NCBI RefSeq assembly: GCF_020439865.1
Contig: NZ_JAGRPF010000073.1
Location: 10,927 to 74,926, forward strand
DNA from: Prosthecobacter sp.
GTDB taxonomy: Bacteria > Verrucomicrobiota > Verrucomicrobiia > Verrucomicrobiales > Verrucomicrobiaceae
Reading direction: 5' to 3'
Length of the DNA stretch: 64,000 nucleotides
The translations under genes were made by a program, and so were the position numbers. This document shows positions 1-64,000 of this stretch, piece by piece (the stretch's first letter is position 1; every line of letters begins with the position of its first letter). The notes under the pieces were generated by a model that had not been told where the DNA came from, made no database searches, and saw only the letters and a program-made list of their open reading frames with translations.

Positions 1-3000
1 GAGGCGGTGTGGTCAATCTTCTGGGATCCAGCGCCGGAGACAGTACGGTGGAAGGGGTCAATGTCATGGGTGGCTTCCTTGTCATGACCAATTACAACAC
101 GAACCTCAACCGTCGTGTGGGCAATGGCGCCGGTCTTACCCTGGCGGGCGGCACGCTCGTCATGGACGGCAGCGGCGCCTCCTTCACGGAAAACTTTGGC
201 AGCCTCAAGCTCAACCAGGGTGGCAACGCCATCGCCGCTGCGGGCAATGGAGTCACCAGTTTTGGTGCGGTCAGCATCGCCGGTTCGTCCATCACCCGCG
301 CGGCGGCCGGGACCATCCACTTCCAGTCCATCGGCGGCGGCGTGATCAACTTCTCGAATGCGGCGCTTCAGAACGTGGCGCGCATCGGATCCTACGCCAC
401 CTATGGTGCCAATGCGTCTTTCACGGCTTTTGCCTCTGACTGGGCCGCCACCGACGGTTCCGGCAATGTGATCGCCTACACCGGCTACGGGGTCGATTCC
501 TTTGGAGTCGGCGTGCAAACCGACGTCCAGGGCGCTGGTCTCACGGCTGCCACGACGAACTCCGTCCGTTTCAATGACGCTGCCGGAACGATCACGGGTG
601 GCGCGCTCACGCTGAACGACGGCGGCATTCTCATCACCAGCAACTACACCACGGGAACCGTGATCGGAGCCGGGGTGGACGTCACGACGGCAGCCGCTGG
701 CACAGATCTCATCATCCACAACTTTGCATCGGGGGTGGTCAACTTCGACGGCAACATCACCGGGGCACAGAACGTCGTGTTCTCCGGCGTCGGCGAACTC
801 GCGTTTGACTCGCCTAGCAGTGTGAGCAGTTCCTTGGTCAGCAGTACGACTTCCGGAGGTTCGTTCAACGTGACCGTGGACACCACAGGTCTTGTGGCAG
901 GAATGGATGTGACCGGCCTGAATATCGCGGCCGGGACGAAGATCCTCAGCATCACCGACGCCACAACGTTGGTGCTGACAAGAATGGTGACGGGCTCCGG
1001 CACCAACGACCTGACTTACGCTTCGACCACTTACACGCCGACGAACACCTACACGGGTGCCACGCACGTCACCGGCAGCGCGACCGTGTCATTCAACAAT
1101 ACCGGGGTGTTTGCCGCGAGTTCCAGCATCTTCCTCAACGGTGGCACGCTGAACTACTCCGAGGTCGGGGCGTTCAGCGGTTACATCACCCAGAACATCA
1201 CGCTGGGCGGCGGCAACGGCATCATCAATGTGACGGATGCAGGCAGCACGCTGATCTTCCGTGGGAGCACCACCAATCAGTTCTCCTCTGAAGCCAACAA
1301 CATCATCTCCGCCTACGGCACCAACAACCCCAATGCCGGCGGTCTGCAGATCATCGGTTCGGGCACCGTGCAGTTTGGCGATCGCAGCTCCGCCTCCAAC
1401 ACGCAGGACCTGCTTGGTGTGTCCAACAGTTACACCGGCCTCACCATCATCGGTGACGGTGTGAATGCAGTGCGCGTGGACATCCAGGGCCTGGGCAACG
1501 ACAACGCCCAATATTCGGTCTTCGGCACCACCCAGTCCTGGGCGGACGCCACCATCGTGAAGAACAACGCGACGATCGAGTTCTCCATGAGACGCGGTGA
1601 CGGCAGCCGGGACAATCAGATTCGCTTCCGTGAATGGTTCCAGATCGGTGAGCAGGCCGGGGACCAGATCCTGTTTGATGGGAGCACCCAGCGCCAGCCT
1701 ACATTGGATGGCATCCTGAACGTCATTGGAGATCTCACCTTCCAGACCCAGGGCAATCGCTACGGCGATGCAGGCGGCACGGGCAATTCCGAATTCCTCA
1801 TCAATCCGAATGAAGGCGGCATCATGGGTTCCGGCAACATCATCAAGATGGGAGACGGCAACCTGCGTTTCTACAAGCCTCTCCATGAATGGACGGGGGA
1901 CTTGATCCATCAGGATGGCTTCCTTGGCATCCAGATCCTTTCCGGTGCGCTCTTCAATCCGGTCGGCAAGGTCTATTTCGGCGATCCGACCGGCGCACAG
2001 ACCTCGCTGGTGCGTCTGCGCATCGAGAGTCAGTACGTGGGGAACAACACTGTGGGCATTGATTCCGGGAATGTGGATCTCACGTTCAACCGTGACATCA
2101 TCGTCAATGACAACATCCATCAGCAGGTTCAGATCTCCGCCGGTTACCTGCCGAACAGTGCGACGATTCACTTTACCAACAGCATCAACGTGGGCAACGG
2201 CTCCAGCAGCTCGGTGGACTTCTACTACGAGGACAACAACAACCTGGATCCCCTGCTCACCGGCCATGTGCAGCAGACCCTGTTCGACATCAGTGGAGAC
2301 ATCTCAGGTTCGAACAGCATCTATCTGGATGCGAACAACAACGGTGGGAACGCAAAGAACGCTCAGTTGACCGTGTTGTTCAGCGGTGACAACTCCGGCT
2401 ACAGCGGCCTGCTCACCATCGGCAAGGATGCCGGAACGACCGACAACCCGCTGCGCGGAGTGACTCTTCGCCTCGGCAATGGAACCAGCAGCGCCGCTGC
2501 GCTGGGAACGAACATAGCCGTGCGTTTCCGCAACTACGGCGTGCTGCAGCTTGCCGGCAACAGCATGACCTTCACGCGGAATTTCCTCTGGGTCGGCGGA
2601 ATCGGGTCTGTGAGCAGTGGTGCGGGCCTCTACACCTCAGCAGGCATCGAGAATGGCTCGGCCACGGCCGCCATGATCACCTTTGATTCCGGCACACAGA
2701 CAGGAGTGAACTTCCAGGACGTGGGTGTGGGTCTGCGTGATGGAGTGGCCGGTCCGCTTTTCGGCGGCGGCTCTTCGGCGCTGACCGTCGTCAAGATCGG
2801 CACCGGGGACACGGTGTTCGGTGCTGGGACAGGTGGTGACGCTGTCGTGGATGCGTTCAGCAACTACACCGGCAACACGCTGGTGCAGGAAGGCACGCTC
2901 TATGCCGGTTCGAACAACTCCTTCTCGCCCTACTCGCGCTTCATCGTGAGCGACGGGGCGAAGCTCAGCCCGTATTGGGACGAGGCGCTCACCGGTTGGG

Positions 3001-5306
3001 AGGTCACCATCGGTTCTCTTTCGGGAACTTCGGGGGCGGCGCTCAACATTGAAAACTCGAGCTTCAACGTCGGAGGTGACAACACCAGCGGCGCTGATTT
3101 CGCCGGTGTGATCAGCGGCACGGGTGATTTTTACAAGGTCGGCGGTGGGACTCAGACCCTGTCGGGAACCAATACGTTCTCGGGTCAGCTTGCCGTGGTT
3201 CAGGGTGCGCTCGTTGGGGGTAACAACGATGCGTTTGGAGATGTGACGAACACCATTTATCTCGGCGGCGCCCCCTTTGTGGGCCTCAACCCTTTGGATG
3301 CCAAGGTGGAGTTGCTGCTCTCCGGCACCGCCACGGCGGTGGCGAACCCTGTTGTCATGAATGCCTTCGACGGCAATGACGAGGGCGTCACGGTGATCGG
3401 CACCCGGCAGACGAGCGGCACCTACGGTTTCACCACAGGCGCCACGGTGGATCTCTATCAGGACATTGCCACCAACGTGTTCTTCGAAGCCGACGGCACT
3501 TCGGTGGTTCAGTTCGGTGACGCGGTGAGAGAAGGTGGCAGTGCAGCTGCCACCTCGCTGATCAAGATCGGCAGCGGCACCGTCGAACTGCAGGTCGCCA
3601 ACGACTATTTCAGCAGTGGCTCCTCCATCGCAGGAGCGGGCATCGACGGTGGCACGGTTATTCGTCACGGCACCTTGAGCGTGTTTAACGACAGCTCGCT
3701 TTCTTCGACTGTAGTGGAACTGGGTGACACCCGCTACGAACTGGCGGACGCCTATGTGGCGACGACCGCTTCTCTTCTCTTCCAGAGCAGCACCGGCAGC
3801 TTTGATGCCGCCAGCGACGGCGCCGGTGGCGCAGGCAATGGCGCCTTCCTGAATGTCGCCGCGCTGGTGGACGGCGTGACGCTCACCGCGGCGGATGTCG
3901 GCAAGCGCATCCTGGTGAAGAACGAAAGCACCAATCCAGAGTACAACGGCGTCTATGAGGTGGTGAGCGTGGATGACAGCTGCGCCCAGATGAATCTGGT
4001 GCGTGTGTCCGACTATGACGAAACGACCGAAATGCTCTATGGCAGCAGCATTGCCGTCACCAACGGCACGTCCCAGGCCGGCATGCAGTTCTTCCAGGCG
4101 TCGGCGAACGTGGACATCGTCAACAACGCCGTTTATGACCCGGTGCACTGGCTGGTGGATGTGCCGAATGCTGACGTGGCCCTGCTGGCCGCCAACAGCG
4201 GCATGACCATCTTCAATGACATCGACGTCAATGATACCAATGGCACCGGCAGCACCATCCTTGGCGGCACCTTCACCACGGGGTCGTCGGAGTTCTCAGG
4301 AAACATCACCCTGCAGCACATCGATGGCGTGGACAACGTCCGTGAGTTGATCTTCTCCTCGGCTTCGAATGACACGGGCGGTGTCAACGTCACCGGCGTC
4401 GTCTCCGAAGCCCAGGGCGGTGACACGCTCAGTGTGAACAAGCAGGGTGCAGGCACGGTGACGTTTGCCAGCGACAACACTTACACTGGCAAGACCACGG
4501 TCACCGAAGGAACACTGGCTCTTACGGGGCTGGGAAATGTTTCGGCCACTTCATGGATTGAGGTCAACACCGGAGCCACGTTTGATTTCTCCGGAACCGG
4601 CAGTGACTTCACCTACGATGGAACGATGAGCGGCTCTGGGACCGTGGTGACGGATGTGACGACCAGGCTGGTCGTGGGCACGGACGGCGGTGCAGGTGTC
4701 CTGCGTGTCGGCATGTCTTCCGATCCGACCAATGTTGGCACTGCTGGCGACGGCATTGGTGTCCTGACGGTGAACGGCAACCTGGTGCTCGCAGGTGACA
4801 CCACGGGTGCGGACCGTCTTACCCTTCAGATGGGAGCCACCAACGGCGCGGACTTCAATGATGCCGCCAACATCGCTGCGCATCTCGGTGCCGGAAACTT
4901 CAACACCTGGATCCTCACCCAGGGAACCACCTATGATGCCTACAATTCCGGCAATCATGATCGCCTCGTGGTCACCGGTGAAGCGACTTTGAACCCTGGT
5001 GGCTACGTCCGTTTCACGAGCTCTGTCAGTGATTATCAGCCGGTGGTGGGAGATGTGTTCAATCTGATCGACTGGGCCACGGTCACCGACAACGGTTTTG
5101 ATGTCGGCAACGGCGGTTCCTTCCGCTCCGGCGGCCTTCTGGGAGATCTCGAACTGCCCGATCTGAGTCTCTCAGGCCTCTTCTTTGACACGAGCTTGTT
5201 CACCTCATACGGCATTGTCGTGGTGGTGCCAGAGCCCGGCCGCATGTCGCTGCTTCTGAGCGGACTGATGCTGCTGTTCTTCCGCCGCCGCCGTCCGCGT
5301 AACTGA
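1..5306 (+). CDS. Giant passenger-associated-transport-repeat (autotransporter beta-strand repeat) protein with C-terminal PEP-CTERM sorting signal; 5' end lies outside the window
   Basis: The frame is open from the window edge (GGC GGT GTG...). It has several PATR-like repeats (e.g. YKVGGGTQTLSGTNTFSG, NKQGAGTVTFASDNTYTGKTTVTEGTL) and is G/T/N/S-rich. It ends VPEPGRMSLLLSGLMLLFFRRRRPRN (PEP, TM helix, Arg cluster) with no autotransporter beta-barrel. Confidence 0.92.
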   Translation, partial: GGVVNLLGSSAGDSTVEGVNVMGGFLVMTNYNTNLNRRVGNGAGLTLAGGTLVMDGSGASFTENFGSLKLNQGGNAIAAAGNGVTSFGAVSIAGSSITRAAAGTIHFQSIGGGVINFSNAALQNVARIGSYATYGANASFTAFASDWAATDGSGNVIAYTGYGVDSFGVGVQTDVQGAGLTAATTNSVRFNDAAGTITGGALTLNDGGILITSNYTTGTVIGAGVDVTTAAAGTDLIIHNFASGVVNFDGNITGAQNVVFSGVGELAFDSPSSVSSSLVSSTTSGGSFNVTVDTTGLVAGMDVTGLNIAAGTKILSITDATTLVLTRMVTGSGTNDLTYASTTYTPTNTYTGATHVTGSATVSFNNTGVFAASSSIFLNGGTLNYSEVGAFSGYITQNITLGGGNGIINVTDAGSTLIFRGSTTNQFSSEANNIISAYGTNNPNAGGLQIIGSGTVQFGDRSSASNTQDLLGVSNSYTGLTIIGDGVNAVRVDIQGLGNDNAQYSVFGTTQSWADATIVKNNATIEFSMRRGDGSRDNQIRFREWFQIGEQAGDQILFDGSTQRQPTLDGILNVIGDLTFQTQGNRYGDAGGTGNSEFLINPNEGGIMGSGNIIKMGDGNLRFYKPLHEWTGDLIHQDGFLGIQILSGALFNPVGKVYFGDPTGAQTSLVRLRIESQYVGNNTVGIDSGNVDLTFNRDIIVNDNIHQQVQISAGYLPNSATIHFTNSINVGNGSSSSVDFYYEDNNNLDPLLTGHVQQTLFDISGDISGSNSIYLDANNNGGNAKNAQLTVLFSGDNSGYSGLLTIGKDAGTTDNPLRGVTLRLGNGTSSAAALGTNIAVRFRNYGVLQLAGNSMTFTRNFLWVGGIGSVSSGAGLYTSAGIENGSATAAMITFDSGTQTGVNFQDVGVGLRDGVAGPLFGGGSSALTVVKIGTGDTVFGAGTGGDAVVDAFSNYTGNTLVQEGTLYAGSNNSFSPYSRFIVSDGAKLSPYWDEALTGWEVTIGSLSGTSGAALNIENSSFNVGGDNTSGADFAGVISGTGDFYKVGGGTQTLSGTNTFSGQLAVVQGALVGGNNDAFGDVTNTIYLGGAPFVGLNPLDAKVELLLSGTATAVANPVVMNAFDGNDEGVTVIGTRQTSGTYGFTTGATVDLYQDIATNVFFEADGTSVVQFGDAVREGGSAAATSLIKIGSGTVELQVANDYFSSGSSIAGAGIDGGTVIRHGTLSVFNDSSLSSTVVELGDTRYELADAYVATTASLLFQSSTGSFDAASDGAGGAGNGAFLNVAALVDGVTLTAADVGKRILVKNESTNPEYNGVYEVVSVDDSCAQMNLVRVSDYDETTEMLYGSSIAVTNGTSQAGMQFFQASANVDIVNNAVYDPVHWLVDVPNADVALLAANSGMTIFNDIDVNDTNGTGSTILGGTFTTGSSEFSGNITLQHIDGVDNVRELIFSSASNDTGGVNVTGVVSEAQGGDTLSVNKQGAGTVTFASDNTYTGKTTVTEGTLALTGLGNVSATSWIEVNTGATFDFSGTGSDFTYDGTMSGSGTVVTDVTTRLVVGTDGGAGVLRVGMSSDPTNVGTAGDGIGVLTVNGNLVLAGDTTGADRLTLQMGATNGADFNDAANIAAHLGAGNFNTWILTQGTTYDAYNSGNHDRLVVTGEATLNPGGYVRFTSSVSDYQPVVGDVFNLIDWATVTDNGFDVGNGGSFRSGGLLGDLELPDLSLSGLFFDTSLFTSYGIVVVVPEPGRMSLLLSGLMLLFFRRRRPRN

Positions 5307-5313
5307 TCGGACT

Positions 5314-5359
5314 GGTGCCTGACATGAATCCCATGTCACGGCACCTGGATCAGTTTTTT
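5314..5359 (+). terminator. Probable intrinsic terminator after the PEP-CTERM gene
   Basis: Hairpin GGTGCC-TGACATG/CATGTCA-C-GGCACC starts 7 nt after the stop; a T6 run follows a few nt downstream. Confidence 0.55.
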
Positions 5360-5377
5360 CTCACCACATCGGAGTTT

Positions 5378-5407
5378 CTGCGAACGCATTGAATCGTGCG
5401 TTCGCAG
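5378..5407. repeat. Perfect 11-bp inverted repeat in the 495-bp spacer before the Verru_Chthon cassette
   Basis: CTGCGAACGCA-N8-TGCGTTCGCAG, with no U-tract. Confidence 0.6.
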
Positions 5408-5801
5408 TCGTGATGATCCACGAACTTGTTCGAGGACGGGAGTGAAGCGATCGTCTGTTGTTACTTCGTAAAAGCAGGAATGGTCCCTCTTGGAAGAACG
5501 ATCGTGTGTCATGGATGTCAGACGCACTCCACTGGTTGTATGGAAATGCTTTGCCGCAGATTTGCTTCATGTGGCTGGCAAATGGCTGGTGTTAGTTGTG
5601 TTCCTCCAGCGGTTTCGAATTTGCGTGGGAGAATAAGCAAAAGCTGCACAGTTAGGTAGGTCCATGGTGTGATCACGGATGAGTTCATCGCGCACACATG
5701 CGCCAACCACGGCCTCATGGTTAAAAGAGCGCCCATCAGGCAAAATCGTTTCAAACCAAGGAACTGCACACGGCAGTGCTTTCAGCCCAATCAGTCATGT
5801 T

Positions 5802-8800
5802 ATGAATACATCATCCATACAAAGTAAATCATTGAAGCGCGGATTCCGGTCGCTCGGTAACCTGTTGCGTCGTCGTCGTGCGGTTGCGCTGATTACAGTG
5901 CTCAGTGTGCTGGCACTGACACTGGTGCTGCTCACCGCATTGTTAAGCGCCACGCGTGTCGAGTACAATTCCACCGTGGCACAGGTCGAAGGCGCCAAGG
6001 CACGATTGCACGCTGACTCGGTGATCAATCTGGCCATCGGTCAGATTCAGCGTGGCACCCATCAGGATGACTCCGCAACTGGTCGCGAAATATGGGCTTC
6101 GCAGCCGGGCATGATCCGGCAATACAAGGAGGACGGAACGCTGCTCCGTGGGCTCAAGCTGTATTCTGATGGAAAGATGGTGGCCACGACCGAGGCCGAA
6201 ATCGTCGCTGATACGCCTCCAACCGATTGGGACAAACAAACCGCGCAGTACGTGGACCTCAACGAGCCCGTCGTTCGGATGAACCCCACCGATCCCAGTG
6301 GTACTCCGCGGTTGTATTTCCCGATCATAGATCCGCGTGCCTATTCGACCACGTCCACCCGTTCGGTGGAAGGCTTCACCTATTCTCAGTATGCCAACGG
6401 CACCTCCGGCCAGGCTTTGGACGGCGTGGTGGGGCCGTCGAGCGGCACTGATGGTGAGAGCAAGCAACGTCTGCCGATGCCGGTGGAGTGGCTGTACATG
6501 CTCAAGGACGGCACGTTGGGACATCTCGACTCCACGGGAAAATTTGTTGGGGGTGGTGGGCAGGAAGCCACACGGGAGAATCCGATGATATCCCGTGTGG
6601 CCTTCTGGACCGACGATGAGTCCACGAAGATCAACATCAACACGGCAGGGGAGGGGACACCATGGGATACGCCACGCCTGTTCCATGAGCGTGATGGCGA
6701 GTGGGCGCGGTTCCAGCCGATGGCTTATGAGTATCAGCGCTATCCAGGACATCCCGCCACGGTCTGCATGAGCACCGTGTTGTTTCCCGGTCAGAACATG
6801 AATCCGCTGACCTCGGACACATCCGGGTTCGCCCAGGCGCTGAAGTACAAGGAGGCGATCTATGATCTCATGCCGAAAATCTTGCCGGGAGGCTCCAAGG
6901 CGGGATCGGTGCTGGTTCCGGTGAACCGCAACTTCTCCCCAACCAACTTCAGCGAGGTGCAGAAGGCGCTCGGAGAACGCCTGTTCCCCAGCGCGGACGA
7001 GTTTCTGCTGCGCTCCGCCGTGCAGAGCGATGGTGAGCGTACTGAAATCAATCTGGGAACCACTCAGATATGGGCGGGGCTTGAAAACCACGACGTGGTG
7101 GAACGCCTTCGGTCGTTTTTGACACCTCGCAGCCGTTCATCGGATCTGAACCCCTTTGGCTACCCGAAGATCTCCATGTGGCCGGTGCATCGCACCAACA
7201 CAACGCAGTACCGCACCGTCTTTGACAACGCTATCGTGAAATGCTCGCAGTTGGCAGGAAAGGACTACTTCTTCACCCGTCAGGACTGCACCAGCCAGAC
7301 GGAGCTGACCACCATCACGCGCAACAGGCAGCTCTTCGATTATCTCATGACATTGACGGGGACGCCCATTCCGGGCTTCGGAGCATCTGGTGCATCCTTT
7401 CTCAAAAAATACGGTGACAACCGGCAGCAGATTCTCGTCGAGATCTTCGACTACATTCGCAGCACCAACTTGTACGATGACAACATCGCCGCGCAGAATG
7501 TCGGCACGGATCCGAGCATCAAAGGCCTGCCGGATTCGCGGCTCGTTTCCAAATCATCCGGAATGGCATCAAAGACCTTCACGCCGATGCGCAACTCCAC
7601 CGGCGGCAGTTATCCGGGACACGGGCAGGTCATGCCCACGGTGATGCCGAAGGGCAAGGGCGAGATCTACCGCGGCATGGGCCGGTTCCTGACCATCAGC
7701 GAAGTCGGGCTTCACTTCATCTGCTGCGCGCAGGGAACCACAAAGGCCGGAGGCCTCTCCTCTCCCAAGATCGACCCCAAAGGACCTGCACCGAACGGCT
7801 ACACGCCTCCCCGGTGGCGCGGTGGTGAATGGGGCAACTACAACAACTGGTACTCGAATTTTCCCCCTCTGAGCACCACCAATCAGGATCCGAAAAACGG
7901 CTTCTACAAGAACCTGTATCCCGCCGCCCATCAGCTCGAAGGCTACGCCGGTGATGATCCCAAGCACCCAGGCTACAACCCGATGAACTGGAACTGGACC
8001 TTGGACAAGGACACTCCGCTGACAGACAACGTGAAACGGGTCCAGGCCACCTTCCTGCTCGAATGGTTCAGCCCTTCCACGGGATGGACGCTCATCAATC
8101 CAGACATCGCCATCGAAGTGGATGCGAGTTCGCTGATGATCGGCGGCAAAAAGATGTTCCCTGTCAATGGAGGCAAGACGCTCATCCGCCCGTTCAAGCA
8201 CATGAGCAGCGCCAACGGCGTGTATCAGCGAGGCGGCACCATTTCCTACCGCGCATTCCTGCAGGAGCGCAAGCTGCCCGCCGTCGCGAAGGGCGTGAAT
8301 GGCTATACATCGGGAAGCATCCTCTTCGACGACACCAACATTCCCGCGAATAACTCCCAGGTGCCTTACAAAGGAGGCATCAGCTACGCCAGTTACGCGA
8401 CCAAGTCGGGTGAGCTGAGGCAATGCAACCAGTACAATCTTGTCAGTGACTTCCTGGACATTCCCGGTGGTGATGCAGGTAAGATCCCTTTCGGTGGTGG
8501 CACGGTGGTGGTGAAGATCCTGTCGAACGACGCCTCGCCCCAGGTGCTGCAGACTTTCAACTTCAGTTTTCCGCAAGGCCAGTTTCCTTCGCCCATCCTC
8601 GCACAGAAGGATGAGGACACGCGCTGGAGTCAGAATGCTGACGGCAGCTGGCATATCTGGCAGCCTGTGCCAGCGCCCTACTGGTGGTCATTCCATTCGG
8701 ACGGAGCGCTGGGCCGGGACAAGACGGGCAAGATCACCACGGCGGCGGCCATCCCCTCCACCCGCATGGGCGGCAGGTTCCGTTACGTCGGCAACGAAAT

Positions 8801-10343
8801 GGGCAACTACGACAACAACTTCTTTTACCGGGGCAACCTGGCTCTGAATATCGACACCATTCAGTCGCTGGTGCTAAGGCATGGCGATCCGCGTCTGACA
8901 ATGGGCCAGTTTGTGGTGCCGGCCACGGAGTTCGAACAACATCGTCTTTATGGGAAACAGCGCATGGCGCACAACCTCGTGCTGCTGAACTGGAGTGAAG
9001 GCCCTGGACTCGATCGAGGTGAGGACAAGAAGGGCTGGCGCCTCGTCAAAAATGCAAACTACCACAACGCTTTCCTGCCCGACCATCCTTACTCGGCCGC
9101 CTGTGGTGCCGGATTGCAGAAGTATGGCGACTTTGATCGTGGGATCGCCAATCAGACCGACGGTGCCTACATCAACAAACCGGACGAAGGCAACACCTAC
9201 AGCGTCATCAGCAGTTCGACCGGTGAGCAGCTGGTTCCGTACTTCACGAATCCTTGGATCACCTGGATCGGAGGGGCCACCTACTTCTCACCGAACCGGC
9301 AGGTGGCCTCACCGGGCATGTTTGGCTCGTTGCCCACCGGCGTCCATCAGGCCGGTGGTTCAGGCGGCCAGAAGCGCGAACCATGGCGCACGCTGCTGTT
9401 CCGTCCCCAAACATGGAGCACCAAGCAAGGGCTGCAGCCGCATATCGGCGCGCCCAAGGTGCTGAATGGCTACGGTAAGAGTGGTCTGCCCATTCGAGGC
9501 ATCGATCCGCCCGACTATCTGTTCATGGACTTCTTCTGGATGCCCGTGGTGGAGCCTTATGTCATCAGCCAGCCAGGATCCACGGCAGGCAAGATCAACA
9601 TGAACTACCAGATGGCGCCGTTCCGCCATATCCGCCGTGCCACAGGCCTGGCGGCCGTGATGAAGAGCGAGCTTCTCAGTGCCGTTCCGGTCAGCGATGC
9701 CAACTTCTACCTGCGGCGTCCTGGTGGTGCGCCGTCTGGCAAAGGCCAGACGTGGTTCTGGAAAGACGACACCAGTTCGTCGGGGAAAAAATACTGGCAC
9801 CGCCAGATCGACGTCGATGCGACGCTGAAGCTCTTCGACGAACGCTTCAACTCTGGCTTTGCCTTCATCTCCCCTGCGCAGATCTGTGAAATGTACCTCC
9901 TGCCAAAGAAGGCAAACAGCTCGGACACTCTCGTGCCACCCTCGTGGCCGACGACCATCAGCGGCCTGCTCAAAACCGGCAGCAGCAGCATCCTGACGTT
10001 CTGGGAAAACCACGCGGCCACGGCTGAAAATCTCAAAGAGCGCCCTTACACCAACATGTATCCGCGTCTCACCACGCGCTCAAACACCTACCAGATCCAC
10101 ATGCGCATTCAGACGATCAAGAAGGCGCGTTCATCCGATCCGACGAAGTTTGTCGTTGGAAAAGACACCGTAGGTTCCGAGTACCGCGGCTCTGCGGTGA
10201 TCGAGCGCTATCTGGATCTGAACGATCCAGCCTTGGATACGACAGCCAAACTTGATTACGCGTCCGGCAGCCCGCTTTCGAAGCAGTCGATGGAGGAGTT
10301 GCACCGCTTCCGTGTCATCGCGCAAAAGCGCTTTGATCCTTGA
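5802..10343 (+). CDS. Verru_Chthon cassette protein A (PilX/GspK-like N-terminus, about 1513 aa)
   Basis: Basic leader then RRRRA|VALITVLSVLALTLVLLTALL (prepilin-like helix without Glu5). Family-type motifs include WASQPG, RVAFWTDDE..KININTA, KYGDFD.G, YINKPDEG and GSEYRGS..IERY.D. First gene of the four-gene cassette; start moved to the ATG at 5802. Confidence 0.88.
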   Translation: MNTSSIQSKSLKRGFRSLGNLLRRRRAVALITVLSVLALTLVLLTALLSATRVEYNSTVAQVEGAKARLHADSVINLAIGQIQRGTHQDDSATGREIWASQPGMIRQYKEDGTLLRGLKLYSDGKMVATTEAEIVADTPPTDWDKQTAQYVDLNEPVVRMNPTDPSGTPRLYFPIIDPRAYSTTSTRSVEGFTYSQYANGTSGQALDGVVGPSSGTDGESKQRLPMPVEWLYMLKDGTLGHLDSTGKFVGGGGQEATRENPMISRVAFWTDDESTKININTAGEGTPWDTPRLFHERDGEWARFQPMAYEYQRYPGHPATVCMSTVLFPGQNMNPLTSDTSGFAQALKYKEAIYDLMPKILPGGSKAGSVLVPVNRNFSPTNFSEVQKALGERLFPSADEFLLRSAVQSDGERTEINLGTTQIWAGLENHDVVERLRSFLTPRSRSSDLNPFGYPKISMWPVHRTNTTQYRTVFDNAIVKCSQLAGKDYFFTRQDCTSQTELTTITRNRQLFDYLMTLTGTPIPGFGASGASFLKKYGDNRQQILVEIFDYIRSTNLYDDNIAAQNVGTDPSIKGLPDSRLVSKSSGMASKTFTPMRNSTGGSYPGHGQVMPTVMPKGKGEIYRGMGRFLTISEVGLHFICCAQGTTKAGGLSSPKIDPKGPAPNGYTPPRWRGGEWGNYNNWYSNFPPLSTTNQDPKNGFYKNLYPAAHQLEGYAGDDPKHPGYNPMNWNWTLDKDTPLTDNVKRVQATFLLEWFSPSTGWTLINPDIAIEVDASSLMIGGKKMFPVNGGKTLIRPFKHMSSANGVYQRGGTISYRAFLQERKLPAVAKGVNGYTSGSILFDDTNIPANNSQVPYKGGISYASYATKSGELRQCNQYNLVSDFLDIPGGDAGKIPFGGGTVVVKILSNDASPQVLQTFNFSFPQGQFPSPILAQKDEDTRWSQNADGSWHIWQPVPAPYWWSFHSDGALGRDKTGKITTAAAIPSTRMGGRFRYVGNEMGNYDNNFFYRGNLALNIDTIQSLVLRHGDPRLTMGQFVVPATEFEQHRLYGKQRMAHNLVLLNWSEGPGLDRGEDKKGWRLVKNANYHNAFLPDHPYSAACGAGLQKYGDFDRGIANQTDGAYINKPDEGNTYSVISSSTGEQLVPYFTNPWITWIGGATYFSPNRQVASPGMFGSLPTGVHQAGGSGGQKREPWRTLLFRPQTWSTKQGLQPHIGAPKVLNGYGKSGLPIRGIDPPDYLFMDFFWMPVVEPYVISQPGSTAGKINMNYQMAPFRHIRRATGLAAVMKSELLSAVPVSDANFYLRRPGGAPSGKGQTWFWKDDTSSSGKKYWHRQIDVDATLKLFDERFNSGFAFISPAQICEMYLLPKKANSSDTLVPPSWPTTISGLLKTGSSSILTFWENHAATAENLKERPYTNMYPRLTTRSNTYQIHMRIQTIKKARSSDPTKFVVGKDTVGSEYRGSAVIERYLDLNDPALDTTAKLDYASGSPLSKQSMEELHRFRVIAQKRFDP

Positions 10344-10364
10344 TTGTCCAGACACTTCATCCCT

Positions 10365-10910
10365 ATGAAAACAGCCATCTCTCATGCATCACACCCGAGG
10401 CGCTCGAAGCGTCAGTCATCCGCCTTCTCGCTGGTGGAGGTCACCATCGCGGTCGCCATAGCCGCACTGGGTTTCATTTCTGTGCTTGGTCTGCTCCCCC
10501 AGGGAATCAACATGGCCCGCAATTCGGCGGAAATGTCCGTGGGCTCCAAAATCATTCAGAAACTCAACGGTGAGCTTCAATCAATGCCATGGAGCCACAT
10601 CACATGGACGGGCTATGGGCCGCTGCGTTTCTTCACCAACGAAGGTACGGAGATGACCACCGCAGACACCTCCGAAGAAAACATGGCGGCCTCCCTGGCC
10701 TTCGTTGCTTCCGTCTATGTGCCGGAAAAACCCCTGGATGTGGTCCTTCCGGTTGGAAGCAGCAGTGGTTCTGCCAGCGCGGCGGAGGCCTATCTGCGGC
10801 GCGTGAAGATCTGCGTCGCTACCTCCGGAGACCAGTCCTTTGACTTTAACACGGCGTCGCCCCTGCGCATCACGTCGGCCTGCACCCTCGTCGCCAAGAT
10901 GGGGGAATGA
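10365..10910 (+). CDS. Verru_Chthon cassette protein B (prepilin-type N-terminal cleavage/methylation, GspI/PilV-like)
   Basis: SSA|FSLVEVTIAVAIAALGFISVLGLLP N-terminus; about 181 aa; stop overlaps the next start (ATGA). Confidence 0.88.
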   Translation: MKTAISHASHPRRSKRQSSAFSLVEVTIAVAIAALGFISVLGLLPQGINMARNSAEMSVGSKIIQKLNGELQSMPWSHITWTGYGPLRFFTNEGTEMTTADTSEENMAASLAFVASVYVPEKPLDVVLPVGSSSGSASAAEAYLRRVKICVATSGDQSFDFNTASPLRITSACTLVAKMGE

Positions 10911-12007
10911 CCATCCACACCGCCACCCCTGTTCGAACTATGAAACATCATCATGACACATCGCGACGGCACGGATTCTCTTTGGTGGAGGTTGCGCTCT
11001 CCATGGTGATCCTCTCCATCATCCTGCTGGTGGCCGTGCAGGTGCTGGGGCAGACCCAGCGCACATGGAAGCGCGGTGTGGCCCGTGTCGAACAGTTTCG
11101 CGAAGCGCGGATGGCTTATGAAAGCATCACGCAAAATGTCAGGCAGGCGATTCTGAACACCTATCAGGCATATCAATACAACAACGGCGAAACCCCGACG
11201 ATTCCCCAGTCGAAAACCCAGCTGCCCACGAAGTACATCCGCCAGTCGGAGCTCCAGTTCGTCACAGGGCAGGCTCAGACGCTTCTTCCGGGCACCTCGG
11301 CCGCAATGCTGGTGACGCATGCCATGTTCTTCCAGGCCCGCCTGGGGCTGAGCGAGCGTGACGGTTACGAGGGCCTCAACCGGCTGTTGTGTGGCCGCGG
11401 GTATTTCATCATGCATGGCAGCGATGACGCCTTCCGTCCGCCGCATGTGACCACCACGCGGTCTCGGTTTCGGCTCTGGGAGTATCGTCCGCCGGCGGAG
11501 GAGAATACTGTCTATGCCGTCAAACCCGGGCAGTGGTTCAACAAGGCGGCCACCAATGTCATCAGCTCAGGAGAAACCATCGATGAACCCGCGGACACTC
11601 GTCCCATTGCTGAAAACATCGTCGCGCTCATCATTTCACCCCAGGTCACCTCTGACGATGCGGCCTACAAAAAGACGAAGCCTTGGTGGATCGCGCCAAA
11701 TTACTCCTATGACTCCACCAAGCTCGTCAACACCACTAGTGACAGCCCGCAGGGAACCCAGCATATGCTGCCGCCACGTGTGGTGGTGACGCTGGTGGCC
11801 ATTGATGAAGCCTCCGCCCGCAATCTGGCGGATCGCAACGAGGAGGCCATGCCAGAGCTTGTTCCGAAGGGGGCCTTCACCAACCGCGATGATCTACAGA
11901 CGGACCTCAAGACCCTGGAGGCAAAGCTGCGCTCCGAGCAGCTCAACTACCGGGTCTTCTCGTCCACCATCAACATGCGCAACTCAAAATGGGGGCTCCT
12001 CCGATGA
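10907..12007 (+). CDS. Verru_Chthon cassette protein C (prepilin-type, GspJ/PilW-like)
   Basis: RRHG|FSLVEVALSMVIL motif, FREAR.A motif, 366 aa; ATGA overlaps on both sides. Confidence 0.88.
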   Translation: MTIHTATPVRTMKHHHDTSRRHGFSLVEVALSMVILSIILLVAVQVLGQTQRTWKRGVARVEQFREARMAYESITQNVRQAILNTYQAYQYNNGETPTIPQSKTQLPTKYIRQSELQFVTGQAQTLLPGTSAAMLVTHAMFFQARLGLSERDGYEGLNRLLCGRGYFIMHGSDDAFRPPHVTTTRSRFRLWEYRPPAEENTVYAVKPGQWFNKAATNVISSGETIDEPADTRPIAENIVALIISPQVTSDDAAYKKTKPWWIAPNYSYDSTKLVNTTSDSPQGTQHMLPPRVVVTLVAIDEASARNLADRNEEAMPELVPKGAFTNRDDLQTDLKTLEAKLRSEQLNYRVFSSTINMRNSKWGLLR

Positions 12008-12654
12008 AAAACATTCGTTCACCACAAAACCTTCGCAGACGCGTCCACCGTTCAGCCTCAACCGGCTTCAGCCTGGTGGAGATTGTCGTCGTGGTTGCCA
12101 TCGTGGCCCTGATCTTCACGTTCGCCACACCCTATACTCTGGCCGCGATCCAGTCGGCCAGTATCTCATCCGCAGGGGACAGCCTGATGCTCAAGCTCTC
12201 CCAGGCCCAGCAGCGGGCGCTGACGGACAACAAACCCACCGGGGTGGATTTCTTTTTCTACACCAAGGACGGAATCACAGGCTGCCACGCCATTCAGCTC
12301 ATCCGCTACGATCCTGCCACCAATCAGGCGACTTCGATTGAGGAGCCGGTGTACTGGGGGGAAGGGCGTGTGGTGTTGGTGCAGGGAGCGCTCTCCCCGA
12401 TGTTTGCCAGCAACGTTCCGGCGTCGAGCACCGGATCTGCCACACGTGCGCCTTTCAAAGATCTCGAAGCCACCTTCAACCGGATCATCTTTTACCCCAA
12501 CGGATCCACAAACCTGCGTGTGCCGCTGCGAAACGCCTACCTGACCCTGGTTTCCATCAACAACTACAAGGAGGAGCTCGCCGATGCTCCGCCCAACTAC
12601 TACACGGTTCAGCTCGATCCCGTCACCGGGCGTGCGCATTCGTATCGTCCGTGA
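12004..12654 (+). CDS. Verru_Chthon cassette protein D (prepilin-type, GspH/FimT-like)
   Basis: STG|FSLVEIVVVVAIVAL motif, L.QAQQRA, FYPNGST, and C-terminal QLDPVTGRAHSYRP. Confidence 0.88.
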   Translation: MKNIRSPQNLRRRVHRSASTGFSLVEIVVVVAIVALIFTFATPYTLAAIQSASISSAGDSLMLKLSQAQQRALTDNKPTGVDFFFYTKDGITGCHAIQLIRYDPATNQATSIEEPVYWGEGRVVLVQGALSPMFASNVPASSTGSATRAPFKDLEATFNRIIFYPNGSTNLRVPLRNAYLTLVSINNYKEELADAPPNYYTVQLDPVTGRAHSYRP

Positions 12655-12682
12655 TGTGCCTTGGGCTGGGATGATTCGCCGT

Positions 12683-12712
12683 TTGCGGTCTGGCCGGCTC
12701 TCCGCCTATATT
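12683..12712 (+). promoter_or_regulatory. Putative sigma70 promoter for (near-)leaderless hemB mRNA
   Basis: TTGCGG-N18-TATATT, followed 8 nt later by the ATG at 12721. Confidence 0.45.
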
Positions 12713-12720
12713 CGGGGCCG

Positions 12721-13698
12721 ATGCATCTCCCAATCCGCCCCCGCCGCAACCGCCAGTCTCCCGCCATTCGCGATCTCGTTCGCGAGACGGAGCTGACGCC
12801 GGGTCATCTGATCTACCCTTTGTTCATTCAGGAGGGCGGGGAAAACACGCCGATCTCCTCCATGCCGGGTTGCACACGCTGGAGCGTGGAAGGACTCGTG
12901 CAGGAGGCCGGAGAGGCGCATGCCCTAGGCGTCCCTGCCGTGGTGCTGTTCCCACGCATCCCAGATCAGCTCAAGACGCGTGATGCGGCGGCCTGCCATG
13001 CGGATGATGGACTGGTGCCGCGCGCGATTCGCGCTCTGAAAGCGGCGCATCCCACACTTGCGGTGATCACTGACGTGGCGCTCGATCCCTACAACAGCGA
13101 CGGTCATGACGGTCTCGTCTCCGATGACGGCCGCATCTTGAATGATGAAACCGTGGCTGTGCTACAGCAGCAGGCGCTCTGTCACGCGCGTGCGGGCGCG
13201 GACATCGTCGCGCCGAGTGATATGATGGATGGTCGCGTGGCTGCGATCCGTGCGGCACTCGACGAGGCCGGCTTCCAAGGTGTTTCGATCATGAGCTACA
13301 CCGCGAAGTATGCCAGCGCCTACTACGGACCGTTTCGTGGTGCGCTGGACTCGGCACCGAAGGCCGGCGACAAGAAGACCTATCAAATGGACCCGGCGAA
13401 CTCGCGTGAAGCCCAGCGCGAGGCTGCGATCGACGAAGCCGAGGGAGCCGACATCCTCATGGTGAAACCCGCAGGGCCTTATCTCGACATCATCGCCAAG
13501 TTGCGTGCCGCCACCATGCTGCCCATCGCGGCCTATCAGGTTAGCGGCGAGTATTTGATGATCAAAGCTGGTGCCGCCGGTGGTTGGATCGACGAGGCGA
13601 AGATCGTGAACGAATCGCTCACCGGCATCCGTCGTGCGGGTGCGGACATGATCCTCACTTACTTTGCGAAGCAGTGGGCGAAGGGGTGGCTGAGTTAG
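12721..13698 (+). CDS. hemB: Porphobilinogen synthase (delta-aminolevulinate dehydratase), Asp-type metal site
   Basis: RPRRNR N-terminus, DVALDPY..DGHDG, APSDMMDGR, SYTAKYASAYYGPFR, MVKP and AYQVSGEY motifs. Confidence 0.97.
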   Translation: MHLPIRPRRNRQSPAIRDLVRETELTPGHLIYPLFIQEGGENTPISSMPGCTRWSVEGLVQEAGEAHALGVPAVVLFPRIPDQLKTRDAAACHADDGLVPRAIRALKAAHPTLAVITDVALDPYNSDGHDGLVSDDGRILNDETVAVLQQQALCHARAGADIVAPSDMMDGRVAAIRAALDEAGFQGVSIMSYTAKYASAYYGPFRGALDSAPKAGDKKTYQMDPANSREAQREAAIDEAEGADILMVKPAGPYLDIIAKLRAATMLPIAAYQVSGEYLMIKAGAAGGWIDEAKIVNESLTGIRRAGADMILTYFAKQWAKGWLS

Positions 13699-13702
13699 CC
13701 TA

Positions 13703-13929
13703 GTCTAACGTCCTAGCGCAGGCACCGCTGGGGCGGGGTGGCGGATCGAACGAACGCAAAACGAGCACTTGGCGCGGCGGGTGCAAGCTCAAACGAAGCG
13801 ACTGACGAACAAATCACGCCAAGACTCTGAGACGGCAACGTAGCAGCCGCCGTGCCAAGTGCGGTCAAGCTACGGTAAGGCATGTCCGACACAGCAGCCC
13901 CAGCGGTTGCCTGCCGCTCATGGTTCGCC
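13703..13929 (-). mobile_element. Integron attC-like recombination site (unusually long, 227 bp)
   Basis: On the minus strand: R'' GGCGAAC, 5-nt spacer, L'' GCG[G]CAGG, CA[A]CCGCTGGGGC ... GCCCCAGCGGTG, L' CCTGCGC, 6-nt spacer, R' GTTAGAC (perfect GTTRRRY). This gives 19 paired bases with two extrahelical bases at the canonical positions. It lies 65 bp downstream of a co-oriented gene. Confidence 0.8.
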
Positions 13930-13993
13930 CTCGTATGGCCGATGATCTAATCTGTAGTTATCTCGGCAGGGACGTGACAGATGAGAATCCGGA

Positions 13994-14476
13994 CTACTGG
14001 ATATGGGCGATCATGTCTGTGAATGAAGCAAAAGCTCGAAACTCAGCATCAATCTCTTCTCTGGTCCTGGCCCATGTAGCGATGTCCAGTCCGCCGCAAT
14101 CATGGTCAATGTGATAAATCGCTCCGAATGCGTCAGCATCAAGGCACATGCAAAGTGGATCCCCGCCGTCAGTATATGCTATCGGTAGCATGGGAATAGG
14201 GATCCTAACCTCCTCTATCGATCCGGTCACAAGCGAGTAGCCAAGCAAGAGTCGTCGGTCAAGGTCTTCAAGGCCAAGAATGTGCGAGAGACATACCACG
14301 GAGTCATCGTCAGTGGACACCTCAAACTCGGCCTCTCCGCCGCTGCATCGCTCGAGGAAATCCCTATAGTCGGAAGGTAGGGTGTGCCCAACCTGCTGTT
14401 CAAACCAACGAATGTCGGAAGGGGTCAACACTGATCGTGTCTGTTCAATAGCCGCTACGAAATCATCAACGATCAT
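13994..14476 (-). CDS. SMI1/KNR4 (SUKH-superfamily) immunity-type protein carried as an integron-like gene cassette
   Basis: LTPSDIRWFEQQVGHTLPSDYRDFLERCSGG ... LPIAYTDGGDPLCMCLD...GAIYHIDHD ... FASFTDMI. Codon usage is atypical versus neighbours; flanked by attI-like and attC sites. Confidence 0.85.
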   Translation of the reverse strand: MIVDDFVAAIEQTRSVLTPSDIRWFEQQVGHTLPSDYRDFLERCSGGEAEFEVSTDDDSVVCLSHILGLEDLDRRLLLGYSLVTGSIEEVRIPIPMLPIAYTDGGDPLCMCLDADAFGAIYHIDHDCGGLDIATWARTREEIDAEFRAFASFTDMIAHIQ

Positions 14477-14548
14477 GGTGTGAGGCGTTGTTGGTTGGGC
14501 GAACAATTCAGATAGGAAACACTTCTGTCGGTTTGCCTGCACCTTTAT

Positions 14549-14568
14549 AGCCAACAAAAGTGTCGGAA
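14549..14568 (-). mobile_element. Putative attI-like simple site (integron attachment site)
   Basis: Minus strand TTCCGAC-ACTTTT-GTTGGCT: an inverted L box, a 6-nt spacer and a GTT core, directly upstream of the cassette gene, in AT-rich DNA with a further 12-bp IR (14610-14621/14651-14662). Confidence 0.55.
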
Positions 14569-14709
14569 AAGTACGGGGTGGCCTGCTTCATAATGTGGGT
14601 TTAGCCGCAAATAGCGGAATAGGGAAACAAAAACGCCGAATAACATCCCGTATTTGGCTATTGGAGTATGAAAAATAACACGCAGTTGTCGGGAGACGGC
14701 TTCGTGGAG

Positions 14710-16341
14710 TCAATTCGTCTTCGACTTGCTGCCGGCTTTGCTGGTCGCTGCTTTGGCTGCACTTTGGCTCTCGCCGGATTTGCTGGTCTGTGGCGTGGCG
14801 GTTGTCGGTGGAGTTGCGGTCGATGACGACGAGGCTGCAGGTGAGGACGTCGCATTGGCCGGTGGCGCGGTTTGGGCTGGTGTTCCAGTGGCTGGCGGGG
14901 AAGAGCCATCCGCAGCGGGTGTGGTCGTAGCAGGCGGTTCGGGTTTCTTGAACGGATCTTCCCAAGTATGCAGGACGTAGCCGGCACCGATGCCGCCGAC
15001 TTCGCCGATCAAGGCGGCGCATTTTTCCTTCCACTTCGCGAGATCAGGCGCTGAACGCTTTTCCTCGGCCGTGCCAGGGAAGATGAGGTAGGTTACCTTG
15101 AGATCGCTTTCCGGGCGGATGTAAGGCGTGGACTTGGGATTGATGGTCTTGGCCATGAGGAGCGAGGCTTCGCCCATCTTGAAGCTGGGGCCGTAGTCGC
15201 CGCAGATGGCGGGGTAGATTTTGCCCTCGTGGATGACGGCGGCGTAGTCGCCGATCTGCGGGGTGAACTTGTTTTGATCAGCGTAGCCGCGGAACAGCAG
15301 TGAGATCACAATGAAGGGATCTTTTTCAGCGATCAGGCTGCTGCGGGCTTTCATTTCCCCGACCTCGACCTTGAGCGTGCTGATGAGCGAGCTGAGTTCG
15401 CGATTGCGCGAAGCCGGGAGTCCTTTGACGGCATACTCGTCCTGGGCCTTTTTCAGCCGTTCCTCCCACTTGGCGAGCAGCGGGTTGGGATTCTTCGTGG
15501 TCTTGGGCCAGGCGTAGCTGGTGAAGGGCTGGTAGTAGTCGGAGAGATAGATGTACTCGGAAAGCGTGGGCATGCGGTCGCCGTCGGACCCGTCAGCGAC
15601 GACATCCATCTCGGATTGAATCAGCAGGGCGCGCCGCTGGGTGGCGGGGTGGGTGAGTTCGAGGATGGTCTCGGTGTCGTAGAAATTGTGACGGTCGAGG
15701 ATTCTGTTGAGTCGTGTGAGGTCGTTCTGCACACGATTGGTTTTGTTCTCGTAGAGCTTGTAGTAGAAGCCGGAGACCTTTGCGGCAGGCAGCATGGCAT
15801 CAAGCCCGGGCAGGATGGCCGGGAGGTGCTTGTTGATGCGTGAGAGTTCCACCGCGGTCTGGTTTGCCTTCGGCACGCGGATGCTGAGCTGGAATTCGGC
15901 CTTGTAGGACTCTGGATCGAGACGCTCGAGACTGGCGAAACTGCCCTGCTCGGTGAGCAGGTTGGTTTTGACGGTGATGCCGTTGAAGAGTGTGGCGACG
16001 TCGATGTCTTTGCGCGGAATGTATTTCTCCGGAAGAGGGGGCTGCACTTCGCGGATGACTTCCTTGGTCACCTCTTTGACGACGGGGACCTCCTTGATCA
16101 CATCGTGCATCACATCACGCGTGATGACGCGCTCCTTGGTGGTGCGGGCGGATTCGACGATGTCCTGGATGCCTCGTTTGATCTTGCCAGCGAAGGGGGT
16201 GAAAGGGAGCAGCAGTCCGGTGAGGATGATGAGCAGGAACAACACTCTGGCGGCAGAGCTGAAGCAGCCCCGCTTCTGACGTGGCTGCCACGAGGCGGGC
16301 GGCGGATCGTTCTCGACGGGGGTGTCAGGTTCCAAAGACAT
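14710..16341 (-). CDS. Membrane-anchored glycoside hydrolase family 75 (chitosanase-like) domain protein
   Basis: N-terminal TM helix; MDVVADG, DPFIVI, GDYAAVIHEGKIYPAICGDYGP..KMGEAS motifs; P/A/T/S-rich C-terminal tail. Confidence 0.72.
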   Translation of the reverse strand: MSLEPDTPVENDPPPASWQPRQKRGCFSSAARVLFLLIILTGLLLPFTPFAGKIKRGIQDIVESARTTKERVITRDVMHDVIKEVPVVKEVTKEVIREVQPPLPEKYIPRKDIDVATLFNGITVKTNLLTEQGSFASLERLDPESYKAEFQLSIRVPKANQTAVELSRINKHLPAILPGLDAMLPAAKVSGFYYKLYENKTNRVQNDLTRLNRILDRHNFYDTETILELTHPATQRRALLIQSEMDVVADGSDGDRMPTLSEYIYLSDYYQPFTSYAWPKTTKNPNPLLAKWEERLKKAQDEYAVKGLPASRNRELSSLISTLKVEVGEMKARSSLIAEKDPFIVISLLFRGYADQNKFTPQIGDYAAVIHEGKIYPAICGDYGPSFKMGEASLLMAKTINPKSTPYIRPESDLKVTYLIFPGTAEEKRSAPDLAKWKEKCAALIGEVGGIGAGYVLHTWEDPFKKPEPPATTTPAADGSSPPATGTPAQTAPPANATSSPAASSSSTATPPTTATPQTSKSGESQSAAKAATSKAGSKSKTN

Positions 16342-16386
16342 GCGCGTGAGAAGGTTGAACGGTGTTCGGGTTAAGTGGCGGACGCG

Positions 16387-17064
16387 TCATCCTTCTTCAA
16401 GCCGGCCTTCTTTGAGGATGAGCCTGCGATCTCCGCGTTTTGCGAGGTTTTGATCATGCGTGACAACAACGAGCGTCTTTTTGGCCTCGTTGACGACCTG
16501 CATGAGCATGTCGATGACGCCGCTGCCAGTGCTGGCATCGAGGTTGCCGGTGGGTTCGTCGGCGTAGATGATGCCGGGGTTGTTGATGAGCGCGCGGGCA
16601 ATGGCCACACGTTGCTGCTCGCCGCCGGAGAGTTCAGTGGGCAGGTGCTGGAGACGTTCGCTGAGGCCCACCTTGTCGAGCAGTTCGCGGGCGCGTTCCT
16701 CGGCCTTACGACCGCCGATCATGGCCGGCAGCACCACGTTTTCGAGGGCCGTCAGTTCCGGCAGCAGAAAGTAGTGCTGGAAGACGAAACCCATGACCTG
16801 ATTGCGGGTGCGGGCACGCTCGGCCGCGGCTGCTTGATAGAGCGAACGGCCGTGCACGAGCACATCACCGGAGGTCGGTTGTTCGAGGCCACCGAGCACA
16901 TAGAGCAGCGTCGTTTTGCCAGCGCCTGACTGCCCACACAGGAAAACCTTTTCACCGGCGGCGACTTCGATGTTCACACCACGCAGCACGGGCAGATCAT
17001 GCCCCCCGAGGTGATAGGTGCGATGCACATCATGTGCGGCGAGTGGTGCGGCTTCCTGGCTCAT
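16387..17064 (-). CDS. lolD: ABC transporter ATP-binding protein, LolD-like
   Basis: Walker A GQSGAGKTT, GFVFQHYFLLPELTALENV, LSGGEQQRVAIARAL, ADEPTGNLD, VVTHD. Confidence 0.8.
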   Translation of the reverse strand: MSQEAAPLAAHDVHRTYHLGGHDLPVLRGVNIEVAAGEKVFLCGQSGAGKTTLLYVLGGLEQPTSGDVLVHGRSLYQAAAAERARTRNQVMGFVFQHYFLLPELTALENVVLPAMIGGRKAEERARELLDKVGLSERLQHLPTELSGGEQQRVAIARALINNPGIIYADEPTGNLDASTGSGVIDMLMQVVNEAKKTLVVVTHDQNLAKRGDRRLILKEGRLEEG

Positions 17065-17104
17065 GAGAATGAATGTTTGTACGCTCCGCAGATGCTCCGC
17101 GACG

Positions 17105-17566
17105 TCAAGGTGTGATGCCCGCCTGTGTGCGCTGCCTGAGCGCCTCGTACATCACGATGCCAGCCGCCGTCGCGAGATTCAGACTACGCGTTTCCTGCAT
17201 CGGGATGCACAGACACTTTTCCTGTTCGATCACTGAAGGCGGGATCCCGCGCGTTTCAGGCCCGAACACGAGATAGACGTTCGGAGACGTAAGGTCGGCC
17301 GACCAGTAGGTTTGATTCCCCTGACATTCGACAAAGAAGACGGAGTCACCGGCCTCCATCGTTGTGTTCAAGTCGTCCCAGGTGTTCCAGACACGCACAT
17401 CCACTTTTGGCCAGTAGTCCAGCCCCGCACGTTTCAAGTGCCTGTCCTCGAGGCTGAAGCCAAGAGGTTTGATCAAATGGAGACGTGCTCCAGTGGCGAG
17501 GCAGAGGCGGCCGATGGCTCCCGTGTTGTGCGGAATCTCCGGCTGAAACAGAACCACGTTCAGCAT
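17105..17566 (-). CDS. trmL: tRNA (cytidine/uridine-34-2'-O)-methyltransferase
   Basis: VVLFQPEIPHNTGAIGRLC, LKRAGLDYW, FGPETRG, RSLNLA SPOUT motifs. Confidence 0.93.
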   Translation of the reverse strand: MLNVVLFQPEIPHNTGAIGRLCLATGARLHLIKPLGFSLEDRHLKRAGLDYWPKVDVRVWNTWDDLNTTMEAGDSVFFVECQGNQTYWSADLTSPNVYLVFGPETRGIPPSVIEQEKCLCIPMQETRSLNLATAAGIVMYEALRQRTQAGITP

Positions 17567-17572
17567 GGAGGG

Positions 17573-18076
17573 TCAGTTCTTGAAAACAAAAAATTTCCGA
17601 CACACGAAATTCACCATCACGGAAGCAACCACGAGGGACCCCTGTGCCACAATGGTGTTGATGCCGAACTTGTGAATCAAATACGGCCCTGCCGCCAGCC
17701 CCACCACAAAACCGAGTGTGCTGACCAGGGTAAAATAGAGAAACTCCTTCACCCGGTGATGCCGTCCTGGCGTGAAGACCCATAGAGAATTGGTGATGTA
17801 GGCAAATGCGTTGCTGAACAGAAAGGCAATCGCGTTGTTGTAGGTGGTGTTCAGCGCTCGAACATCCTGCGGGATCGCGCTGTCGATCGCAGGGTAGAGC
17901 CACACGGAGCAGCCCCCCCAGATCAACTGGTGAACGATGAGCGCTCCTACACCGCAAATCCCATATTTGATAAACTGGATGAGGGGATGCGTGTCCCGCG
18001 CATTCATGCGCGCAAGGATCGTCCTCCAGTTGTTCTGACGGAAAAACAGAAGAGCCTCACCGATTTTTGAAGTCAT
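17573..18076 (-). CDS. GtrA-family membrane protein
   Basis: QFIKYGICGV N-terminal motif, four hydrophobic segments, NFVCRKFFVF C-terminus. Confidence 0.8.
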   Translation of the reverse strand: MTSKIGEALLFFRQNNWRTILARMNARDTHPLIQFIKYGICGVGALIVHQLIWGGCSVWLYPAIDSAIPQDVRALNTTYNNAIAFLFSNAFAYITNSLWVFTPGRHHRVKEFLYFTLVSTLGFVVGLAAGPYLIHKFGINTIVAQGSLVVASVMVNFVCRKFFVFKN

Positions 18077-18123
18077 CGTGTGAGGCTCTCCGGGGATGGG
18101 CTGTCTGCAAGCAGCAGATGGTA

Positions 18124-18450
18124 TCAATAGTAGTGGTAGTTGCCGTACCGGTCGTAGTAGCCCTGCTGCTGCTGTTGCTGTGGGTGCCAGTTGCCGTTCC
18201 GATCATAGTAACCCTGCTGATAGCGGCCGTTGCTTTGATCCTTGGCATTGCCCAAGGCGTTGCCACCTAGAGCGCCGAGGCCGGCGCCAATGGCGGCACC
18301 TTCGAGTCCGCGACCGCTTTGATTGCCAATGATGCCGCCAACGGCGGCACCACCCAAAGCGCCCAGCACGGAACCGGTCTGAGCGTTAGGACCAGAGGCG
18401 CAGGAAACCAACGTGACGGCAGAGAGAAGCGTGAGGAGAGTGTTTTTCAT
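18124..18450 (-). CDS. Glycine-zipper lipoprotein with two GYYDRxGN repeats
   Basis: Lipobox TLVS|C, GALGGAAVGGIIG...GAAIGAGLGALGG zipper, Gln-rich linker. Confidence 0.85.
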   Translation of the reverse strand: MKNTLLTLLSAVTLVSCASGPNAQTGSVLGALGGAAVGGIIGNQSGRGLEGAAIGAGLGALGGNALGNAKDQSNGRYQQGYYDRNGNWHPQQQQQQGYYDRYGNYHYY

Positions 18451-18485
18451 AATTCACGATCAATGTGATGAACAAATTTGGTGGA

Positions 18486-18728
18486 TTAGTAGTAACGACG
18501 CTGCTGGCGGTCCTTGGCGTTGCCAATGGCGTTCCCGCCTGCCGCGCCGAGCGCACCACCGATCAGGGCGCCTTCGAGGCCTCGACCGCTTTGATTGCCG
18601 ATGATGCCACCTACCGCCGCGCCGCCAAGTCCGCCGATGACCGCGCCGCGCTGGGCGTTGGGGCCGGTGGCACAGGATGAAAACGACAGGGTGGAGAGGG
18701 TGAGGATGGAGAGGAGGATGTGTTTCAT
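18486..18728 (-). CDS. Glycine-zipper lipoprotein (tandem paralog of the adjacent gene)
   Basis: Lipobox FSS|C; the GPNAQ...GGAAVGGIIGNQSGRGLEG core is near-identical to the neighbouring gene. Confidence 0.85.
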   Translation of the reverse strand: MKHILLSILTLSTLSFSSCATGPNAQRGAVIGGLGGAAVGGIIGNQSGRGLEGALIGGALGAAGGNAIGNAKDRQQRRYY

Positions 18729-18937
18729 AGTCGTAGTTAGCTTACTCAAGCGATTTGCTTTGTCGCAAAATAGTCCCGCTTTGTTCACAAAGAAACCCAA
18801 ATTCCTGCCGAACTGGAACTCGCAGTCCCCAGTGGGGCGGGTTGCAACTGATCCGTCACCAGCCGGTGGGTTTCTTTATTTGACGGGCATTCTGCCAGCG
18901 GTTACAAACCTTGCCGCCTTCTGACTCTCATATTTCT

Positions 18938-19549
18938 ATGCAAGTTCGCTTTTTCATACGCTGCCTTCTGGCTGTTTCTCTTTTGGGTCTGACCGCTTCG
19001 CCGGTCAAAGCGGAGCAACTGCCGCTCGATCACCCTTGCGCCGCGATGGTGAAAAAGTACCTGACCGCCGTGGTCATGCAGGACTGGAAGACAGCGTCCA
19101 TGATGCTCGTCCCTTCTTCACTGGAGCGTCGTCAGCGCGAGACGGTCAACATCATCAAGTCTGCGCCCACCATGACCGATGAAGAGGCGATGCTGGCTGG
19201 CTACAACGTCAAGGGAGTGGGTGATTTGGAAAAGATGACTCCTCAGGAGTTTTATCAGGTGGATCGCGAAGCTTGGCACAAAAAGCTCAAACTCACCCCA
19301 GAGGCCACACAGCGGAAGCAGGAGACCCTCAAAATCACCGTGCTGGGCCTCGTCGAGGAGAAAGACAAAGGCTATGTGCATGCCACCGTGCGCACCTCGC
19401 AGGAAACGCTCACGGACAAAATCGAAGAGCTGTTCCTCATCTCCTTCATTCCTGATCCTACCGATCCCAAGAATTACCTTATCTCGCCCGAGATGAAGGA
19501 TCGTCCGGTCATCACACCGTTGGACGGCTCGGCTCCCAAGGAGAAGTAA
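18938..19549 (+). CDS. Secreted hypothetical protein
   Basis: Signal peptide ending VKA|E; typical codon usage; no family recognised with confidence. Confidence 0.75.
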   Translation: MQVRFFIRCLLAVSLLGLTASPVKAEQLPLDHPCAAMVKKYLTAVVMQDWKTASMMLVPSSLERRQRETVNIIKSAPTMTDEEAMLAGYNVKGVGDLEKMTPQEFYQVDREAWHKKLKLTPEATQRKQETLKITVLGLVEEKDKGYVHATVRTSQETLTDKIEELFLISFIPDPTDPKNYLISPEMKDRPVITPLDGSAPKEK

Positions 19550-19552
19550 ATC

Positions 19553-20671
19553 TCAGAGCATCGCCCTGAGCTCTGGTATCCGCACTTTGCCAAGCTCACT
19601 GCGCGGAATGGATCGCAGCAAGCGTGTTTCTTCAATGTGCTCAAAAGGCCTCAACTTATGGTTGAGGCCTTTTCGCAGTTGCTCGGCAACTGCGGCATTC
19701 ATGCAGCTCACGGCCAGCACCAGCCTGCTTTCCTTGCGTGCGTCCGGGACATCACAGACGGCCGCGTCGCCCTCGACTGAACCAAGTTGAAGTCGCAACG
19801 CATCGATTCGCTCTTGGATCGGTCCTAGGGACACCAGTTCTCCGAGAATCTTTACCGTGTTGGCCTCCCGGCCCACAAAGTATAAATGGCAGTTTCCTGC
19901 TTTCCTCTGTAAAACCACGCGATCACGCGTTCGCAGTCCTGTTTCGGGTGAGATGGGTTCCCAGAGCCAAGTTCTGCTCTCTTGAAATGCATATCCGCGG
20001 GCGAGTGCCTCACCACGCACGGTGAGAATGCCGTCTTCATCTGTATTGAGCTGCCATATCGGCAGCACCTCCATTTCCCCCCTGCTCGCCGATTGCGAAG
20101 CCACCTGTGAACCTGTTTCGGTCATGCCATACGTCCGCCGCACCGGCCAGCCGAGCTGCAAAGCCGATTCCTCAATATCCGGACTCAGCGCGCCACCGCC
20201 CACGAGCACGATGCGAATGGACTTCGGTGCTTTTAGTTTCGCTGCGACGATGTCAAACACCTGCGTCGGCACCAAGGAGGCGAGTGTCGCGCCGACGTTT
20301 TCGCATTGGCGCACAAAAACAGCGGCATCCCACTTGCCTCCCAGTCGCGTAACCGAGCTTCCGCCGACAAACGCACGTGCGAGGATGCCGAATCCTCCAA
20401 CATGGTAAATCGGCAGCGCCAGCAGCCAGTGATCACGTTCGGTGATTCCGTAGTGCGCGTTCACAGTGCGTGCGGAGATCAGCAGCTGCTCCTTCGTCAA
20501 TGCCACCCACTTGCGCTTTCCCTCCGTGCCGCTGGTTTGGAACAGGCACCATCCCTGTTCGCCAAATTCCCGTTCCAAAAACACCTGCAGGCCTTCCGCG
20601 CTTTCACCGGGAGCCAGCGCCACATGGGTCTCCATGCTTTCCCAGAACTCTCTGATCAGAAACGCTTCCAT
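19553..20671 (-). CDS. menE: o-succinylbenzoate-CoA ligase (compact AMP-binding enzyme)
   Basis: FQTSGTEGK P-loop, HVGGFGIL, SLVPTQ, LVGGG, TYGMTETGSQ; lies downstream of menC. Confidence 0.85.
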   Translation of the reverse strand: MEAFLIREFWESMETHVALAPGESAEGLQVFLEREFGEQGWCLFQTSGTEGKRKWVALTKEQLLISARTVNAHYGITERDHWLLALPIYHVGGFGILARAFVGGSSVTRLGGKWDAAVFVRQCENVGATLASLVPTQVFDIVAAKLKAPKSIRIVLVGGGALSPDIEESALQLGWPVRRTYGMTETGSQVASQSASRGEMEVLPIWQLNTDEDGILTVRGEALARGYAFQESRTWLWEPISPETGLRTRDRVVLQRKAGNCHLYFVGREANTVKILGELVSLGPIQERIDALRLQLGSVEGDAAVCDVPDARKESRLVLAVSCMNAAVAEQLRKGLNHKLRPFEHIEETRLLRSIPRSELGKVRIPELRAML

Positions 20672-20690
20672 TGCATCGAGAGCTACGTTT

Positions 20691-21656
20691 TCAACCCAGC
20701 TTTCGCCACGGCAAAGACTCCAAAACCTCGCCAAATCCCAGTCCGCCGCCGCTGCGGTCGGCCTCCAAAAAGCCGCCGTGTGAGCGCACGCGCTCGAAGA
20801 ATTCGTCTTTCTCGAAGAGATGCTCCGTACACAGTCCGCAAAAATCGAGAGGACGACATTCCGCCAGTGCAACGGCGGCTTCGTAGGCCGCGAACATCTG
20901 GCCGAGTGCATGATCCATCGCCGAAGTCAGCACGAGTGGCTGTTGCGGGTGTTTTTCAGCAACGAGACGCCAGTCACGTCGGCCGGGTTTTACCACGACG
21001 GCATCAAAGCCGTGCGTTCCACTCTTCCAGCCCTTGTCGAGCGCCAGTTTCACACCCCAGCGTTGGCGAACGGCCTCCCAGTCATCCGCGTCATACGGAA
21101 ACGGATCCTCCACGAAATCCAGTGCGCGATAAACACGCAGCGGCATGAACTCGATGAACTTCTCGAATGTCAGCCTGTCGAGCACGCCGTTGAAATCCAC
21201 GCGTAAGCGTACGCCCTGCGTCTCGAATCGCTTCGCACAGCCTTCGAGAAAGCGGATCGTCTCGCCGTAGTTCGCAAAACCCTTCGCCTTGATCGCCGGC
21301 CAGCCCTCCTCCATCACGCGTTGCATCTGCGGCTCCGTGTCCGTGGCAAAACTCCAGGAGTAGTGGCTGCGCGGAATTTCCAGCTCTTCGAACAAGCTCA
21401 CTCCTGCACGTCGTGCCGCGCCGTCGATCTCAGCGCAGCGCAGCGCCATCGCTGTAACGGGTGTCGTGATGCCTTCACCGAGCAGACGAAGCTGTTCTTC
21501 GACCGGTGCGTCGCCAAACTCAGGCCAGGGATGCACGCAGCCGTAGCCGCCATCCACACAGATCAATGCGCCTGCGAACACGCGGCGTTGTGATACCGCG
21601 TTCAGTGCCACGCCGCTGCGCAGCAGGTATTCATGAACATAAATGGGCGTGCTCAC
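20691..21656 (-). CDS. menC: o-succinylbenzoate synthase (enolase superfamily)
   Basis: HPWPEFGD, IKAKG (KxK), RVDFN, VEDP, ALD, VVKP and CGL; GTG start overlaps the menA stop. Confidence 0.85.
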   Translation of the reverse strand: MSTPIYVHEYLLRSGVALNAVSQRRVFAGALICVDGGYGCVHPWPEFGDAPVEEQLRLLGEGITTPVTAMALRCAEIDGAARRAGVSLFEELEIPRSHYSWSFATDTEPQMQRVMEEGWPAIKAKGFANYGETIRFLEGCAKRFETQGVRLRVDFNGVLDRLTFEKFIEFMPLRVYRALDFVEDPFPYDADDWEAVRQRWGVKLALDKGWKSGTHGFDAVVVKPGRRDWRLVAEKHPQQPLVLTSAMDHALGQMFAAYEAAVALAECRPLDFCGLCTEHLFEKDEFFERVRSHGGFLEADRSGGGLGFGEVLESLPWRKLG

Positions 21657-22549
21657 GGCATTACGTCCTTCGCTTTGACGATCGCCCAGCACATCAGCCC
21701 CGCGAAAGCGAGAAGCTGCGCTCCGCTCATTGCCAGCAGACGGTTGTGACCGCGGCTGGGTGGTTCGATGATGACACGCCATGCCACAAACAAGCCGATG
21801 GGCAGCGTGATGAGCGGCAGCGTGAAAGCGCGTGGCCAGCCCTGCTGAAACCAGTAGACTCCCGCTGCATGTGCGGCGAGGACCAGTGTCACGATTTCCA
21901 CTCGTGCAAATCCAACACCGAGGCGCACCGCGAGCGTCTTTTTGCCGGTCTGGCGGTCCTCTTCGACATCGCGCAGATTGTTGATGGCGATCAGGACGGT
22001 GCTCAGGCAGCCGATTTGGAATCCGGCGACGACGGCCGCTTCATACCACTCGCCGGTCTGCACAAACGCCGCGCCTGTCACGGCCACGAAACCGAAGAAC
22101 AGGATTACAAACAGCTCGCCCAGCCCGCGATACGCCAGCGGCATCGGTCCGCCTGTGTAACCGAAACAGAAATACAGCGATGGCAGGCCGATGAACAGAA
22201 TCGGCAGTCCTCGCGCCTCGAACAACGGCAACGCCAGCAGCGTTGCCACTGCGAGCATCAGCCACGCCGCGATGTTGACTGCCTTCGCCGAAGCCGCACC
22301 GCTCGCCGTGATGCGTCGCGGTCCGATGCGCGCGTGCGTGTCCGCGCCTTTGAGAGAATCGAGAGCGTCGTTGAAGAAGTTTGTCGCGATCTGCAGCGCA
22401 CCGCAGCTTCCCAGCGTGCACAGCGCCAGCGACCAGTCGAATTTACCCGAGATTTTCGCCGCCAGCGCACAACCGACCACCACAGGCGCGATCGCGGCCC
22501 CGAGCGTTTTCGGACGTGCGGCGGCGATCCAGTCGAAAATTGATGCCAT
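21653..22549 (-). CDS. menA: 1,4-dihydroxy-2-naphthoate polyprenyltransferase
   Basis: WIAAARPKTL, NFFNDALD..KGAD, YTGGP.PLAY.GLGE, NNLRDVEED...KKTLAVR. Confidence 0.93.
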   Translation of the reverse strand: MASIFDWIAAARPKTLGAAIAPVVVGCALAAKISGKFDWSLALCTLGSCGALQIATNFFNDALDSLKGADTHARIGPRRITASGAASAKAVNIAAWLMLAVATLLALPLFEARGLPILFIGLPSLYFCFGYTGGPMPLAYRGLGELFVILFFGFVAVTGAAFVQTGEWYEAAVVAGFQIGCLSTVLIAINNLRDVEEDRQTGKKTLAVRLGVGFARVEIVTLVLAAHAAGVYWFQQGWPRAFTLPLITLPIGLFVAWRVIIEPPSRGHNRLLAMSGAQLLAFAGLMCWAIVKAKDVMP

Positions 22550-22659
22550 GTGAGCGCATCAAAGACGAGGGCTCGCGTCAGCGCAAGCATCGCCACACGG
22601 AGCGCGAGTATGGCTTTAGCCTACTCGCCATTTTTTGGGCGATTGGCGACGCTGGGATG

Positions 22660-22691
22660 AAAAAGAGGCGAGTGGTCTTCGACACACTCGC
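22660..22691 (-). terminator. Intrinsic terminator after the PVC heme-protein gene
   Basis: Minus strand GCGAGTG-loop-CACTCGC followed by CTCTTTTT. Confidence 0.6.
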
Positions 22692-22697
22692 GCTCAG

Positions 22698-25499
22698 TCA
22701 TTTCGGCATCTCCACCTGGCCGTTGGACATCATGTAGGCGATGAGGTTCTTGACGTTCTCGTCTCCCAGAGCGGCCAGCAGACCTTCGGGCATCAGGGAA
22801 ACCGGCAACTGCTCCTGTTTCACGATCTGCGCGCGCTCGATCACGAGACGCTCGGCCGGAGTTTGCACGGTCAGGGTGCGTTCGGTCTGCTCGGGGATCA
22901 CGCCGGTGATCGTGCGGCCGTCCTTGAGGTTGAGCACGCTCACGCGGTAGTCGGCGGGGACGACGGCGCTCGGATCGAGAATGTTTTCAAGAAGGTATTT
23001 CAGGTTGTGGCGGTCGCTGCCGGTGAGTTCGGGGCCGATGGCACCGCCCTGGCCGTACATCTTGTGGCAGGCGCTGCACGCAGCGGTGAAGATCATGCGG
23101 CCTTGGGACGCATTGGCCTTCGCCAGAGTTTCCTTGCTCAACAGGGCTTCAAACTTCGCGAACTCGGCCTTCTTCGCCTCGGGTGTGTCGCGGATTTCAC
23201 CCCAGACCTGCGTCAGCAGCTCGTTGACAGCCGGATCGTTTAGGCTGCGAATCTGCCGCGCCTGGAAGGGCGAGATCGCCGATGCGGGCACCTTGCCTGC
23301 CTTCACGGCTTCGAGCAGCACTTTGGCATAGCTGGCGCGCGAGGTCAGCGTGGCAACCGTGGCGGCCTGCTGCTCCTCGCTGCGCACCGGCCATGCGTTG
23401 GTGAGCTGCTTCGCAATGCTCGGATCGTCGTAGGCTGCCAGCGCGCTGCGTGCCGCCGTGCCGAGCACCTTGTCGTTGATCAGGCTGCGGATGACCGACA
23501 GCAGTTCGGGTTTGGCATTGCGGGTGAGGCCGGCGAAGGCGTTCGTGCGGGCGTTGGCGTCGCCGTCGTTGTTTTTGACGATGGCGATGAGTTCATCCGT
23601 CGCACGACCGCTGCCGAAGACGACGGAGAGGTTGCGGCCGATGGTTTTGAATTCCTCGCTGGCGTTCGTGTCGAGCGCCTTGGCCACTTCGTCCCAGCCT
23701 TTCGGCTTCTTGGCGCCGCTGAAGCCGTCGAGACCGGCGGCGAGGCCGCGCATCACATCTTCACGCGCATTCGCGTCGCTGACGACCAGCGCCACGAGCG
23801 CATCGACGGCCTCGGGCTTCGCTTCGATCATCTCGGCGATCCGACGCGCCACGAGGCGGCGCACGGTGGGGATCTTCGCCTCGCGGATGAGCTCCACGCC
23901 ATTCATCGGGTCCGCCGCCACCGCCGGCTCGATGCCATACCAGATCATGAGCGGCTGCTGCCGGTCGTTCGCGTCTTCCTCATGCTTCGCCAACGCCGTC
24001 GCGATGGGCCAGCGGGCCTCGAGCGGAAGACGCTGAAGCGCGGAAGCGAGGTGGAGGCGGACGAGGCCATCTTTGCTTTGAGCATCCTCAACGATGCTGG
24101 TGCGGCGTCCTTTTTCTTGATAGCCTCGCTCAAAGAGTTGTTGGTCAGCAACTCGCTTCCACCAGTTGTTTTTTCCTTCATAAAACTTGGCCAATTCCTC
24201 ATCCTTCATCGCCGCCACGTTGATCGGCTCCGACTTCTTCGGCTCCCCATACACGATCTTGTAAATCCGCCCGCTGGTGCGGTGGATGCCGTCGCTGTCG
24301 TGGCATTCGCCGCTGTCGCTCCAGTCGGAGACGATGACATTGCCGTCGGGGCAGGTGAGGAGGTCGATGCCGCGGAACCATTTGTCCTTGGCCTTCATGA
24401 AGTCGGGCGCATGCTTGCCGACGTAGCCGCAGCCCTGGCGCTCCAGCTTGTCCACGTTGATGCGGTTGCCGTGCAGGTTGCAGGTGAGGACGGCGCCCTC
24501 GTATTCCTTCGGCCAGAGGCCGCCCTGATAGATGAGCATGCCCACGTGCGCGTGGCCGCCGCCGAGTTCGTCGGTCTTGCCGGTGACGCCGAGCTTGCGG
24601 ATGTCGCTCCAGCTCTCCGCGCCGGTGTCCCAGTGAAAATGATCGGCGGTCTGCTCGATGATTTCATAGACGTGCGGATTGAGATGCGTGCCGAACATGC
24701 GGCGGTAATACGCGCCGGGGATGGCATGCCAGAGGTGGCCGATGACGGTGTTGATGAAGAAGAGCTCGCCGTCCGCGTTCCAATCGTGGCCCCAGGAGTT
24801 CGTGCCGCCGTGGCAGACGACTTCGAAGACCTTCCGTGTCGGGTGATAGCGCCAGATGCCGCAGTTGATCTTGGTGCGCTTCTCCAGCGGTGTGCCGGGC
24901 GCGCCGACGGCGGAGGTGTCGGTGATGCCGTGGCGGCCGTAGAGCCAGCCATCCGGGCCCCAGCGCAGGCCGTTGACGATGTTGTGGCCGATGGTCTTCA
25001 CGTTGAAGCCGTCGAGCAGCACCTCGGGATCGCCATCGGGCACGTCGTCGCCGTTTTTGTCGGCGATGAAGCTCAGCGTGCCGTTGTGCAGCACCCACAC
25101 GCCGCCGTAGCCGATCTCGACGCTGGTGAGGTAGCTGCCACCTTCCCAGAAGACCTTCCGGCCGTCGTGTTTGCCGTCGTTGTCCTTGTCCTCGAGGATG
25201 ATGATGCGATCACGCAGCTTCGTGTCCCAGCGCATGGGGTTCTCGGCGTAGGTGTAGTTTTCCGCGACCCACAGGCGGCCCTTCGCATCCCAGTTCATCG
25301 TGATCGGCTGCTGCACATCGGGTTCGGCGGCAAAGACGACGCATTTGAATCCCGGTGGCAGTTCCATGCTGGCGGCGGCTTCTTCCGCTGGCATCGGATC
25401 ACCCTTCTCGGTGTTGAAGATAGCCGGGAATTCGTCCGCCAGCGATGCGACAGTTGAAAAGGACAAGAATGACAGAAAGGCGGCGCGACGTATGCTCAT
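22698..25499 (-). CDS. PVC-type membrane-bound dehydrogenase-domain / heme-binding (CxxCH) protein
   Basis: Signal peptide; FAAEPDVQQPI..WD..GRLWV, NGLRWGPDGWLY, GRIYKI beta-propeller motifs; HEAT-like helices; CSACH; IGPELTGS.R...YLLENILDPSA; SLMPEGL. Confidence 0.92.
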   Translation of the reverse strand: MSIRRAAFLSFLSFSTVASLADEFPAIFNTEKGDPMPAEEAAASMELPPGFKCVVFAAEPDVQQPITMNWDAKGRLWVAENYTYAENPMRWDTKLRDRIIILEDKDNDGKHDGRKVFWEGGSYLTSVEIGYGGVWVLHNGTLSFIADKNGDDVPDGDPEVLLDGFNVKTIGHNIVNGLRWGPDGWLYGRHGITDTSAVGAPGTPLEKRTKINCGIWRYHPTRKVFEVVCHGGTNSWGHDWNADGELFFINTVIGHLWHAIPGAYYRRMFGTHLNPHVYEIIEQTADHFHWDTGAESWSDIRKLGVTGKTDELGGGHAHVGMLIYQGGLWPKEYEGAVLTCNLHGNRINVDKLERQGCGYVGKHAPDFMKAKDKWFRGIDLLTCPDGNVIVSDWSDSGECHDSDGIHRTSGRIYKIVYGEPKKSEPINVAAMKDEELAKFYEGKNNWWKRVADQQLFERGYQEKGRRTSIVEDAQSKDGLVRLHLASALQRLPLEARWPIATALAKHEEDANDRQQPLMIWYGIEPAVAADPMNGVELIREAKIPTVRRLVARRIAEMIEAKPEAVDALVALVVSDANAREDVMRGLAAGLDGFSGAKKPKGWDEVAKALDTNASEEFKTIGRNLSVVFGSGRATDELIAIVKNNDGDANARTNAFAGLTRNAKPELLSVIRSLINDKVLGTAARSALAAYDDPSIAKQLTNAWPVRSEEQQAATVATLTSRASYAKVLLEAVKAGKVPASAISPFQARQIRSLNDPAVNELLTQVWGEIRDTPEAKKAEFAKFEALLSKETLAKANASQGRMIFTAACSACHKMYGQGGAIGPELTGSDRHNLKYLLENILDPSAVVPADYRVSVLNLKDGRTITGVIPEQTERTLTVQTPAERLVIERAQIVKQEQLPVSLMPEGLLAALGDENVKNLIAYMMSNGQVEMPK

Positions 25500-25550
25500 A
25501 AAGTGGGACTTTCTCAAACGCCCGCGTGGCAGGCAATCTTCAATTCATCC

Positions 25551-27779
25551 ATGAAACACATTCTCCTTCTGTTCTCGGTGTTTTCAGCGTGTGCCGTGGC
25601 CAGTCTCAACGCCGCTCCCAAGAGCGCCGCGAAACCCAAGGCGCCCGCCGCGCATACGGCCGCTGATCTGGCCGAGACGATCCGGCCTTCGCTGGTCAAG
25701 ATCACCCAACTCGGACGCGAGGGCACGGACGGCATCGGCTCCGGATTTATCGTGAGTGACGACGGCCTGATCGCGACGAATCTGCACGTCATCGGTGAAG
25801 CTCGTCGCCTGCAGGTGGAGATGCACGACGGCAAAACGCATGATGTTACCGTGGTTCAGGCCAGCGACAGCCACCTCGATCTCGCGTTGCTCAAGATCAA
25901 CGCCAAGGGCCTCAAGCCGCTGCCTTTGGGCGATTCCAGCAAAGTACGTCAAGGTGATCCCATCGTCGCTATGGGCGCGCCGGAGGGTCTCGCGTTCAGC
26001 ATCGTGCAGGGCGTGCTTTCCGCGACGCGCGACATCGACGGTCAGGAGATGCTGCAGGTGGCCGTGCCGATCGAGAAAGGCAACAGCGGCGGGCCCCTGC
26101 TCGACATGCAGGGTAGGGTGCTCGGTCTGCTCACGCTCAAATCGCTGAAGACGGAGAACCTTGGCTTCGCCATGCCGGTGAACGAATTGAAGAAGCTCAT
26201 CGAGACGCCGAATCCGGTGCCGATGTCACGCTGGCTGACGATTGGCGTGCTGAATTCGAAACTGTGGAAGACGCATCTCGGCGCGCAGTGGACGCAGCAC
26301 GCCGGTGTGATCCGCTCCGAATTTCCCGGCGAGGGATTCGGTGGCCGGGCGCTCTGTCTTTCCACGCAGAAAGTGCCCGAGGGCACCTTCGAGGTCAGCA
26401 CCACCGTGCGGCTCGATGACGAATCCGGCGCGGCGGGCCTCACCTTTTGTTCCGATGGTGGCGACAAGCACTACGGCTTCTATCCTTCCGGCGGCAAGCT
26501 GCGGCTCACACGCTTCGACGGGCCGGATGTCTATTCGTGGACGATCCTCGCCGATGTGCCGAGTGATGCCTACAAGCCGGAAGACTGGAATGCGCTGCGC
26601 GTCCGCGTGGAGCCCGAGCGCATCGTGTGTTTCGTGAACGGTGTGCAGGTCATCGAGAGCAAGGACGACGGTCTGCGTGGCGGCAGCGCGGGGCTGTGCA
26701 AATTCCGCACGACGGTGGCCGACTTCCGCAACTTCCGCATCGGGACAGATCTCGCCGAGAAGCCGCTGCAACCCGAACTAGCCTCGAAGTTGCGTTCCGA
26801 AGTCGAGCAATACATCGCCGCAGCCGCCAGCAGTGACAAGACGCTCGACGGCCTGCTGCAAAACCCTGCCGCTGCGCGTCGCGTGCTCGTTGAGCAACGG
26901 CGCAAACTCGAAGAAGACGCCACCAAGCTGCGCGAGCTCGAACGCGAACTGCACCGTCGTGCGATGACGAAAGAAATCCTCGCCGAGCTCGAGAAGCCCG
27001 AGCCTGAAATCAATCTGCTGCGCTGCGCGCTGCTGCTCGCGCGTCACGACAATCCGGAGATCGACGTGGCGTCCTACCTGAGCGCCTTCAAGGCGATGGT
27101 GGCCGATTTGAAGGACGATCCTGAGATCAAGAAAGGCACGATTCCCGCGGTGAAGCGGCTCAACCGCTATCTGTTTGATGAGAACGGCTTTCACGGCAGC
27201 CGCGGCGACTACAGCAACCGCTCCAACAGCTACCTCAACGAAGTCATCGATGATCGCGAAGGCCTGCCCATCACCTTGAGCGTGCTCTACGTCGAGCTGG
27301 CGTCCGCGCTTGGCGTGCAGGGCGTGTTTGGCGTGCCGCTGCCCGGGAAGTTCATGGTCGGCTATCGCGACGGACCCGAAGGCGAACTTCAGCTCATCGA
27401 TGTCTTCGAGCGCGGCAAACTGCTCACGGTGGAGCAGGCGGCGATGGATCTCACCGATGACGGCCACTTTCCCGAAGGTGCACTCGCCCCCACGACCAAG
27501 CAGGCCGTGCTGCTGCGGATGCTGCGCAACCTGATGAGCAGCGTATTCGACGACAGCCGCTCGCTGCGTGAGTCGCTACCGTATTTGAACCTGGTGATCG
27601 CCATCGATCCCAAGTCCGCCGCCGAGCGTCTCACTCGCGCGCAGATGCGTCAGCGTCTTGGTGAAAAGGCCGGTGCACGCGAGGACGTGAACTGGCTCAT
27701 TGACAATTTTCCTGAAGACGGGCCGCCTGAACTCATGCAGCAGCTCGACCGCTGGATGCAGTCGTTGCGGGAGGAGTAG
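25551..27779 (+). CDS. Secreted trypsin-like serine protease fused to a DUF1080/ConA-like domain and a SirB1 transglutaminase-like/TPR domain
   Basis: Catalytic triad TNLHV / DLALLK / GNSGGP; beta-rich middle (WNALRVRVEPERIVCFVNG); NSYLNEVIDDREGLPITLSVLY and GVPLPGKF motifs. Confidence 0.85.
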   Translation: MKHILLLFSVFSACAVASLNAAPKSAAKPKAPAAHTAADLAETIRPSLVKITQLGREGTDGIGSGFIVSDDGLIATNLHVIGEARRLQVEMHDGKTHDVTVVQASDSHLDLALLKINAKGLKPLPLGDSSKVRQGDPIVAMGAPEGLAFSIVQGVLSATRDIDGQEMLQVAVPIEKGNSGGPLLDMQGRVLGLLTLKSLKTENLGFAMPVNELKKLIETPNPVPMSRWLTIGVLNSKLWKTHLGAQWTQHAGVIRSEFPGEGFGGRALCLSTQKVPEGTFEVSTTVRLDDESGAAGLTFCSDGGDKHYGFYPSGGKLRLTRFDGPDVYSWTILADVPSDAYKPEDWNALRVRVEPERIVCFVNGVQVIESKDDGLRGGSAGLCKFRTTVADFRNFRIGTDLAEKPLQPELASKLRSEVEQYIAAAASSDKTLDGLLQNPAAARRVLVEQRRKLEEDATKLRELERELHRRAMTKEILAELEKPEPEINLLRCALLLARHDNPEIDVASYLSAFKAMVADLKDDPEIKKGTIPAVKRLNRYLFDENGFHGSRGDYSNRSNSYLNEVIDDREGLPITLSVLYVELASALGVQGVFGVPLPGKFMVGYRDGPEGELQLIDVFERGKLLTVEQAAMDLTDDGHFPEGALAPTTKQAVLLRMLRNLMSSVFDDSRSLRESLPYLNLVIAIDPKSAAERLTRAQMRQRLGEKAGAREDVNWLIDNFPEDGPPELMQQLDRWMQSLREE

Positions 27780-27832
27780 GAGGGCAGACCTCTGTGTCTG
27801 CCGAATTCGGCAAGGCTGGAGCCTTGCCCTCC
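27779..27832. repeat. Pair of inverted GGAG-tagged palindromic units (REP/BIME-like) between convergent genes
   Basis: GGAGGGCAGACCTCTGTGTCTGCCG-AATT-CGGCAAGGCTGGAGCCTTGCCCTCC; each half forms its own hairpin. Confidence 0.65.
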
Positions 27833-27834
27833 GA

Positions 27835-28686
27835 TCACGGCACCGGCTCACCGGAACCCGGATAGATCCAGCGCAGTACTTTGCCGTTGCGAACGTGCGC
27901 CTGCGCCTCGGCATCGATGGGACCGCAGAAGGCCATCGTTTCGTAGAACACGCTCACGGCCCAGGTGGGCTGATTGTCGATGGTGGTGGCCTGCGGCGTG
28001 CCCCAGCGCTGAATTTTGTTCAGCTTGATGTCGGTGACCTGGCCTGACTTCATGCTGGCGAGCAGCAGATCGTAGCTGCCATCAGCATTGCGCTTCGGCC
28101 TGCCTGCCGCATCCACGGCGTTGGGCATGCTGACGCTCGCAGATCCGCCTGCAGCCTGCTGTTTCTTCCATGCGGCCTGGGCGATCTCGATGCGCCCTCG
28201 TTTCCAGCGCTCATAGGATTCACGCACCTGCGTGGGCATGTCCGTGTCATGCACAAAGATCTGCCCGCGTGCCTGCGAGGTTTCCGTGGGCGCCACGAGC
28301 AGCACGTTTGCCTGAGCGGCCAGTGCATACGCCGTGGATCCCGCCGGAAGGGTGGAACTGCCGCCCGGCATGCGCAACTGCACCGGCTTGCTCAGCTTGA
28401 TCTGGCGTGGAAAAGCCGTGGGAGGAAACACGGTCCAGTTTTTCGTCAGCGATTCGAGTGACTCGATCTGCGGCGGCACAAAGCCGTCACCTTGCACAAC
28501 CGGGGCAGGGGAGTTGGTCTCGATGTGTGGCGCGGGTGTGCTGTAAACCGTCCGCGCCGGCGGCGAGTTCTGCGGTTTGTATGGCGGATTCTCAAACACC
28601 ACGCGCTGTCCAGCAGGTGCGACGAAGCGGTCGTAGATCAAAAACGCCGAAACGAAGATCAGGATAGTGATGAACAGCGCTTTCAT
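27835..28686 (-). CDS. Hypothetical membrane-anchored protein
   Basis: N-terminal hydrophobic helix, Pro-rich linker, host-like codon usage. Confidence 0.75.
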   Translation of the reverse strand: MKALFITILIFVSAFLIYDRFVAPAGQRVVFENPPYKPQNSPPARTVYSTPAPHIETNSPAPVVQGDGFVPPQIESLESLTKNWTVFPPTAFPRQIKLSKPVQLRMPGGSSTLPAGSTAYALAAQANVLLVAPTETSQARGQIFVHDTDMPTQVRESYERWKRGRIEIAQAAWKKQQAAGGSASVSMPNAVDAAGRPKRNADGSYDLLLASMKSGQVTDIKLNKIQRWGTPQATTIDNQPTWAVSVFYETMAFCGPIDAEAQAHVRNGKVLRWIYPGSGEPVP

Positions 28687-28698
28687 GGGCGGGGACGG

Positions 28699-29541
28699 TC
28701 AGGCTTTGAAACCTGCCAGCCGCACGCCAAACAACCAGCGAAAAGGAGGCTTGAGGGCGATCGCCTTGCGCAGGCCGTGGGGCAGCATTGAGAGCAGCTT
28801 TTCGCAGATCACCGCCGGCCACGTGGGCAAAAGCATGAACTTTCCGCGTCCGCCGAAGATGATACGAATTTTGGCGAAACCCACGGAACGGAACAGCGCC
28901 GAGAGATCGTCCACCGTGTATTCCTTGAGGTGAAATCCCGTCGCCTCATCATCGAACACGCAGCTGATGTCATGCGGTCCTGTCAGGCGGCTTGGGGTGA
29001 TGCAGAGATAGACACCGCCGGGCGCCAGCGCGGCATGCAGGTGGCGGAGCTGCTCCACGGCATCGTCGGGATGCAGATGCTCCATCAGCTGGTTGCTGTA
29101 GGCCACGTTCACACTATTCGGCTCCACGGGAATCGTGCTGCCATCGGAGAGAACGAGCTGCAGGTTGTCCGGCAGGGTGCGCTTGCGGGTGATTTCGTCG
29201 GAGACATCCACCGCGAGCACTCGTGCGACTTTCTCGGCCACTGCTTTGGCAAATTCGCAATCGCCAGGGCCGACTTCGAGAAACACGGTTTTGGAAGTCA
29301 AAAAAGGCGCGACGATCTCCATCTTTTCCGCCACATCGGCGGCGAGCCGCCCGGCGTCGGCCTTGTTGGTGTGCTGCGGATGCAGCGGCACGCGTTTGAA
29401 AAGCTCGTCGTAAACCTCGGAATACAGCGTGCGGCGCTGCTCCTTGGAGGCGCGTCGCAGACGGTCGGCGAGCTCGCGCTCCACCTCGTAGTGCTGACGG
29501 AGCTGCTCAAGAGTGCGTGTTTCGGTGACGGTGACGGGCAT
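28699..29541 (-). CDS. Class I SAM-dependent methyltransferase
   Basis: FLEVGPGDC motif I, AVDVS, QLMEHLHP, LAPGG. Confidence 0.88.
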   Translation of the reverse strand: MPVTVTETRTLEQLRQHYEVERELADRLRRASKEQRRTLYSEVYDELFKRVPLHPQHTNKADAGRLAADVAEKMEIVAPFLTSKTVFLEVGPGDCEFAKAVAEKVARVLAVDVSDEITRKRTLPDNLQLVLSDGSTIPVEPNSVNVAYSNQLMEHLHPDDAVEQLRHLHAALAPGGVYLCITPSRLTGPHDISCVFDDEATGFHLKEYTVDDLSALFRSVGFAKIRIIFGGRGKFMLLPTWPAVICEKLLSMLPHGLRKAIALKPPFRWLFGVRLAGFKA

Positions 29542-29549
29542 GCGGGAGA

Positions 29550-29620
29550 AAGCTACGCGCCAGATTCGTTTCGGGCAAGGACTCGCACTTCCTTGCTCAT
29601 TCGCCGTGGCGAATTAGCAT
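29550..29620. promoter_or_regulatory. Back-to-back sigma70-like promoters, both apparently leaderless
   Basis: Minus: TTGCCC-N17-TAGCTT-N8-ATG(29541). Plus: TTGCTC-N16-TAGCAT-N7-ATG(29628). The plus spacer is itself the palindrome ATTCGCC-GT-GGCGAAT. Confidence 0.55.
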
Positions 29621-29627
29621 GGGGACA

Positions 29628-30599
29628 ATGCTGAAACACCTCCTTCTGCTCTGCTCGCTCGCTGTCGCGGTTCACGCTCAGGATACGGGGCCTGCCAAAG
29701 ACGACCCTCTCGTTCCCAGGGAGCGTGACACGGTGCTGCGCATTCAGATCTTCCTCGACCGGCACCTCTTCGGCCCCGGCAAGCTCGACGGCGCGGTCGG
29801 CGAGTTCACCTACAAGGCCGTGGTGAACTACAACTATGCGCATGGTTTCCGCGATCTTTACAACTGGAGCCGGATTCAGGAGGCCGCTGAAGCCGAGGTG
29901 CCTGTCATCTTTGCCGCGTTCAAGATTCAGCCGATTCTGCTCAGGTATGTGACGAAGGATCTGCCTGAGGACTATGAGAAGGCATCGGTCTATCCGTTCA
30001 TGGCCTACCGCAGCCTTCTCGAGCTCGTCGCCGAACGCTTTCACACGGACGAGACTTTTCTGGCCGCCATCAATCCCGGCAAAAACCTCAATGCGCTCAA
30101 AGCCGGCGACATCGTCGTCGTGCCGAACGTGAGATCGTTCCGCATCGAGGAGATCAAGCCGATGCAGAGCTTCAAGACCGATGCGACGCTGAGCGCACAC
30201 ACGATTGTCGTCGATACTACCGAGCGCATGGCGGCGGTCTACAACGAGAAGGAGGTGATGCTGGCGGCTTTTCCCATCACGCCCGGCAAGCCGCAGTTCA
30301 TTCCCGTCGGCACGTGGAAGGTGCAGACCATGATGACGACGCCGAGCTTTCGCTACGACAAGCAGTTCCTCGAGGAAGGCGTGCGGGGGGACGAATCGTT
30401 TCAGATTCCTCCGGGACCGAACAGTCCCATCGGCATCATCTGGTGCGGCCTGAGCAAGTCCGGCATCGGACTGCACGGCACCGCTTTGCCGCGAACCATC
30501 GGCCGCACCCGCAGCGCGGGCTGCGTGCGCTTCGCCAACTGGGATGCCATCCGCCTTCCGCAACTCATCCGGCCAGGAACGCGCGTGATCGTGCGTTAA
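29628..30599 (+). CDS. L,D-transpeptidase (YkuD/ErfK family) with peptidoglycan-binding-like N-terminal region
   Basis: Signal peptide; QIFLDRHLFGPGKLDG; PGPNSPIG; GIGLHGT...SAGCVR catalytic His/Cys. Confidence 0.92.
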   Translation: MLKHLLLLCSLAVAVHAQDTGPAKDDPLVPRERDTVLRIQIFLDRHLFGPGKLDGAVGEFTYKAVVNYNYAHGFRDLYNWSRIQEAAEAEVPVIFAAFKIQPILLRYVTKDLPEDYEKASVYPFMAYRSLLELVAERFHTDETFLAAINPGKNLNALKAGDIVVVPNVRSFRIEEIKPMQSFKTDATLSAHTIVVDTTERMAAVYNEKEVMLAAFPITPGKPQFIPVGTWKVQTMMTTPSFRYDKQFLEEGVRGDESFQIPPGPNSPIGIIWCGLSKSGIGLHGTALPRTIGRTRSAGCVRFANWDAIRLPQLIRPGTRVIVR

Positions 30600-30608
30600 T
30601 CTCCCGCC

Positions 30609-32030
30609 ATGCCCCGCATTCTCATCGCCGGTCTTTTTCACGAGACGCACACCTTCCTCGACGGTCTCACCATGCCTGCGGATTTTCAGATCCGGCGTGG
30701 AGAGGAACTGTTCTCCTGCACAGGCGACGCCTCACCTCTCGGCGGTGTTCTGGAACTCGCGGAAGAGTTCGGCTGGGAGATGGTTCCTGCGGCCGATTAC
30801 CGAGCGCAGCCCTCGGCCACCGTCGCCGACGAGGTCATCGAACAGTTCTGGGCCGACATCGCACCCGCCGTTCGTGCGGGCTGTGACGCCATCTATCTGG
30901 TGCTGCATGGTGCCATGACGTCGCAGACGATCTTGGATGTCGAAGGCGAGATCCTTCGTCGCATCCGCGCCATCACGGGTGTGCCGATCTTCGGAGTCTT
31001 CGATCTGCACGCGAACTTTTCACCGCAGATGGCAGAGCTGGCGGACTGCCTCGTCGCCTACCGCGAGAATCCGCACACGGATGCGCGAGAGGCCGGGCTG
31101 ATCGCCGCACGTCTGCTGAATCGTTGTCTCACCACCGGAGATCGTCCGCGCATGCAGCTCAAACAGCCGGGCATCATCTGGCCGCCGACCGGCACGGGCA
31201 CGGCGAGCGATCCCATGCTCTCCCTCGAAGAAATGGCGCGGGAGTTTGAGCATGACGATGATTCGTTGTGGTCCATGAGCATCGTGGCGGGCTTCAGTTT
31301 TGCCGACACACCGGACACGGGCGTCAGCTTCGTCGCCTGCACCACGGGCGATGCGAAAGCGCAGCTCGAATCACTCGCCCAACGTGCTCGCGAACTCGCC
31401 AGCCTCGGGCAGATCACCGATCCTTCGGCAGACGAAGTGCTTGCCGGACTCAAGCCTCCTCCTCATGGCCTCACGGTTCTCGTGGAGCCCTCCGACAACA
31501 TCGGTGGCGGTGCGCCCGGCGACTGCACCGGACTGCTGCGTGCCTTGATCCGTCATGGCATCGTAAACGCCGCGATCTGTCTCTGCGATCCGCAGGCGGT
31601 GTGTGAGATCGAAGCCGGATCACGTCACATCAGCCTCGGCGGCAAAGGCAGCCGGCTCGATGCAGGACCTGTCGAATTGGACGTCGAACTCGTCGCCCTT
31701 AACGACGGACGTTTTGAACTCGAGGACAAGAACAGCCATCTCGCCAGCATGTGCGGTGATGTCTTTGACATGGGCCGCTGCGCGGTCGTGAAGCATGCAG
31801 GCATCACGATTCTCATTACCAGCGTGAAGACACCGCCCTTCGATCTCGGCCAGTGGCACAGCCAGGGCGTCGCCGTGGAAGAGCTTTCCATCGTCGCCGT
31901 CAAAGCCGCCGTGGCCCATCGTCGCGCCTACGACAAGATCGCCGCGCGCATGCTCTGGGTGGACACACCGGGCCCGTGCAGCAGCAATTTGAAGGCGCTG
32001 CCGTACAAGTTTGCGCGTGTTGGAGGATAG
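30609..32030 (+). CDS. M81 family metallopeptidase (MlrC-like)
   Basis: HETHTF, YLVLHGAM, DLHAN, YRENPHTD, DNIGGGAPGD, AVKAAVAHR motifs. Confidence 0.9.
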   Translation: MPRILIAGLFHETHTFLDGLTMPADFQIRRGEELFSCTGDASPLGGVLELAEEFGWEMVPAADYRAQPSATVADEVIEQFWADIAPAVRAGCDAIYLVLHGAMTSQTILDVEGEILRRIRAITGVPIFGVFDLHANFSPQMAELADCLVAYRENPHTDAREAGLIAARLLNRCLTTGDRPRMQLKQPGIIWPPTGTGTASDPMLSLEEMAREFEHDDDSLWSMSIVAGFSFADTPDTGVSFVACTTGDAKAQLESLAQRARELASLGQITDPSADEVLAGLKPPPHGLTVLVEPSDNIGGGAPGDCTGLLRALIRHGIVNAAICLCDPQAVCEIEAGSRHISLGGKGSRLDAGPVELDVELVALNDGRFELEDKNSHLASMCGDVFDMGRCAVVKHAGITILITSVKTPPFDLGQWHSQGVAVEELSIVAVKAAVAHRRAYDKIAARMLWVDTPGPCSSNLKALPYKFARVGG

Positions 32031-32096
32031 GCCTCCAGCCTTTGCAATTCGGAGAGCTCGACACCTCGTCGCTGTCAGACTGAAAGTTTGACCTCC
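32022..32096. repeat. Second inverted pair of GGAG-tagged REP-like units
   Basis: GGAGGATAGGCCTCCAGCCTTTGC on plus and GGAGGTCAAACTTTCAGTCTGAC on minus; similar to the 27779-27832 units. Confidence 0.5.
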
Positions 32097-32154
32097 TGAT
32101 TTCACCCCAAGAGGATTCCGGATTCAACGTCATGCCGCGTGACATCACGCCGCC

Positions 32155-33822
32155 ATGAACACGCACGATCCCCGCCAGCCCTCGCCGCAGAACTATCCAG
32201 TGCCACCGGGATGGGAGCGGTTTCAGCCGCCGCCGAACATGACGGAGCCTGTGGTGCAGGCGGTGATCGCAGAGGTGCCAGTTGCGGAACTTGCTCCGGA
32301 ACTGCCCAAGGCCTCGGCGGTCATTCGATTCTGGCGTCAGATCGGTGGTGGGTCGCTAATGCTGAGCATCGGCGTGCATGCGGCGTTGCTGGTGCTTGCG
32401 GGAGCTGTGTTGATCAGCACGCAGGCATTGAAGCCTCCTCCTGATTTTCTTCCGGCCGGCCGGAATGAAGCGGGTGAGCAGGCTTCACGTGCTTTGGCGG
32501 AGCATGTGCAGGTGAGGCATCAGGCATCGCTGGCAAATCGGCAGCCGGTAACGCGTCTCGCAATCGACGGTCCCTCTGATCTGCCTTTGCCAGATGTGGC
32601 TGCGGCAATGCTTCCAGAGTCAGGGCTGGATGGCGGAAGCATGGGCGGCAGGCTGTCATCCAGTACCGTTTCGAGCCAGGCGGTTGGATGGAACGGCCAG
32701 GGACCTGCAAACTGGCTTCCGGGGATGCCGAAGATGTTTGTATCACGCTGTTCGGACCAGGGCCGCATTGAAAAGCTGCGGCAGAATGGCGGAACGCCGG
32801 AGTGTGAAATGGCGGTGTCGCGTTCACTTGAGTGGTTGAAGTCGCAGCAGAACACCGATGGTTCCTGGGGACGTTCGAACAAGGCGGCGATGACCGGTTT
32901 GACGCTGCTCTGTTTTCTTGGGCGCTGCGAGACTCCTGAGTCGCCTTTTTTCGGCGACAACGTGCGCAACGGCATGCTCTACCTCGTCGAACTCGCGCGG
33001 AATAGCCCGCACGGCATTTTGTCGGAGCAGCCGCAGTCGAATTCCGCGACGTACGAGCATGGCATCGCGACGTATGCGCTCGGAGAGATGTATTCCTTCT
33101 ACCGTCTCGGGAACAGCAGTCTTCCCGGACTGCGTGAGGCGTTTGAAGAGGGTGTCCGGCTCATCATCGAACAACAGAATCGCCGAGGTGCGTGGACCTA
33201 TGGCGGCAAGGATGCGGGCATGCCGAATGCCTACAACAAGGACAGTGCAGGGGAGGACTTGTCGGTCACGGGCTGGCAGTACCAGGCGCTCAAAGCCGCA
33301 AAGCATTCGGGGCTGAAGTTTGCCGGACTCGACGATTCGATCAAACGCTGCTGCGACTATCTGGAAACAAAGCAGACCAAGGACGGAGGCTTCGGGAAGA
33401 TGAATCGAGATGCGCACTATAATCAATGGAGTCTGACCGGTTGCGGCGTGCTGGGCCTGCAAACGCTGGCGAAGAACAAGGGAACGCCGGTGAAGAAGGG
33501 AATCCGCTTCCTTCGCGATTTCCTCACCAGTGAACCGCTCGACTGGGAGCGGAACTGCAATCTCTACTGCTGGTATTACTACACGCAGGCGTTCTTCCAG
33601 GCAGGCGGTGACGACTGGAAGTTTTACAACGCGCAGTTTCTGCCGCAGGTGCTTGGCGCGCAGCAGGCGGACGGCTCGTTCAAACGTGGGCGGCCGAACT
33701 GGCCTGCGGGTGACGCGGCGGACGCGATCTACCGCCAGTGCCTGTGCACGTTGCAGCTCGAAGTGTATTACCGCTATCTCAAGGTGGCGGACCGGGAGGA
33801 GGATTCGATCTTTGAGAAGTAG
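32155..33822 (+). CDS. Membrane-anchored prenyltransferase/squalene-oxidase-repeat protein (PVC type)
   Basis: TM segment SLMLSIGVHAALLVL; LEWLKSQQNTDGSW, YEHGIATYALGE, DLSVTGWQYQAL, YYWYY-like and QQADGSF repeats. Confidence 0.85.
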   Translation: MNTHDPRQPSPQNYPVPPGWERFQPPPNMTEPVVQAVIAEVPVAELAPELPKASAVIRFWRQIGGGSLMLSIGVHAALLVLAGAVLISTQALKPPPDFLPAGRNEAGEQASRALAEHVQVRHQASLANRQPVTRLAIDGPSDLPLPDVAAAMLPESGLDGGSMGGRLSSSTVSSQAVGWNGQGPANWLPGMPKMFVSRCSDQGRIEKLRQNGGTPECEMAVSRSLEWLKSQQNTDGSWGRSNKAAMTGLTLLCFLGRCETPESPFFGDNVRNGMLYLVELARNSPHGILSEQPQSNSATYEHGIATYALGEMYSFYRLGNSSLPGLREAFEEGVRLIIEQQNRRGAWTYGGKDAGMPNAYNKDSAGEDLSVTGWQYQALKAAKHSGLKFAGLDDSIKRCCDYLETKQTKDGGFGKMNRDAHYNQWSLTGCGVLGLQTLAKNKGTPVKKGIRFLRDFLTSEPLDWERNCNLYCWYYYTQAFFQAGGDDWKFYNAQFLPQVLGAQQADGSFKRGRPNWPAGDAADAIYRQCLCTLQLEVYYRYLKVADREEDSIFEK

Positions 33823-33860
33823 TGCGACGGGAGTGTTCATCGCACTCCAGATGTCACACC

Positions 33861-34721
33861 TCAGTCAAACACCACGGTCTTGTTCTTGAAGACCAGCACG
33901 CGATCGCGCACGTGCCACCACAGCGCCTTGGCGAGCACGGTTTTTTCCAGGTCACGGCCGAGGCGGACGAGATCGCTCACGCTGTCCTCGTGGCTGACAC
34001 GCATGACGTCCTGATGGATGATCGGCCCCTCGTCGAGATCTGCGGTGACGTAGTGGCTGGTCGCGCCGATGATTTTCACGCCGCGCTGGAAGGCCTGATG
34101 GTAGGGCTTGGCACCGACGAACGCGGGCAGGAAGCTGTGGTGGATGTTGAGGATGCGGTTGGGAAACTCCGCGATCATCGCCGGGCTGATGATCTGCATG
34201 TAGCGGGCCAGCACGACGGTGTCGATGCGATGCTGGCGCAGCAGTTCGATCTGCGCGGCTTCCTGCTGCGCCTTGTTGTCCTTGGTGATCGGAAAATGAT
34301 GGAACGGGATGCCGAAGCGGTCCGCCGCAGGCCGCAGGGTCTCGTGATTGGCCACGATGAGCGGGATGTCCACGGGCAGGTCGCCGGATTCATGCCGGGC
34401 GAGGAGGTCGTAAAGACAGTGGTTCTCCTTGGTGACGAAGAGGGCGACGCGTTTGCGCTGGCTGGCAAAGCTCAGGCGCATCTGCATCTGATGGCGGCGG
34501 GCCATTGGCTGCAGGCGGGCCTCGATCTCCTCGCTTTCGAGCGTGAAGTTCTCCAGGCTCCATTCCAGGCGCATGAAGAAGGCGTTCTGCTCCTCGTCGA
34601 TGTGCTGCTGGAGGTCGATGATGTTGCCCTGATGCGAGGAGATGAATCCGGTCACATCATGCACGAGCCCGGGACGGTCCGGGCAGTGGATGAGCAGCGT
34701 GGCGATGTCGGGAGAGGCCAT
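33861..34721 (-). CDS. purU: Formyltetrahydrofolate deformylase
   Basis: ACT domain HCPDRPGLV; VLARYMQI, INIHHSFLPAFVGAKPY, GVKIIGATSHYVT.DLDEGPII. Confidence 0.97.
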   Translation of the reverse strand: MASPDIATLLIHCPDRPGLVHDVTGFISSHQGNIIDLQQHIDEEQNAFFMRLEWSLENFTLESEEIEARLQPMARRHQMQMRLSFASQRKRVALFVTKENHCLYDLLARHESGDLPVDIPLIVANHETLRPAADRFGIPFHHFPITKDNKAQQEAAQIELLRQHRIDTVVLARYMQIISPAMIAEFPNRILNIHHSFLPAFVGAKPYHQAFQRGVKIIGATSHYVTADLDEGPIIHQDVMRVSHEDSVSDLVRLGRDLEKTVLAKALWWHVRDRVLVFKNKTVVFD

Positions 34722-34730
34722 GAGACGGGA

Positions 34731-35513
34731 CTAGGAGCGGAGAGCCGGGAACCGTGTGCAAACGCCGCCGCCTTCGACGAGGGCGGGGATCTGTTCGGCG
34801 TGACGTCCGGAGGCGATGATGCATTCGACGCCGCCGTGAACGGCGTCCTGGACGGCGCGCAGTTTGGAGATCATGCCGCCGGTGCCGAGCGTGGATTTCT
34901 CCTCCTCGGCATGATGAATCACTTCATCCACGTCGGCGACGACGGGAATGGGGCCTTCCTCGGGCTTTTTCGTGTCGCGCAGCAGGCCGGGCGCGCTGGT
35001 GAGGAGGATGAGCACGTCCGCGCCCCAAAAACGGGCCACGCGGGAGGAGAGCTTGTCGTTGTCGCCGTAGCGCAGTTCCTCGATGGCCACGGAGTCGTTT
35101 TCATTGATGACCGGCACGACCTGGGAGAACTCGATGAGGCGGTCGAGCACCGCCTTCATGCGCGGCGCACGTTCGGCGTTTTCGAAGTCCTCATGCGTGA
35201 CGAGAAGCTGGGCCACATGCAGACCATGATCCCGCAGCAGGGATTCGTAGGCGTGCATCAGATGCGTCTGTCCCACGGCGGCCAGGGCCTGAAGCGTCGT
35301 CACATCGGAAGGGCGCTGCTTGAACTCGAGCGGTTTGAGACCGGAGGCGACGGCGCCGCTGCTGACCACCACGACGGAATGGCCGGCGCGTTTGAGCAAC
35401 GCGATGGCTTCGACCAGTTTGCGCAGTTGCACAGGATCCGGTTCCGGCGCGTCAGTACGCGTGAGAATGCCGGAGCCGAATTTGAGAACGATGCGCTTTG
35501 GGGCCGATGCCAT
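34731..35513 (-). CDS. proB: Glutamate 5-kinase (no PUA domain)
   Basis: IVLKFGSG, VSSGAVASG, AAVGQ, VPVINEND, GDNDKLS, GTGGMISKL. Confidence 0.95.
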   Translation of the reverse strand: MASAPKRIVLKFGSGILTRTDAPEPDPVQLRKLVEAIALLKRAGHSVVVVSSGAVASGLKPLEFKQRPSDVTTLQALAAVGQTHLMHAYESLLRDHGLHVAQLLVTHEDFENAERAPRMKAVLDRLIEFSQVVPVINENDSVAIEELRYGDNDKLSSRVARFWGADVLILLTSAPGLLRDTKKPEEGPIPVVADVDEVIHHAEEEKSTLGTGGMISKLRAVQDAVHGGVECIIASGRHAEQIPALVEGGGVCTRFPALRS

Positions 35514-35643
35514 GAGTCAGAGGGGAACGAAGGGCGGCGAATATGGCGGGATGCATCGCGATGCAAAGGGCAAACCCACGCGTTTACCCACTTCTTGGGC
35601 GGACTCGAAGGTATGCTCTCCCGATCTTTCTCGACCTTCGATC

Positions 35644-37089
35644 TCAAAGTTCCCCCATGCCGCCGCGTTTGATCCAGGCGTTGAGGGGTTCGAAGGGCGT
35701 CACGTCGAGGGTGATGCCGCTGCCGAAGGGGGCGCTGTTCACGCTGCTGAGATCTAGAGAACCGTTTTCGATGCGCAGGGTGGCGAAGCCCTCGGCGTGA
35801 CGGTGGTAGAGGCCGGCGTGTTGGTGGAGCATGGCCTCTTGAACGGTGGAGGAGTGCATGCTGAGGCCACGGAAGTAGTGATGGCCGTTGCGCTCGACGT
35901 GCGTGATGCCGAGCAGGGCCATGACGCTCAAGTCCTGCAGCAGCGCGACGGGGCCGACGTTGGCTAGGTCTTCGCCGCTGAGCAGGGGGCCGCCGGGGAT
36001 GGCGGTGGCGCGTTTCTTCAGCAGCGCAGCATTGGCGAGGCCCTTGACGATGCCTTTGCAATTCTTGTGGCTGGTGCCGCGGTAGCCGAGGTCGAGGGCG
36101 CGTGGCAGGTCGGCGAGGGCGCCGTCGCTCTCATCGATGATCATGCCGGGGCCGTCGGTCCAGGAATGCAGCGTGCTGGCGACGTCTTCGTTCAAGGCCT
36201 TGGAGCGTTGCAGGGGCTGCTCAATCAGGAGCAGGTACTGGAACAAGGGCGCGAGCGCGGCGTCGGCGCTGAGCGTAGCGTAGAAGTCGCGGAAGCTGGC
36301 GAGGTCGTCGAACTGCTCGTTGCCATCGAGCGTGGCGTGAAAGCCGTCCGGGCAGTTGGCGGTGATGATACGGGTGATTTCGCGCAGGCGCGGCAGGTCG
36401 GTCTCGGGCCTGCCGCAGACCTTGATCTTGAAATAGCGCAGGCCGTAGGCGCGGATGTTTTCCTCCAGCGTGTAGGGCAGGCCGTCGTCGAGTGTGCCGT
36501 CCGCCACGGTGAGGGGATCGCCCAAGCCGACGGTGTGCCGTGCAAACACGTGCGCGAGCGGCTGTGGCGCGATGACATCGCTCACGCGCAAGCCGCGCAA
36601 CTCCTCGCGCACGGCACCGAGATCAATGCCGAGCACGTCCGAACGCAGCACGGCATGCAGAGGCTGGCCGAGCGCCTTGCACAGGCCGTCAAGCACGGCG
36701 CGCTCGATCAGACTGACGCCGAGATTCGCGAGCAGCGGCGGCACCTCCTTAACCTGCGCCCAGTTCGTCTGCTCCGCATACAGGTTCTGCCACCAAGCGA
36801 AGAAGCCGGTGTCCTTCTCTGCCGCGAGGCGTCCGATGCGCGAGGCGTTTTGAATCACCGCGATCATCTCCGCGAGGTCGATCTCGAACAGCGTGTCCGG
36901 ATTCTTCGTGAACCACTTCGGCGGCAGGCCTTCAGTGGCGAGCCCGCTCACGGCGTTGCCATCCACGACGAGATTCACCGTCACAAACAGATGCGGCAGG
37001 GCGCTCATGCTGGCGATGCCATACTTGAACGGAAACCGCGTGTGCATGGGCAGCACGTGGAACTGGAGGGACTCGATTCGGAAAGTCAT
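35644..37089 (-). CDS. Enolase-superfamily (MR/MLE-like) enzyme of unknown substrate
   Basis: YFKIKV (KxK), LDGNEQ, IEQP, IDESD and HKNCKG fit enolase-superfamily barrel ligands. Confidence 0.75.
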   Translation of the reverse strand: MTFRIESLQFHVLPMHTRFPFKYGIASMSALPHLFVTVNLVVDGNAVSGLATEGLPPKWFTKNPDTLFEIDLAEMIAVIQNASRIGRLAAEKDTGFFAWWQNLYAEQTNWAQVKEVPPLLANLGVSLIERAVLDGLCKALGQPLHAVLRSDVLGIDLGAVREELRGLRVSDVIAPQPLAHVFARHTVGLGDPLTVADGTLDDGLPYTLEENIRAYGLRYFKIKVCGRPETDLPRLREITRIITANCPDGFHATLDGNEQFDDLASFRDFYATLSADAALAPLFQYLLLIEQPLQRSKALNEDVASTLHSWTDGPGMIIDESDGALADLPRALDLGYRGTSHKNCKGIVKGLANAALLKKRATAIPGGPLLSGEDLANVGPVALLQDLSVMALLGITHVERNGHHYFRGLSMHSSTVQEAMLHQHAGLYHRHAEGFATLRIENGSLDLSSVNSAPFGSGITLDVTPFEPLNAWIKRGGMGEL

Positions 37090-37113
37090 GCGGGACAGGA
37101 GCGTCAACGGTCA

Positions 37114-37185
37114 GGAGGTCAAGCAGTCAAGGTGCGCGACCCTTGAGCAATCTGACCTTTGATTCCTTGACGAGGCTCCGCCTCC
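37114..37185. repeat. GGAGG-bounded palindromic element between smc and the enolase-like gene
   Basis: Inverted GGAGG...CCTCC ends with an internal AGGTCA..TCAAGG/CCTTGA..TGACCT stem. Confidence 0.45.
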
Positions 37186-40100
37186 TACACCAGCGCGGCG
37201 GGCGTTTGCTCTTCCTGTTCCTCGATGGCGGTCAGGCGTTCCTGTTCCTGGTCGAGATCCTCATGGACGGCATCATCACTTCCGCGTTTGGGCTGGTTGG
37301 GGGCGTCGAGCGCCAATTCTTGGACGGTCTTGTCCGAGGTGCGGGTGTCTTCGGTGGTCATGCGAACGCCGACAGGCTTGCTGACACCGAACTCCTGCAT
37401 CGTGACGCCGTAGATCACATCGGCGCGGCTCATGGTGCGCTTGTTGTGGGTGACGATGATGAACTGCGAGTTGTCGATGAAGCTGTCGAGCATCTTGAGG
37501 AAGCGGCCGATGTTCGTTTCGTCGAGCGGGGCGTCGAGCTCGTCCAGCACGCAGAAAGGAGACGGCTTCACCTGATAGATGGAGAACAGCAATGCCACGG
37601 CGGTCATGCTGCGCTCGCCACCGGAGAGGAGGCTGATGGTCTGCAGCTTCTTGCCCGGCGGTTTGGCAATGATTTCGATGCCGGACTCGAGCGGGTCGGT
37701 CTCGTCCACGAGCATGAGGTCGGCCTTGGCCTGGGCGCCGAAGAGTTCGCGGAAGTTGTTGTGGAAGAATCCGCGCACGAGTTGGAACGTCTCGCTGAAC
37801 ATGGTCTTCGTCGTCTCGTTTATCTTGGCGATGACCTGCAACAGTTCGTCCTTCGATTTGACGAGATCGTTGTGCTGGGTCTCGAGGAAGTTGTGACGTT
37901 CTTCGAGCTCTTCGAATTCCTGAATGGCGTCAAGATTGACGGGGCCGATGCCTTCGAGCTTCTGTCGAAGTTCATAGACGACCTCCATGACGAACGCCCA
38001 GTCGGGTTGCGCTTCATCTCCTGGAATGACGACTTCGTCGATGTCCACTTCGTCATCATCGCGGTTGGAGACGGCGCGGATCTCGGGTGCCTCGGCCGCT
38101 TCATTTTCCGCAGCGGATTCCTCCTCGGCCGGTTCGGATTCAGTGACGGCTGCCTCCATCGCATCGCCATTGGATTCGCCCTGCTCGGCGGCATTGGCCG
38201 CAGTCTTCTTGCCGCGGTTGCGGTTCTTCTTCTGCTCCTCAATGGTGACCATGAGGACATGGTAGTCCGGCTCAAATGCCTCGATGTGGAAGCTGTAGCG
38301 CTCCTGCACCTGATTGATGAGATTTTCGAGGCGAAGATCAACGCGGGTGAGCGCGACCTCGGCGCGGTTGCGTGATTCGTTGAGGCCGTTGTAGCTCTGG
38401 CGGAGCTGCGTGAGCTGAGCTTCGAGCTGGCTGACCTGCTCAAACAATCCGGCTCGCTCCTCGGTTTTGGACTGCAGGTGTTCTTCGATGCCGGTGATGG
38501 CACCACGCTGGGACTCTATCTGCTCCTGGAAGCGCGCGTTTTCGGCGTCGCTTTGCTGGATGCGCATGCGCCAGGTGTTGATCTCTTCGGCGAAACGGTT
38601 CACGCCCGCCTGAAGCTCCTGCAGGCGCACGCCGAGCGGAGCCTTCTGCCGCTCGATGGAATTGAGCGCGCTCTGTTCGAGGGCGAGGGCCGTGCGCAGT
38701 TCGTTGAGACGTTCGCTGGATTCGAGCTCACGGCGAAGGAAGGACTCCATTTCGAGCTCAAGCTCGCCTTCGCGGACGCGGGAGCTTTCGAGCTGCTCTT
38801 GGGCGATGGCCGCTGCTTCGCGCAGTTGCTGGATCTGGCTTTCGGAACCGCCGATGCGCTCCTGAATCTGATTCTGATCCCACTCGATGCTTTCGAGTTT
38901 CGCGGTGGCTTGTTGCAGGGCGCGCTGCACGACGCTGATCTTGCCCTGAAACTGGGAGAAGCCCTCGCGTGCGCGCTGGGACTGCTCTCGAAGAGAGACC
39001 TCCTCCCGCTGCATCTCTTCGAGCTTCGCGCTGACGGCGTTCACCGCGTCTTCCTTTTCCATGAACTGCATCTCGAGTGCCTCCACTTCGGTGCGAAGCT
39101 GACGCACTTCGGCTTCACGGCGCAGCGTGGAGGATTCCTCCTCCTTGGTGGCTCCGCCGGAGATGACGCCGTTGGTGGTGATGAACTCACCGCGGATCGT
39201 GGCGATGGCGAGATGCGGCATCTCGCGCTTCATGCGCAGCGCGGTGTGGAGATCATCAACGATGACCACATTGTGCAAAAGATGATCGATCAGGCTCTGC
39301 ACGCCCGTCTTGACGCGAACCTTGTCCGTGGCCCAGGCGATGGCGCCGGCGGGCATCAGTTCGCGATCTGCAGCACTGCGCAGGTTGCAGAAGTCATGCG
39401 GCACGAGCGCGGCTCGCCCCATCTTATGGTCGGTGAGGCGGTCGATGATCTGTGCGGCGAGTTCGCTCTCTGTGAGCAGGACGGCCTGCAGATGATCCTT
39501 CAGAGCGGCTTCGATGGCGGGAATGAAGTCGGGGTCGACCTCGATGCTGGAGGCAAGCAATCCGCGGATGCCGGTGGAATACACTTCCGGATTGTCGAGT
39601 CCGCTGAGCACTTTCTGCGTGCCGGAGGAGAGGCCTTCGCCTTTCTGCAGCAATTGTTCGATGATCTCGAGACGTGACTTCCGCTGCGTGAGATTGCGCT
39701 GGAGGTCGTTGAGCTCGTTGTTCATCGCGTCGCGCTGACGGCGGCGCTCGATCATTTCACGGGCGCAGTCCTTGGCCTTTTCGTCGAGCTGATTGCGCGT
39801 CTCTTCGAGCTCCTGAATGTTGCGCTGAAGTTCGTCGAATTCGATCTGGCTTGTTTCGCGCGCCTGCTGCGCTGTCTGACGATCATGAGCAAGGGATTCA
39901 TGCCGCTGGCGGTCGCCTGAGATCTGGTTGCTCAACGACTGGGCGCGGGCTTCGCTGGCGGCAATCTGTCCTTCAAACTGACGGATCGCCTCACGAATGG
40001 CACGACGGTCTGTTTCGAGACGGTTGCGCTCGGGAAGGATGCTCTGATGGAGGCTCGCATGCTCGCTCACTGCCTGCTGGCGCATCTGAATGTTATCAGT

Positions 40101-41147
40101 AATAGCGAGTAGCTGTTCATCAGCATTTGCAAGATCGCGGCGTGCCTGATCAAGCAGCTCTTCATTGGCGGCGATCTGTTCTTCGTTCTGGCGGATGCGG
40201 CCTTCGAGTTCTTCGCTGCGCTCTTTGTTGAAACCGATGCGGCCTTCGGCACTCTGCATCTGCGAGCGGAGTTCCTGCGCCTGCTGGCGGGCCTGGCTGA
40301 TCTGAGATTCGAGTGCGTGATACGCTTCGCGTGTTTGGGCAGCTTCTGTCTCGGCGGTTTGCAGTTTGCGCTGCAGTTCCTCGATCTGATTCGCCATCAT
40401 GCGCACCTGATTTTCAGCTTCGGATTTCTCACCGCTGAATTCGGTATACTGCTTGTGAGCGAGGTGCGTGTCGAGCAGGCGGGTGTCTTCGAGCAGGGCC
40501 TGATAGCGGCGGGCTTTGGCCGCCTGGCGTTGCAGAGTGCCCATCTGCCTCTTCACTTCCGCGATGATGTCGGCCACGCGGAGGAGGTTGGCCTCGGTGT
40601 ATTCGAGTTTGCGGAGGGCTTCCTTTTTCTGCGATTTGAATTTGGTGATGCCCGCGGCTTCTTCGAAGACCGTGCGGCGGTCTTCGGGCTTCGAACTCAG
40701 AAGCATGTCAATCTGGCCCTGCGCCATGATCGAGTAGGCCGCACGACCGATGCCGGTGCCGGCAATGAGGTCGTGGATGTCCTTGAGTCGGCAGACCGTG
40801 TTGTTGAGACGGTATTCGCTGCGACCGTCACGGAACACACGACGAGTCAATGCGACCTCGTTGAAGTCGACGTTGAGCGACTGCTCGCAGTCTGCCATCG
40901 TGAGCGTGACTTCGGCGAGGCCCACTGGCTTGCGCTTGTCGGTTCCATTGAAGATGACATCGGCCATCTCATCGCCGCGCAGTGCTTTGGCGGAGGTTTC
41001 GCCGAGGACCCAGCGGATGGCATCGACGACGTTCGATTTGCCGCAACCGTTGGGGCCGACAATGCCGGTCACACCTTTGTGAAACTCAAAGTGGGTCTTG
41101 TCGGCAAAGGACTTGAAGCCGTGAAGGGTAAGGCTCTTGAGGTACAT
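37185..41147 (-). CDS. smc: Chromosome segregation protein SMC (about 1320 aa)
   Basis: MYLKSLTLHGFKSFAD, GPNGCGKSN, RVFRDGRSEY, hinge G..G.L, LSGGE, PFCVLDELDAPLD, VTHNK. Confidence 0.97.
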   Translation of the reverse strand: MYLKSLTLHGFKSFADKTHFEFHKGVTGIVGPNGCGKSNVVDAIRWVLGETSAKALRGDEMADVIFNGTDKRKPVGLAEVTLTMADCEQSLNVDFNEVALTRRVFRDGRSEYRLNNTVCRLKDIHDLIAGTGIGRAAYSIMAQGQIDMLLSSKPEDRRTVFEEAAGITKFKSQKKEALRKLEYTEANLLRVADIIAEVKRQMGTLQRQAAKARRYQALLEDTRLLDTHLAHKQYTEFSGEKSEAENQVRMMANQIEELQRKLQTAETEAAQTREAYHALESQISQARQQAQELRSQMQSAEGRIGFNKERSEELEGRIRQNEEQIAANEELLDQARRDLANADEQLLAITDNIQMRQQAVSEHASLHQSILPERNRLETDRRAIREAIRQFEGQIAASEARAQSLSNQISGDRQRHESLAHDRQTAQQARETSQIEFDELQRNIQELEETRNQLDEKAKDCAREMIERRRQRDAMNNELNDLQRNLTQRKSRLEIIEQLLQKGEGLSSGTQKVLSGLDNPEVYSTGIRGLLASSIEVDPDFIPAIEAALKDHLQAVLLTESELAAQIIDRLTDHKMGRAALVPHDFCNLRSAADRELMPAGAIAWATDKVRVKTGVQSLIDHLLHNVVIVDDLHTALRMKREMPHLAIATIRGEFITTNGVISGGATKEEESSTLRREAEVRQLRTEVEALEMQFMEKEDAVNAVSAKLEEMQREEVSLREQSQRAREGFSQFQGKISVVQRALQQATAKLESIEWDQNQIQERIGGSESQIQQLREAAAIAQEQLESSRVREGELELEMESFLRRELESSERLNELRTALALEQSALNSIERQKAPLGVRLQELQAGVNRFAEEINTWRMRIQQSDAENARFQEQIESQRGAITGIEEHLQSKTEERAGLFEQVSQLEAQLTQLRQSYNGLNESRNRAEVALTRVDLRLENLINQVQERYSFHIEAFEPDYHVLMVTIEEQKKNRNRGKKTAANAAEQGESNGDAMEAAVTESEPAEEESAAENEAAEAPEIRAVSNRDDDEVDIDEVVIPGDEAQPDWAFVMEVVYELRQKLEGIGPVNLDAIQEFEELEERHNFLETQHNDLVKSKDELLQVIAKINETTKTMFSETFQLVRGFFHNNFRELFGAQAKADLMLVDETDPLESGIEIIAKPPGKKLQTISLLSGGERSMTAVALLFSIYQVKPSPFCVLDELDAPLDETNIGRFLKMLDSFIDNSQFIIVTHNKRTMSRADVIYGVTMQEFGVSKPVGVRMTTEDTRTSDKTVQELALDAPNQPKRGSDDAVHEDLDQEQERLTAIEEQEEQTPAALV

Positions 41148-41258
41148 GGCAGGAAGGGGAAAGGGGATGGACGGAAACGAGTGCTGAGGTGGAGTGAACC
41201 ATTCCACAGCCCATGCCCGCAAGAATGAAGGCGATTTTTTACCCTATCTTGGGTGTGC

Positions 41259-41332
41259 TTAAGATATCTTAAACAAGATGTGGGATTTTCGGCCTCTTAA
41301 AACCTGTGAATAAACGCAACGGCTGTGAACAA
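41259..41332. promoter_or_regulatory. AT-rich smc upstream region with a 14-bp palindrome and two DnaA-box-like 9-mers
   Basis: TTAAGATATCTTAA (41259-41272); TGTGAATAA (41305-41313, matches TTWTNCACA); TGTGAACAA (41324-41332, one mismatch). Confidence 0.5.
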
Positions 41333-41335
41333 GTT

Positions 41336-43171
41336 TCAATACACCGCTTTGCGATGAAAAAGAAAGCTCTCCAAAAGCAGCAGTCCCAACGCCAGCCAGA
41401 TCAAACGCTGCGGCCACGTGCTAAAGGCGGAGGCAGTGATGATAGGGACTGCCGGTTGGATAGCATCCACCGTGTCCGCGGGACGGACGGGAAGATTTGT
41501 TTCGGCATCGGAGATCAAAGCACACGCGCCGCTCCGGTTTTCACCCGTTTCCCAACGGCCGATGCGATTGAGTGCCAGCAGGCCGTGCGAGGGATCATCT
41601 GAGACATCGACGAAGCCGTCTCCGTTCCAAGCGCGCCATTGAACGAGACTGTCGGTGTGGAGCATGTCGCCGGTATGGAGAGTGCGGACATCGGCGAGGG
41701 CATCGCTGTTTTCAGCACACCAGTAAAGAGCATTGCCAAGGATGAGCGGGAACGATGGCAGAAGGGCGAGTTGTTCGGACTGTGCAGGCGAGAAGGCAGT
41801 TACCACGAGGCGCCGGCCGTTGAATTCGCCAGCGGCGAGAACGGGTTCGTTGCCGGCGATCCACAGAGGTTCGATCGAGCTTGGAAGATCCAGCAGGGTG
41901 GTTTGAGTGACCGCAATGCGACTGCTGCTGGCGCGGAAAAGCACGGGATGATCGGGTTGCACGGAACGCACGCTGTCGTGCGGCAGGCTGTTGATGGTTC
42001 GTGTGCGCAGCGGGCCGGAACTGGTCAAAGGAGTCAATGCAATCACCGGGCGATCGGTTGGCAAGTTTTTCGGCAGCCAATGTTCAAAGACATACACATC
42101 CGGCTGTTCTTTCGGCGGCCAGGCGGCGGGATCTCCTTTCCGCATTTCGATGCGACCTGCTTCGATCAGGGAGGAAAGAGCAAGTTCGGTGAAGGGATCG
42201 GGCTTCTGGGCAAACCAAGCGACGGTAAGAGGCTTGGTTTTCGGGAGCGGTGCGGCAAGACCATCATCCCAACCGAAGCAGTCTCCTGCGGTTTTCAGCC
42301 GCATCTCGAGGCCTTGTCCACGAACGCCTTCGAGCGGAAGAATCAGCACACTGGATTCACCGGGCGAGAGATCGATCTCACGAAGTTGTGCGATGCGTCC
42401 GGCGATGGAGATTTCGAGCGTGGAGGTGGTCTTCGCCGGATTGCCAGCCGCAGCGCTGACTTTGACAAAGGCTTCGTAGCGATCGCGCGCGAGCGGACTG
42501 TGACGGATCTGAAATCCAGTGATACCGACATTGAGCGGTTCAGAAAGTGCGACGGGAATGAGATCGACGGAGGCGTCGGCAACCGGTTTGGAATCGGTCG
42601 CCATCCAGATGCGTGAGTGTGATTCGAGATCGGCAAGACGTTGGGCGACGTTCAACGCGTTGTCCGGCTTCCCTTCGACGGGAGTTGGGGAAAGTTCATC
42701 GATCAGGCGCAGGCATTCGCGTCGATTACGACTGCGTGAGAGCAACACGCTTGGCCGCGCATCGAAAGAGATGAGGGAAAGGACGACCTGATCAGGAAGC
42801 GAACGGAGGCGTTCCTTCAAGAGTTGCCTGGCCTCGTCGAGCCTCGTTTGGCCCTGCAAATCCTTCGCGGCCATCGAAGCGGAGCAATCGACTACTACGA
42901 CAACAGCGCCAATAGAGTTGGCGGCGATGTTTCCGCTGGGGCGTGTCAGAGCGAGAATAGCAAACAGCAACACGAGCAGCGTCAGCAGAAGGGAGAACCA
43001 CTTTTTGATGCGGCGCAGCCAGGCAGATTCTTGATGCTCACGAGCCAGTGATTTGAAGAACAGCAGAGTCGAAACAGGAACCCGTTTCGCCTGGCGGCGA
43101 AACAACCACAGCGCCAGCGGGATCAAGGCAAGCCAGGCAAGGTGAAGGTAGCTGGGGTTCAGGAGGCGCAT
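41336..43171 (-). CDS. BatA-N / von Willebrand factor A domain membrane protein
   Basis: LALIPLALWLFRR...VSTLLFF BatA N-terminus, ALTRP, VVVDCSASM MIDAS, C-terminal TM LLLLESFL. Confidence 0.87.
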   Translation of the reverse strand: MRLLNPSYLHLAWLALIPLALWLFRRQAKRVPVSTLLFFKSLAREHQESAWLRRIKKWFSLLLTLLVLLFAILALTRPSGNIAANSIGAVVVVVDCSASMAAKDLQGQTRLDEARQLLKERLRSLPDQVVLSLISFDARPSVLLSRSRNRRECLRLIDELSPTPVEGKPDNALNVAQRLADLESHSRIWMATDSKPVADASVDLIPVALSEPLNVGITGFQIRHSPLARDRYEAFVKVSAAAGNPAKTTSTLEISIAGRIAQLREIDLSPGESSVLILPLEGVRGQGLEMRLKTAGDCFGWDDGLAAPLPKTKPLTVAWFAQKPDPFTELALSSLIEAGRIEMRKGDPAAWPPKEQPDVYVFEHWLPKNLPTDRPVIALTPLTSSGPLRTRTINSLPHDSVRSVQPDHPVLFRASSSRIAVTQTTLLDLPSSIEPLWIAGNEPVLAAGEFNGRRLVVTAFSPAQSEQLALLPSFPLILGNALYWCAENSDALADVRTLHTGDMLHTDSLVQWRAWNGDGFVDVSDDPSHGLLALNRIGRWETGENRSGACALISDAETNLPVRPADTVDAIQPAVPIITASAFSTWPQRLIWLALGLLLLESFLFHRKAVY

Positions 43172-43174
43172 GCG

Positions 43175-44275
43175 TCATTTGCGCAACTCTTCCAGCGCCT
43201 GCTTCAGGTGGCCTTCGATCACGTCTTTGCTCACGTAGGCTTCGCCAATCTTGCGCAGGAGCACGAAGCGGACCTTGCCGTTTTCGAATTTTTTGTCCAT
43301 GCGCGCGATCCGCATGATTTCCTCGATGTCGAGATTGTCCGGGAGACGAACAGGAAGGTCGCAAAGTTTCAGCAGCGCGATGATGCGGTCGTAGTCTTCG
43401 GCGGTGAGATCTGAAATCTGCACGGAAAGCCACGCGGCGGCACGAATGCCAAGGCTGATGGCCTCGCCGTGAAGCAATGTGCCGTAACCGGCAGCGGCTT
43501 CGATGGCGTGGCCCAGCGTATGGCCGAAATTTAGAAGCGCACGGGTGCCGATGGTTTCATATTCATCAGCTTCAACAATGACAGCCTTGATGGCGATGTT
43601 GCGACGGATGAGTGCAACGATGTCGCCTTTGCCTGCGGCGACATCCTCGATGGCCTTAAACATGGAGGCGTCGCGAATGCAGGCGTGCTTGATGATCTCA
43701 GCGAAGCCTTCGTTCCACTCGCGTTCCGGCAAGGAGTTCAGCGTGTCGAGATCGGCGATGACATGCACGGGCTGATGGAAGCAGCCGACCATGTTCTTGG
43801 CATTTGGCAGATTGACGCCGGTCTTCCCGCCGACGGAGCTGTCCACCTGGGAGAGCACGGTGGTCGGAACCTGAACGTAGGGGATGCCGCGCTGATAAAC
43901 GGCTGCGCAGAAGCCGGCCAGATCGCCGATGACGCCACCACCCAGGGCAACGACGAAGCTTTTGCGGTCGAGCCCAGCCCTGACCATCTCTCCGAGCACG
44001 AATTCGCTCGAGGAAAGCGATTTGGAAGACTCGCCCGCCGGCACGGTGATGAGGTGTGGCTGTTTGCCAACTGCGCGCAGACTTTGCAGCACGGTTTCGG
44101 CATAGAGGGGGCCGACATTGGAATCCGTCACCACCGCGCAACTGATTCGATCGGGGAGCTTCTTGTTGACCTCTTCGCCCAGAGTTTTGAGCTGGTCACG
44201 CCCGACCTGCACGAGGTAGCTGCGGGGACCTAGGTTGACGAAGACGGGGCGGACGGGCTGGACGGGCGGAGGCAT
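43175..44275 (-). CDS. aroB: 3-dehydroquinate synthase
   Basis: GESSKS, ALGGGVIGDLAGF, VPTTVLSQVDSSVGGKTGVN, LNFGHTLGHAIE, LHGEAIS. Confidence 0.96.
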   Translation of the reverse strand: MPPPVQPVRPVFVNLGPRSYLVQVGRDQLKTLGEEVNKKLPDRISCAVVTDSNVGPLYAETVLQSLRAVGKQPHLITVPAGESSKSLSSSEFVLGEMVRAGLDRKSFVVALGGGVIGDLAGFCAAVYQRGIPYVQVPTTVLSQVDSSVGGKTGVNLPNAKNMVGCFHQPVHVIADLDTLNSLPEREWNEGFAEIIKHACIRDASMFKAIEDVAAGKGDIVALIRRNIAIKAVIVEADEYETIGTRALLNFGHTLGHAIEAAAGYGTLLHGEAISLGIRAAAWLSVQISDLTAEDYDRIIALLKLCDLPVRLPDNLDIEEIMRIARMDKKFENGKVRFVLLRKIGEAYVSKDVIEGHLKQALEELRK

Positions 44276-45168
44276 GGAAAAAGTTCGAAGAGTCGTGTCA
44301 GCGCGTACTCTGCCGCCGGAAGGGAATCGAGGCAAATCGTTTGGAAGCAGCGTTCACGACGAAACCAGGTAATCTGGCGTTTGGCATAGTGCCGGGTGGA
44401 CTGCTGAATGGCCGCGATGGTCTGATCCAGTGTCGCGCGCCCGGCGAGATGTTCGCGCACTTCGCGCACACCGATGGCCTTTTCAGAAGTGGGTGAGAGC
44501 GGCCCCAGCGCTGAGACCTCCGAGATCAATCCGGAGTCGAACATGGTGAGCGTGCGCTGGTTGATGCGCTGATAAAGCGTCTCGCGATTCCATTCGAGGG
44601 TCACGCCGTTCACCTGCGGCTTGGTTTCTTCGAATGAGCGGCGTAGGCCGGACTGGGGGCGCCCGGTCAGCAGGCATATCTCGAGGGCACGCTCGACATA
44701 GCGGGGATTGCGCAGATTTACGGTGGTGGCAGCTTCGGGATCCCGCTGCATAAGCCACACGATTTTTTCACCCGGGCTGAGATGCTTGAACCGTTCGCGC
44801 AAGGAGGGGGAGGCGGCAGGGAGCGGTGAAAGCCCATGGGTGAGCGCCTTCACGTAGAGCCCTGAGCCGCCGACGACGATGGGAGTTCGTCCCCGCGCAG
44901 CGATGTCTTGGATGACCGGGACAGCCAGCGAGTGGTAGCTTTGTGCATCGCAGGACTCAGTGAGCGGCAGCACACCGTAAAGATGATGCGGCACGCGGCC
45001 TCGTTCGGCGGCCGTGGGCTTTGCCGTAAGGATGTCCATTCCGTCGTAAAGCTGAAAGGCATCCGCATTGACGATTTCTCCACCGATGTTTTCGGCAAGG
45101 GCAACGGCCAAAGCCGATTTGCCCGACGCGGTGGGGCCGGTGATGAAAAAGGTTTTGGAAGGGAGCAT
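44230..45168 (-). CDS. miaA: tRNA dimethylallyltransferase
   Basis: GPTASGKS, NADAFQLY.GMDILTAKP, VGGSGLY, YAKRQITWFR; 3' end overlaps the aroB start by 46 bp. Confidence 0.96.
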   Translation of the reverse strand: MLPSKTFFITGPTASGKSALAVALAENIGGEIVNADAFQLYDGMDILTAKPTAAERGRVPHHLYGVLPLTESCDAQSYHSLAVPVIQDIAARGRTPIVVGGSGLYVKALTHGLSPLPAASPSLRERFKHLSPGEKIVWLMQRDPEAATTVNLRNPRYVERALEICLLTGRPQSGLRRSFEETKPQVNGVTLEWNRETLYQRINQRTLTMFDSGLISEVSALGPLSPTSEKAIGVREVREHLAGRATLDQTIAAIQQSTRHYAKRQITWFRRERCFQTICLDSLPAAEYALTRLFELFPCLRPSSPSAPSSST

Positions 45169-45188
45169 GCGCTTACCGCAAATGCGGT

Positions 45189-45356
45189 TTAATGCGCGGT
45201 TCCTTCGATCTTGCGACCGACTTTTTCGATTCCTTGGCCGGTTTTGTAGAAGGCGTGGTCGATGCCACGTCCGACACGGGTGGCAGGACCGCCACCACCG
45301 CGGCAGGCAGAAAGGGTGAGAACGGTGAGGCAGAGGATGGAGGCGATGATTTTCAT
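45189..45356 (-). CDS. Small (55 aa) lipoprotein missed by the ORF track
   Basis: Hand translation MKIIASILCLTVLTLSA|CRGGGGPATRVGRGIDHAFYKTGQGIEKVGRKIEGTAH*; lipobox LSAC. Confidence 0.75.
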   Translation of the reverse strand: MKIIASILCLTVLTLSACRGGGGPATRVGRGIDHAFYKTGQGIEKVGRKIEGTAH

Positions 45357-45455
45357 ATGCGGCATTTTAAGGTGCCAGTCCTCAGACTCAAGTTCCGAGT
45401 GTCCGGGTGGCAGGCATCGGAGATTCTCGATTCGGAAGCTGCAGCGGACGCTGAT

Positions 45456-46808
45456 TCAGCGTGGAATCGTAAATGTGCCGCCGCAGGCGTTGGCGATTTG
45501 CTGGAGCAGCGAGGCCTGCTCAAAGCCTTGCGCGGGCTCTTCACCGATGGCTATGGTGTGAATGCGAACCTGAAATGTTTCATGGATGCGTTTGGCGAGA
45601 TCAAGCACCTGGTCCGGAGTGCCATCACTGGGGGAACCGTCGCTGAGGAAGTAAATCGCGTCGATGTTGCCGGCAGGGAGAATCTTGGTGAGCGTGAGAT
45701 TGAGCGCTTCGCACATCGGGGTGCCACCGTTGGCTTGAATGCGTTCGACGAAACGAACCGCCTGCTTGTGATTTTTTTCGTCGTCCTGCGCGATACCGCG
45801 TCCGGAAAAGCATGACTCGACATCCTCCCCGAAGGTGACGATGCCGTAGCGCAGTTTGCTGGATGTGTTCTGCATGGCGACCAGCAGGTCGCTCATCTGC
45901 CCCTTGAGTTTGCTGATGCGGTTTTCGAAGTCCATGCTGCCGCTGACGTCGAGAATAAAGAGCGCCCCCTTTGCTCGAAACTCCACGCCGTAGAAAGACG
46001 CCATGTTCATGGTGGGATCCTCGTCGAGCGGCTTGAGCAGCTTCTGAAGTTTGAGGTAGTTGTCGAAATCGGAACGGGCGAGCATTTTCCAAGGGATGTT
46101 GGGTCCTTGTTCCGTGAGCCAGGTTTTCCACTTGGTGTCGTCTTCGACAAAATCCTGACCGGTGAGGCGGTACAGCGAGCAGCGGACAGTGTGACCGATG
46201 GAGTCGTCACGGAGCTGCGGCAGCAGGGATTGAATCGCCAGCGCGCTGCGCATTCCTCCAAGGGCCTCTGCGGCGCAGGCGCGCATGACATGGGCATTGG
46301 CTGGGTCGAGCATCGCAGCGATGCGCGCGACCACGACTTCAGGGTTGTCCTGAAACGCTCCGAGAGCCTTGGCCGCCAAGGCAACGCGTTCGGGATTACG
46401 CACGTCTGACAAGGGGCCTTTGAGCTGCGTGATCAGGCTCCAGAAGAAACCACGAGTTTCCAGCAGGCCGATATCGGCAAAAAAAAACAAGGTCTCGTCA
46501 TCACAAGAAGGATGTTTGTTCAGCCAGTCCGCAAGCATCCGGCGAGCCTCACCTGAGGGCCAGGAGGCGACTATTTCGGCTAGGCGCATCTTGATGCCGA
46601 TTCCCACGCGCTTGTCACCCACGAGAGTGAGCACGGTGTCAGCGGCCATTTTGTGAGTGTGGAGCTCTTTGAGGGGGGCCAGGGCCTCCTGGTTGCCGCT
46701 GCGAACGTTTTTGACAATGCTTTTGAGCAGCGCCTCGCCTTCGTCAGCCGCAGGCGAGGGGAGTGCGGCAAACAAGATCAACACACACAAGTTTTGAGAG
46801 AGGCGCAT
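45456..46808 (-). CDS. Secreted HEAT-repeat plus vWA-domain protein
   Basis: Signal peptide; CAAEALG..L.RLTGQDF...W..W; FYG; FILDVSGSM MIDAS; GGTP; YFLSDGSP. Confidence 0.82.
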   Translation of the reverse strand: MRLSQNLCVLILFAALPSPAADEGEALLKSIVKNVRSGNQEALAPLKELHTHKMAADTVLTLVGDKRVGIGIKMRLAEIVASWPSGEARRMLADWLNKHPSCDDETLFFFADIGLLETRGFFWSLITQLKGPLSDVRNPERVALAAKALGAFQDNPEVVVARIAAMLDPANAHVMRACAAEALGGMRSALAIQSLLPQLRDDSIGHTVRCSLYRLTGQDFVEDDTKWKTWLTEQGPNIPWKMLARSDFDNYLKLQKLLKPLDEDPTMNMASFYGVEFRAKGALFILDVSGSMDFENRISKLKGQMSDLLVAMQNTSSKLRYGIVTFGEDVESCFSGRGIAQDDEKNHKQAVRFVERIQANGGTPMCEALNLTLTKILPAGNIDAIYFLSDGSPSDGTPDQVLDLAKRIHETFQVRIHTIAIGEEPAQGFEQASLLQQIANACGGTFTIPR

Positions 46809-47002
46809 GGCGATTTCGATTTGCGATAGTCCGATACCGTCCTGCCAGCGACCGTTGGCCGCCAAGTTGGGATGGTGTTGTTGATGCAGATTATGGGGCT
46901 GAAACGAGCAAACCAAGCTGAAAGATGGAAGTCTAACGCTGCAGTTGGAGCGGTTGGTCCGCCGGGATTTTTCGACTCTTTCGCAAAGATTGGAAATAAT
47001 CT

Positions 47003-47030
47003 TTGACAGATACCCCCACCGTCCTACTTT
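47003..47030 (+). promoter_or_regulatory. sigma70 promoter of the tRNA-Thr/tuf operon
   Basis: TTGACA-N16-TACTTT followed by a GC-rich discriminator (CGGCCC), as in stable-RNA promoters. Confidence 0.7.
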
Positions 47031-47153
47031 CGGCCCACTTTTTCGGTAAAAGGCCGGGGTGTATTGTCTCTTGATCTCAATCAAGGAGGCTTTCATATCC
47101 CGGTTTTCTTGTCGAAAGAGGAGGAGGTCTCTCACAGGGCCGCCGCCGGTTAA

Positions 47154-47228
47154 GCTGTTATAGCTCAGTGGTAGAGCACGTCCTTGGTAAGGACGAGGTC
47201 GAGGGTTCAAGTCCCTCTAACAGCTCCA
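47154..47228 (+). tRNA. trnT: tRNA-Thr(GGT)
   Basis: Acceptor GCTGTTA/TAACAGC, anticodon arm CGTCC-TTGGTAA-GGACG, GTTCAA T-loop, encoded CCA. Confidence 0.97.
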
Positions 47229-47303
47229 GTGGCAGAACGGTGGGGATCTTCGAAACACGACAAACGAACCAGTTCAAGCGCACCCCCTCACCTAACCTAC
47301 TCC

Positions 47304-48488
47304 ATGGCTAAAGAAGCATTCCAACGCAACAAGCCTCACGTCAACATCGGTACGATTGGCCACGTTGACCACGGCAAGACCACCCTGACCGCTGCCATCA
47401 CGACCGTCCTTTCCAAGAAAGGCTTCGCCCAGGCACGTGCCTACGATCAAATTGACGCTGCTCCCGAAGAGAAAGAGCGCGGCATCACGATCAACACCGC
47501 TCACGTGGAGTATGAAACCGACAAGCGTCACTATGCGCACGTGGACTGCCCCGGCCACGCCGACTATGTGAAGAACATGATCACCGGCGCTGCTCAGATG
47601 GACGGTGCGATTCTCGTGGTGTCCGCCGCTGACGGCCCGATGCCTCAGACCCGTGAGCACATCCTGCTCGCCCGCCAGGTCGGCGTGCCCGCCCTCTGCG
47701 TGTTCATGAATAAAGTGGACATGGTGGATGACGCCGAACTCCTCGACCTCGTTGAGATGGAAGTTCGCGACCTTCTCTCCAAGTATGACTTCCCGGGTGA
47801 TGACATCCCGATCGTCAAGGGTTCCGCCCTCAAGGCTCTCGAAGGTGATGCCGAACACGAAGGCAACATCCTCAAGCTCATGGAAGCTGTGGACAGCTAC
47901 ATCCCGTTGCCTGAGCGTCCGATCGACAAAGATTTCCTTATGCCCGTCGAAGACGTGTTCGCGATCGAAGGTCGTGGCACCGTCTGCACCGGCCGTGTCG
48001 AGCGTGGGATCATCAAGAAGATGTCCGAAGTCGAAATCGTCGGCATTCGTCCGACCGTCAAGACGACCGTCACCGACATCGAAATGTTCCGCAAGCTTCT
48101 CGACGAAGGTCGTGCAGGCGACAATGTCGGTCTTCTGCTTCGCGGCACGAAGAAGAGCGATGTCGAGCGCGGCCAGGTGATCGCCAAGCCGGGTTCCGTC
48201 ACCCCTCATAAGAAGTTCACCGCAGAGGTGTACGTCCTTTCCAAGGATGAAGGCGGCCGTCACACGCCGTTCTTCAACAACTACCGCCCGCAGTTCTACT
48301 TCCGCACCACGGACGTGACCGGCAGCGTGAAGCTTCCTGAAGGTGTCGAAATGGTGATGCCTGGTGACAACGTCTCGATCGAGGTCGAGCTGATCACCCC
48401 GATCGCCATGGAGAAGACCATCCGTTTCGCCATCCGCGAGGGCGGCAAGACCGTGGGTGCCGGCCGTGTGGCCAACATCCTCGACTAA
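47304..48488 (+). CDS. tuf: Elongation factor Tu
   Basis: [46 protein letters not shown]; 394 aa. Confidence 0.99.
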
Positions 48489-48516
48489 GCTCATCTAGTT
48501 CGTTTGTCTCGAAACC

Positions 48517-48545
48517 CCGCCGGGTCTGGCGCACAGGCCCGGCGG
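48517..48545 (+). terminator. GC-rich hairpin after tuf (no U-tract; pause or processing site)
   Basis: CCGCCGGGTCT-loop-AGGCCCGGCGG. Confidence 0.4.
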
Positions 48546-48639
48546 TGGATTCGTCTCCTGATCGGAGTCGAAAGGGGCGGCGGACTTGCCAAATCGAATT
48601 CATCCGTTATTTCATTCCGGGAAGCTTTCTCGCTCACAC

Positions 48640-48715
48640 AGGTCAGTAGCTCAATTGGTAGAGTAGCGGTCTCCAAAACCGTCGGTTGGGGGTTCGAGTC
48701 CCTCCTGGCCTGCCA
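48640..48715 (+). tRNA. trnW: tRNA-Trp(CCA)
   Basis: Acceptor AGGTCAG/CTGGCCT, anticodon arm GCGGT-CTCCAAA-ACCGT, GTTCGA, encoded CCA. Confidence 0.97.
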
Positions 48716-48757
48716 GCGAAAATCCCGGAATCATCCGCAGAAAACGAAACGCTTCAC

Positions 48758-48976
48758 ATGAGCCGCATCCGCAAATACATCAGCGAGGTCATCCTTGAAC
48801 TCAAGAAGGCCACCTGGCCTTGGGATCCCAAGGAGAAGGGCTTCGCAAAATACCGCGAGTTGAATGAGTCCACAGTGGTGGTGTTCATCGCGATGATCCT
48901 GCTCGGAGGCTTCGTGGCGGCGTTTGACATCAGTTTCAAGTGGGCTTTCGAAGCCGCTCAGAAGCTGGGCATGTAA
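48758..48976 (+). CDS. secE: Preprotein translocase subunit SecE
   Basis: ELKKATWP motif, single TM helix, canonical position between trnW and nusG. Confidence 0.93.
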   Translation: MSRIRKYISEVILELKKATWPWDPKEKGFAKYRELNESTVVVFIAMILLGGFVAAFDISFKWAFEAAQKLGM

Positions 48977-49016
48977 TCTCCCGTCCCCCCCCAACCCCCT
49001 TTCCTCCAACTCTTTT

Positions 49017-49586
49017 ATGGGAGCCATCCCCGCACCCCGCGACCAGTGGTTTGTCATCCACGTCCGCTCCGGCCTTGAACAAAAGGTCCGTGACAGCATG
49101 CTCCGCCGTATCGAAAAGGAGGAGATGGGGGATTATGTCTTCCAAGTTCTCGTGCCCATGGAACGCGTGGCCGAGGTGAAGAAAGGCAAGCGCTCCGAAA
49201 GTAATCGCAAGTTTTTCCCCGGCTACGTTATCGCCAACTGTCACCTACTGGACGACCACAACCGTCTGGTGGACAAGACTTGGTACTTCGTCAAGGAAAC
49301 CGACGGCGTTCTCAACTTCGCAGGCACAAAAGATCACCCGATCCCCATGCGTGCGAAGGAAGTGGAGGCCATGCTGGCCCAGGTGCGCGATAAAGACGAA
49401 GGTGCCGTGCCCAAGATCGCCTTCAATCTCGGCGACACAGTCCGCGTGGCCGATGGTCCTTTCGAAAGCCAGAACGGCATCGTCGAGGAGATCGACCCAG
49501 AGCGCGGTGTGTTGCGGGTCTCCGTCAACATTTTCGGCCGCTCCACCCCGGTCGATCTCGAATACTGGCAGGTCGAGAAGGCATAA
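49017..49586 (+). CDS. nusG: Transcription termination/antitermination factor NusG
   Basis: WFVIHVRSGLE, FFPGYV, KOW motif GDTVRVADGPF, IFGRSTPVDLEY.QVEK. Confidence 0.97.
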   Translation: MGAIPAPRDQWFVIHVRSGLEQKVRDSMLRRIEKEEMGDYVFQVLVPMERVAEVKKGKRSESNRKFFPGYVIANCHLLDDHNRLVDKTWYFVKETDGVLNFAGTKDHPIPMRAKEVEAMLAQVRDKDEGAVPKIAFNLGDTVRVADGPFESQNGIVEEIDPERGVLRVSVNIFGRSTPVDLEYWQVEKA

Positions 49587-49640
49587 GCCGAGACGCCGCC
49601 ACACTGAATCTAATCTAAAGCAAGCAAGGAATACAAACAC

Positions 49641-50066
49641 ATGGCCAAGGAAATCATCAAACTCATCAAGCTCCAGATCAAGGCTGGTGCCGCCAACCCC
49701 GCACCGCCCATCGGCCCTGCTCTCGGTCAGGCCGGTGTGAACATCATGGCCTTCTGCAAGGAGTTCAACGCCGCCACCTCCAAGGCTGGTGGTGATGTGC
49801 TGCCGACCGTTATCACGGTTTACAAGGACAAGAGCTTCACCTTCATCACCAAGCAGCCGCCGGCCTCAAACCTTCTGAAAAAGGTGGCCAACATCGCGTC
49901 CGGCTCCGGCGAAGCCAACAAGAAGAAGGTGGCTAAAATCACCAAAGCCCAGTTGCTTGAAGCCACCAAGCTCAAGCTTGCCGACTTGAACACCTCCGAC
50001 CTCGAACGCGCTTCCCGCATCATGGCTGGAACCGCCCGTCAGATGGGCATCGAAATCGCCGAATAA
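49641..50066 (+). CDS. rplK: 50S ribosomal protein L11
   Basis: [35 protein letters not shown]. Confidence 0.99.
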
Positions 50067-50080
50067 TCCCCCAACCCGAA

Positions 50081-50111
50081 GCAGGAGAACGTCACAGTTC
50101 GCCACCACTGC
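50081..50111 (+). promoter_or_regulatory. Putative L1-binding autoregulatory mRNA element upstream of rplA
   Basis: GCAG-GAG-AAC-loop-GTT-CGCCACCA-CTGC: two stems around an asymmetric loop with GGAG, resembling the 23S L1 site; ends 9 nt before the ATG. Confidence 0.55.
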
Positions 50112-50120
50112 ACACACACC

Positions 50121-50819
50121 ATGCAAAAGAGAAGCAAACGCTACAAGAAAGCCGCCGAGATGGTCCCGGCAGGAAAGGCATTTACGCTTGAAGAAGCGGC
50201 CGAACTCCTGCGCAAACTCCCTGGCACCAAGTTCAACCAGACCGTCACCCTGTCTTTCCGCATGGGCGTCGATCCAAAGAAGAGCGACCAGATGGTTCGC
50301 GGCACCTGCCCGCTGCCTCATGGTTCCGGTAAAACGGTACGCGTCGCCGTGTTCGCCCAGGGCGCTGCCGCTGACGCAGCCAAGGCTGCCGGTGCTGACA
50401 TCGTCGGCAACGAAGATCTGATCGCCAAGGTCAAGGATGGCTTCACTGATTTCGACGTCGCCATCGCCACGCCTGCCGCCATGAACGAAGTCCGCAAGCT
50501 CGGTAAGCAGCTCGGACCTCGCGGCCTGATGCCTAATCCGCGAACCGGCACCGTGACCGAAGACACCGCCGCCGCTGTCAAGGCCGTCAAGGCCGGCCGT
50601 GCCGACTTCAAACTCGACAAGAACGGCAACATCGCCTCTTCCGTCGGCAAGGCTTCTTTCGAAGTGGCCCAGCTCGCTGAAAACGCCACCTCGCTGATCG
50701 AAGCCGTGGTGCGTGCCAAGCCCGCCTCCGCCCGTGGTCGCTACGTTGAAACCATCACTCTCGCCGCCACCATGTCGCCCGCGCTCCGCATCGATGTGTC
50801 GAAGTACGTCAAACTCTAA
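50121..50819 (+). CDS. rplA: 50S ribosomal protein L1
   Basis: KFNQTV, GVDPKKSDQMVRG..LPHG.GK, LGPRGLMPNP.TGTV. Confidence 0.99.
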   Translation: MQKRSKRYKKAAEMVPAGKAFTLEEAAELLRKLPGTKFNQTVTLSFRMGVDPKKSDQMVRGTCPLPHGSGKTVRVAVFAQGAAADAAKAAGADIVGNEDLIAKVKDGFTDFDVAIATPAAMNEVRKLGKQLGPRGLMPNPRTGTVTEDTAAAVKAVKAGRADFKLDKNGNIASSVGKASFEVAQLAENATSLIEAVVRAKPASARGRYVETITLAATMSPALRIDVSKYVKL

Positions 50820-50837
50820 TTCCTGCAGCACCGAAAC

Positions 50838-51347
50838 ATGAAAGCTCTCAAATCATTGCTCATTGATGACCTGCTGCAACGGGTCAATGCATCTCCGTTC
50901 CTGTTCGTCGTCGACTACACCGGCCTGAAGGTCGACAAGTTCGCCGAACTGCGCAAGCGCCTCAGCGCTGTTGGCGCCGAGATCCACGTCTTCAAAAACA
51001 ACCTTGTGAAGAAGGCTGCTGAAAAGGCCGGATTCCCGGGTGAACTGGGCGCCCACCTCACCGGGCAGAGCGCCTACGTGACCGGAGCCAAGGACGTCTG
51101 CGCCGCCGCGAAGACCATGAAGAACTTCGCCGCCGAGTTTGAAAAGCCGGTGATGAAAGTCGGCATTCTCGACGGCAAGCTGCTCGATGCCGCCGCCATC
51201 AAGGCGCTCGCCGACCTGCCTGCCCGCGAAGTTCTCCTCGCCCAGCTGCTTGGCGTTCTTCAGGCTCCTGCTTCGAAACTTGTTCGCACCCTCAACGAAC
51301 CTGCCGCATCGCTTGCACGCGTGCTCAAGGCCAAGGGCGAGCAATAA
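50838..51347 (+). CDS. rplJ: 50S ribosomal protein L10
   Basis: VDYTGLKV, LRK.L, VFKNNL, LADLPAREVLLAQLLG. Confidence 0.97.
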   Translation: MKALKSLLIDDLLQRVNASPFLFVVDYTGLKVDKFAELRKRLSAVGAEIHVFKNNLVKKAAEKAGFPGELGAHLTGQSAYVTGAKDVCAAAKTMKNFAAEFEKPVMKVGILDGKLLDAAAIKALADLPAREVLLAQLLGVLQAPASKLVRTLNEPAASLARVLKAKGEQ

Positions 51348-51492
51348 TCTTTGCCAACTTCCCAACCCATTTGACCAGATGGCCCGTAAAATGGCCTGAA
51401 TACCCAAACACCCAATGGTTCCTCGCCGGAGCGACAGCTTTCGCTCTTAAACCATCCGATGCTTCGGACCACGGCGATACCGACATACTAAC

Positions 51493-51879
51493 ATGGCTGA
51501 CCTGAATAAAATCGTTGAAGAACTGAGTGGCTTGACCGTCCTGGAAGTCGCTGAACTTGTGAAATCCCTCGAGGAAAAGTGGGGCGTTAGCGCCGCTGCT
51601 CCTGTCGCGGTTGCCGCTGCCGGCGCCGCCGGTGGTGCTGCTCCTGCAGCCGCCGCTGAGGAAAAGACCGAGTTTGATGTCGTGCTTGCCGACGCTGGTG
51701 CCAATAAGATTGGCGTCATCAAGGAAGTCCGCGGCGTTGTCCCCGGCCTTGGCCTTGCCGAAGCGAAGAAGCTCGTCGAGAGCGCTCCGCAGACGCTCAA
51801 GGAAGGCTGCAAAAAGGACGAAGCCGAAGACATCAAGAAGAAATTGGAAGCCGCTGGCGCCAAGGTCACGATCAAGTAG
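51493..51879 (+). CDS. rplL: 50S ribosomal protein L7/L12
   Basis: [41 protein letters not shown]. Confidence 0.99.
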
Positions 51880-52259
51880 TCTCTCGTTCCTCCTGCTCTT
51901 TGCCGCGTGGCGTCTGCGTTCATCTGCAGCGCCGCGCGGTCAGGAGCCCTCAGTTAGTGTTAGTTTAATCCCCCGTTTGATTAGTTCCATCGCATGCCCG
52001 CAACCCCCCGCGACTCTCTCCTGAACCTCCGCAGCAAGTGCTACGGTTCCGGGGCTGCTCGCGATGTCGCGCATGCTTCTGACAATTTTCATGGCCTGAA
52101 CCTGGGTTTCCACCCCGGTTCCGGCTGCTTCGTTTTCGCGACAATCGCAAGTGATGCCGGGCTGGCCGCCTGACATCGCTCCTTTGTTGCTTCGCGGAAC
52201 TCACCCTTCCGCATCCCGTGCCACCGCCAATCGCCCCCTAACCGCCTCATCCCTGCCTT

Positions 52260-55200
52260 ATGTCCCAGCGCACTAACTTTGGCAAAATCCACGAAGTCGC
52301 CGAGCCACCGAACCTCATCGAGATCCAGCTCCGCTCATACGAGGAGTTTCTCCAGAAAAACATCCTGCCCTCGAAGCGCAAGGACCTTGGCCTTCAGGCC
52401 GTGTTCCGGGAAGTTTTCCCGATCACCAGCTACGATGAGAAAATGACGCTCGATTTCGTCATGTACGAAATCGGAGAACCCAAGCTCAACTCCCTCGAAG
52501 CGATTCACGAGGCCGAGACCTACAGCGCACCGCTTTACGTGACCTATGAGCTCAAGGATGAGCAGGGCGCCAAGCAGGAGCGTGTTTACATGGGCGAAAT
52601 CCCCCTCATGACCGTGCGCGGCACGTTCGTGATCAACGGAGCCGAGCGTGTGGTCGTCTCCCAGCTTCATCGTTCCCCGGGCATCTGCTTCGAAACCACC
52701 CAGCATCTCAACGGTCGCTGGCTGCATGGCTTCCGCATCATTCCTGACCGCGGCACCTGGCTCGAAGTGCAGTTCGACACAAACGACCTGCTTTACGTCT
52801 ATCTCGACCGTCGTCGTCGTCGTCGCAAGTTCCTCGCCACCACGCTTCTGCGCGTGATCGGTTTCCCGACGGACGAGGACATCCTCAAGCTGTTCTACGA
52901 AATCCAGGACCTGAAGCTGAAGGACAGCATTTCTGAAGAGGAAATCGCCACCAAGATCCTCTTCAAGGACATCCTCGACGGCGAACTCATCGTCGCCCGC
53001 GCGTACGAGCCGCTCACCCAGGGCGTCGTGCGTCAGCTCATTCAGCTTGGCCACAAGTCCATCAAAGTCGTCACCGCATCGCCCGACGACCTGCTCATCA
53101 CTTCTCTCCGCAAGGACACTGCGAAGGACGAGGACGAAGCGCTCAAGGAAATCTACCGCCGCCTGCGTCCGGGCGATCCGCCCACCACGCCGAACGCGCG
53201 TGCGCTGGTGAAACGCCTGTTCTTCGATCCGAAGCGCTATGACCTCACTCGCGTTGGTCGCTACAAGATCAACCAGAAGCTCGGTCTCAAGGTGGACACC
53301 GAAATGCGCATCCTCACCGCCGAGGACGTCATCTCCGCGCTCCGCTACCTGTTCCACCTGCGTGAAGGGCAGGGCATTCTGGATGATATCGACCATCTCG
53401 GCAGCCGCCGTGTGCGTGCCGTGGGCGAACTTCTCGCCAATCAGTGCCGCGTGGGCCTTTCCCGCACCGAGCGTCTCGTCAAGGAGCGCATGACCTTGTT
53501 CGACGTGAACATGGACACCATGACGCCCGCCAAGCTCGTCAATCCGAAGGCGCTCTCCGCCGTTGTTCGCGACTTCTTCGGTCGCAGCCAGCTCAGTCAG
53601 TTCATGGACCAGATTAATCCTCTGGCCGAATTGACCCACAAACGCCGTTTGTCCGCACTCGGGCCAGGAGGTCTGAATCGTGACCGCGCCGGCTTCGAAG
53701 TGCGTGACGTTCACCCGTCCCACTACGGCCGTATTTGCCCGATTGAGACTCCGGAAGGTCCGAACATCGGTCTGATCAACTCCCTCGGCTCCTACGCCCG
53801 CATCAACGAGTTCGGCTTCATCGAAACGCCTTACCGTCCGGTCAAGGACTGCGTCGTGTCCGAGAAGATCGAGTATCTCACCGCCGACCAGGAAGAGAAG
53901 CATTACATCGCCCAGTCGAACAATCCGGTCGATGAGAAAGGCCGCTTCAAAGGCAGCAAGATCACCGTGCGCTATCGTGGCGACTTCATTGAAGTCGAAC
54001 CCGAGAAGGCCACGCTTATGGACGTGTCGCCGAAGCAGCTCGTTTCCGTTGCTGCCGCACTCATTCCGTTCCTCGAGCACGATGACGCCAACCGTGCCCT
54101 CATGGGTTCCAACATGCAGCGCCAGGGCGTTCCTTTGCTCGAAGGTGAATCTCCGCTCGTTGGCACCGGCATGGAAGGCAAGGCGGCACGCGACTCGCGT
54201 TCAGTAATCGTGGCTGATGCCAACGGCACTGTCGCCGCCGCCACCGCCGACGTGATCATCATCACGAAGGACGGCAACCTGCCGGTCAAAGACGAAAAAT
54301 TCCTCGAGAACCCGCTCAAGTCGGTGCAGACCGACGAGGAGAAAGGCACGCACGTCTATCCGCTTCGCAAATTCGGCCGCAGCAATGCCGGCACCTGCAT
54401 CAACCAGCAACCGCTGGTGAAGCGTGGGCAGAAGATCAAGAAGGGCGACGTCATCGCTGACGGTCCTTGCACCGATCAGGGTGAACTTGCCATCGGCAAG
54501 AACATGCTCGTCGCGTTCATGCCTTGGAACGGCTACAACTTCGAAGACGCCATCACCATCAGCCGTCGCGTGGTGAAGGAGGACATCTACACCTCCATCC
54601 ACATCGAAGACTTCGAAGTCATCGCTCGTGACACGAAGCTTGGACCAGAAGAAATCACGCGTGACATCCCGAACGTCGGTGATGAAGCGCTGAAGAACCT
54701 CGACGCCCAGGGCGTCGTGCGCATCGGCGCGGAAGTGAAGCCTGGCGACATTCTTGTCGGCAAGATCACTCCGAAATCCGAAACCGAACTCGCCCCTGAA
54801 GAGCGCCTTCTGCGCGCCATCTTCGGTGAAAAGGCCGCCGACGTGAAGGACACCTCCCTGCGTGTTCCCTCCGGTTGCACCGGCATCATCATGGATGTCC
54901 GCATCGCCCAGCGCGGTGCAGGAGCTGACTCTGAGAAGGAGAAGCTCTCTCCTGCCGAGTACAAGCGTCACATCAAGCAGATCGAAGAAGACTACCGCAG
55001 CAAGAAGGAAGACCTCACCGAGCAGCTCACCGAGCGTCTTTCCGACATCCTGCTCAATGAAAAGATCCCGCTCGACATCGTGAACGGTCAGACCGGCGAG
55101 CCTCTTGTTGGTGCCAACAAGAAGATCACCAAGACGATGCTTCGTCACGTGGCCGAAAGCTACGACACGATCGAAATCGACCCGAGCCCGATCCGCAACA

Positions 55201-56120
55201 AGATCTTCGACATCATCCAGACCTTCGAACAGAAGTTCTCCGATGCCGACATGGAACGTGAGCGCAACCTCGACAAGATCGAGAGCAGCGAAGACACCGC
55301 CGATTCAGGCGTGGTCAAGCAGGTGCGCGTCTTCCTCGCCAGCAAGCGCAAGCTTTCGGTGGGTGACAAGATGGCCGGCCGTCACGGTAACAAAGGTATC
55401 GTCGCCAACATTGTTCCGGAAGAAGACATGCCGTTCCTCGAAAACGGAACTCCGGTGGACATCGTGCTCAACCCGCTGGGCGTGCCATCGCGCATGAACG
55501 TGGGTCAGGTGCTTGAAACCCACCTTGGCCTCGCCGCGAAAGCGCTCGGCATGAAGATCGCCACGCCGGTGTTCGACGGCATTCCTGAGTCCAAGATCAT
55601 GGAGTACATCAAGGAAGCCAAGAAGGTTCCCGGCTACGAGTGGATGGGCCTCAATGGCAAGTCCAAGCTCTTCGATGGTCGCACCGGTGACTCCTTTAGC
55701 CTGGATGTCGTTGTCGGCTACATCTACATGCTGAAGCTGAACCACCTTGTCGCTGACAAAATCCACGCACGTGCCGTCGGACCTTACTCTCTCGTCACGC
55801 AGCAGCCTCTTGGCGGCAAGGCCCAATACGGCGGCCAGCGTTTCGGGGAAATGGAAGTGTGGGCGCTTGAAGCCTACGGTGCCGCGTTCACGCTGCAGGA
55901 GCTCCTCACCGTCAAATCCGACGATGTTCAGGGACGCACGCGCATTTACGAACAGATCGTCAAGGGTGACCACGCCCTGGAAGCCGGCACGCCGGAATCC
56001 TTCAACGTGCTCATCAAGGAAATGCAGTCCCTCGGCCTCGACGTGAAGGTGCATAAACGCTCCAACGCGAATGCTGACGCCGAAGCTCTCGAAAGCTTTG
56101 CCACCTCGGCGGGTGCTTAA
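52260..56120 (+). CDS. rpoB: RNA polymerase beta subunit
   Basis: [61 protein letters not shown]. Confidence 0.99.
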
Positions 56121-56173
56121 TCCGCCTTCCCCAGAAACCCAGCGCCAAAAACTGCCACCCATCTCCACACATC

Positions 56174-59100
56174 ATGAATGCTGACGCGAGCTTGAAAGAA
56201 ATCTTCGGGGAACCCCAACACGGCGAGGAGTTCGACTATGTGTCGATCTGCATCGCCTCCGCCGACCGCACCCGCTCCTGGTCCTCCGGCGAAGTCAAGA
56301 ATCCAGAAACCATCAACTACCGCACCTTCAAGCCTGAAAAAGGCGGCTTGTTCTGCGAGCGCATCTTCGGGCCCACCCGTGACTGGGAGTGTGCCTGCGG
56401 CAAGTACAAGCGCATCAAGCACAAGGGCGTTGTTTGCGACCGCTGTGGCGTTGAAGTGACCCTCTCCCGCGTTCGTCGTGAGCGCATGGGCCACATCGAG
56501 CTCGCCGTGCCGGTGACTCACATCTGGTTTTACAAGTGTATGCCTTCCCGCATCGGCCTCATGCTAGACATGACCGCTCGTTCGCTGGAGCGCGTGATTT
56601 ACTATGAAGACTACATGGTCATCGATCCGGGCAGCACGCCGCTTCAGCGCGGCCAGCTCCTGACCGAAGTCGACCTGCGCGAAGCCGAGGAGCAGTATGG
56701 TGCAGACGCCTTCCGCGTCGGCATGGGCGCCCAGGCCATCCGCGACATCTTCTCCCAGATCAATTTGGCCGATCAGATCAAGGAACTCGAGGAGGCGATG
56801 ACCAAGACGCGCTCCAAGCAGATTCGCAAGAAGCTCGCCAAGCGTCTCAAGCTCTGCCAGGGCTTTGCCGAAAGCCACAGCCGTCCGGAATGGATGATTC
56901 TCGAAGTGCTTCCGGTCATTCCGCCGGACCTTCGTCCTCTCGTTCCTCTCGAAGGCGGACGCTTTGCGACCTCCGACCTCAACGATCTCTATCGTCGCGT
57001 CATCAACCGCAACAACCGTCTCAAGAACCTCCTTCAACTGCGCACGCCGGATGTCATCATCCGCAACGAAAAGCGCATGCTGCAGGAAGCCGTCGATGCG
57101 TTGTTCGACAACGGCCGCCACGGCCGTCCTGTCACCGGCGCCGGCAACCGTCCGCTGAAGTCGATGTCCGACATGCTCAAGGGCAAGTCCGGCCGCTTCC
57201 GTCAGAACCTGCTCGGCAAGCGTGTCGATTACTCCGGCCGTTCCGTCATCGTTATCGGTCCTGACCTTCTGCTGCACCAATGCGGTCTGCCGAAAAAGAT
57301 GGCGCTTGTCCTGTTTGAACCTTTCATCATCCGCCGCCTCAAGGAGATGGGCCTCGTGCACACCGTCCGCAGTGCGAAAAAGATGATTGAGCGCCGCACG
57401 CCCGAAGTATGGGACATTCTTGACGAAGTGACCAAGGGCCACCCGGTGCTCCTCAACCGCGCTCCGACGCTCCACCGTCTCTCGATTCAGGCTTTCGAAC
57501 CGAAGCTCATCGAAGGTGAGGCCATTCGCGTACATCCCCTCGTTTGTACGGCCTACAACGCCGACTTCGACGGTGACCAGATGGCCGTTCACGTTCCGCT
57601 TTCCATCGAAGCTCAGATGGAGGCCCGCCTGCTCATGCTCGCGCCGAACAACCTGTTCAGCCCAGCATCCGGCAAGCCCGTGATGAACCCCTCCCAGGAC
57701 ATTCCTCTGGGCTGCTACTTCCTCACCTACCTGCGTGAGTTCCCGAGCCACGACGCCAAGGCGAAGAAGGGCGAGGTCGAAGGACGCGTGCCGGTCTTCA
57801 ACGACGCTTCCGAAGTCGAGTTCGCAATCTCTGAAGGCGGTCTTTCCGTGAATGACAAGATCCGTTTCCGTAATCCGGACTACGGCCTGCCGAAGCGTCC
57901 TTATGGCGATCCGACCAAGGCTGTGATCGAAACCACCGCGGGTCGCGTGCTCTTCAATGAAACCTGGCCGGAAGGCCTCGGCTTCATCAACACCACTGTC
58001 GGCAAGAAGCAGGTGTCAGACATCATCTGGCGCTGCTTCCAGACCGTGGGGCAGAAGGAGGCCGTTGCCGCTCTTGACCGTCTCAAGCAGCTCGGTTTCC
58101 GCGAAGCCACCCGTTCCGGTTGTTCCATCGGGATCACTGACATGGTCATTCCGCAGGCCAAAGCCGGCGGTCTCGACAACGCCTACAAGCAGATCGAGGA
58201 AATCGAGAAGCAGTATCGCCGCGGTATCATCACCCATGGTGAGCGCTATCAGAAGATCATCGACATCTGGACCCAGGTGGGTGAAATCGTCGCTGACGAA
58301 CTCTTCCGCACGCTGGAGTACAACGACGGCAAGAAGCATCACAACCCGCTCTACGTCATGGTCAACTCGGGCGCCCGAGGCAACCGTACGCAGATCAAGC
58401 AGCTCGCTGGCATGCGAGGCCTGATGGCCAAGCCCTCCGGTGAGATCATCGAACGCCCGATCACCTCGAACTTCCGCGAAGGTCTGACGGTGCTCGAGTA
58501 CTTCATTTCCACTCACGGTGCTCGCAAAGGTCTGGCAGACACCGCCTTGAAGACCGCTGACTCCGGTTACATGACCCGCAAGCTCGTCGATGTGTCCCAG
58601 GACGTCATCGTCACCGAAGAAGATTGCGGCACCGTCAACGGAATCACGCTTTCTTCCATCTATCAGGGTGATGAAGAGATCGTTGATCTCAAGACTCGCG
58701 TCTATGGTCGCACCAGTTGCGAAACCATTCATGACCCCGTGGACAAGAGCGTTGTCATCAAGGCGGGCCAGCTCGCTTCCGAAAAGGAGGCCGCACACCT
58801 TGCGAAGATCGGCGTCGAGAAGCTCAAGATCCGCTCTGTGCTCACTTGCGAAAGCAAGCGTGGCTGCTGCTCGAAGTGCTACGGTCTCCACCTCGCCACG
58901 CATCGCATGGCGAAGATCGGCGAAGCCGTCGGCATCGTGGCCGCCCAGTCCATTGGCGAACCGGGAACGCAGCTTACCATGCGTACCTTCCACGTGGGTG
59001 GTGCCGCCATGAGCTCCTTCAAGCAGCCCTTCATCAACACCAAGAACGCCGGTATCGTCAAGTACACCGACATGCGTGCGGTGCAGACCATTGAAGGCAC

Positions 59101-60313
59101 CTGGATCGCCCTTACTAAGAACGGCATTCTTTCCATCCATGACGAAGACGGTCGCGAACTCGAGAGCCACAAGCTCGTCGCAGGCGCCGTCATCGCCGTC
59201 GAGGAAGGTGGCAAGGTCAAGAAGGGCCAGCAGGTTGTCACTTGGGATCCTTACAACGTGCCGATCATCACCGAGAAGGCCGGTAAGCTGGAGTTCCGCG
59301 ACATGATCTCCGGCATCACCATCACCAAGGAAGTCAACCAGAGCACCGGCAACGAAGAAACCGTCGTTATCGAGCACAAGGAAGACCTTCATCCTCAGGT
59401 CGTCGTCGTGAATCCGAAGACGCATGAAGTGCTTGCCAGCTACACCATTCCTGCGGGTGCTCACTTGAGCGTCAAGAACAACGAGAAGGTCGAAGCCGGC
59501 ACCACGATCGCCAAGACGCCTCGTAAGGCCTCCAAGACAAAGGACATCACCGGTGGTCTTCCTCGTGTGGCCGAGCTCTTCGAAGCCCGCAAGCCGAAGG
59601 ACGCCTGCGAAATCGCCCGCATCGACGGTACCGTCGAGATTGGCGGTCTCGTTCGTGGCAAGCGTCGTGTCATTGTCACCGACACCAAGACAGGCCAGCA
59701 GGAAGAACATCTCATCCCCCGCAGCAAGCACATCCTTCTCTTCAACGGAGACCATGTCAGCAAGGGCGACCAGATCACCGACGGCCCTGTTGTCCCGCAC
59801 GATCTCCTCGAGATTCTTGGCCCGCAGGCGCTCCGTGAGCACCTCGTCAACGAAGTGCAGGAAGTGTACCGTGCTCAGGGTGTGGAAATCAACGACAAGC
59901 ACGTTGAGATCATCATCCGTCAGATGCTGCGCAAGGTGAAGGTCACCGACACCGGCGATACCGAGTTCCTCTGGGGCGATCAGATCGACCGCACCACGTT
60001 CGAGAAGGAGAACGAGCGTGTTACCGAAGAAGGCGGCAAGCCTGCGGAAGCAGAGCCTGTCCTCCTCGGCATCACCAAGGCCTCCATCGAGACCGAGAGC
60101 TTCATCTCAGCCGCGTCCTTCCAGGATACGACTCGTGTGCTCACCGAGGCTGCGACGCTTGCGAAGTCCGACTTCCTGCGCGGCTTCAAGGAAAACGTCA
60201 TCATGGGGCATCTCATCCCCGCCGGCACCGGCTTCATCAGCAACCGAAACTTCGAACTTCACGAGACCGAGCGCCCTGCGCTGCCGGCTTCTCCGGAAGA
60301 AGAAGTCGCCTAA
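56174..60313 (+). CDS. rpoC: RNA polymerase beta' subunit
   Basis: Zn-finger CACGK...[40 protein letters not shown]. Confidence 0.99.
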
Positions 60314-60338
60314 ACCAGCTGCAGCAGTCAAACCTCAC

Positions 60339-60380
60339 CCGCCTCCTTCGGTGCAAGCCGTCGGAGGCGGTTTTGCTTTC
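60339..60380 (+). terminator. Intrinsic terminator after rpoC
   Basis: CCGCCTCC...GGAGGCGG stem followed by TTTTGCTTTC. Confidence 0.75.
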
Positions 60381-60438
60381 AAGAACATGTCAAGAACATG
60401 CCTTGGCGTGAGACGCGTCCATGCGCGCCATAGAAGCG

Positions 60439-63372
60439 TCACTTGCCTTTCTGCTTGCCCCGCAGGCCGAACCAGGTGGCGGTATAGCAGACGGCAACCC
60501 AGAGAAGCAGGACACCTACTGAAGACGCAGCGGGGGCGAGGTTTCGATAGATGATGCCCATCGGGTAGTTCACGTCATCGCGGCCTTCCACGCTTTCGTC
60601 GTACTTTTTGACTCCGCGAATGATGGAATAGCGATTGGCGTGCTGGCCTGCCAGAGCCGGAAAAACGATCAGGTTTTGCCAGGACTTGTTATGGTCGGAG
60701 ACCTTGTCGTAATCCTCGCTGACCGGCCCTTCGACGGTTTCCCATTCGATCGTTTCTTGATCTCCTCCCGGTGTCAGGAAAACCGGGTATTTGGTGCGGT
60801 TGGCCATGCGCGGCACCGCCTGGCCATAGACATGCGCGACATCCATCAATCGCTGAGCGCAGAAACTGGGTATGAAGATGCTGGCGGAGCGCACGCTGGC
60901 AGTCATCTCCGGTCGTGTGACGACGAAGCCGCCGAAGAGAATCTGTGGAATAAGAACCAGCGGCACCCACAACACCGCCTGCGTGCTGTTGCGGACGAGC
61001 GCTGAGATGGTGAGGCCAATGGCAATGCCGACGACGGCTGCCGCGAAGAGAGCGGCGAAGCGCAGCACGATGGTGCCCGAGAGGATGCGCATGATCGACA
61101 TCGGTGCCGTGAGACCGCTGTCTCTGGATTCCGGAGTGACCGGTTCGGTGGCGTCCATGAGGTTGTCGGCAATTCCAAAAAAGGACGCGGTGGCTGTGAG
61201 AAAACTGACCTTCCATGAGTTGCGCTTGGCTTGTTCATTAGCCACAGCTGCTTCGACACCTCCGGCGCTGGGTTCCAATGTGGCAGGTTCCACGGGGTTC
61301 TCTCCTTCGGCGACAGCGTTGAAGACTTCGTCCGCACCACTGTCGGCGGTTGATGGAGGCACCGGGTACATCGCCGCAGCCATTTTCTCACGAAACACTT
61401 CGCGATCGAATTCTGGCGGATGGATGAAGTAGGCGGTGATGAGAGTGATAAGGAGCAGCAGCAGTGCCTGAACAGTCGTAAGAGCACCGAGAAAGAGCAG
61501 CTTGCTCTGCACATAGCAGTTCATGCCCAGGCCGCAGACTCGCTCGCGGCGAAAGACCGGAAGTTCACGCACAATCTGCTGCGCTCCGTTGCTGCAACCA
61601 AACCAAAGCGTGGCGACAACACAAAGGAATGAGCGCAGCACAGCATCCTTCGCCACCCAGCCGATCAGCAGGGCGATGATCATGGGTTGGGCCGCTATGA
61701 AGACGAGGTTTAATTTGTCGGAACGCAGGATCGCCCATTGGCGGGCAAGCTGCACGAGTAGGCTGCGGGCGTAGCCGCCTCCGCGCCTCTTCTTGGAGTC
61801 GTCGATCGGAAGTTCGGTGTTCTGGCTGCCAAAGTCCGGTCGGTTGAATGTACCGCGCTGTTTTTCAAACTGCTCACGCCACTCTTTGCCCGTTTTACCA
61901 CCTTCATGCGGCGGCACGGACAGCATTTGATAGACCTTGAGCAGGCTGTTTGTCTGGAAATTCGCCATTGCCATCTCTGCGGCAGGTCGAAGACGGTAGG
62001 CCGTAGAACTGCGGGTGCCGGTGAGTGATGACGCATCAGTGACGAGTGCTGCTTCGGGGCCGCGGCTCTCGGGGCGCTCAGTGTCAACATCGCAGACAAC
62101 GAAGCCGTCCTGCACGAACAGCAGCTTGTCGAAAAGCTGGGCGTTCTCGAGCACGTGGGTGGTGCAGACGATGGTGCAGGTTTTTGCCAGGCTGTTGAGC
62201 AGGCTCATCAGAGAGAACTCTGTGGCAGGATCCAAGCCGGAAGAGGGCTCGTCGAGAAAGAGAACCGAGGGCTTGGACAGCAGTTCGGTGGCGATGCTTA
62301 CGCGCTTGCGCTGCCCGCCGGAGAGCTGTGCGATGGTCTTAAAGCGGTGGTCGGTGAGATCAAGACGCGCGATGGTCTCGTCCACCAGGCTGCCGATGGC
62401 GCGTGCCGGAGTTTCCGGGGGCAGACGGAGGCGAGCACTGAAGTGCAACGCCTGCTCGACGGTGATCTCACGGTGCACGATGTCATCCTGTGGCACAAAA
62501 CCAATGCCAGCCGAGGCCATCTGCTTTGGATCGTCCAGAGGCATGTCATTGATGTACACCTTGCCTTCGGTGGCGGGATTGATTCCGCAGAGTGCGTTCA
62601 AAAGCGTGGACTTGCCCTGGCCGCTGCCCCCGACGATGCCGACAAACGTACAGCGCTCGATGTCCAGCGAGACATCGTTGAGGATGCGCCGGCCCGACTT
62701 GAGAGTGACGGAAATACCGCGCGCCTCTATACGTGCGCCAGACTGGCGCGGCACCCTTCGCAGCGAGTAGCCGGTGAACTCGAAACTGTAGCTGCCAATT
62801 TTCAACAGATCCCCGACCTGTAGTTTGCGCTCGCGGAAAAACTGGTCGTTCAGCGGTGTGCCGGCCTGGCTTTTGTCTATGGCCACCCAGTCTCCAGTGG
62901 CGTCCTTTTCCAGCAGCACATGTTCTCGGGAGATGCTCAGGTCGGCGGCATCGAGCGCAAGTTTTTCAGGGTCATTCTCCTCGCCGTCGGCTCTGCCGAT
63001 CATCAGCCGCTTGAGGCGCTGTAGATTGATCTCATTCAGGCCTTTCGTCGCTTGCTTTGGTGTGTCGGGGACGCGCTGGAAGCGGATGAAGACATCAGGC
63101 AGTTCGACAATGTCTCCGTGTTGAAGAGCCGCCTTGGATGTGACGGAGATGCCGTTGACGCGTATTGTTCGCGCAGCGACCGGGGAGAAGGGGGTCAGCA
63201 CCCATGTAGCAGTGCGCTGCTCCCATGTCAGTCGCGCGTGTTCTGGGAGGAGATGAGCTCCGCTAAGACTGAGATCACAATCTTGGGCTGAGCCAATTCT
63301 CAGCGCAGTCTCTTTGAGGACATAGTGTACAGCTGGAGCGCCGGAAACGCAGACGGAGATTTGACCGTTCAT
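60439..63372 (-). CDS. FHA-FHA-ABC ATPase-ABC2 permease fusion (Rv1747-like architecture)
   Basis: FHA motifs IGSA..CD...H and IGRA...ISREH...SQAGT.LN; Walker A GGSGQGKST, LSGGQRKR, FLDEPSSGLD; permease motifs WFGCSNGAQQIVRE and PQILFGG. Confidence 0.9.
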   Translation of the reverse strand: MNGQISVCVSGAPAVHYVLKETALRIGSAQDCDLSLSGAHLLPEHARLTWEQRTATWVLTPFSPVAARTIRVNGISVTSKAALQHGDIVELPDVFIRFQRVPDTPKQATKGLNEINLQRLKRLMIGRADGEENDPEKLALDAADLSISREHVLLEKDATGDWVAIDKSQAGTPLNDQFFRERKLQVGDLLKIGSYSFEFTGYSLRRVPRQSGARIEARGISVTLKSGRRILNDVSLDIERCTFVGIVGGSGQGKSTLLNALCGINPATEGKVYINDMPLDDPKQMASAGIGFVPQDDIVHREITVEQALHFSARLRLPPETPARAIGSLVDETIARLDLTDHRFKTIAQLSGGQRKRVSIATELLSKPSVLFLDEPSSGLDPATEFSLMSLLNSLAKTCTIVCTTHVLENAQLFDKLLFVQDGFVVCDVDTERPESRGPEAALVTDASSLTGTRSSTAYRLRPAAEMAMANFQTNSLLKVYQMLSVPPHEGGKTGKEWREQFEKQRGTFNRPDFGSQNTELPIDDSKKRRGGGYARSLLVQLARQWAILRSDKLNLVFIAAQPMIIALLIGWVAKDAVLRSFLCVVATLWFGCSNGAQQIVRELPVFRRERVCGLGMNCYVQSKLLFLGALTTVQALLLLLITLITAYFIHPPEFDREVFREKMAAAMYPVPPSTADSGADEVFNAVAEGENPVEPATLEPSAGGVEAAVANEQAKRNSWKVSFLTATASFFGIADNLMDATEPVTPESRDSGLTAPMSIMRILSGTIVLRFAALFAAAVVGIAIGLTISALVRNSTQAVLWVPLVLIPQILFGGFVVTRPEMTASVRSASIFIPSFCAQRLMDVAHVYGQAVPRMANRTKYPVFLTPGGDQETIEWETVEGPVSEDYDKVSDHNKSWQNLIVFPALAGQHANRYSIIRGVKKYDESVEGRDDVNYPMGIIYRNLAPAASSVGVLLLWVAVCYTATWFGLRGKQKGK

Positions 63373-63485
63373 AGGGCGGAGCAGATTAATTCAGAGTCGG
63401 AGGAGGTGCCTGTGCAGACAGTTTCTGTGGAGTCCAAGTCAATCCAGACTGTCACGTTTCGAAAAAATTGCTGGTCTTTTTTAGT

Positions 63486-63497
63486 CAATCATGATTG
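63486..63497. promoter_or_regulatory. Perfect 12-bp palindrome in the divergent promoter region
   Basis: CAATCATGATTG in the AT-rich 154-bp spacer between the FHA-ABC gene and the lipoprotein gene. Confidence 0.4.
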
Positions 63498-63526
63498 TAT
63501 CTACTGCGGACTGCCAAAAATATACC

Positions 63527-64000
63527 ATGAACTCCCTCTTCACCAAATTCACGGCTACGACACTTTGTCTGTGCATGTTTGCCAGCTGCACCAACATTCA
63601 GAATGACGGAACGCGAACCCGGACTGAAGGGGCTCTTGGCGGAGCCGCTCTCGGCGCCGGCCTCGGTGCATTGATCGGTGCGGCCAGCGGCAACGCGGGG
63701 CGTGGTGCGTTGATCGGTCTGGCTGCGGGCAGCATTGCCGGTCTGGCTTATGGCAATCATGTGGCCAACAAGAAGGCGCAGTACCGCTCTACTGAAGCGT
63801 GGCTGGACGCCTGCATCGCCCAAGCTCGCCGCACGAATCAGAACGCTCGTTCTTACAATAGCACCCTCAGTGCTCGGATTTCGAAGCTGAGTTCTGAAAT
63901 CGCCGCCGCCAAGGCTTCTGGAAATCGTGGTGCACTTCGGCAGAAGAAGGCTGAGATCATCAATCTGGAGAATGAGGCGTCCAAGCAGATGAAGACCATC
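63527..64000 (+). CDS. Glycine-zipper plus coiled-coil lipoprotein (TagQ-like), 3'-truncated by the window; absent from the ORF track
   Basis: Hand translation MNSLFTKFTATTLCLCMFAS|CTNIQNDGTRTRTEGALGGAALGAGLGALIG...GLAYGNHVANKKAQY...ARISKLSSEIAAAK..., open to the window end. Confidence 0.8.
   Translation, partial: MNSLFTKFTATTLCLCMFASCTNIQNDGTRTRTEGALGGAALGAGLGALIGAASGNAGRGALIGLAAGSIAGLAYGNHVANKKAQYRSTEAWLDACIAQARRTNQNARSYNSTLSARISKLSSEIAAAKASGNRGALRQKKAEIINLENEASKQMKTI

What the first reader, a model, noticed from the sequence alone, without database searches (positions are those of the whole stretch)
1..12654. PEP-CTERM giant protein next to its own four-pseudopilin cassette: candidate dedicated tip-complex/cargo export pair
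Seen: a beta-repeat passenger-like protein of more than 1760 aa has no autotransporter barrel and ends in PEP-CTERM. It sits directly upstream of, and co-oriented with, four tightly packed prepilin-like genes (21-nt A-B gap, ATGA overlaps B-C and C-D). Established: the four match the Verru_Chthon A-D cassette, a multicopy operon of unknown function, and resemble the GspK/I/J/H (PilX/V/W/FimT) minor-pilin tip set. PEP-CTERM proteins are membrane-tethered and processed by exosortase. Inference: each cassette may be an exchangeable T2SS/T4P tip that selects a neighbouring PEP-CTERM beta-helix cargo, replacing the missing type V barrel. Protein A (1513 aa) is several times larger than GspK and could supply cargo specificity or act as an adhesin. 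No ATPase, secretin or platform gene is local, so the core machine must be shared.
Basis: partly seen in the sequence, partly recalled or inferred. Interest (0 to 1): 0.8.

Follow-up and report, generated by a model that had tools for sequence, protein, structure and literature searches.

The report
Pilus-tip cassette linked to giant adhesin
Four genes that look like the tip of a bacterial pilus or secretion filament sit next to a giant surface-protein gene; this pairing is kept in one family of Verrucomicrobia, which hints, without proving, that the filament helps display the giant protein.

Summary
Window 3..5306 encodes the C-terminal 1,767 aa or more of a giant PATR/beta-strand-repeat protein that ends in PEP-CTERM and has no barrel. 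Genes A to D (5802..12654) all score above the NCBIfam cut-offs for the Verru_Chthon cassette, and the gene junctions are as described. Two corrections apply. The giant gene and A are separated by 495 nt that hold a strong intrinsic terminator. The likeness to GspK/I/J/H rests only on the N-terminal pilin helices and the Glu5 pattern.

The suggested census gave a split answer. In Verrucomicrobiaceae, 38 of 71 loci have a co-oriented PATR giant within 1.5 kb, against a background of about 2%. Six of seven look-ups with independent gene calls agree. This mostly traces to one ancient linkage that was later duplicated and kept. In distant cassette lineages there is no enrichment next to the cassette (11 of 67 loci; 7% near and 7% far).

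Only the giant's C-terminal 750-900 aa is conserved between partner giants. No core machine gene lies near any cassette examined.

My best reading is that A-D form an alternative type IV filament tip set with a 1,500-aa cap, and that in this lineage the set is functionally tied to surface display of the giant protein. Cargo-specific export remains an inference, which I put at about 0.2.

The parts
1..5306 (+). 3' part of the giant gene (reading frame from nt 3; at least 1,767 aa here; complete relatives are 2,817-4,352 aa or more). It encodes a PATR/beta-strand-repeat protein that ends in PEP-CTERM and has no autotransporter barrel.
   Evidence: relatives
3807..4190 (+). Signature domain of about 130 aa inside the giant (ADVGKRILVK...NGVYEV...LVRV.D). 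Among all ORFs of 157 loci it occurs only in the giants that lie upstream of cassettes. It resembles domains of phage tail fibre proteins.
   Evidence: phrog_30390 at 1.2e-10; tail fibre phrog_8745 at 4.7e-8
3093..5306 (+). Conserved C-terminal module of the giant, about 740 aa. This is the only part alignable (30-37% identity) with giants of the paralogous 1,650-aa cassette type. The slightly larger last ~900 aa is what stays 59-68% identical in L001, where the N-terminal part has diverged.
4431..4523 (+). Best-scoring PATR / TIGR02601 repeat
5226..5297 (+). PEP-CTERM sorting signal: VPEP, a hydrophobic helix, then RRRR
   Evidence: TIGR02595, 21.5 bits against cut-off 16
5301..5359 (+). Intrinsic-terminator-like hairpin followed by T6, starting at the giant's stop codon
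   Evidence: the 141-nt stretch 5300-5440, which holds both hairpins, folds at -60.8 kcal/mol, z = -5.7; a similar hairpin plus T-run in 11 of 15 orthologous loci
5378..5407 (+). Second perfect 12-bp hairpin in the spacer, partly conserved
5620..5801 (+). Sequence blocks upstream of A that are conserved among orthologues. Candidate promoter or 5' leader of the cassette; no sigma-70 consensus and no Rfam match.
5802..10343 (+). Cassette protein A, 1,513 aa. It has a GspK-like N-terminal helix without Glu5 (RRRRA|VALITVL), a body of about 1,400 aa with no solved relative, and a conserved terminal beta-strand.
10365..10910 (+). Cassette protein B, 181 aa. A small prepilin with Glu5 and Ala at -1.
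10907..12007 (+). Cassette protein C, 366 aa. A prepilin with the motif G|FSLVE.
12004..12654 (+). Cassette protein D, 216 aa. A prepilin with G|FSLVE; its N-terminus gives the best match to GspH.

Best explanation
This is a conserved five-gene surface module of Verrucomicrobiaceae. Genes A to D encode a complete set of minor pilins, an initiation/tip complex for a type IV filament machine (T4P or T2SS-like) that is encoded elsewhere and shared between several such cassettes in one genome. D, B and C are the Glu5-bearing subunits. A takes the GspK/PilX position as the Glu5-less cap, carries about 1,400 extra residues, and supplies its own terminal beta-strand. The neighbour is a giant Sec-exported beta-helical protein that exosortase would cleave from its PEP-CTERM membrane anchor. 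It has a variable distal part and a conserved C-terminal module of about 750-900 aa. In this lineage the two are inherited together because the filament capped by A-D takes part in getting the giant protein onto the cell surface or presenting it there, most plausibly by acting on its conserved C-terminal module. Shown here: the family memberships, the anatomy, the multicopy state, the absence of local core genes, and the conserved co-oriented linkage amid unconserved flanks. Inferred: that A-D form a filament tip, and that the two units are functionally coupled (about 0.55). The particular form of coupling is also inferred: cargo-selective export about 0.2, docking or presentation at the tip about 0.1. 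The rest of the 0.55, about 0.25, is co-regulation without physical contact, which I count as the first rival.
For: All four proteins score above the curated cut-offs. The Glu5 pattern is 3+1, and A's N-terminus hits only GspK among pilin models (E 3.9e-7, residues 28-105). The AF2 models show a 59-residue N-terminal helix and three long C-terminal strands that include the conserved last strand at 1501-1510. This fits the in-cis beta-strand rule described for GspK and CpaL (PMC13533445). Several genomes carry two or three cassette types, like the three minor-pilin/PilY1 clusters of M. xanthus that serve one machine (PMC7541494). No core genes lie in the window, and no GspE/PilB-type ATPase motif lies within 10 kb of the 77 genome loci. 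Linkage: 38 of 71 loci, all 38 co-oriented, against 8 of 346 background ORFs. The giant sits 28, 54 and 27 nt upstream of A, or overlaps it by 4 nt, in look-ups with independent gene calls; the one downstream giant, in Phragmitibacter, follows gene D after 110 nt. The giant lies upstream in some lineages and downstream in others, yet stays adjacent (L061, Phragmitibacter). The genes on the far side of the cassette are unrelated (hemB here, guaB in the paralogous type). The giant's C-terminal module and its signature domain are shared between paralogous modules. Precedent: proteins with GlyGly-CTERM and MYXO-CTERM tags need the T2SS to reach the surface (PMC6219818; PMC11980579). How PEP-CTERM proteins cross the outer membrane is unknown (PMC1569441).
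Against: Many cassettes have no PATR neighbour, and distant lineages show no enrichment next to the cassette. The linkage is probably one ancient event, so the statistics overstate independence. A terminator and 495 nt separate the units in this window and in most orthologues. No A segment is specific to partner-bearing clades. The giant's N-terminal part can be replaced while A barely changes. B, C and D match solved pilins only in the N-terminal helix, and A has no solved structural relative (Foldseek E > 0.2). The tip-complex assignment therefore rests on the N-termini and the gene-set make-up. Most PEP-CTERM proteins cannot each have a cassette (65 in V. spinosum). There are no expression data.
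Confidence: 0.45

Rival explanations
1. Parallel adhesins. A-D build a pilus tip whose 1,500-aa cap is itself the adhesin, as with PilY1, CpaL, MshQ or modular pilins. The giant PEP-CTERM beta-helix is a second, mechanistically independent adhesin or matrix protein. The two are kept together only because they are used and regulated together, for example in biofilm or floc formation.
For: A's huge body, with non-significant best Foldseek matches to beta-sandwich and adhesin-like folds, suits a tip adhesin better than a periplasmic piston. A terminator separates the units here. Two-component regulator genes lie beside the module in two species. No partner-specific segment exists in A, and many cassettes stand alone. 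The organism comes from activated sludge, where PEP-CTERM proteins are reported to matter for flocs (text of PMC13453990).
Against: Co-regulation alone rarely keeps two units adjacent and co-oriented down to about 35% identity, through an upstream-to-downstream rearrangement and despite full turnover of the flanks. Gaps of 27-54 nt or a 4-nt overlap in other species suggest a true operon.
Confidence: 0.25
2. Each cassette is an exchangeable pseudopilus tip of a T2SS that recognises the neighbouring PEP-CTERM beta-helix as its own cargo and pushes it through the secretin, replacing the missing type V barrel.
For: The same linkage data as above. GspK is proposed to sit at the pseudopilus tip and to contact substrates (PMC7541494). 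There is T2SS precedent for other C-terminal sorting tags. PATR proteins without a barrel need some route across the outer membrane.
Against: It is not general across the family. There is no co-variation between A and the variable part of the giant, and no partner-specific A segment. A beta-helix of 2,800-10,700 aa would be roughly 60-230 nm long (my estimate from about 22 aa and 0.48 nm per rung), which is hard to reconcile with export of substrates folded in the periplasm. A 1,500-aa cap is very bulky for a pseudopilus that stays under the secretin. No gsp core genes are linked anywhere.
Confidence: 0.2
3. There is no functional link. The adjacency is inherited from one ancestral arrangement and duplicated along with it, and it persists by chance or hitch-hiking.
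For: Partner-bearing clades form one group on the A tree. There is no enrichment in distant lineages. A terminator lies between the units.
Against: The flanks on both sides have turned over completely while the pair stayed together. The pair survives relocation of the giant to the other side of the cassette (L061, L018, Phragmitibacter). All 38 of 38 adjacent giants are co-oriented.
Confidence: 0.1

Closest known systems
Verru_Chthon cassette (NCBIfam/TIGRFAM TIGR02600, TIGR02598, TIGR02599, TIGR02596)
   Same: All four proteins score above the curated cut-offs. The order is A-B-C-D, the genes are tightly packed, the cassette is multicopy in related genomes, and it is restricted to Verrucomicrobiota.
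   Different: Nothing differs in membership. No function has been assigned to the family, and no paper in the searched library mentions it. The conserved link to a giant PATR/PEP-CTERM gene was not found described in the library searched.
T2SS minor pseudopilin tip complex GspH-GspI-GspJ-GspK
   Same: Four subunits: three with Glu5, plus one largest Glu5-less subunit whose N-terminus gives its best match to GspK. D gives its best match to GspH, and C has weak matches to GspJ and PilV. The terminal beta-strand is supplied in cis (PMC13533445).
   Different: All scores are far below the family cut-offs and confined to the N-terminal 60-80 residues. A is five times the length of the GspK model (1,513 aa against a 307-position profile) and has no Foldseek or HMM match to solved GspK. 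The gene order is K-I-J-H. The cassette is not part of a gsp operon, and several copies occur per genome.
T4aP priming/tip complex FimU-PilV-PilW-PilX plus PilY1, including the three alternative clusters of Myxococcus xanthus
   Same: Several alternative sets of four minor pilins plus one large tip protein serve one machine and one major pilin. The Glu5-less PilX sits at the tip and holds the large protein (PMC7541494).
   Different: There is no separate PilY1/PilC protein and no PilX_N or PilY1 Pfam domain. The large module is fused to the cap subunit itself. The large neighbour ends in PEP-CTERM rather than in a free complementing beta-strand.
Large cis-complementing tip proteins CpaL/TadG (Tad pili) and MshQ (MSHA pili)
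   Same: These are large proteins (about 600-1,200 aa) at the tip position. In CpaL the extreme C-terminal strand completes an N-terminal pilin-like sheet and the middle part is dispensable for assembly. In MshQ the C-terminal strand is modelled to add to the sheet of the separate PilK homologue MshP (PMC13533445). A has the same layout: an N-terminal helix, a huge middle part, and a conserved last strand.
   Different: There is no detectable sequence or fold similarity. Contact between A's N- and C-terminal parts could not be modelled, because A exceeds the 1,200-aa limit and was folded as two overlapping pieces.
C-terminal sorting tags that feed the T2SS: GlyGly-CTERM/rhombosortase (VesB) and MYXO-CTERM/myxosortase (TraA)
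   Same: The tag is tripartite (motif, transmembrane helix, basic tail) on Sec-exported surface proteins, as in PEP-CTERM. These proteins need the T2SS to cross the outer membrane (PMC6219818, PMC11980579).
   Different: No dependence of PEP-CTERM proteins on a T2SS or T4P has been shown. Those systems use the general T2SS, with no substrate-linked minor pseudopilin sets.
Type V autotransporter passengers with PATR repeats
   Same: PATR/TIGR02601 repeats and a predicted long beta-helix.
   Different: There is no C-terminal beta-barrel; the protein ends in PEP-CTERM. It also carries a domain resembling those of phage tail fibre proteins.

Membership tests
Verru_Chthon cassette (TIGR02600/02598/02599/02596) | Each of the four proteins scores above NCBIfam's curated cut-off for its model | tested here: met
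   A 939.9 against 332.3; B 72.6 against 51.4; C 368 against 256.5; D 103.9 against 70
Verru_Chthon cassette (TIGR02600/02598/02599/02596) | The four genes are contiguous and co-oriented as one cassette | tested here: met
   a 21-nt gap and two ATGA overlaps
Verru_Chthon cassette (TIGR02600/02598/02599/02596) | Several cassettes per genome; confined to Verrucomicrobiota | tested here: met
   395 relatives; all 77 listed loci that carry an organism name are labelled Verrucomicrobiota. Several genomes contribute two or three loci (for example UBA7681: L007, L026, L035). The window's own genome could not be counted.
T2SS minor pseudopilins GspH/I/J/K | Scores above the curated cut-offs of the GspK, GspH, GspJ and GspI models | tested here: not met
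   GspK 29.9 against 130; GspH 33 against 80; GspJ 16.2 against 64.85; no GspI hit. The matches cover only the N-terminal 60-80 residues.
T2SS minor pseudopilins GspH/I/J/K | Prepilin cleavage/methylation motif with Glu5 in three subunits; the largest subunit lacks Glu5 | tested here: met
   B AFSLVE, C GFSLVE, D GFSLVE; A reads A|VALIT with Thr at +5. Ala replaces Gly at -1 in A and B.
T2SS minor pseudopilins GspH/I/J/K | Globular domains share the fold of solved GspK/I/J/H | tested here: inconclusive
   Profile searches of the PDB hit nothing for A and only the N-terminal helix for B, C and D. Foldseek with two AF2 half-models of A gave no match with E < 0.2. B, C and D were not modelled, and A could not be modelled whole.
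T2SS minor pseudopilins GspH/I/J/K | Encoded within or next to a gsp operon (GspD/E/F) | tested here: not met
   for the window; one search found no GspE/PilB-type Walker motif within 10 kb in 77 loci
T4aP minor pilins plus PilY1 | A separate PilY1/PilC tip protein and a PilX_N domain | tested here: not met
   no Pfam domain of either kind in A-D or in the giant protein
PEP-CTERM / exosortase substrates | C-terminal PEP motif, transmembrane helix and basic cluster; TIGR02595 above its cut-off | tested here: met
   21.5 bits against 16. The same holds in the P. fusiformis relative (18.3 bits).
PEP-CTERM / exosortase substrates | N-terminal signal peptide | tested here: inconclusive
   The N-terminus lies outside the window. 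The complete relatives L078 and L034 have a hydrophobic signal-like segment, judged by eye only.
PEP-CTERM / exosortase substrates | An exosortase (EpsH/Xrt) is encoded in the genome | not testable with these tools
   None in the 64-kb window. The rest of the genome is not available.
Type V autotransporters | C-terminal beta-barrel translocator domain | tested here: not met
   PATR repeats only; the C-terminus is PEP-CTERM

The most novel reading that the evidence does not exclude
Giant PEP-CTERM beta-helix proteins of Verrucomicrobiaceae reach the cell surface through, or on, a type IV filament machine that is primed by a dedicated Verru_Chthon tip complex. The tip would recognise the giant's conserved C-terminal module. 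If so, this would be the first genetic handle on how exosortase substrates cross the outer membrane, and a filament-assisted alternative to type V secretion for PATR passengers.
Probability: 0.2. Interest if true: 0.8.

Novelty: new variant of a known kind. Interest (0 to 1): 0.5.

Why it matters
Two questions have stayed open for a long time. The Verru_Chthon cassette has been catalogued without any function, and nobody knows how PEP-CTERM/exosortase substrates cross the outer membrane. This locus ties the two together genetically in cultured species: Prosthecobacter fusiformis, P. fluviatilis, P. vanneervenii, Roseimicrobium gellanilyticum and Phragmitibacter flavus. That gives a concrete pair of knock-outs to try. 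Whether or not the giant protein is involved, a 1,500-aa Glu5-less cap subunit with no solved structural relative extends the known range of type IV filament tip proteins. The organism comes from activated sludge, where cell aggregation matters in practice.

Tried and rejected
1. Literature. No paper in the library mentions Verru_Chthon or the four TIGR numbers. Searches combining PEP-CTERM with pseudopilin or minor pilin found nothing that links them.

2. Structure of A. The two AF2 half-models are decent (pLDDT 78 and 81), but Foldseek against the PDB gave only chance-level matches.

3. Reverse test: do giants of this type occur without cassettes? The protein search with the 221-aa giant domain returned nothing, not even orthologues. 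I take this as a limit of the tool, not a biological result. All my loci were fetched through A, so they cannot answer the question.

4. Co-phylogeny. A and the giant correlate (rho 0.86, or 0.81 within the window clade). This is expected for syntenic orthologues, so I do not count it as evidence. The informative result is the L001 mosaic.

5. A partner-specific insertion in A: none found.

6. Expression. No RNA runs hold the locus.

7. Rfam found nothing in the spacer. No sigma-70-like promoter was found.

8. My greedy ORF caller might have hidden PATR genes behind antisense ORFs. A six-frame rescan gave the same counts.

9. Downstream genes as possible operon members: hemB here and guaB in the paralogous type. 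These are unrelated housekeeping genes, so I rejected them as parts of the module.
Full report
WHAT IS THERE. The window starts inside a very long + strand ORF that ends at 5306. Its 1,767 residues carry PATR/TIGR02601 beta-strand repeats (NCBIfam 45.3 bits, Pfam PF12951 41.8 bits). They end in ...VVVVPEPGRMSLLLSGLMLLFFRRRRPRN, which scores 21.5 bits on TIGR02595 (PEP-CTERM, cut-off 16). No autotransporter barrel is present. Four + strand genes follow. A (5802..10343, 1,513 aa) scores 939.9 bits on TIGR02600. B (10365..10910) scores 72.6 on TIGR02598, C (10907..12007) 368 on TIGR02599, and D (12004..12654) 103.9 on TIGR02596. All four are above the curated cut-offs. The start of A at 5802 (MNTSS...) is the one conserved in 15 orthologues. 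hemB follows six bases after D. The other 51 kb hold housekeeping and miscellaneous genes (SMC, aroB, miaA, tuf, nusG, rpoB and others). They contain no T2SS/T4P ATPase, secretin or platform gene and no exosortase. The closest relatives are Prosthecobacter and other Verrucomicrobiaceae. The same DNA occurs in activated-sludge metagenomes.

CORRECTIONS TO THE OBSERVATION. The giant gene is not immediately upstream of A. The spacer is 495 nt. A long hairpin starts at the giant's stop codon and runs into a T6 tract (5301-5359), and a second perfect hairpin lies at 5378-5407. The 141-nt stretch 5300-5440 folds at -60.8 kcal/mol with z = -5.7 against shuffles. A comparable hairpin plus T-run follows the giant gene in 11 of 15 loci of the window's orthologous group. 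The last ~180 nt before A contain conserved blocks. In this lineage the giant gene and the cassette are therefore probably separate transcription units, or are joined only by read-through. In other species the gaps are 28, 54 and 27 nt, or the genes overlap by 4 nt. In the paralogous 1,650-aa type the gap is about 130 nt, mostly without a terminator.

HOW PILIN-LIKE ARE A-D? B, C and D have the prepilin cleavage/methylation motif with Glu5 (AFSLVE, GFSLVE, GFSLVE). A has RRRRA|VALITVL with Thr at +5, so it lacks Glu5. Lack of Glu5 is the hallmark of GspK and PilX (PMC7541494). Among pilin models A hits only GspK (E 3.9e-7), D hits GspH best, C hits a prepilin peptidase-dependent protein model best and PilV and GspJ more weakly, and B hits PilV. 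All these hits are far below the cut-offs and cover only the first 60-80 residues. Profile searches of the PDB find nothing for A and only the N-terminal helix for B, C and D. AF2 models of A residues 1-1200 (pLDDT 78) and 314-1513 (pLDDT 81, pTM 0.83) show a 59-residue N-terminal helix, a mixed and largely beta body, and three long C-terminal strands. The last of these strands is the highly conserved extreme C-terminus. Foldseek against the PDB gives no match better than E = 0.2. The set therefore has the composition of a GspHIJK / FimU-PilVWX tip set and plausibly works like one, but it fails the membership tests for those families. The layout of A (N-terminal pilin helix, huge middle, conserved last strand) is the layout reported for CpaL and GspK, where the last strand completes the cap subunit's sheet in cis (PMC13533445). 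I could not test that contact, because A had to be folded in two pieces.

A profile of A found 395 relatives in species-representative genomes. The listed loci that carry an organism name are all labelled Verrucomicrobiota, and the best 77 loci were fetched with 10-kb flanks. I called ORFs, built HMMs for A-D and for the PATR repeat, and used a PEP-CTERM pattern. A co-oriented ORF with at least two PATR repeats, usually thousands of residues long and ending in PEP-CTERM, lies within 1.5 kb of the cassette in 38 of 71 informative loci. All 38 are on the cassette's strand (six-frame rescan; first pass). Among ORFs further out, 8 of 346 (2.3%) are positive. That is similar to the ~1% implied by 65 PEP-CTERM proteins in V. 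spinosum (PMC1569441; the gene total is from my memory). Eight look-ups with independent gene calls and precomputed Pfam hits agree. P. fusiformis has a 2,817-aa giant upstream, R. gellanilyticum 4,352 aa upstream, P. vanneervenii 1,921 aa upstream, one JGI contig 1,200 aa upstream, another a 10,746-aa gene upstream, and Phragmitibacter flavus 3,099 aa downstream. One locus has none and one is uninformative.

LIMITS OF THE ASSOCIATION. The association depends on the clade. All 16 loci of the window's clade that have both flanks carry a giant: 15 upstream, and one (a ~52%-identity subclade) downstream. A second locus of that subclade, L018, lacks its upstream flank and also has the giant downstream. 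Thirteen of 14 loci of the 1,650-aa type have it upstream. Only 3 of 10 of the ~1,450-aa type have one, and the more distant genome loci almost never do. A second scan, seeded with a distant B-C-D-A-type protein, fetched 80 metagenomic loci. There, PATR/PEP-CTERM ORFs are no more frequent within 1.5 kb (7%) than 4-11 kb away (7%). Only 10-11 of about 70 loci have one nearby. On a neighbour-joining tree of A, the partner-bearing clades form one group (bootstrap 60) that is sister to the ~1,450-aa clade. The headline per-clade P value (9e-8) therefore overstates independence. The data fit one ancient giant-plus-cassette module that was duplicated and retained, plus a few rearrangements and possibly a few separate recruitments (L068, the downstream type in the 1,450-aa clade).

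WHY RETENTION STILL MEANS SOMETHING. The genes outside the module are not conserved: hemB, guaB, sulfatases, regulators and integrase-like genes appear in different loci. The pair nevertheless stays adjacent and co-oriented down to about 35-39% identity in A and about 30% in the giant, and it survives relocation of the giant from one side of the cassette to the other. The giants of the two paralogous module types align only over their last ~750 residues. That part contains a ~130-aa signature domain which, within my 157 loci, occurs only in the upstream-type partners and resembles domains of phage tail fibre proteins. In L001, A is 84% identical to the window's A and the giant's last ~900 residues are 59-68% identical. 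The rest of that giant is only 16-40% identical, against 70-85% in other orthologues. The giant is thus a mosaic of a variable distal part and a conserved membrane-proximal module. If anything in it co-functions with the cassette, it is that module. I found no A segment specific to partner-bearing clades.

MECHANISM. Established knowledge: minor pilins prime type IV filaments and sit at their tip; several alternative sets can serve one machine (M. xanthus); and the Glu5-less subunit caps the complex and holds either PilY1 or, in the T2SS, is thought to contact substrates. Proteins with the analogous tripartite tags GlyGly-CTERM and MYXO-CTERM need the T2SS to reach the surface. The outer-membrane route of PEP-CTERM proteins is unknown. 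From this and the anatomy, my best reading is that A-D form an alternative tip/initiation set for a machine encoded elsewhere (about 0.75), and that in this lineage the set is functionally tied to surface display of the giant protein (about 0.55 overall). I split the tie as follows: cargo-selective export about 0.2, docking or presentation about 0.1, and co-regulated but independent adhesins about 0.25. A linkage without any function gets about 0.1.

ARGUMENTS AGAINST THE CLASSICAL T2SS PISTON. A beta-helix of 2,800-10,700 aa would be tens to hundreds of nanometres long (my estimate). A 1,500-aa cap is bulky for a periplasmic pseudopilus. Most PEP-CTERM proteins have no cassette. In the window a terminator separates the units.

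NOVELTY AND SCORE. The cassette family is already catalogued, so membership is not new. Three things were not found described in the searched literature: the reading of A as a giant cis-complementing cap, the conserved five-gene module with a mosaic PEP-CTERM giant, and the clade-limited nature of that link. I rate the finding a new variant of a known kind, with interest 0.5. It gives a concrete and testable lead on an open question in cultured organisms, but it rests on synteny and N-terminal motifs only.

Noticed in passing
window 3807-4190 (inside the giant gene): A ~130-aa domain (ADVGKRILVK..NGVYEV..LVRVSDYDE) matches phage families: phrog_30390 at 1.2e-10, tail fibre phrog_8745 at 4.7e-8, and head decoration phrog_2647 at 9e-6. 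It also weakly matches PDB 9efk orf22 (E 0.002). Pfam and NCBIfam do not cover it.
   Followed up: partly
L001 1-9953 compared with window 3-5306: The giant gene is a mosaic. Its last ~900 aa are 59-68% identical, but the part N-terminal to that is only 16-40% identical, although the adjacent A proteins are 84% identical. This suggests replacement or rapid diversification of the distal part.
   Followed up: partly
L166 1-9855 (JGI contig Ga0620594_0000050): The gene upstream of a 1,677-aa A protein is called with a product of 10,746 aa and has no Pfam record. The giants next to cassettes range from about 1,200 to more than 10,000 aa.
   Followed up: no
L078 483-1223; L160 16956-18802: A LuxR/NarL-type response regulator lies just upstream of the giant gene in P. 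fusiformis. A HisKA_3 kinase plus a LuxR-type regulator lie just downstream of the cassette in Roseimicrobium. These are candidate regulators of the module.
   Followed up: no
window 5802-5900 and 10365-10450: In the window's lineage both A (RRRRA|VALITVL) and B (SSA|FSLVEV) have Ala instead of the usual Gly at position -1 of the prepilin cleavage site. Most relatives have Gly. Cleavage efficiency may differ.
   Followed up: no
L053, L055, L067; L068, L070, L073, L080-L159; L139-L148: The cassette's architecture varies. There are tandem A-A-B-C-D forms, and B-C-D-A or B-C-A-D orders in Chthoniobacterales-like lineages. In one metagenomic group (L139, L141, L144, L148; L140 lacks the 281-aa gene) B-C-D lies on the strand opposite A, with an ~800-aa gene and a 281-aa gene in between.
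   Followed up: no
window 13994-14557 (-) and 14710-16341 (-): A SUKH-1/SMI1-KNR4 immunity-like protein lies next to a 543-aa protein with a GH75 chitosanase-like domain. This could be a toxin/immunity-style pair.
   Followed up: no
window 25503-27779 (+): An unusual 758-aa fusion combines a trypsin-like peptidase, a 3-keto-disaccharide hydrolase domain, a transglutaminase-like core and a TPR.
   Followed up: no
window 60439-63372 (-): A 977-aa protein has two FHA domains fused to an ABC ATPase and ABC-2 permease domains.
   Followed up: no
window 49866-51923: My longest-ORF calls here are on the - strand and have no Pfam hit. The position between nusG and rpoB suggests that the true genes are the + strand ribosomal protein genes (rplK, rplA, rplJ, rplL). 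I did not check this.
   Followed up: no
window 4800-10800: Near-identical DNA (98% of sampled words) occurs in activated-sludge metagenome runs, and more diverged copies in other sludge and wastewater runs. No RNA run holds it.
   Followed up: partly
(query window 3540-4202): The large protein search returned no hit at all for a 221-aa piece of the giant protein, not even the ~70%-identical orthologues that exist in public genomes. Giant repeat proteins may escape that index.
   Followed up: no

Follow-up and report, generated by a model that had tools for sequence, protein, structure and literature searches.

Single attC sites lacking an integron-integrase (SALINs) and genomic insertion at GWT sites have both been documented (bioRxiv 10.1101/2022.09.11.507474), and integrons have been reported in Verrucomicrobia (PMC4889954). 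In the attC site, two to three extrahelical bases lie on the R''-L'' arm; on the bottom strand these include a G in L'' and a T located 6-8 nt away (PMC2727003). SUKH proteins are a family of immunity proteins of polymorphic toxin systems (Zhang, Iyer and Aravind 2011, PMC3113570).

The locus described here, in a Prosthecobacter-like bacterium, consists of one ORF and one attC site. No intI was found among the 27 ORFs scanned in the window (the whole 64-kb stretch of DNA that was analysed), and on this scope it fits the SALIN class. Like a SALIN it is chromosomal, other attC sites and an integrase are absent nearby, and its junctions fall at G/TT (here and below, a slash marks the crossover point), which is consistent with the GWT consensus of genomic insertion. 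It differs from a SALIN on its left side, which is a recurring leader rather than anonymous sequence, and in the length of its attC site (227 nt). Elements of this kind are known; the present one is unusual in its attC length, a conserved leader without an integrase and a polymorphic hairpin centre. Very likely it is a solitary cassette of the integron type, made up of an ORF and an attC and without an integrase close by, that was mobilised in trans or persists as a relic. This had been proposed in the initial annotation, and comparison with other copies is decisive for it, through sister arrays, covariation and homology that is bounded by GTT; the lack of the insert in relatives supports it as well. 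The features are listed in Table 1.

Table 1. Features of the cassette, its leader and the flanking genes, with coordinates in the window.
Feature	Position	Strand	Description
GH75-domain protein	14710..16341	minus	Pfam Glyco_hydro_75, E 5.5e-10; left flank, outside the element
Leader, 206 bp, AT-richer, non-coding	14504..14709	minus	from the GH75 stop codon to the cassette
Integron-type gene cassette	13709..14503	minus	bounded by two G/TT crossover points, T14503 to G13709, 795 bp
Cassette 5' end, conserved 27 nt, TTCGCCCAACCAACAACGCCTCACACC	14477..14503	minus	abuts the SMI1 ATG
SMI1/KNR4 (SUKH-1) gene, 160 aa	13994..14476	minus	PF09346 E 8.7e-15; PF14568 E 2.8e-9
attC-type site, 227 nt, imperfect hairpin	13703..13929	minus	R'', spacer, L'', VTS, L', spacer, R'
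R'' core GGCGAAC	13923..13929	minus	family consensus GSCGAAC
L'' arm	13897..13917	minus	two extrahelical bases, G13914 and A13908, 6 nt apart
Variable terminal structure (VTS), 162 nt	13735..13896	minus	inner 20-bp stem (an inverted repeat), 13862-13843 with 13784-13765
L' arm	13716..13734	minus	inverted repeat, arm alignment, covariation
R' core GTTAGAC	13703..13709	minus	exact GTTRRRY; crossover between G13709 and T13708
hemB (porphobilinogen synthase)	12661..13698	plus	Pfam ALAD, E 4.7e-136; right flank, outside the element

The left junction of the cassette reads GAATTG/TTCGCCCAACC and the right junction TAGGACG/TTAGAC. The cassette-start motif TTCGCCCAACCAACA, which is found family-wide, falls here at G14504/T14503. 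Within the window, the start motif GTTCGSCCAACYAACAGCG has a single occurrence (14504-14486, with 1 mismatch; 0.08 chance matches expected). Because the family start motif lies only at this position, we take the cassette to be 795 bp long. The initial annotation had set the left boundary at an attI-like GTT (14555-14553) and the length at 846 bp. Both values had to be replaced, since the start motif lies 51 nt further in. In the arrays of metagenomic contigs described below, about 25 nt (TTCGSCCAACYAACAGCGTC) follow every attC site of contigs L045 and L046 and several sites of contig L047, and lie 20-30 nt before the next ATG.

The surroundings agree with the initial description in several respects. 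The flanking genes, hemB and GH75 by their Pfam matches, are convergent, and the composition is atypical, with a GC content of 0.46-0.56 over positions 13900-14700 compared with about 0.60-0.65 in the flanks. Neither a toxin gene nor an integrase is adjacent: Pfam scans of 27 ORFs of the window, all likely genes longer than about 280 aa among them, revealed neither a tyrosine recombinase nor a recognisable toxin. No second copy of the hairpin and no second start motif were found elsewhere in the 64-kb window. A scan of positions 13600-14800 found no sigma-70-like promoter and no terminator. Searches against Rfam (at the gathering threshold for the whole window, and at E <= 10 over 13400-14900) returned only noise and no relevant family, with no 6S, tmRNA or SRP RNA among the results; ARAGORN was blank at the cassette region.

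The R'' core begins 64 nt past the SMI1 stop codon, in the same orientation as the gene, and the R' end lies 4 nt from the hemB stop codon, TTAGAC being target-side sequence. The family versions of the two cores (R'' GCCGAAC and R' GTTCGGC) are complementary at 7/7 positions. The window R'' pairs with GTTAGAC at 5/7 positions and matches RYYYAAC only in AAC and the first R. Between the cores and the L arms, the central spacers CATGA (5 nt) and TAGGAC (6 nt) are non-complementary. Alignment of the L'' arm to the reverse complement of the opposite arm located the two bulges, the first of which (G13914) occupies position 4 of L''. On the bottom strand, the bulged bases would be C and T; the second fits the attC rule and the first differs from it. 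The site also exceeds the usual attC length of 57-141 nt; shorter members of the same family measure 190, 178 and 64 nt. The default maximum attC size of IntegronFinder is 200, so a default scan probably misses the window site. Compared with attC_aadA7 (Bouvier et al. 2009, PMC2727003), the site is similar in its inverted R''/R' cores (AAC...GTT), in its unpaired central spacer, in an R' that follows GTTRRRY and in the extrahelical bases on the R''-L'' arm, which are 6-8 nt apart with the first inside L''. It differs in being about four times longer, in a first extrahelical base that is C instead of G when read on the presumed bottom strand, in the poor fit of R'' to RYYYAAC and in the conservation, within arrays, of about 25 nt past R'.

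An attC site with two extrahelical bases and a GTTAGAC core had been recognised in the initial annotation, and the arm alignment bears out the two unpaired bases, the fold z-scores and the covariation the hairpin. The hairpin has fold z-scores of -4.2 on the minus strand and -6.0 on the plus strand, and none of 200 shuffles folded equally well. Since RNAalifold returned an incorrect, local structure for the L047 sites, their structure was assigned manually and then checked. Across 5 copies, 92.6% of the cells were paired and 12 pairs carried compensatory changes, a number reached by 0/500 shuffles (slid controls gave 1-3). The 19 pairs of the L stem were paired in 98.9% of the cells across copies and include 5 compensatory pairs, and the inner stem has compensatory changes in 7 of its 20 pairs. 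The copy L045a keeps both bulges although the L stem has 5 compensatory changes. The closely related long copies (L043, L046 and L045b) share 95-100% identity in their stems, with L045a and L047 diverging more, and the loops of the VTS are hypervariable (56-72% identical between copies).

The centre of the hairpin is polymorphic, with two haplotypes and a presumed conversion patch, as seen in the L001 variant, and the L001 haplotype adds two compensatory pairs. An inversion can be ruled out as the origin of this variant because the conserved blocks are collinear. A diversity-generating retroelement can likewise be ruled out, as the differences occur in contiguous blocks and not at scattered A positions.

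Further copies of the attC site, for which the initial annotation had suggested a search, were found in the metagenomic contigs L045, L046 and L047. They are 80-89% identical to the window site and lie downstream of unrelated small ORFs. For instance, L045 contains an array with the order ORF-site-ORF-site-ORF. In L046, a copy 89% identical to that of the window follows an ORF with a weak PycTM-like match (E 1.6e-4, 22.5 bits, under the Pfam cut-off of 27.2 bits). In L047 and L048 the element is part of a run of about 14 small co-oriented ORFs. Across the cassette ORFs of L042, L043, L045, L046 and L047, the only Pfam matches were a weak one to PycTM and one to DUF4279. Ordinary attC sites of 65-100 nt occur in the same arrays as the long copies (L046 and L047). 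The homology between the window and the other copies stops exactly after GTT: all have ...TAGGAC-GTT in common and then differ according to what comes next. In the arrays, the next cassette follows with its conserved start, and the same motif precedes SMI1 in the window.

As an independent test for attC sites we used a covariance model (R1) built from 7 L047 sites of about 100 nt each and nothing else. The model recovered L047 sites on which it had not been trained, as well as one site in L046 (52.9 bits, E 2.6e-13), in the array that carries the 89% identical copy. It gave no significant match in the window, the attC site included, and it gave only 13.7 bits for a 64-nt site of the same class in L047. 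On the right strand of the window its best match was to a mini-site in the leader, of which it covered only the R''/R' pair (9.8 bits, E 4.4).

These arrays resemble sedentary chromosomal integrons and CALINs, such as the V. cholerae VCR arrays (Cury et al. 2016, PMC4889954), in having a family of attC sites that are at least 80% similar. As in CALINs, the sites follow unrelated small ORFs, mostly of unknown function, and belong to one clade; as in VCR sites, the VTS is long and branched. In contrast to those systems, the cassette of the window is single and lies far from any array, the sampled arrays have no adjacent IntI, and one array combines sites of several classes (65, about 100 and 190-227 nt).

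At the GH75 locus of related genomes, the insert (SMI1 or hairpin) is absent from all 38 relatives. The hemB-GH75 junction, whose comparison the initial annotation had suggested, is kept in convergent arrangement in 9 of the 38, with other contents there, and 4 of these 9 have only 15-35 bp between GH75 and hemB. The hemB gene itself is 88-94% identical in relatives. The GH75-hemB spacers of relatives contain short hairpins. The locus is present in activated-sludge samples. Neither an empty site nor a circle junction was found in the contigs of runs X1-X4, which are assemblies and drop rare forms.

The presence of an SMI1/KNR4 gene on the minus strand, as initially annotated, was confirmed by a PF09346 score of 55.9 bits (cut-off 25.4) that covers residues 17-157 of the 160. 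The search for homologues gave only proteins of 51-53% identity, which lie at another locus in Verrucomicrobiaceae; no attC was recognised beside the closest of them (L041 and L042). No toxin gene was seen adjoining SMI1. Its product is a putative immunity protein of a polymorphic toxin system, the term immunity being taken solely from Pfam family membership. It is similar to the orphan SUKH/SMI1-KNR4 immunity genes (PMC3113570) in that the SUKH-1 protein is small and stands alone, a toxin gene being absent beside it. Those orphans are usually arrayed downstream of a toxin gene and arise via displacement; unlike them, the SUKH-1 gene of the window is packaged as an integron-type cassette amid housekeeping genes.

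Upstream of the cassette, the leader starts with a terminator-like hairpin and a T-run (about 14705-14671), contains the motif TTTGCGGCTAAACCC (14611-14597, a single occurrence in the window) and ends in GGCAAAC-N26-GTTCGCC, which adjoins the crossover point. By sequence comparison, it is not a random flank, as it is found again upstream of other arrays. Over 89 nt it shares 70% identity with the region upstream of the first cassette-like unit of L042, and blocks of it are also found upstream of the L047 array. Leader and cassette might form one unit: either an integrase-less mini-integron, in which the 206 bp are a portable attI/promoter platform with one cassette, or what is left of a larger array or integron that lost its intI. 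This reading would exclude a single cassette dropped at a random genomic GWT site. In its favour, the blocks TTTGCGGYTAAAMCC, CCACCCCGY.C..TTTCCG, GGCTNTAAAG.TGC and xCAAAC-N26-GTYCGCC stand in the same order upstream of the first cassettes of L042 and L047, at unrelated loci, and the leader has no counterpart in the GH75-hemB spacers of relatives. The target-side crossover core is also a full GTTRRRY (GTTAGAC), like attI and attC sites. The similarity is weak, however, as it amounts to the 89 nt shared with L042 and to short blocks only with L047. Moreover, the leader homology starts just 27 nt from the GH75 stop codon, so an intI remnant would not fit. Movement of an attI platform without its integrase has no known mechanism. 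We regard it as possible but, on balance, unlikely.

Other explanations concern the recombinase or the hairpin. The cassettes may be moved by a recombinase other than IntI, for instance of the Xer type, and be integron-like without being an integron. No IntI was seen beside any of the sampled related arrays, and non-canonical traits (the C as first extrahelical base, the 25-nt conserved cassette start and the site length) point the same way. The sole recombinase near an array is a XerC-type gene that abuts the distal end of the L047/L048 array (133 bits against TIGR02249 in L047, cut-off 265). It can be ruled out as the array recombinase because it is a housekeeping gene, a conserved single-copy orthologue in Prosthecobacter and Brevifollis (70-90% identity), and no array accompanies the 87% and 74% identical XerC copies of relatives (L049 and L050). 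Because a nearby integrase is also missing from most CALINs and SALINs in other phyla, and integrons are on record in Verrucomicrobia (PMC4889954), we find this explanation very unlikely. Alternatively, the hairpin could be structural only, as a long bidirectional terminator of hemB and SMI1 or a REP/MITE-like repeat, with SMI1 an ordinary lineage-specific gene. A terminator is expected between convergent genes, where relatives do have short hairpins, and the missing integrase in the window and the non-significant R1 match would suit this explanation. It is highly improbable, however, given that the hairpin recurs in tandem after unrelated ORFs and mixed with ordinary attC sites, that its homology stops at GTT, after which a conserved cassette start follows, and that the bulged bases are conserved through compensatory changes. 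The hairpin also has no T-run, and terminal inverted repeats and target duplications are absent beyond the R boxes. That the hairpin region encodes a small protein (ORF 13892-13713, 59 aa) or a small RNA is barely credible. One frame is open in the window, L001, L043, L045b and L047, gene callers predicted P0004 and P0006, and the hairpin folds strongly on both strands. Against this, a 1-nt deletion shortens the ORF to 42 aa in L046, Pfam is blank for the ORF, variation is not biased towards third codon positions and its blocks coincide with loops, no Rfam match to the hairpin appears even at E 10, and such open frames are common given the high GC.

The solitary integron-type cassette, the reading that we prefer, also has points against it: no integrase seen in the scanned ORFs of the window or beside the related arrays, the 227-nt site, the lack of a significant R1 match, the partial fit of R'' and the C bulge of the bottom strand. 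The closest SMI1 homologues have no recognisable attC, and the empty site and the circle were unseen in contigs.

Under the solitary-cassette reading, the attC site would fold as a hairpin in single-stranded form. Its R box, unpaired spacer and bulged L stem would be recognised by an integron integrase encoded elsewhere, in the same genome or in a donor; IntI was seen nowhere, and we therefore infer the identity of the recombinase. A circular cassette would have recombined at G/TT with the target ...GAATTG/TTAGACTAGG, 7 nt from the hemB stop codon, giving the junctions GAATTG/TTCGCCC and GGACG/TTAGAC. The predicted junction of the excised circle is GCGCTAGGACG/TTCGCCCAACCAACAACG and the predicted empty site is CCTATCTGAATTG/TTAGACTAGGCTAACTCAGCC. 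The promoterless SMI1 gene could be transcribed from the 206-bp leader or by read-through from GH75, and its product would protect the cell from a nuclease-type polymorphic toxin of its neighbours.

We further suggest, as a speculative and rather doubtful extension, that Prosthecobacter-like Verrucomicrobiaceae have their own cassette lineage, with long attC sites (up to 227 nt), a 25-nt conserved start, a portable leader without an integrase and exchange in trans among platforms. If this were true, covariation would maintain the inner stem of the attC site, the loops would be hypervariable and the first extrahelical base would be C. The leader, about 200 bp long and serving as an attI/promoter platform, would seed mini-arrays at several chromosomal junctions. 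Cassettes like that of the SUKH immunity gene would be swapped among the scattered platforms by a trans-acting integrase, and continuing exchange between sites would be reflected in the polymorphic hairpin centre.

The element adds a case of single integron cassettes in core chromosomal regions of Verrucomicrobiaceae, a group hardly studied for integrons. Because its attC site lies beyond the usual size limits of integron searches, cassettes of this type are probably under-counted. The recurring leader without an integrase, if it is an attachment or promoter platform, bears on the origin of CALINs and SALINs. Integron recombination may also be one of the ways in which bacteria collect orphan immunity genes, since the putative immunity gene in this cassette would act against contact-dependent or secreted toxins.

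The convergent hemB and GH75 genes are separated by 1011 bp that hold a leader, an open reading frame (ORF) of the SMI1_KNR4/SUKH-1 family and a long imperfect hairpin. GC content falls from ~0.60-0.65 to 0.46-0.56 over the leader and the SMI1 gene. The initial annotation had described both an SMI1/KNR4 gene between convergent hemB and GH75 genes and an atypical composition, and Pfam matches, ORF positions and GC values bear this out. Judged by family membership, the SUKH-1 protein would have an immunity function. The region is core chromosome (menaquinone genes, SMC, aroB, miaA); by position, tuf and rpoBC are probably also in the window. The stretch upstream of hemB (window 9-12654) is occupied by two very large ORFs, of 1765 aa (carrying a PATR autotransporter repeat) and 1554 aa (no Pfam match), and then by genes for three small proteins. 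Pilin-like N-terminal methylation motifs are present in the two small proteins that were scanned. None of the scanned proteins of this stretch showed a recognisable toxin domain.

Coordinates of the features at the hemB-GH75 locus (window positions unless a locus is named; a slash marks a junction)
Feature	Position	Strand	Details
hemB (porphobilinogen synthase)	ends 13698	plus	Pfam ALAD, E 4.7e-136
GH75-domain protein gene	ends 14710	minus	ORF and Pfam
Non-coding leader, 206 bp	14709-14504	minus	between GH75 gene and cassette
Leader and counterparts	window 14504-14709; L042 5186-5400; L047 2578-3255
Cassette junctions		minus	GAATTG/TTCGCCC (left), GGACG/TTAGAC (right)
SMI1_KNR4/SUKH-1 ORF, 160 aa	14476-13994	minus	Pfam match across full length, E 8.7e-15
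Long imperfect hairpin	13929-13703	minus	starts 64 nt past SMI1 ORF; stops 4 nt from hemB stop codon
R'' GGCGAAC	13929-13923	minus
Spacer after R''		minus	CATGA
21-nt arm of L stem	13917-13897	minus	unpaired G13914 and A13908
Hairpin interior, 162 nt		minus	20-bp inner stem, 13862-13843 with 13784-13765
19-nt arm of L stem	13734-13716	minus
Spacer before R'		minus	TAGGAC
R' GTTAGAC	13709-13703	minus

The hairpin has fold z-scores of -4.2 (minus strand) and -6.0 (plus strand) against shuffled sequence. It matched no Rfam family, tRNA or tmRNA, and the 64-kb window holds no second copy. Its two partnerless bases are spaced 6 nt apart, G13914 being base 4 of the 21-nt arm. The same arrangement is reported for attC sites (PMC2727003): an R box, then an unpaired central spacer, an L stem whose extrahelical bases sit on the R''-L'' arm, and a variable terminal structure. 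The attC-like 3' site proposed in the initial annotation was therefore correct to the base. However, the hairpin differs from the canon in its length of 227 nt, in an R'' that only partly fits RYYYAAC, and in its first extrahelical base, which is C on the presumed bottom strand instead of G. An ORF through the hairpin (13713-13892, minus), which public collections list as a predicted protein (P0004, P0005, P0006), is almost certainly spurious.

A conserved 27-mer of the hairpin matched two JGI contigs with flanks entirely different from the window, and further copies were found with the spurious ORF as protein query. Other copies of the window attC were present on contigs L043, L045, L046, L047 and L048. 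Across five copies, 92.6% of the cells of the proposed pairs are standard pairs. Compensatory double changes occur in 12 pairs (5 in the L stem, 7 in the inner stem), a number equalled by 0 of 500 shuffles, with 1-3 in slid-partner controls; both bulged bases are retained despite these changes. The hairpin structure is under selection.

Two haplotypes of the window locus coexist in one activated-sludge run (L001 1213-1463). They show ~45 differences within 13745-13886 and none in >1 kb of flank; there are no indels, and two inner-stem pairs have changed in a compensatory way. This patch is probably a gene conversion from another attC copy. The sample contains at least two further family members. 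In the contigs of this run (X1) that match window 13715-13925 there is an attC with a short interior (46 nt between the arms) and nearly identical arms, at ~34x depth; a further contig, 369 nt long and at ~3x depth, shows a third long variant with a different upstream flank.

L045 carries two copies, arranged ORF-site-ORF-site-ORF, and L047 (3279-12521) and L048 each carry one within a run of ~14 small co-oriented ORFs, between which lie attC sites belonging to three size classes. The L047 ORFs mostly lack Pfam matches, the exceptions being DUF4279 and a weak SseB match. The spacers between the ORFs of L047 contain attC sites of ordinary appearance, 65-100 nt long; their R'' is GCCGAAC or CCCAAAC, and their R' is GTTCGGC, GTTAGGC or GTTGTGC. 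The covariance model R1, trained on seven of these ordinary sites only, found two untrained L047 sites and one site in L046 (52.9 bits, E 2.6e-13) that shares an array with a long copy 89% identical to the window hairpin. The long element thus takes an attC position in arrays with standard attC sites. R1 did not detect the window site; the model must span the 162-nt interior, and even within its own array it gives only 13.7 bits to one short site of this sequence class. The ORF before the L046 copy has a weak PycTM-like match (E 1.6e-4, 22.5 bits, under the Pfam cut-off of 27.2 bits).

Some gene calls run across these sites. A 320-aa call (L046 1718-2680) spans the R1 site at 2014-2109 and probably joins two separate cassettes through a gene-calling error; two L047 calls (6116-6853 and 11556-11861) include attC matches and are therefore probably mis-calls. 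Directly upstream of the L043 copy, an ORF on the opposite strand begins MNNVMRKRYSNDFRDQA (L043 2911-3014 / L044 1-93), which looks like the orfA start of an IS3-family transposase. Insertion sequences target cassette arrays.

All copies share ...TAGGAC-GTT. In arrays the GTT is followed by CGSCCAACYAACAGCGTC, with the ATG of the next ORF 20-30 nt on; in the window and L043 it is followed by unrelated sequence. The array start motif has a single match in the window, at 14504-14486 (GTTCGCCCAACCAACAACG; 1 mismatch, 0.08 expected by chance), 28 nt before the SMI1 ATG. Given this match and the shared end at GTT, the cassette runs from T14503 to G13709 and measures 795 bp, not the ~846 bp first proposed; the left boundary formerly placed at GTT 14555-14553 is unsupported. 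The inferred pre-insertion target would be GAATTG/TTAGACTAGG.

Blocks of the leader recur, in collinear order, ahead of the first cassette of both L042 and L047, two unrelated loci with no integrase alongside. These blocks include TTTGCGGCTAAACCC at 14611-14597 and, at the leader's end, GGCAAAC-N26-GTTCGCC; the two ends of the latter complement each other at 6/7 positions and resemble a minimal R''/R' pair. The leader may be either a platform with an attI site and promoter or a cassette that lacks an ORF. The GH75 stop codon is immediately followed by what looks like an intrinsic terminator (14671-14705, minus), a CACG...CGTG hairpin with TTATTTTT after it. A simple terminator scan did not pick it up, and the Rfam match at this place, to tfoR, was at chance level. 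Homology with the L042 leader begins inside this hairpin, at GCGTGTT.

With the GH75 protein as query we obtained 38 loci from Prosthecobacter, Brevifollis and other Verrucomicrobiaceae genomes (best-segment amino-acid identity 55-88%, 68-88% in all but one). None of the 38 has the SMI1 gene or the hairpin. Nine keep GH75 and hemB side by side and convergent, like the window; the contents of their junctions differ from those of the window. The spacer is only 15-35 bp, with a short palindrome, in four of these and 231-555 bp in five, which contain different small ORFs and too little space for a window-type hairpin. No attC or cassette start motif occurs in the compared spacers (L004, L005, L007, L022, L026, L008, L011, L018, L029), the contents of which vary between species; two of the small ORFs encode homologous putative membrane proteins. 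Apart from two short metagenomic contigs, both of this same locus, no other source of the exact SMI1 protein was found. Its nearest other homologues, at 51-53% identity, come from other Verrucomicrobiaceae, where the gene sits between PBP1A and mlaE and no attC could be recognised beside it. In one such locus, L041 (6502-7368), the interval from the SMI1 homologue to mlaE exceeds that of L042 by ~790 bp; the additional sequence is bordered by ~45-nt direct repeats (AAGTCACCAAGCCGTTGYTTRCCTTCCG...) and looks like a site-specific insertion.

The initial annotation reported no adjacent integrase, and indeed no tyrosine recombinase was found among the 27 window ORFs scanned with Pfam, which include every likely gene of more than ~280 aa. 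The sole recombinase beside a related array is encoded in L047, where the array points toward a housekeeping xerC gene; it scores 300 bits as XerC and 133 bits as integron integrase, against a cut-off of 265. We rejected XerC as the array recombinase because it is a conserved orthologue of Prosthecobacter and Brevifollis genomes and relatives with 87% and 74% identical copies have no array beside xerC. By this orthology, L047 and the window come from one bacterial family. With only XerC near arrays and no tyrosine recombinase in the scanned window ORFs, the integrase is unseen. CALIN and SALIN elements are usually without a visible integrase (bioRxiv 10.1101/2022.09.11.507474), and integrons have been reported in Verrucomicrobia (PMC4889954). 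The contigs of four sludge metagenomes contained no empty site or excised circle.

The element is a solitary integron-type cassette (SALIN, a single attC lacking integron-integrase) with a SUKH-1 gene. The initial interpretation stands, with the left boundary moved to G14504/T14503. It is a known kind of element, and what is new is a member with an unusually long attC.
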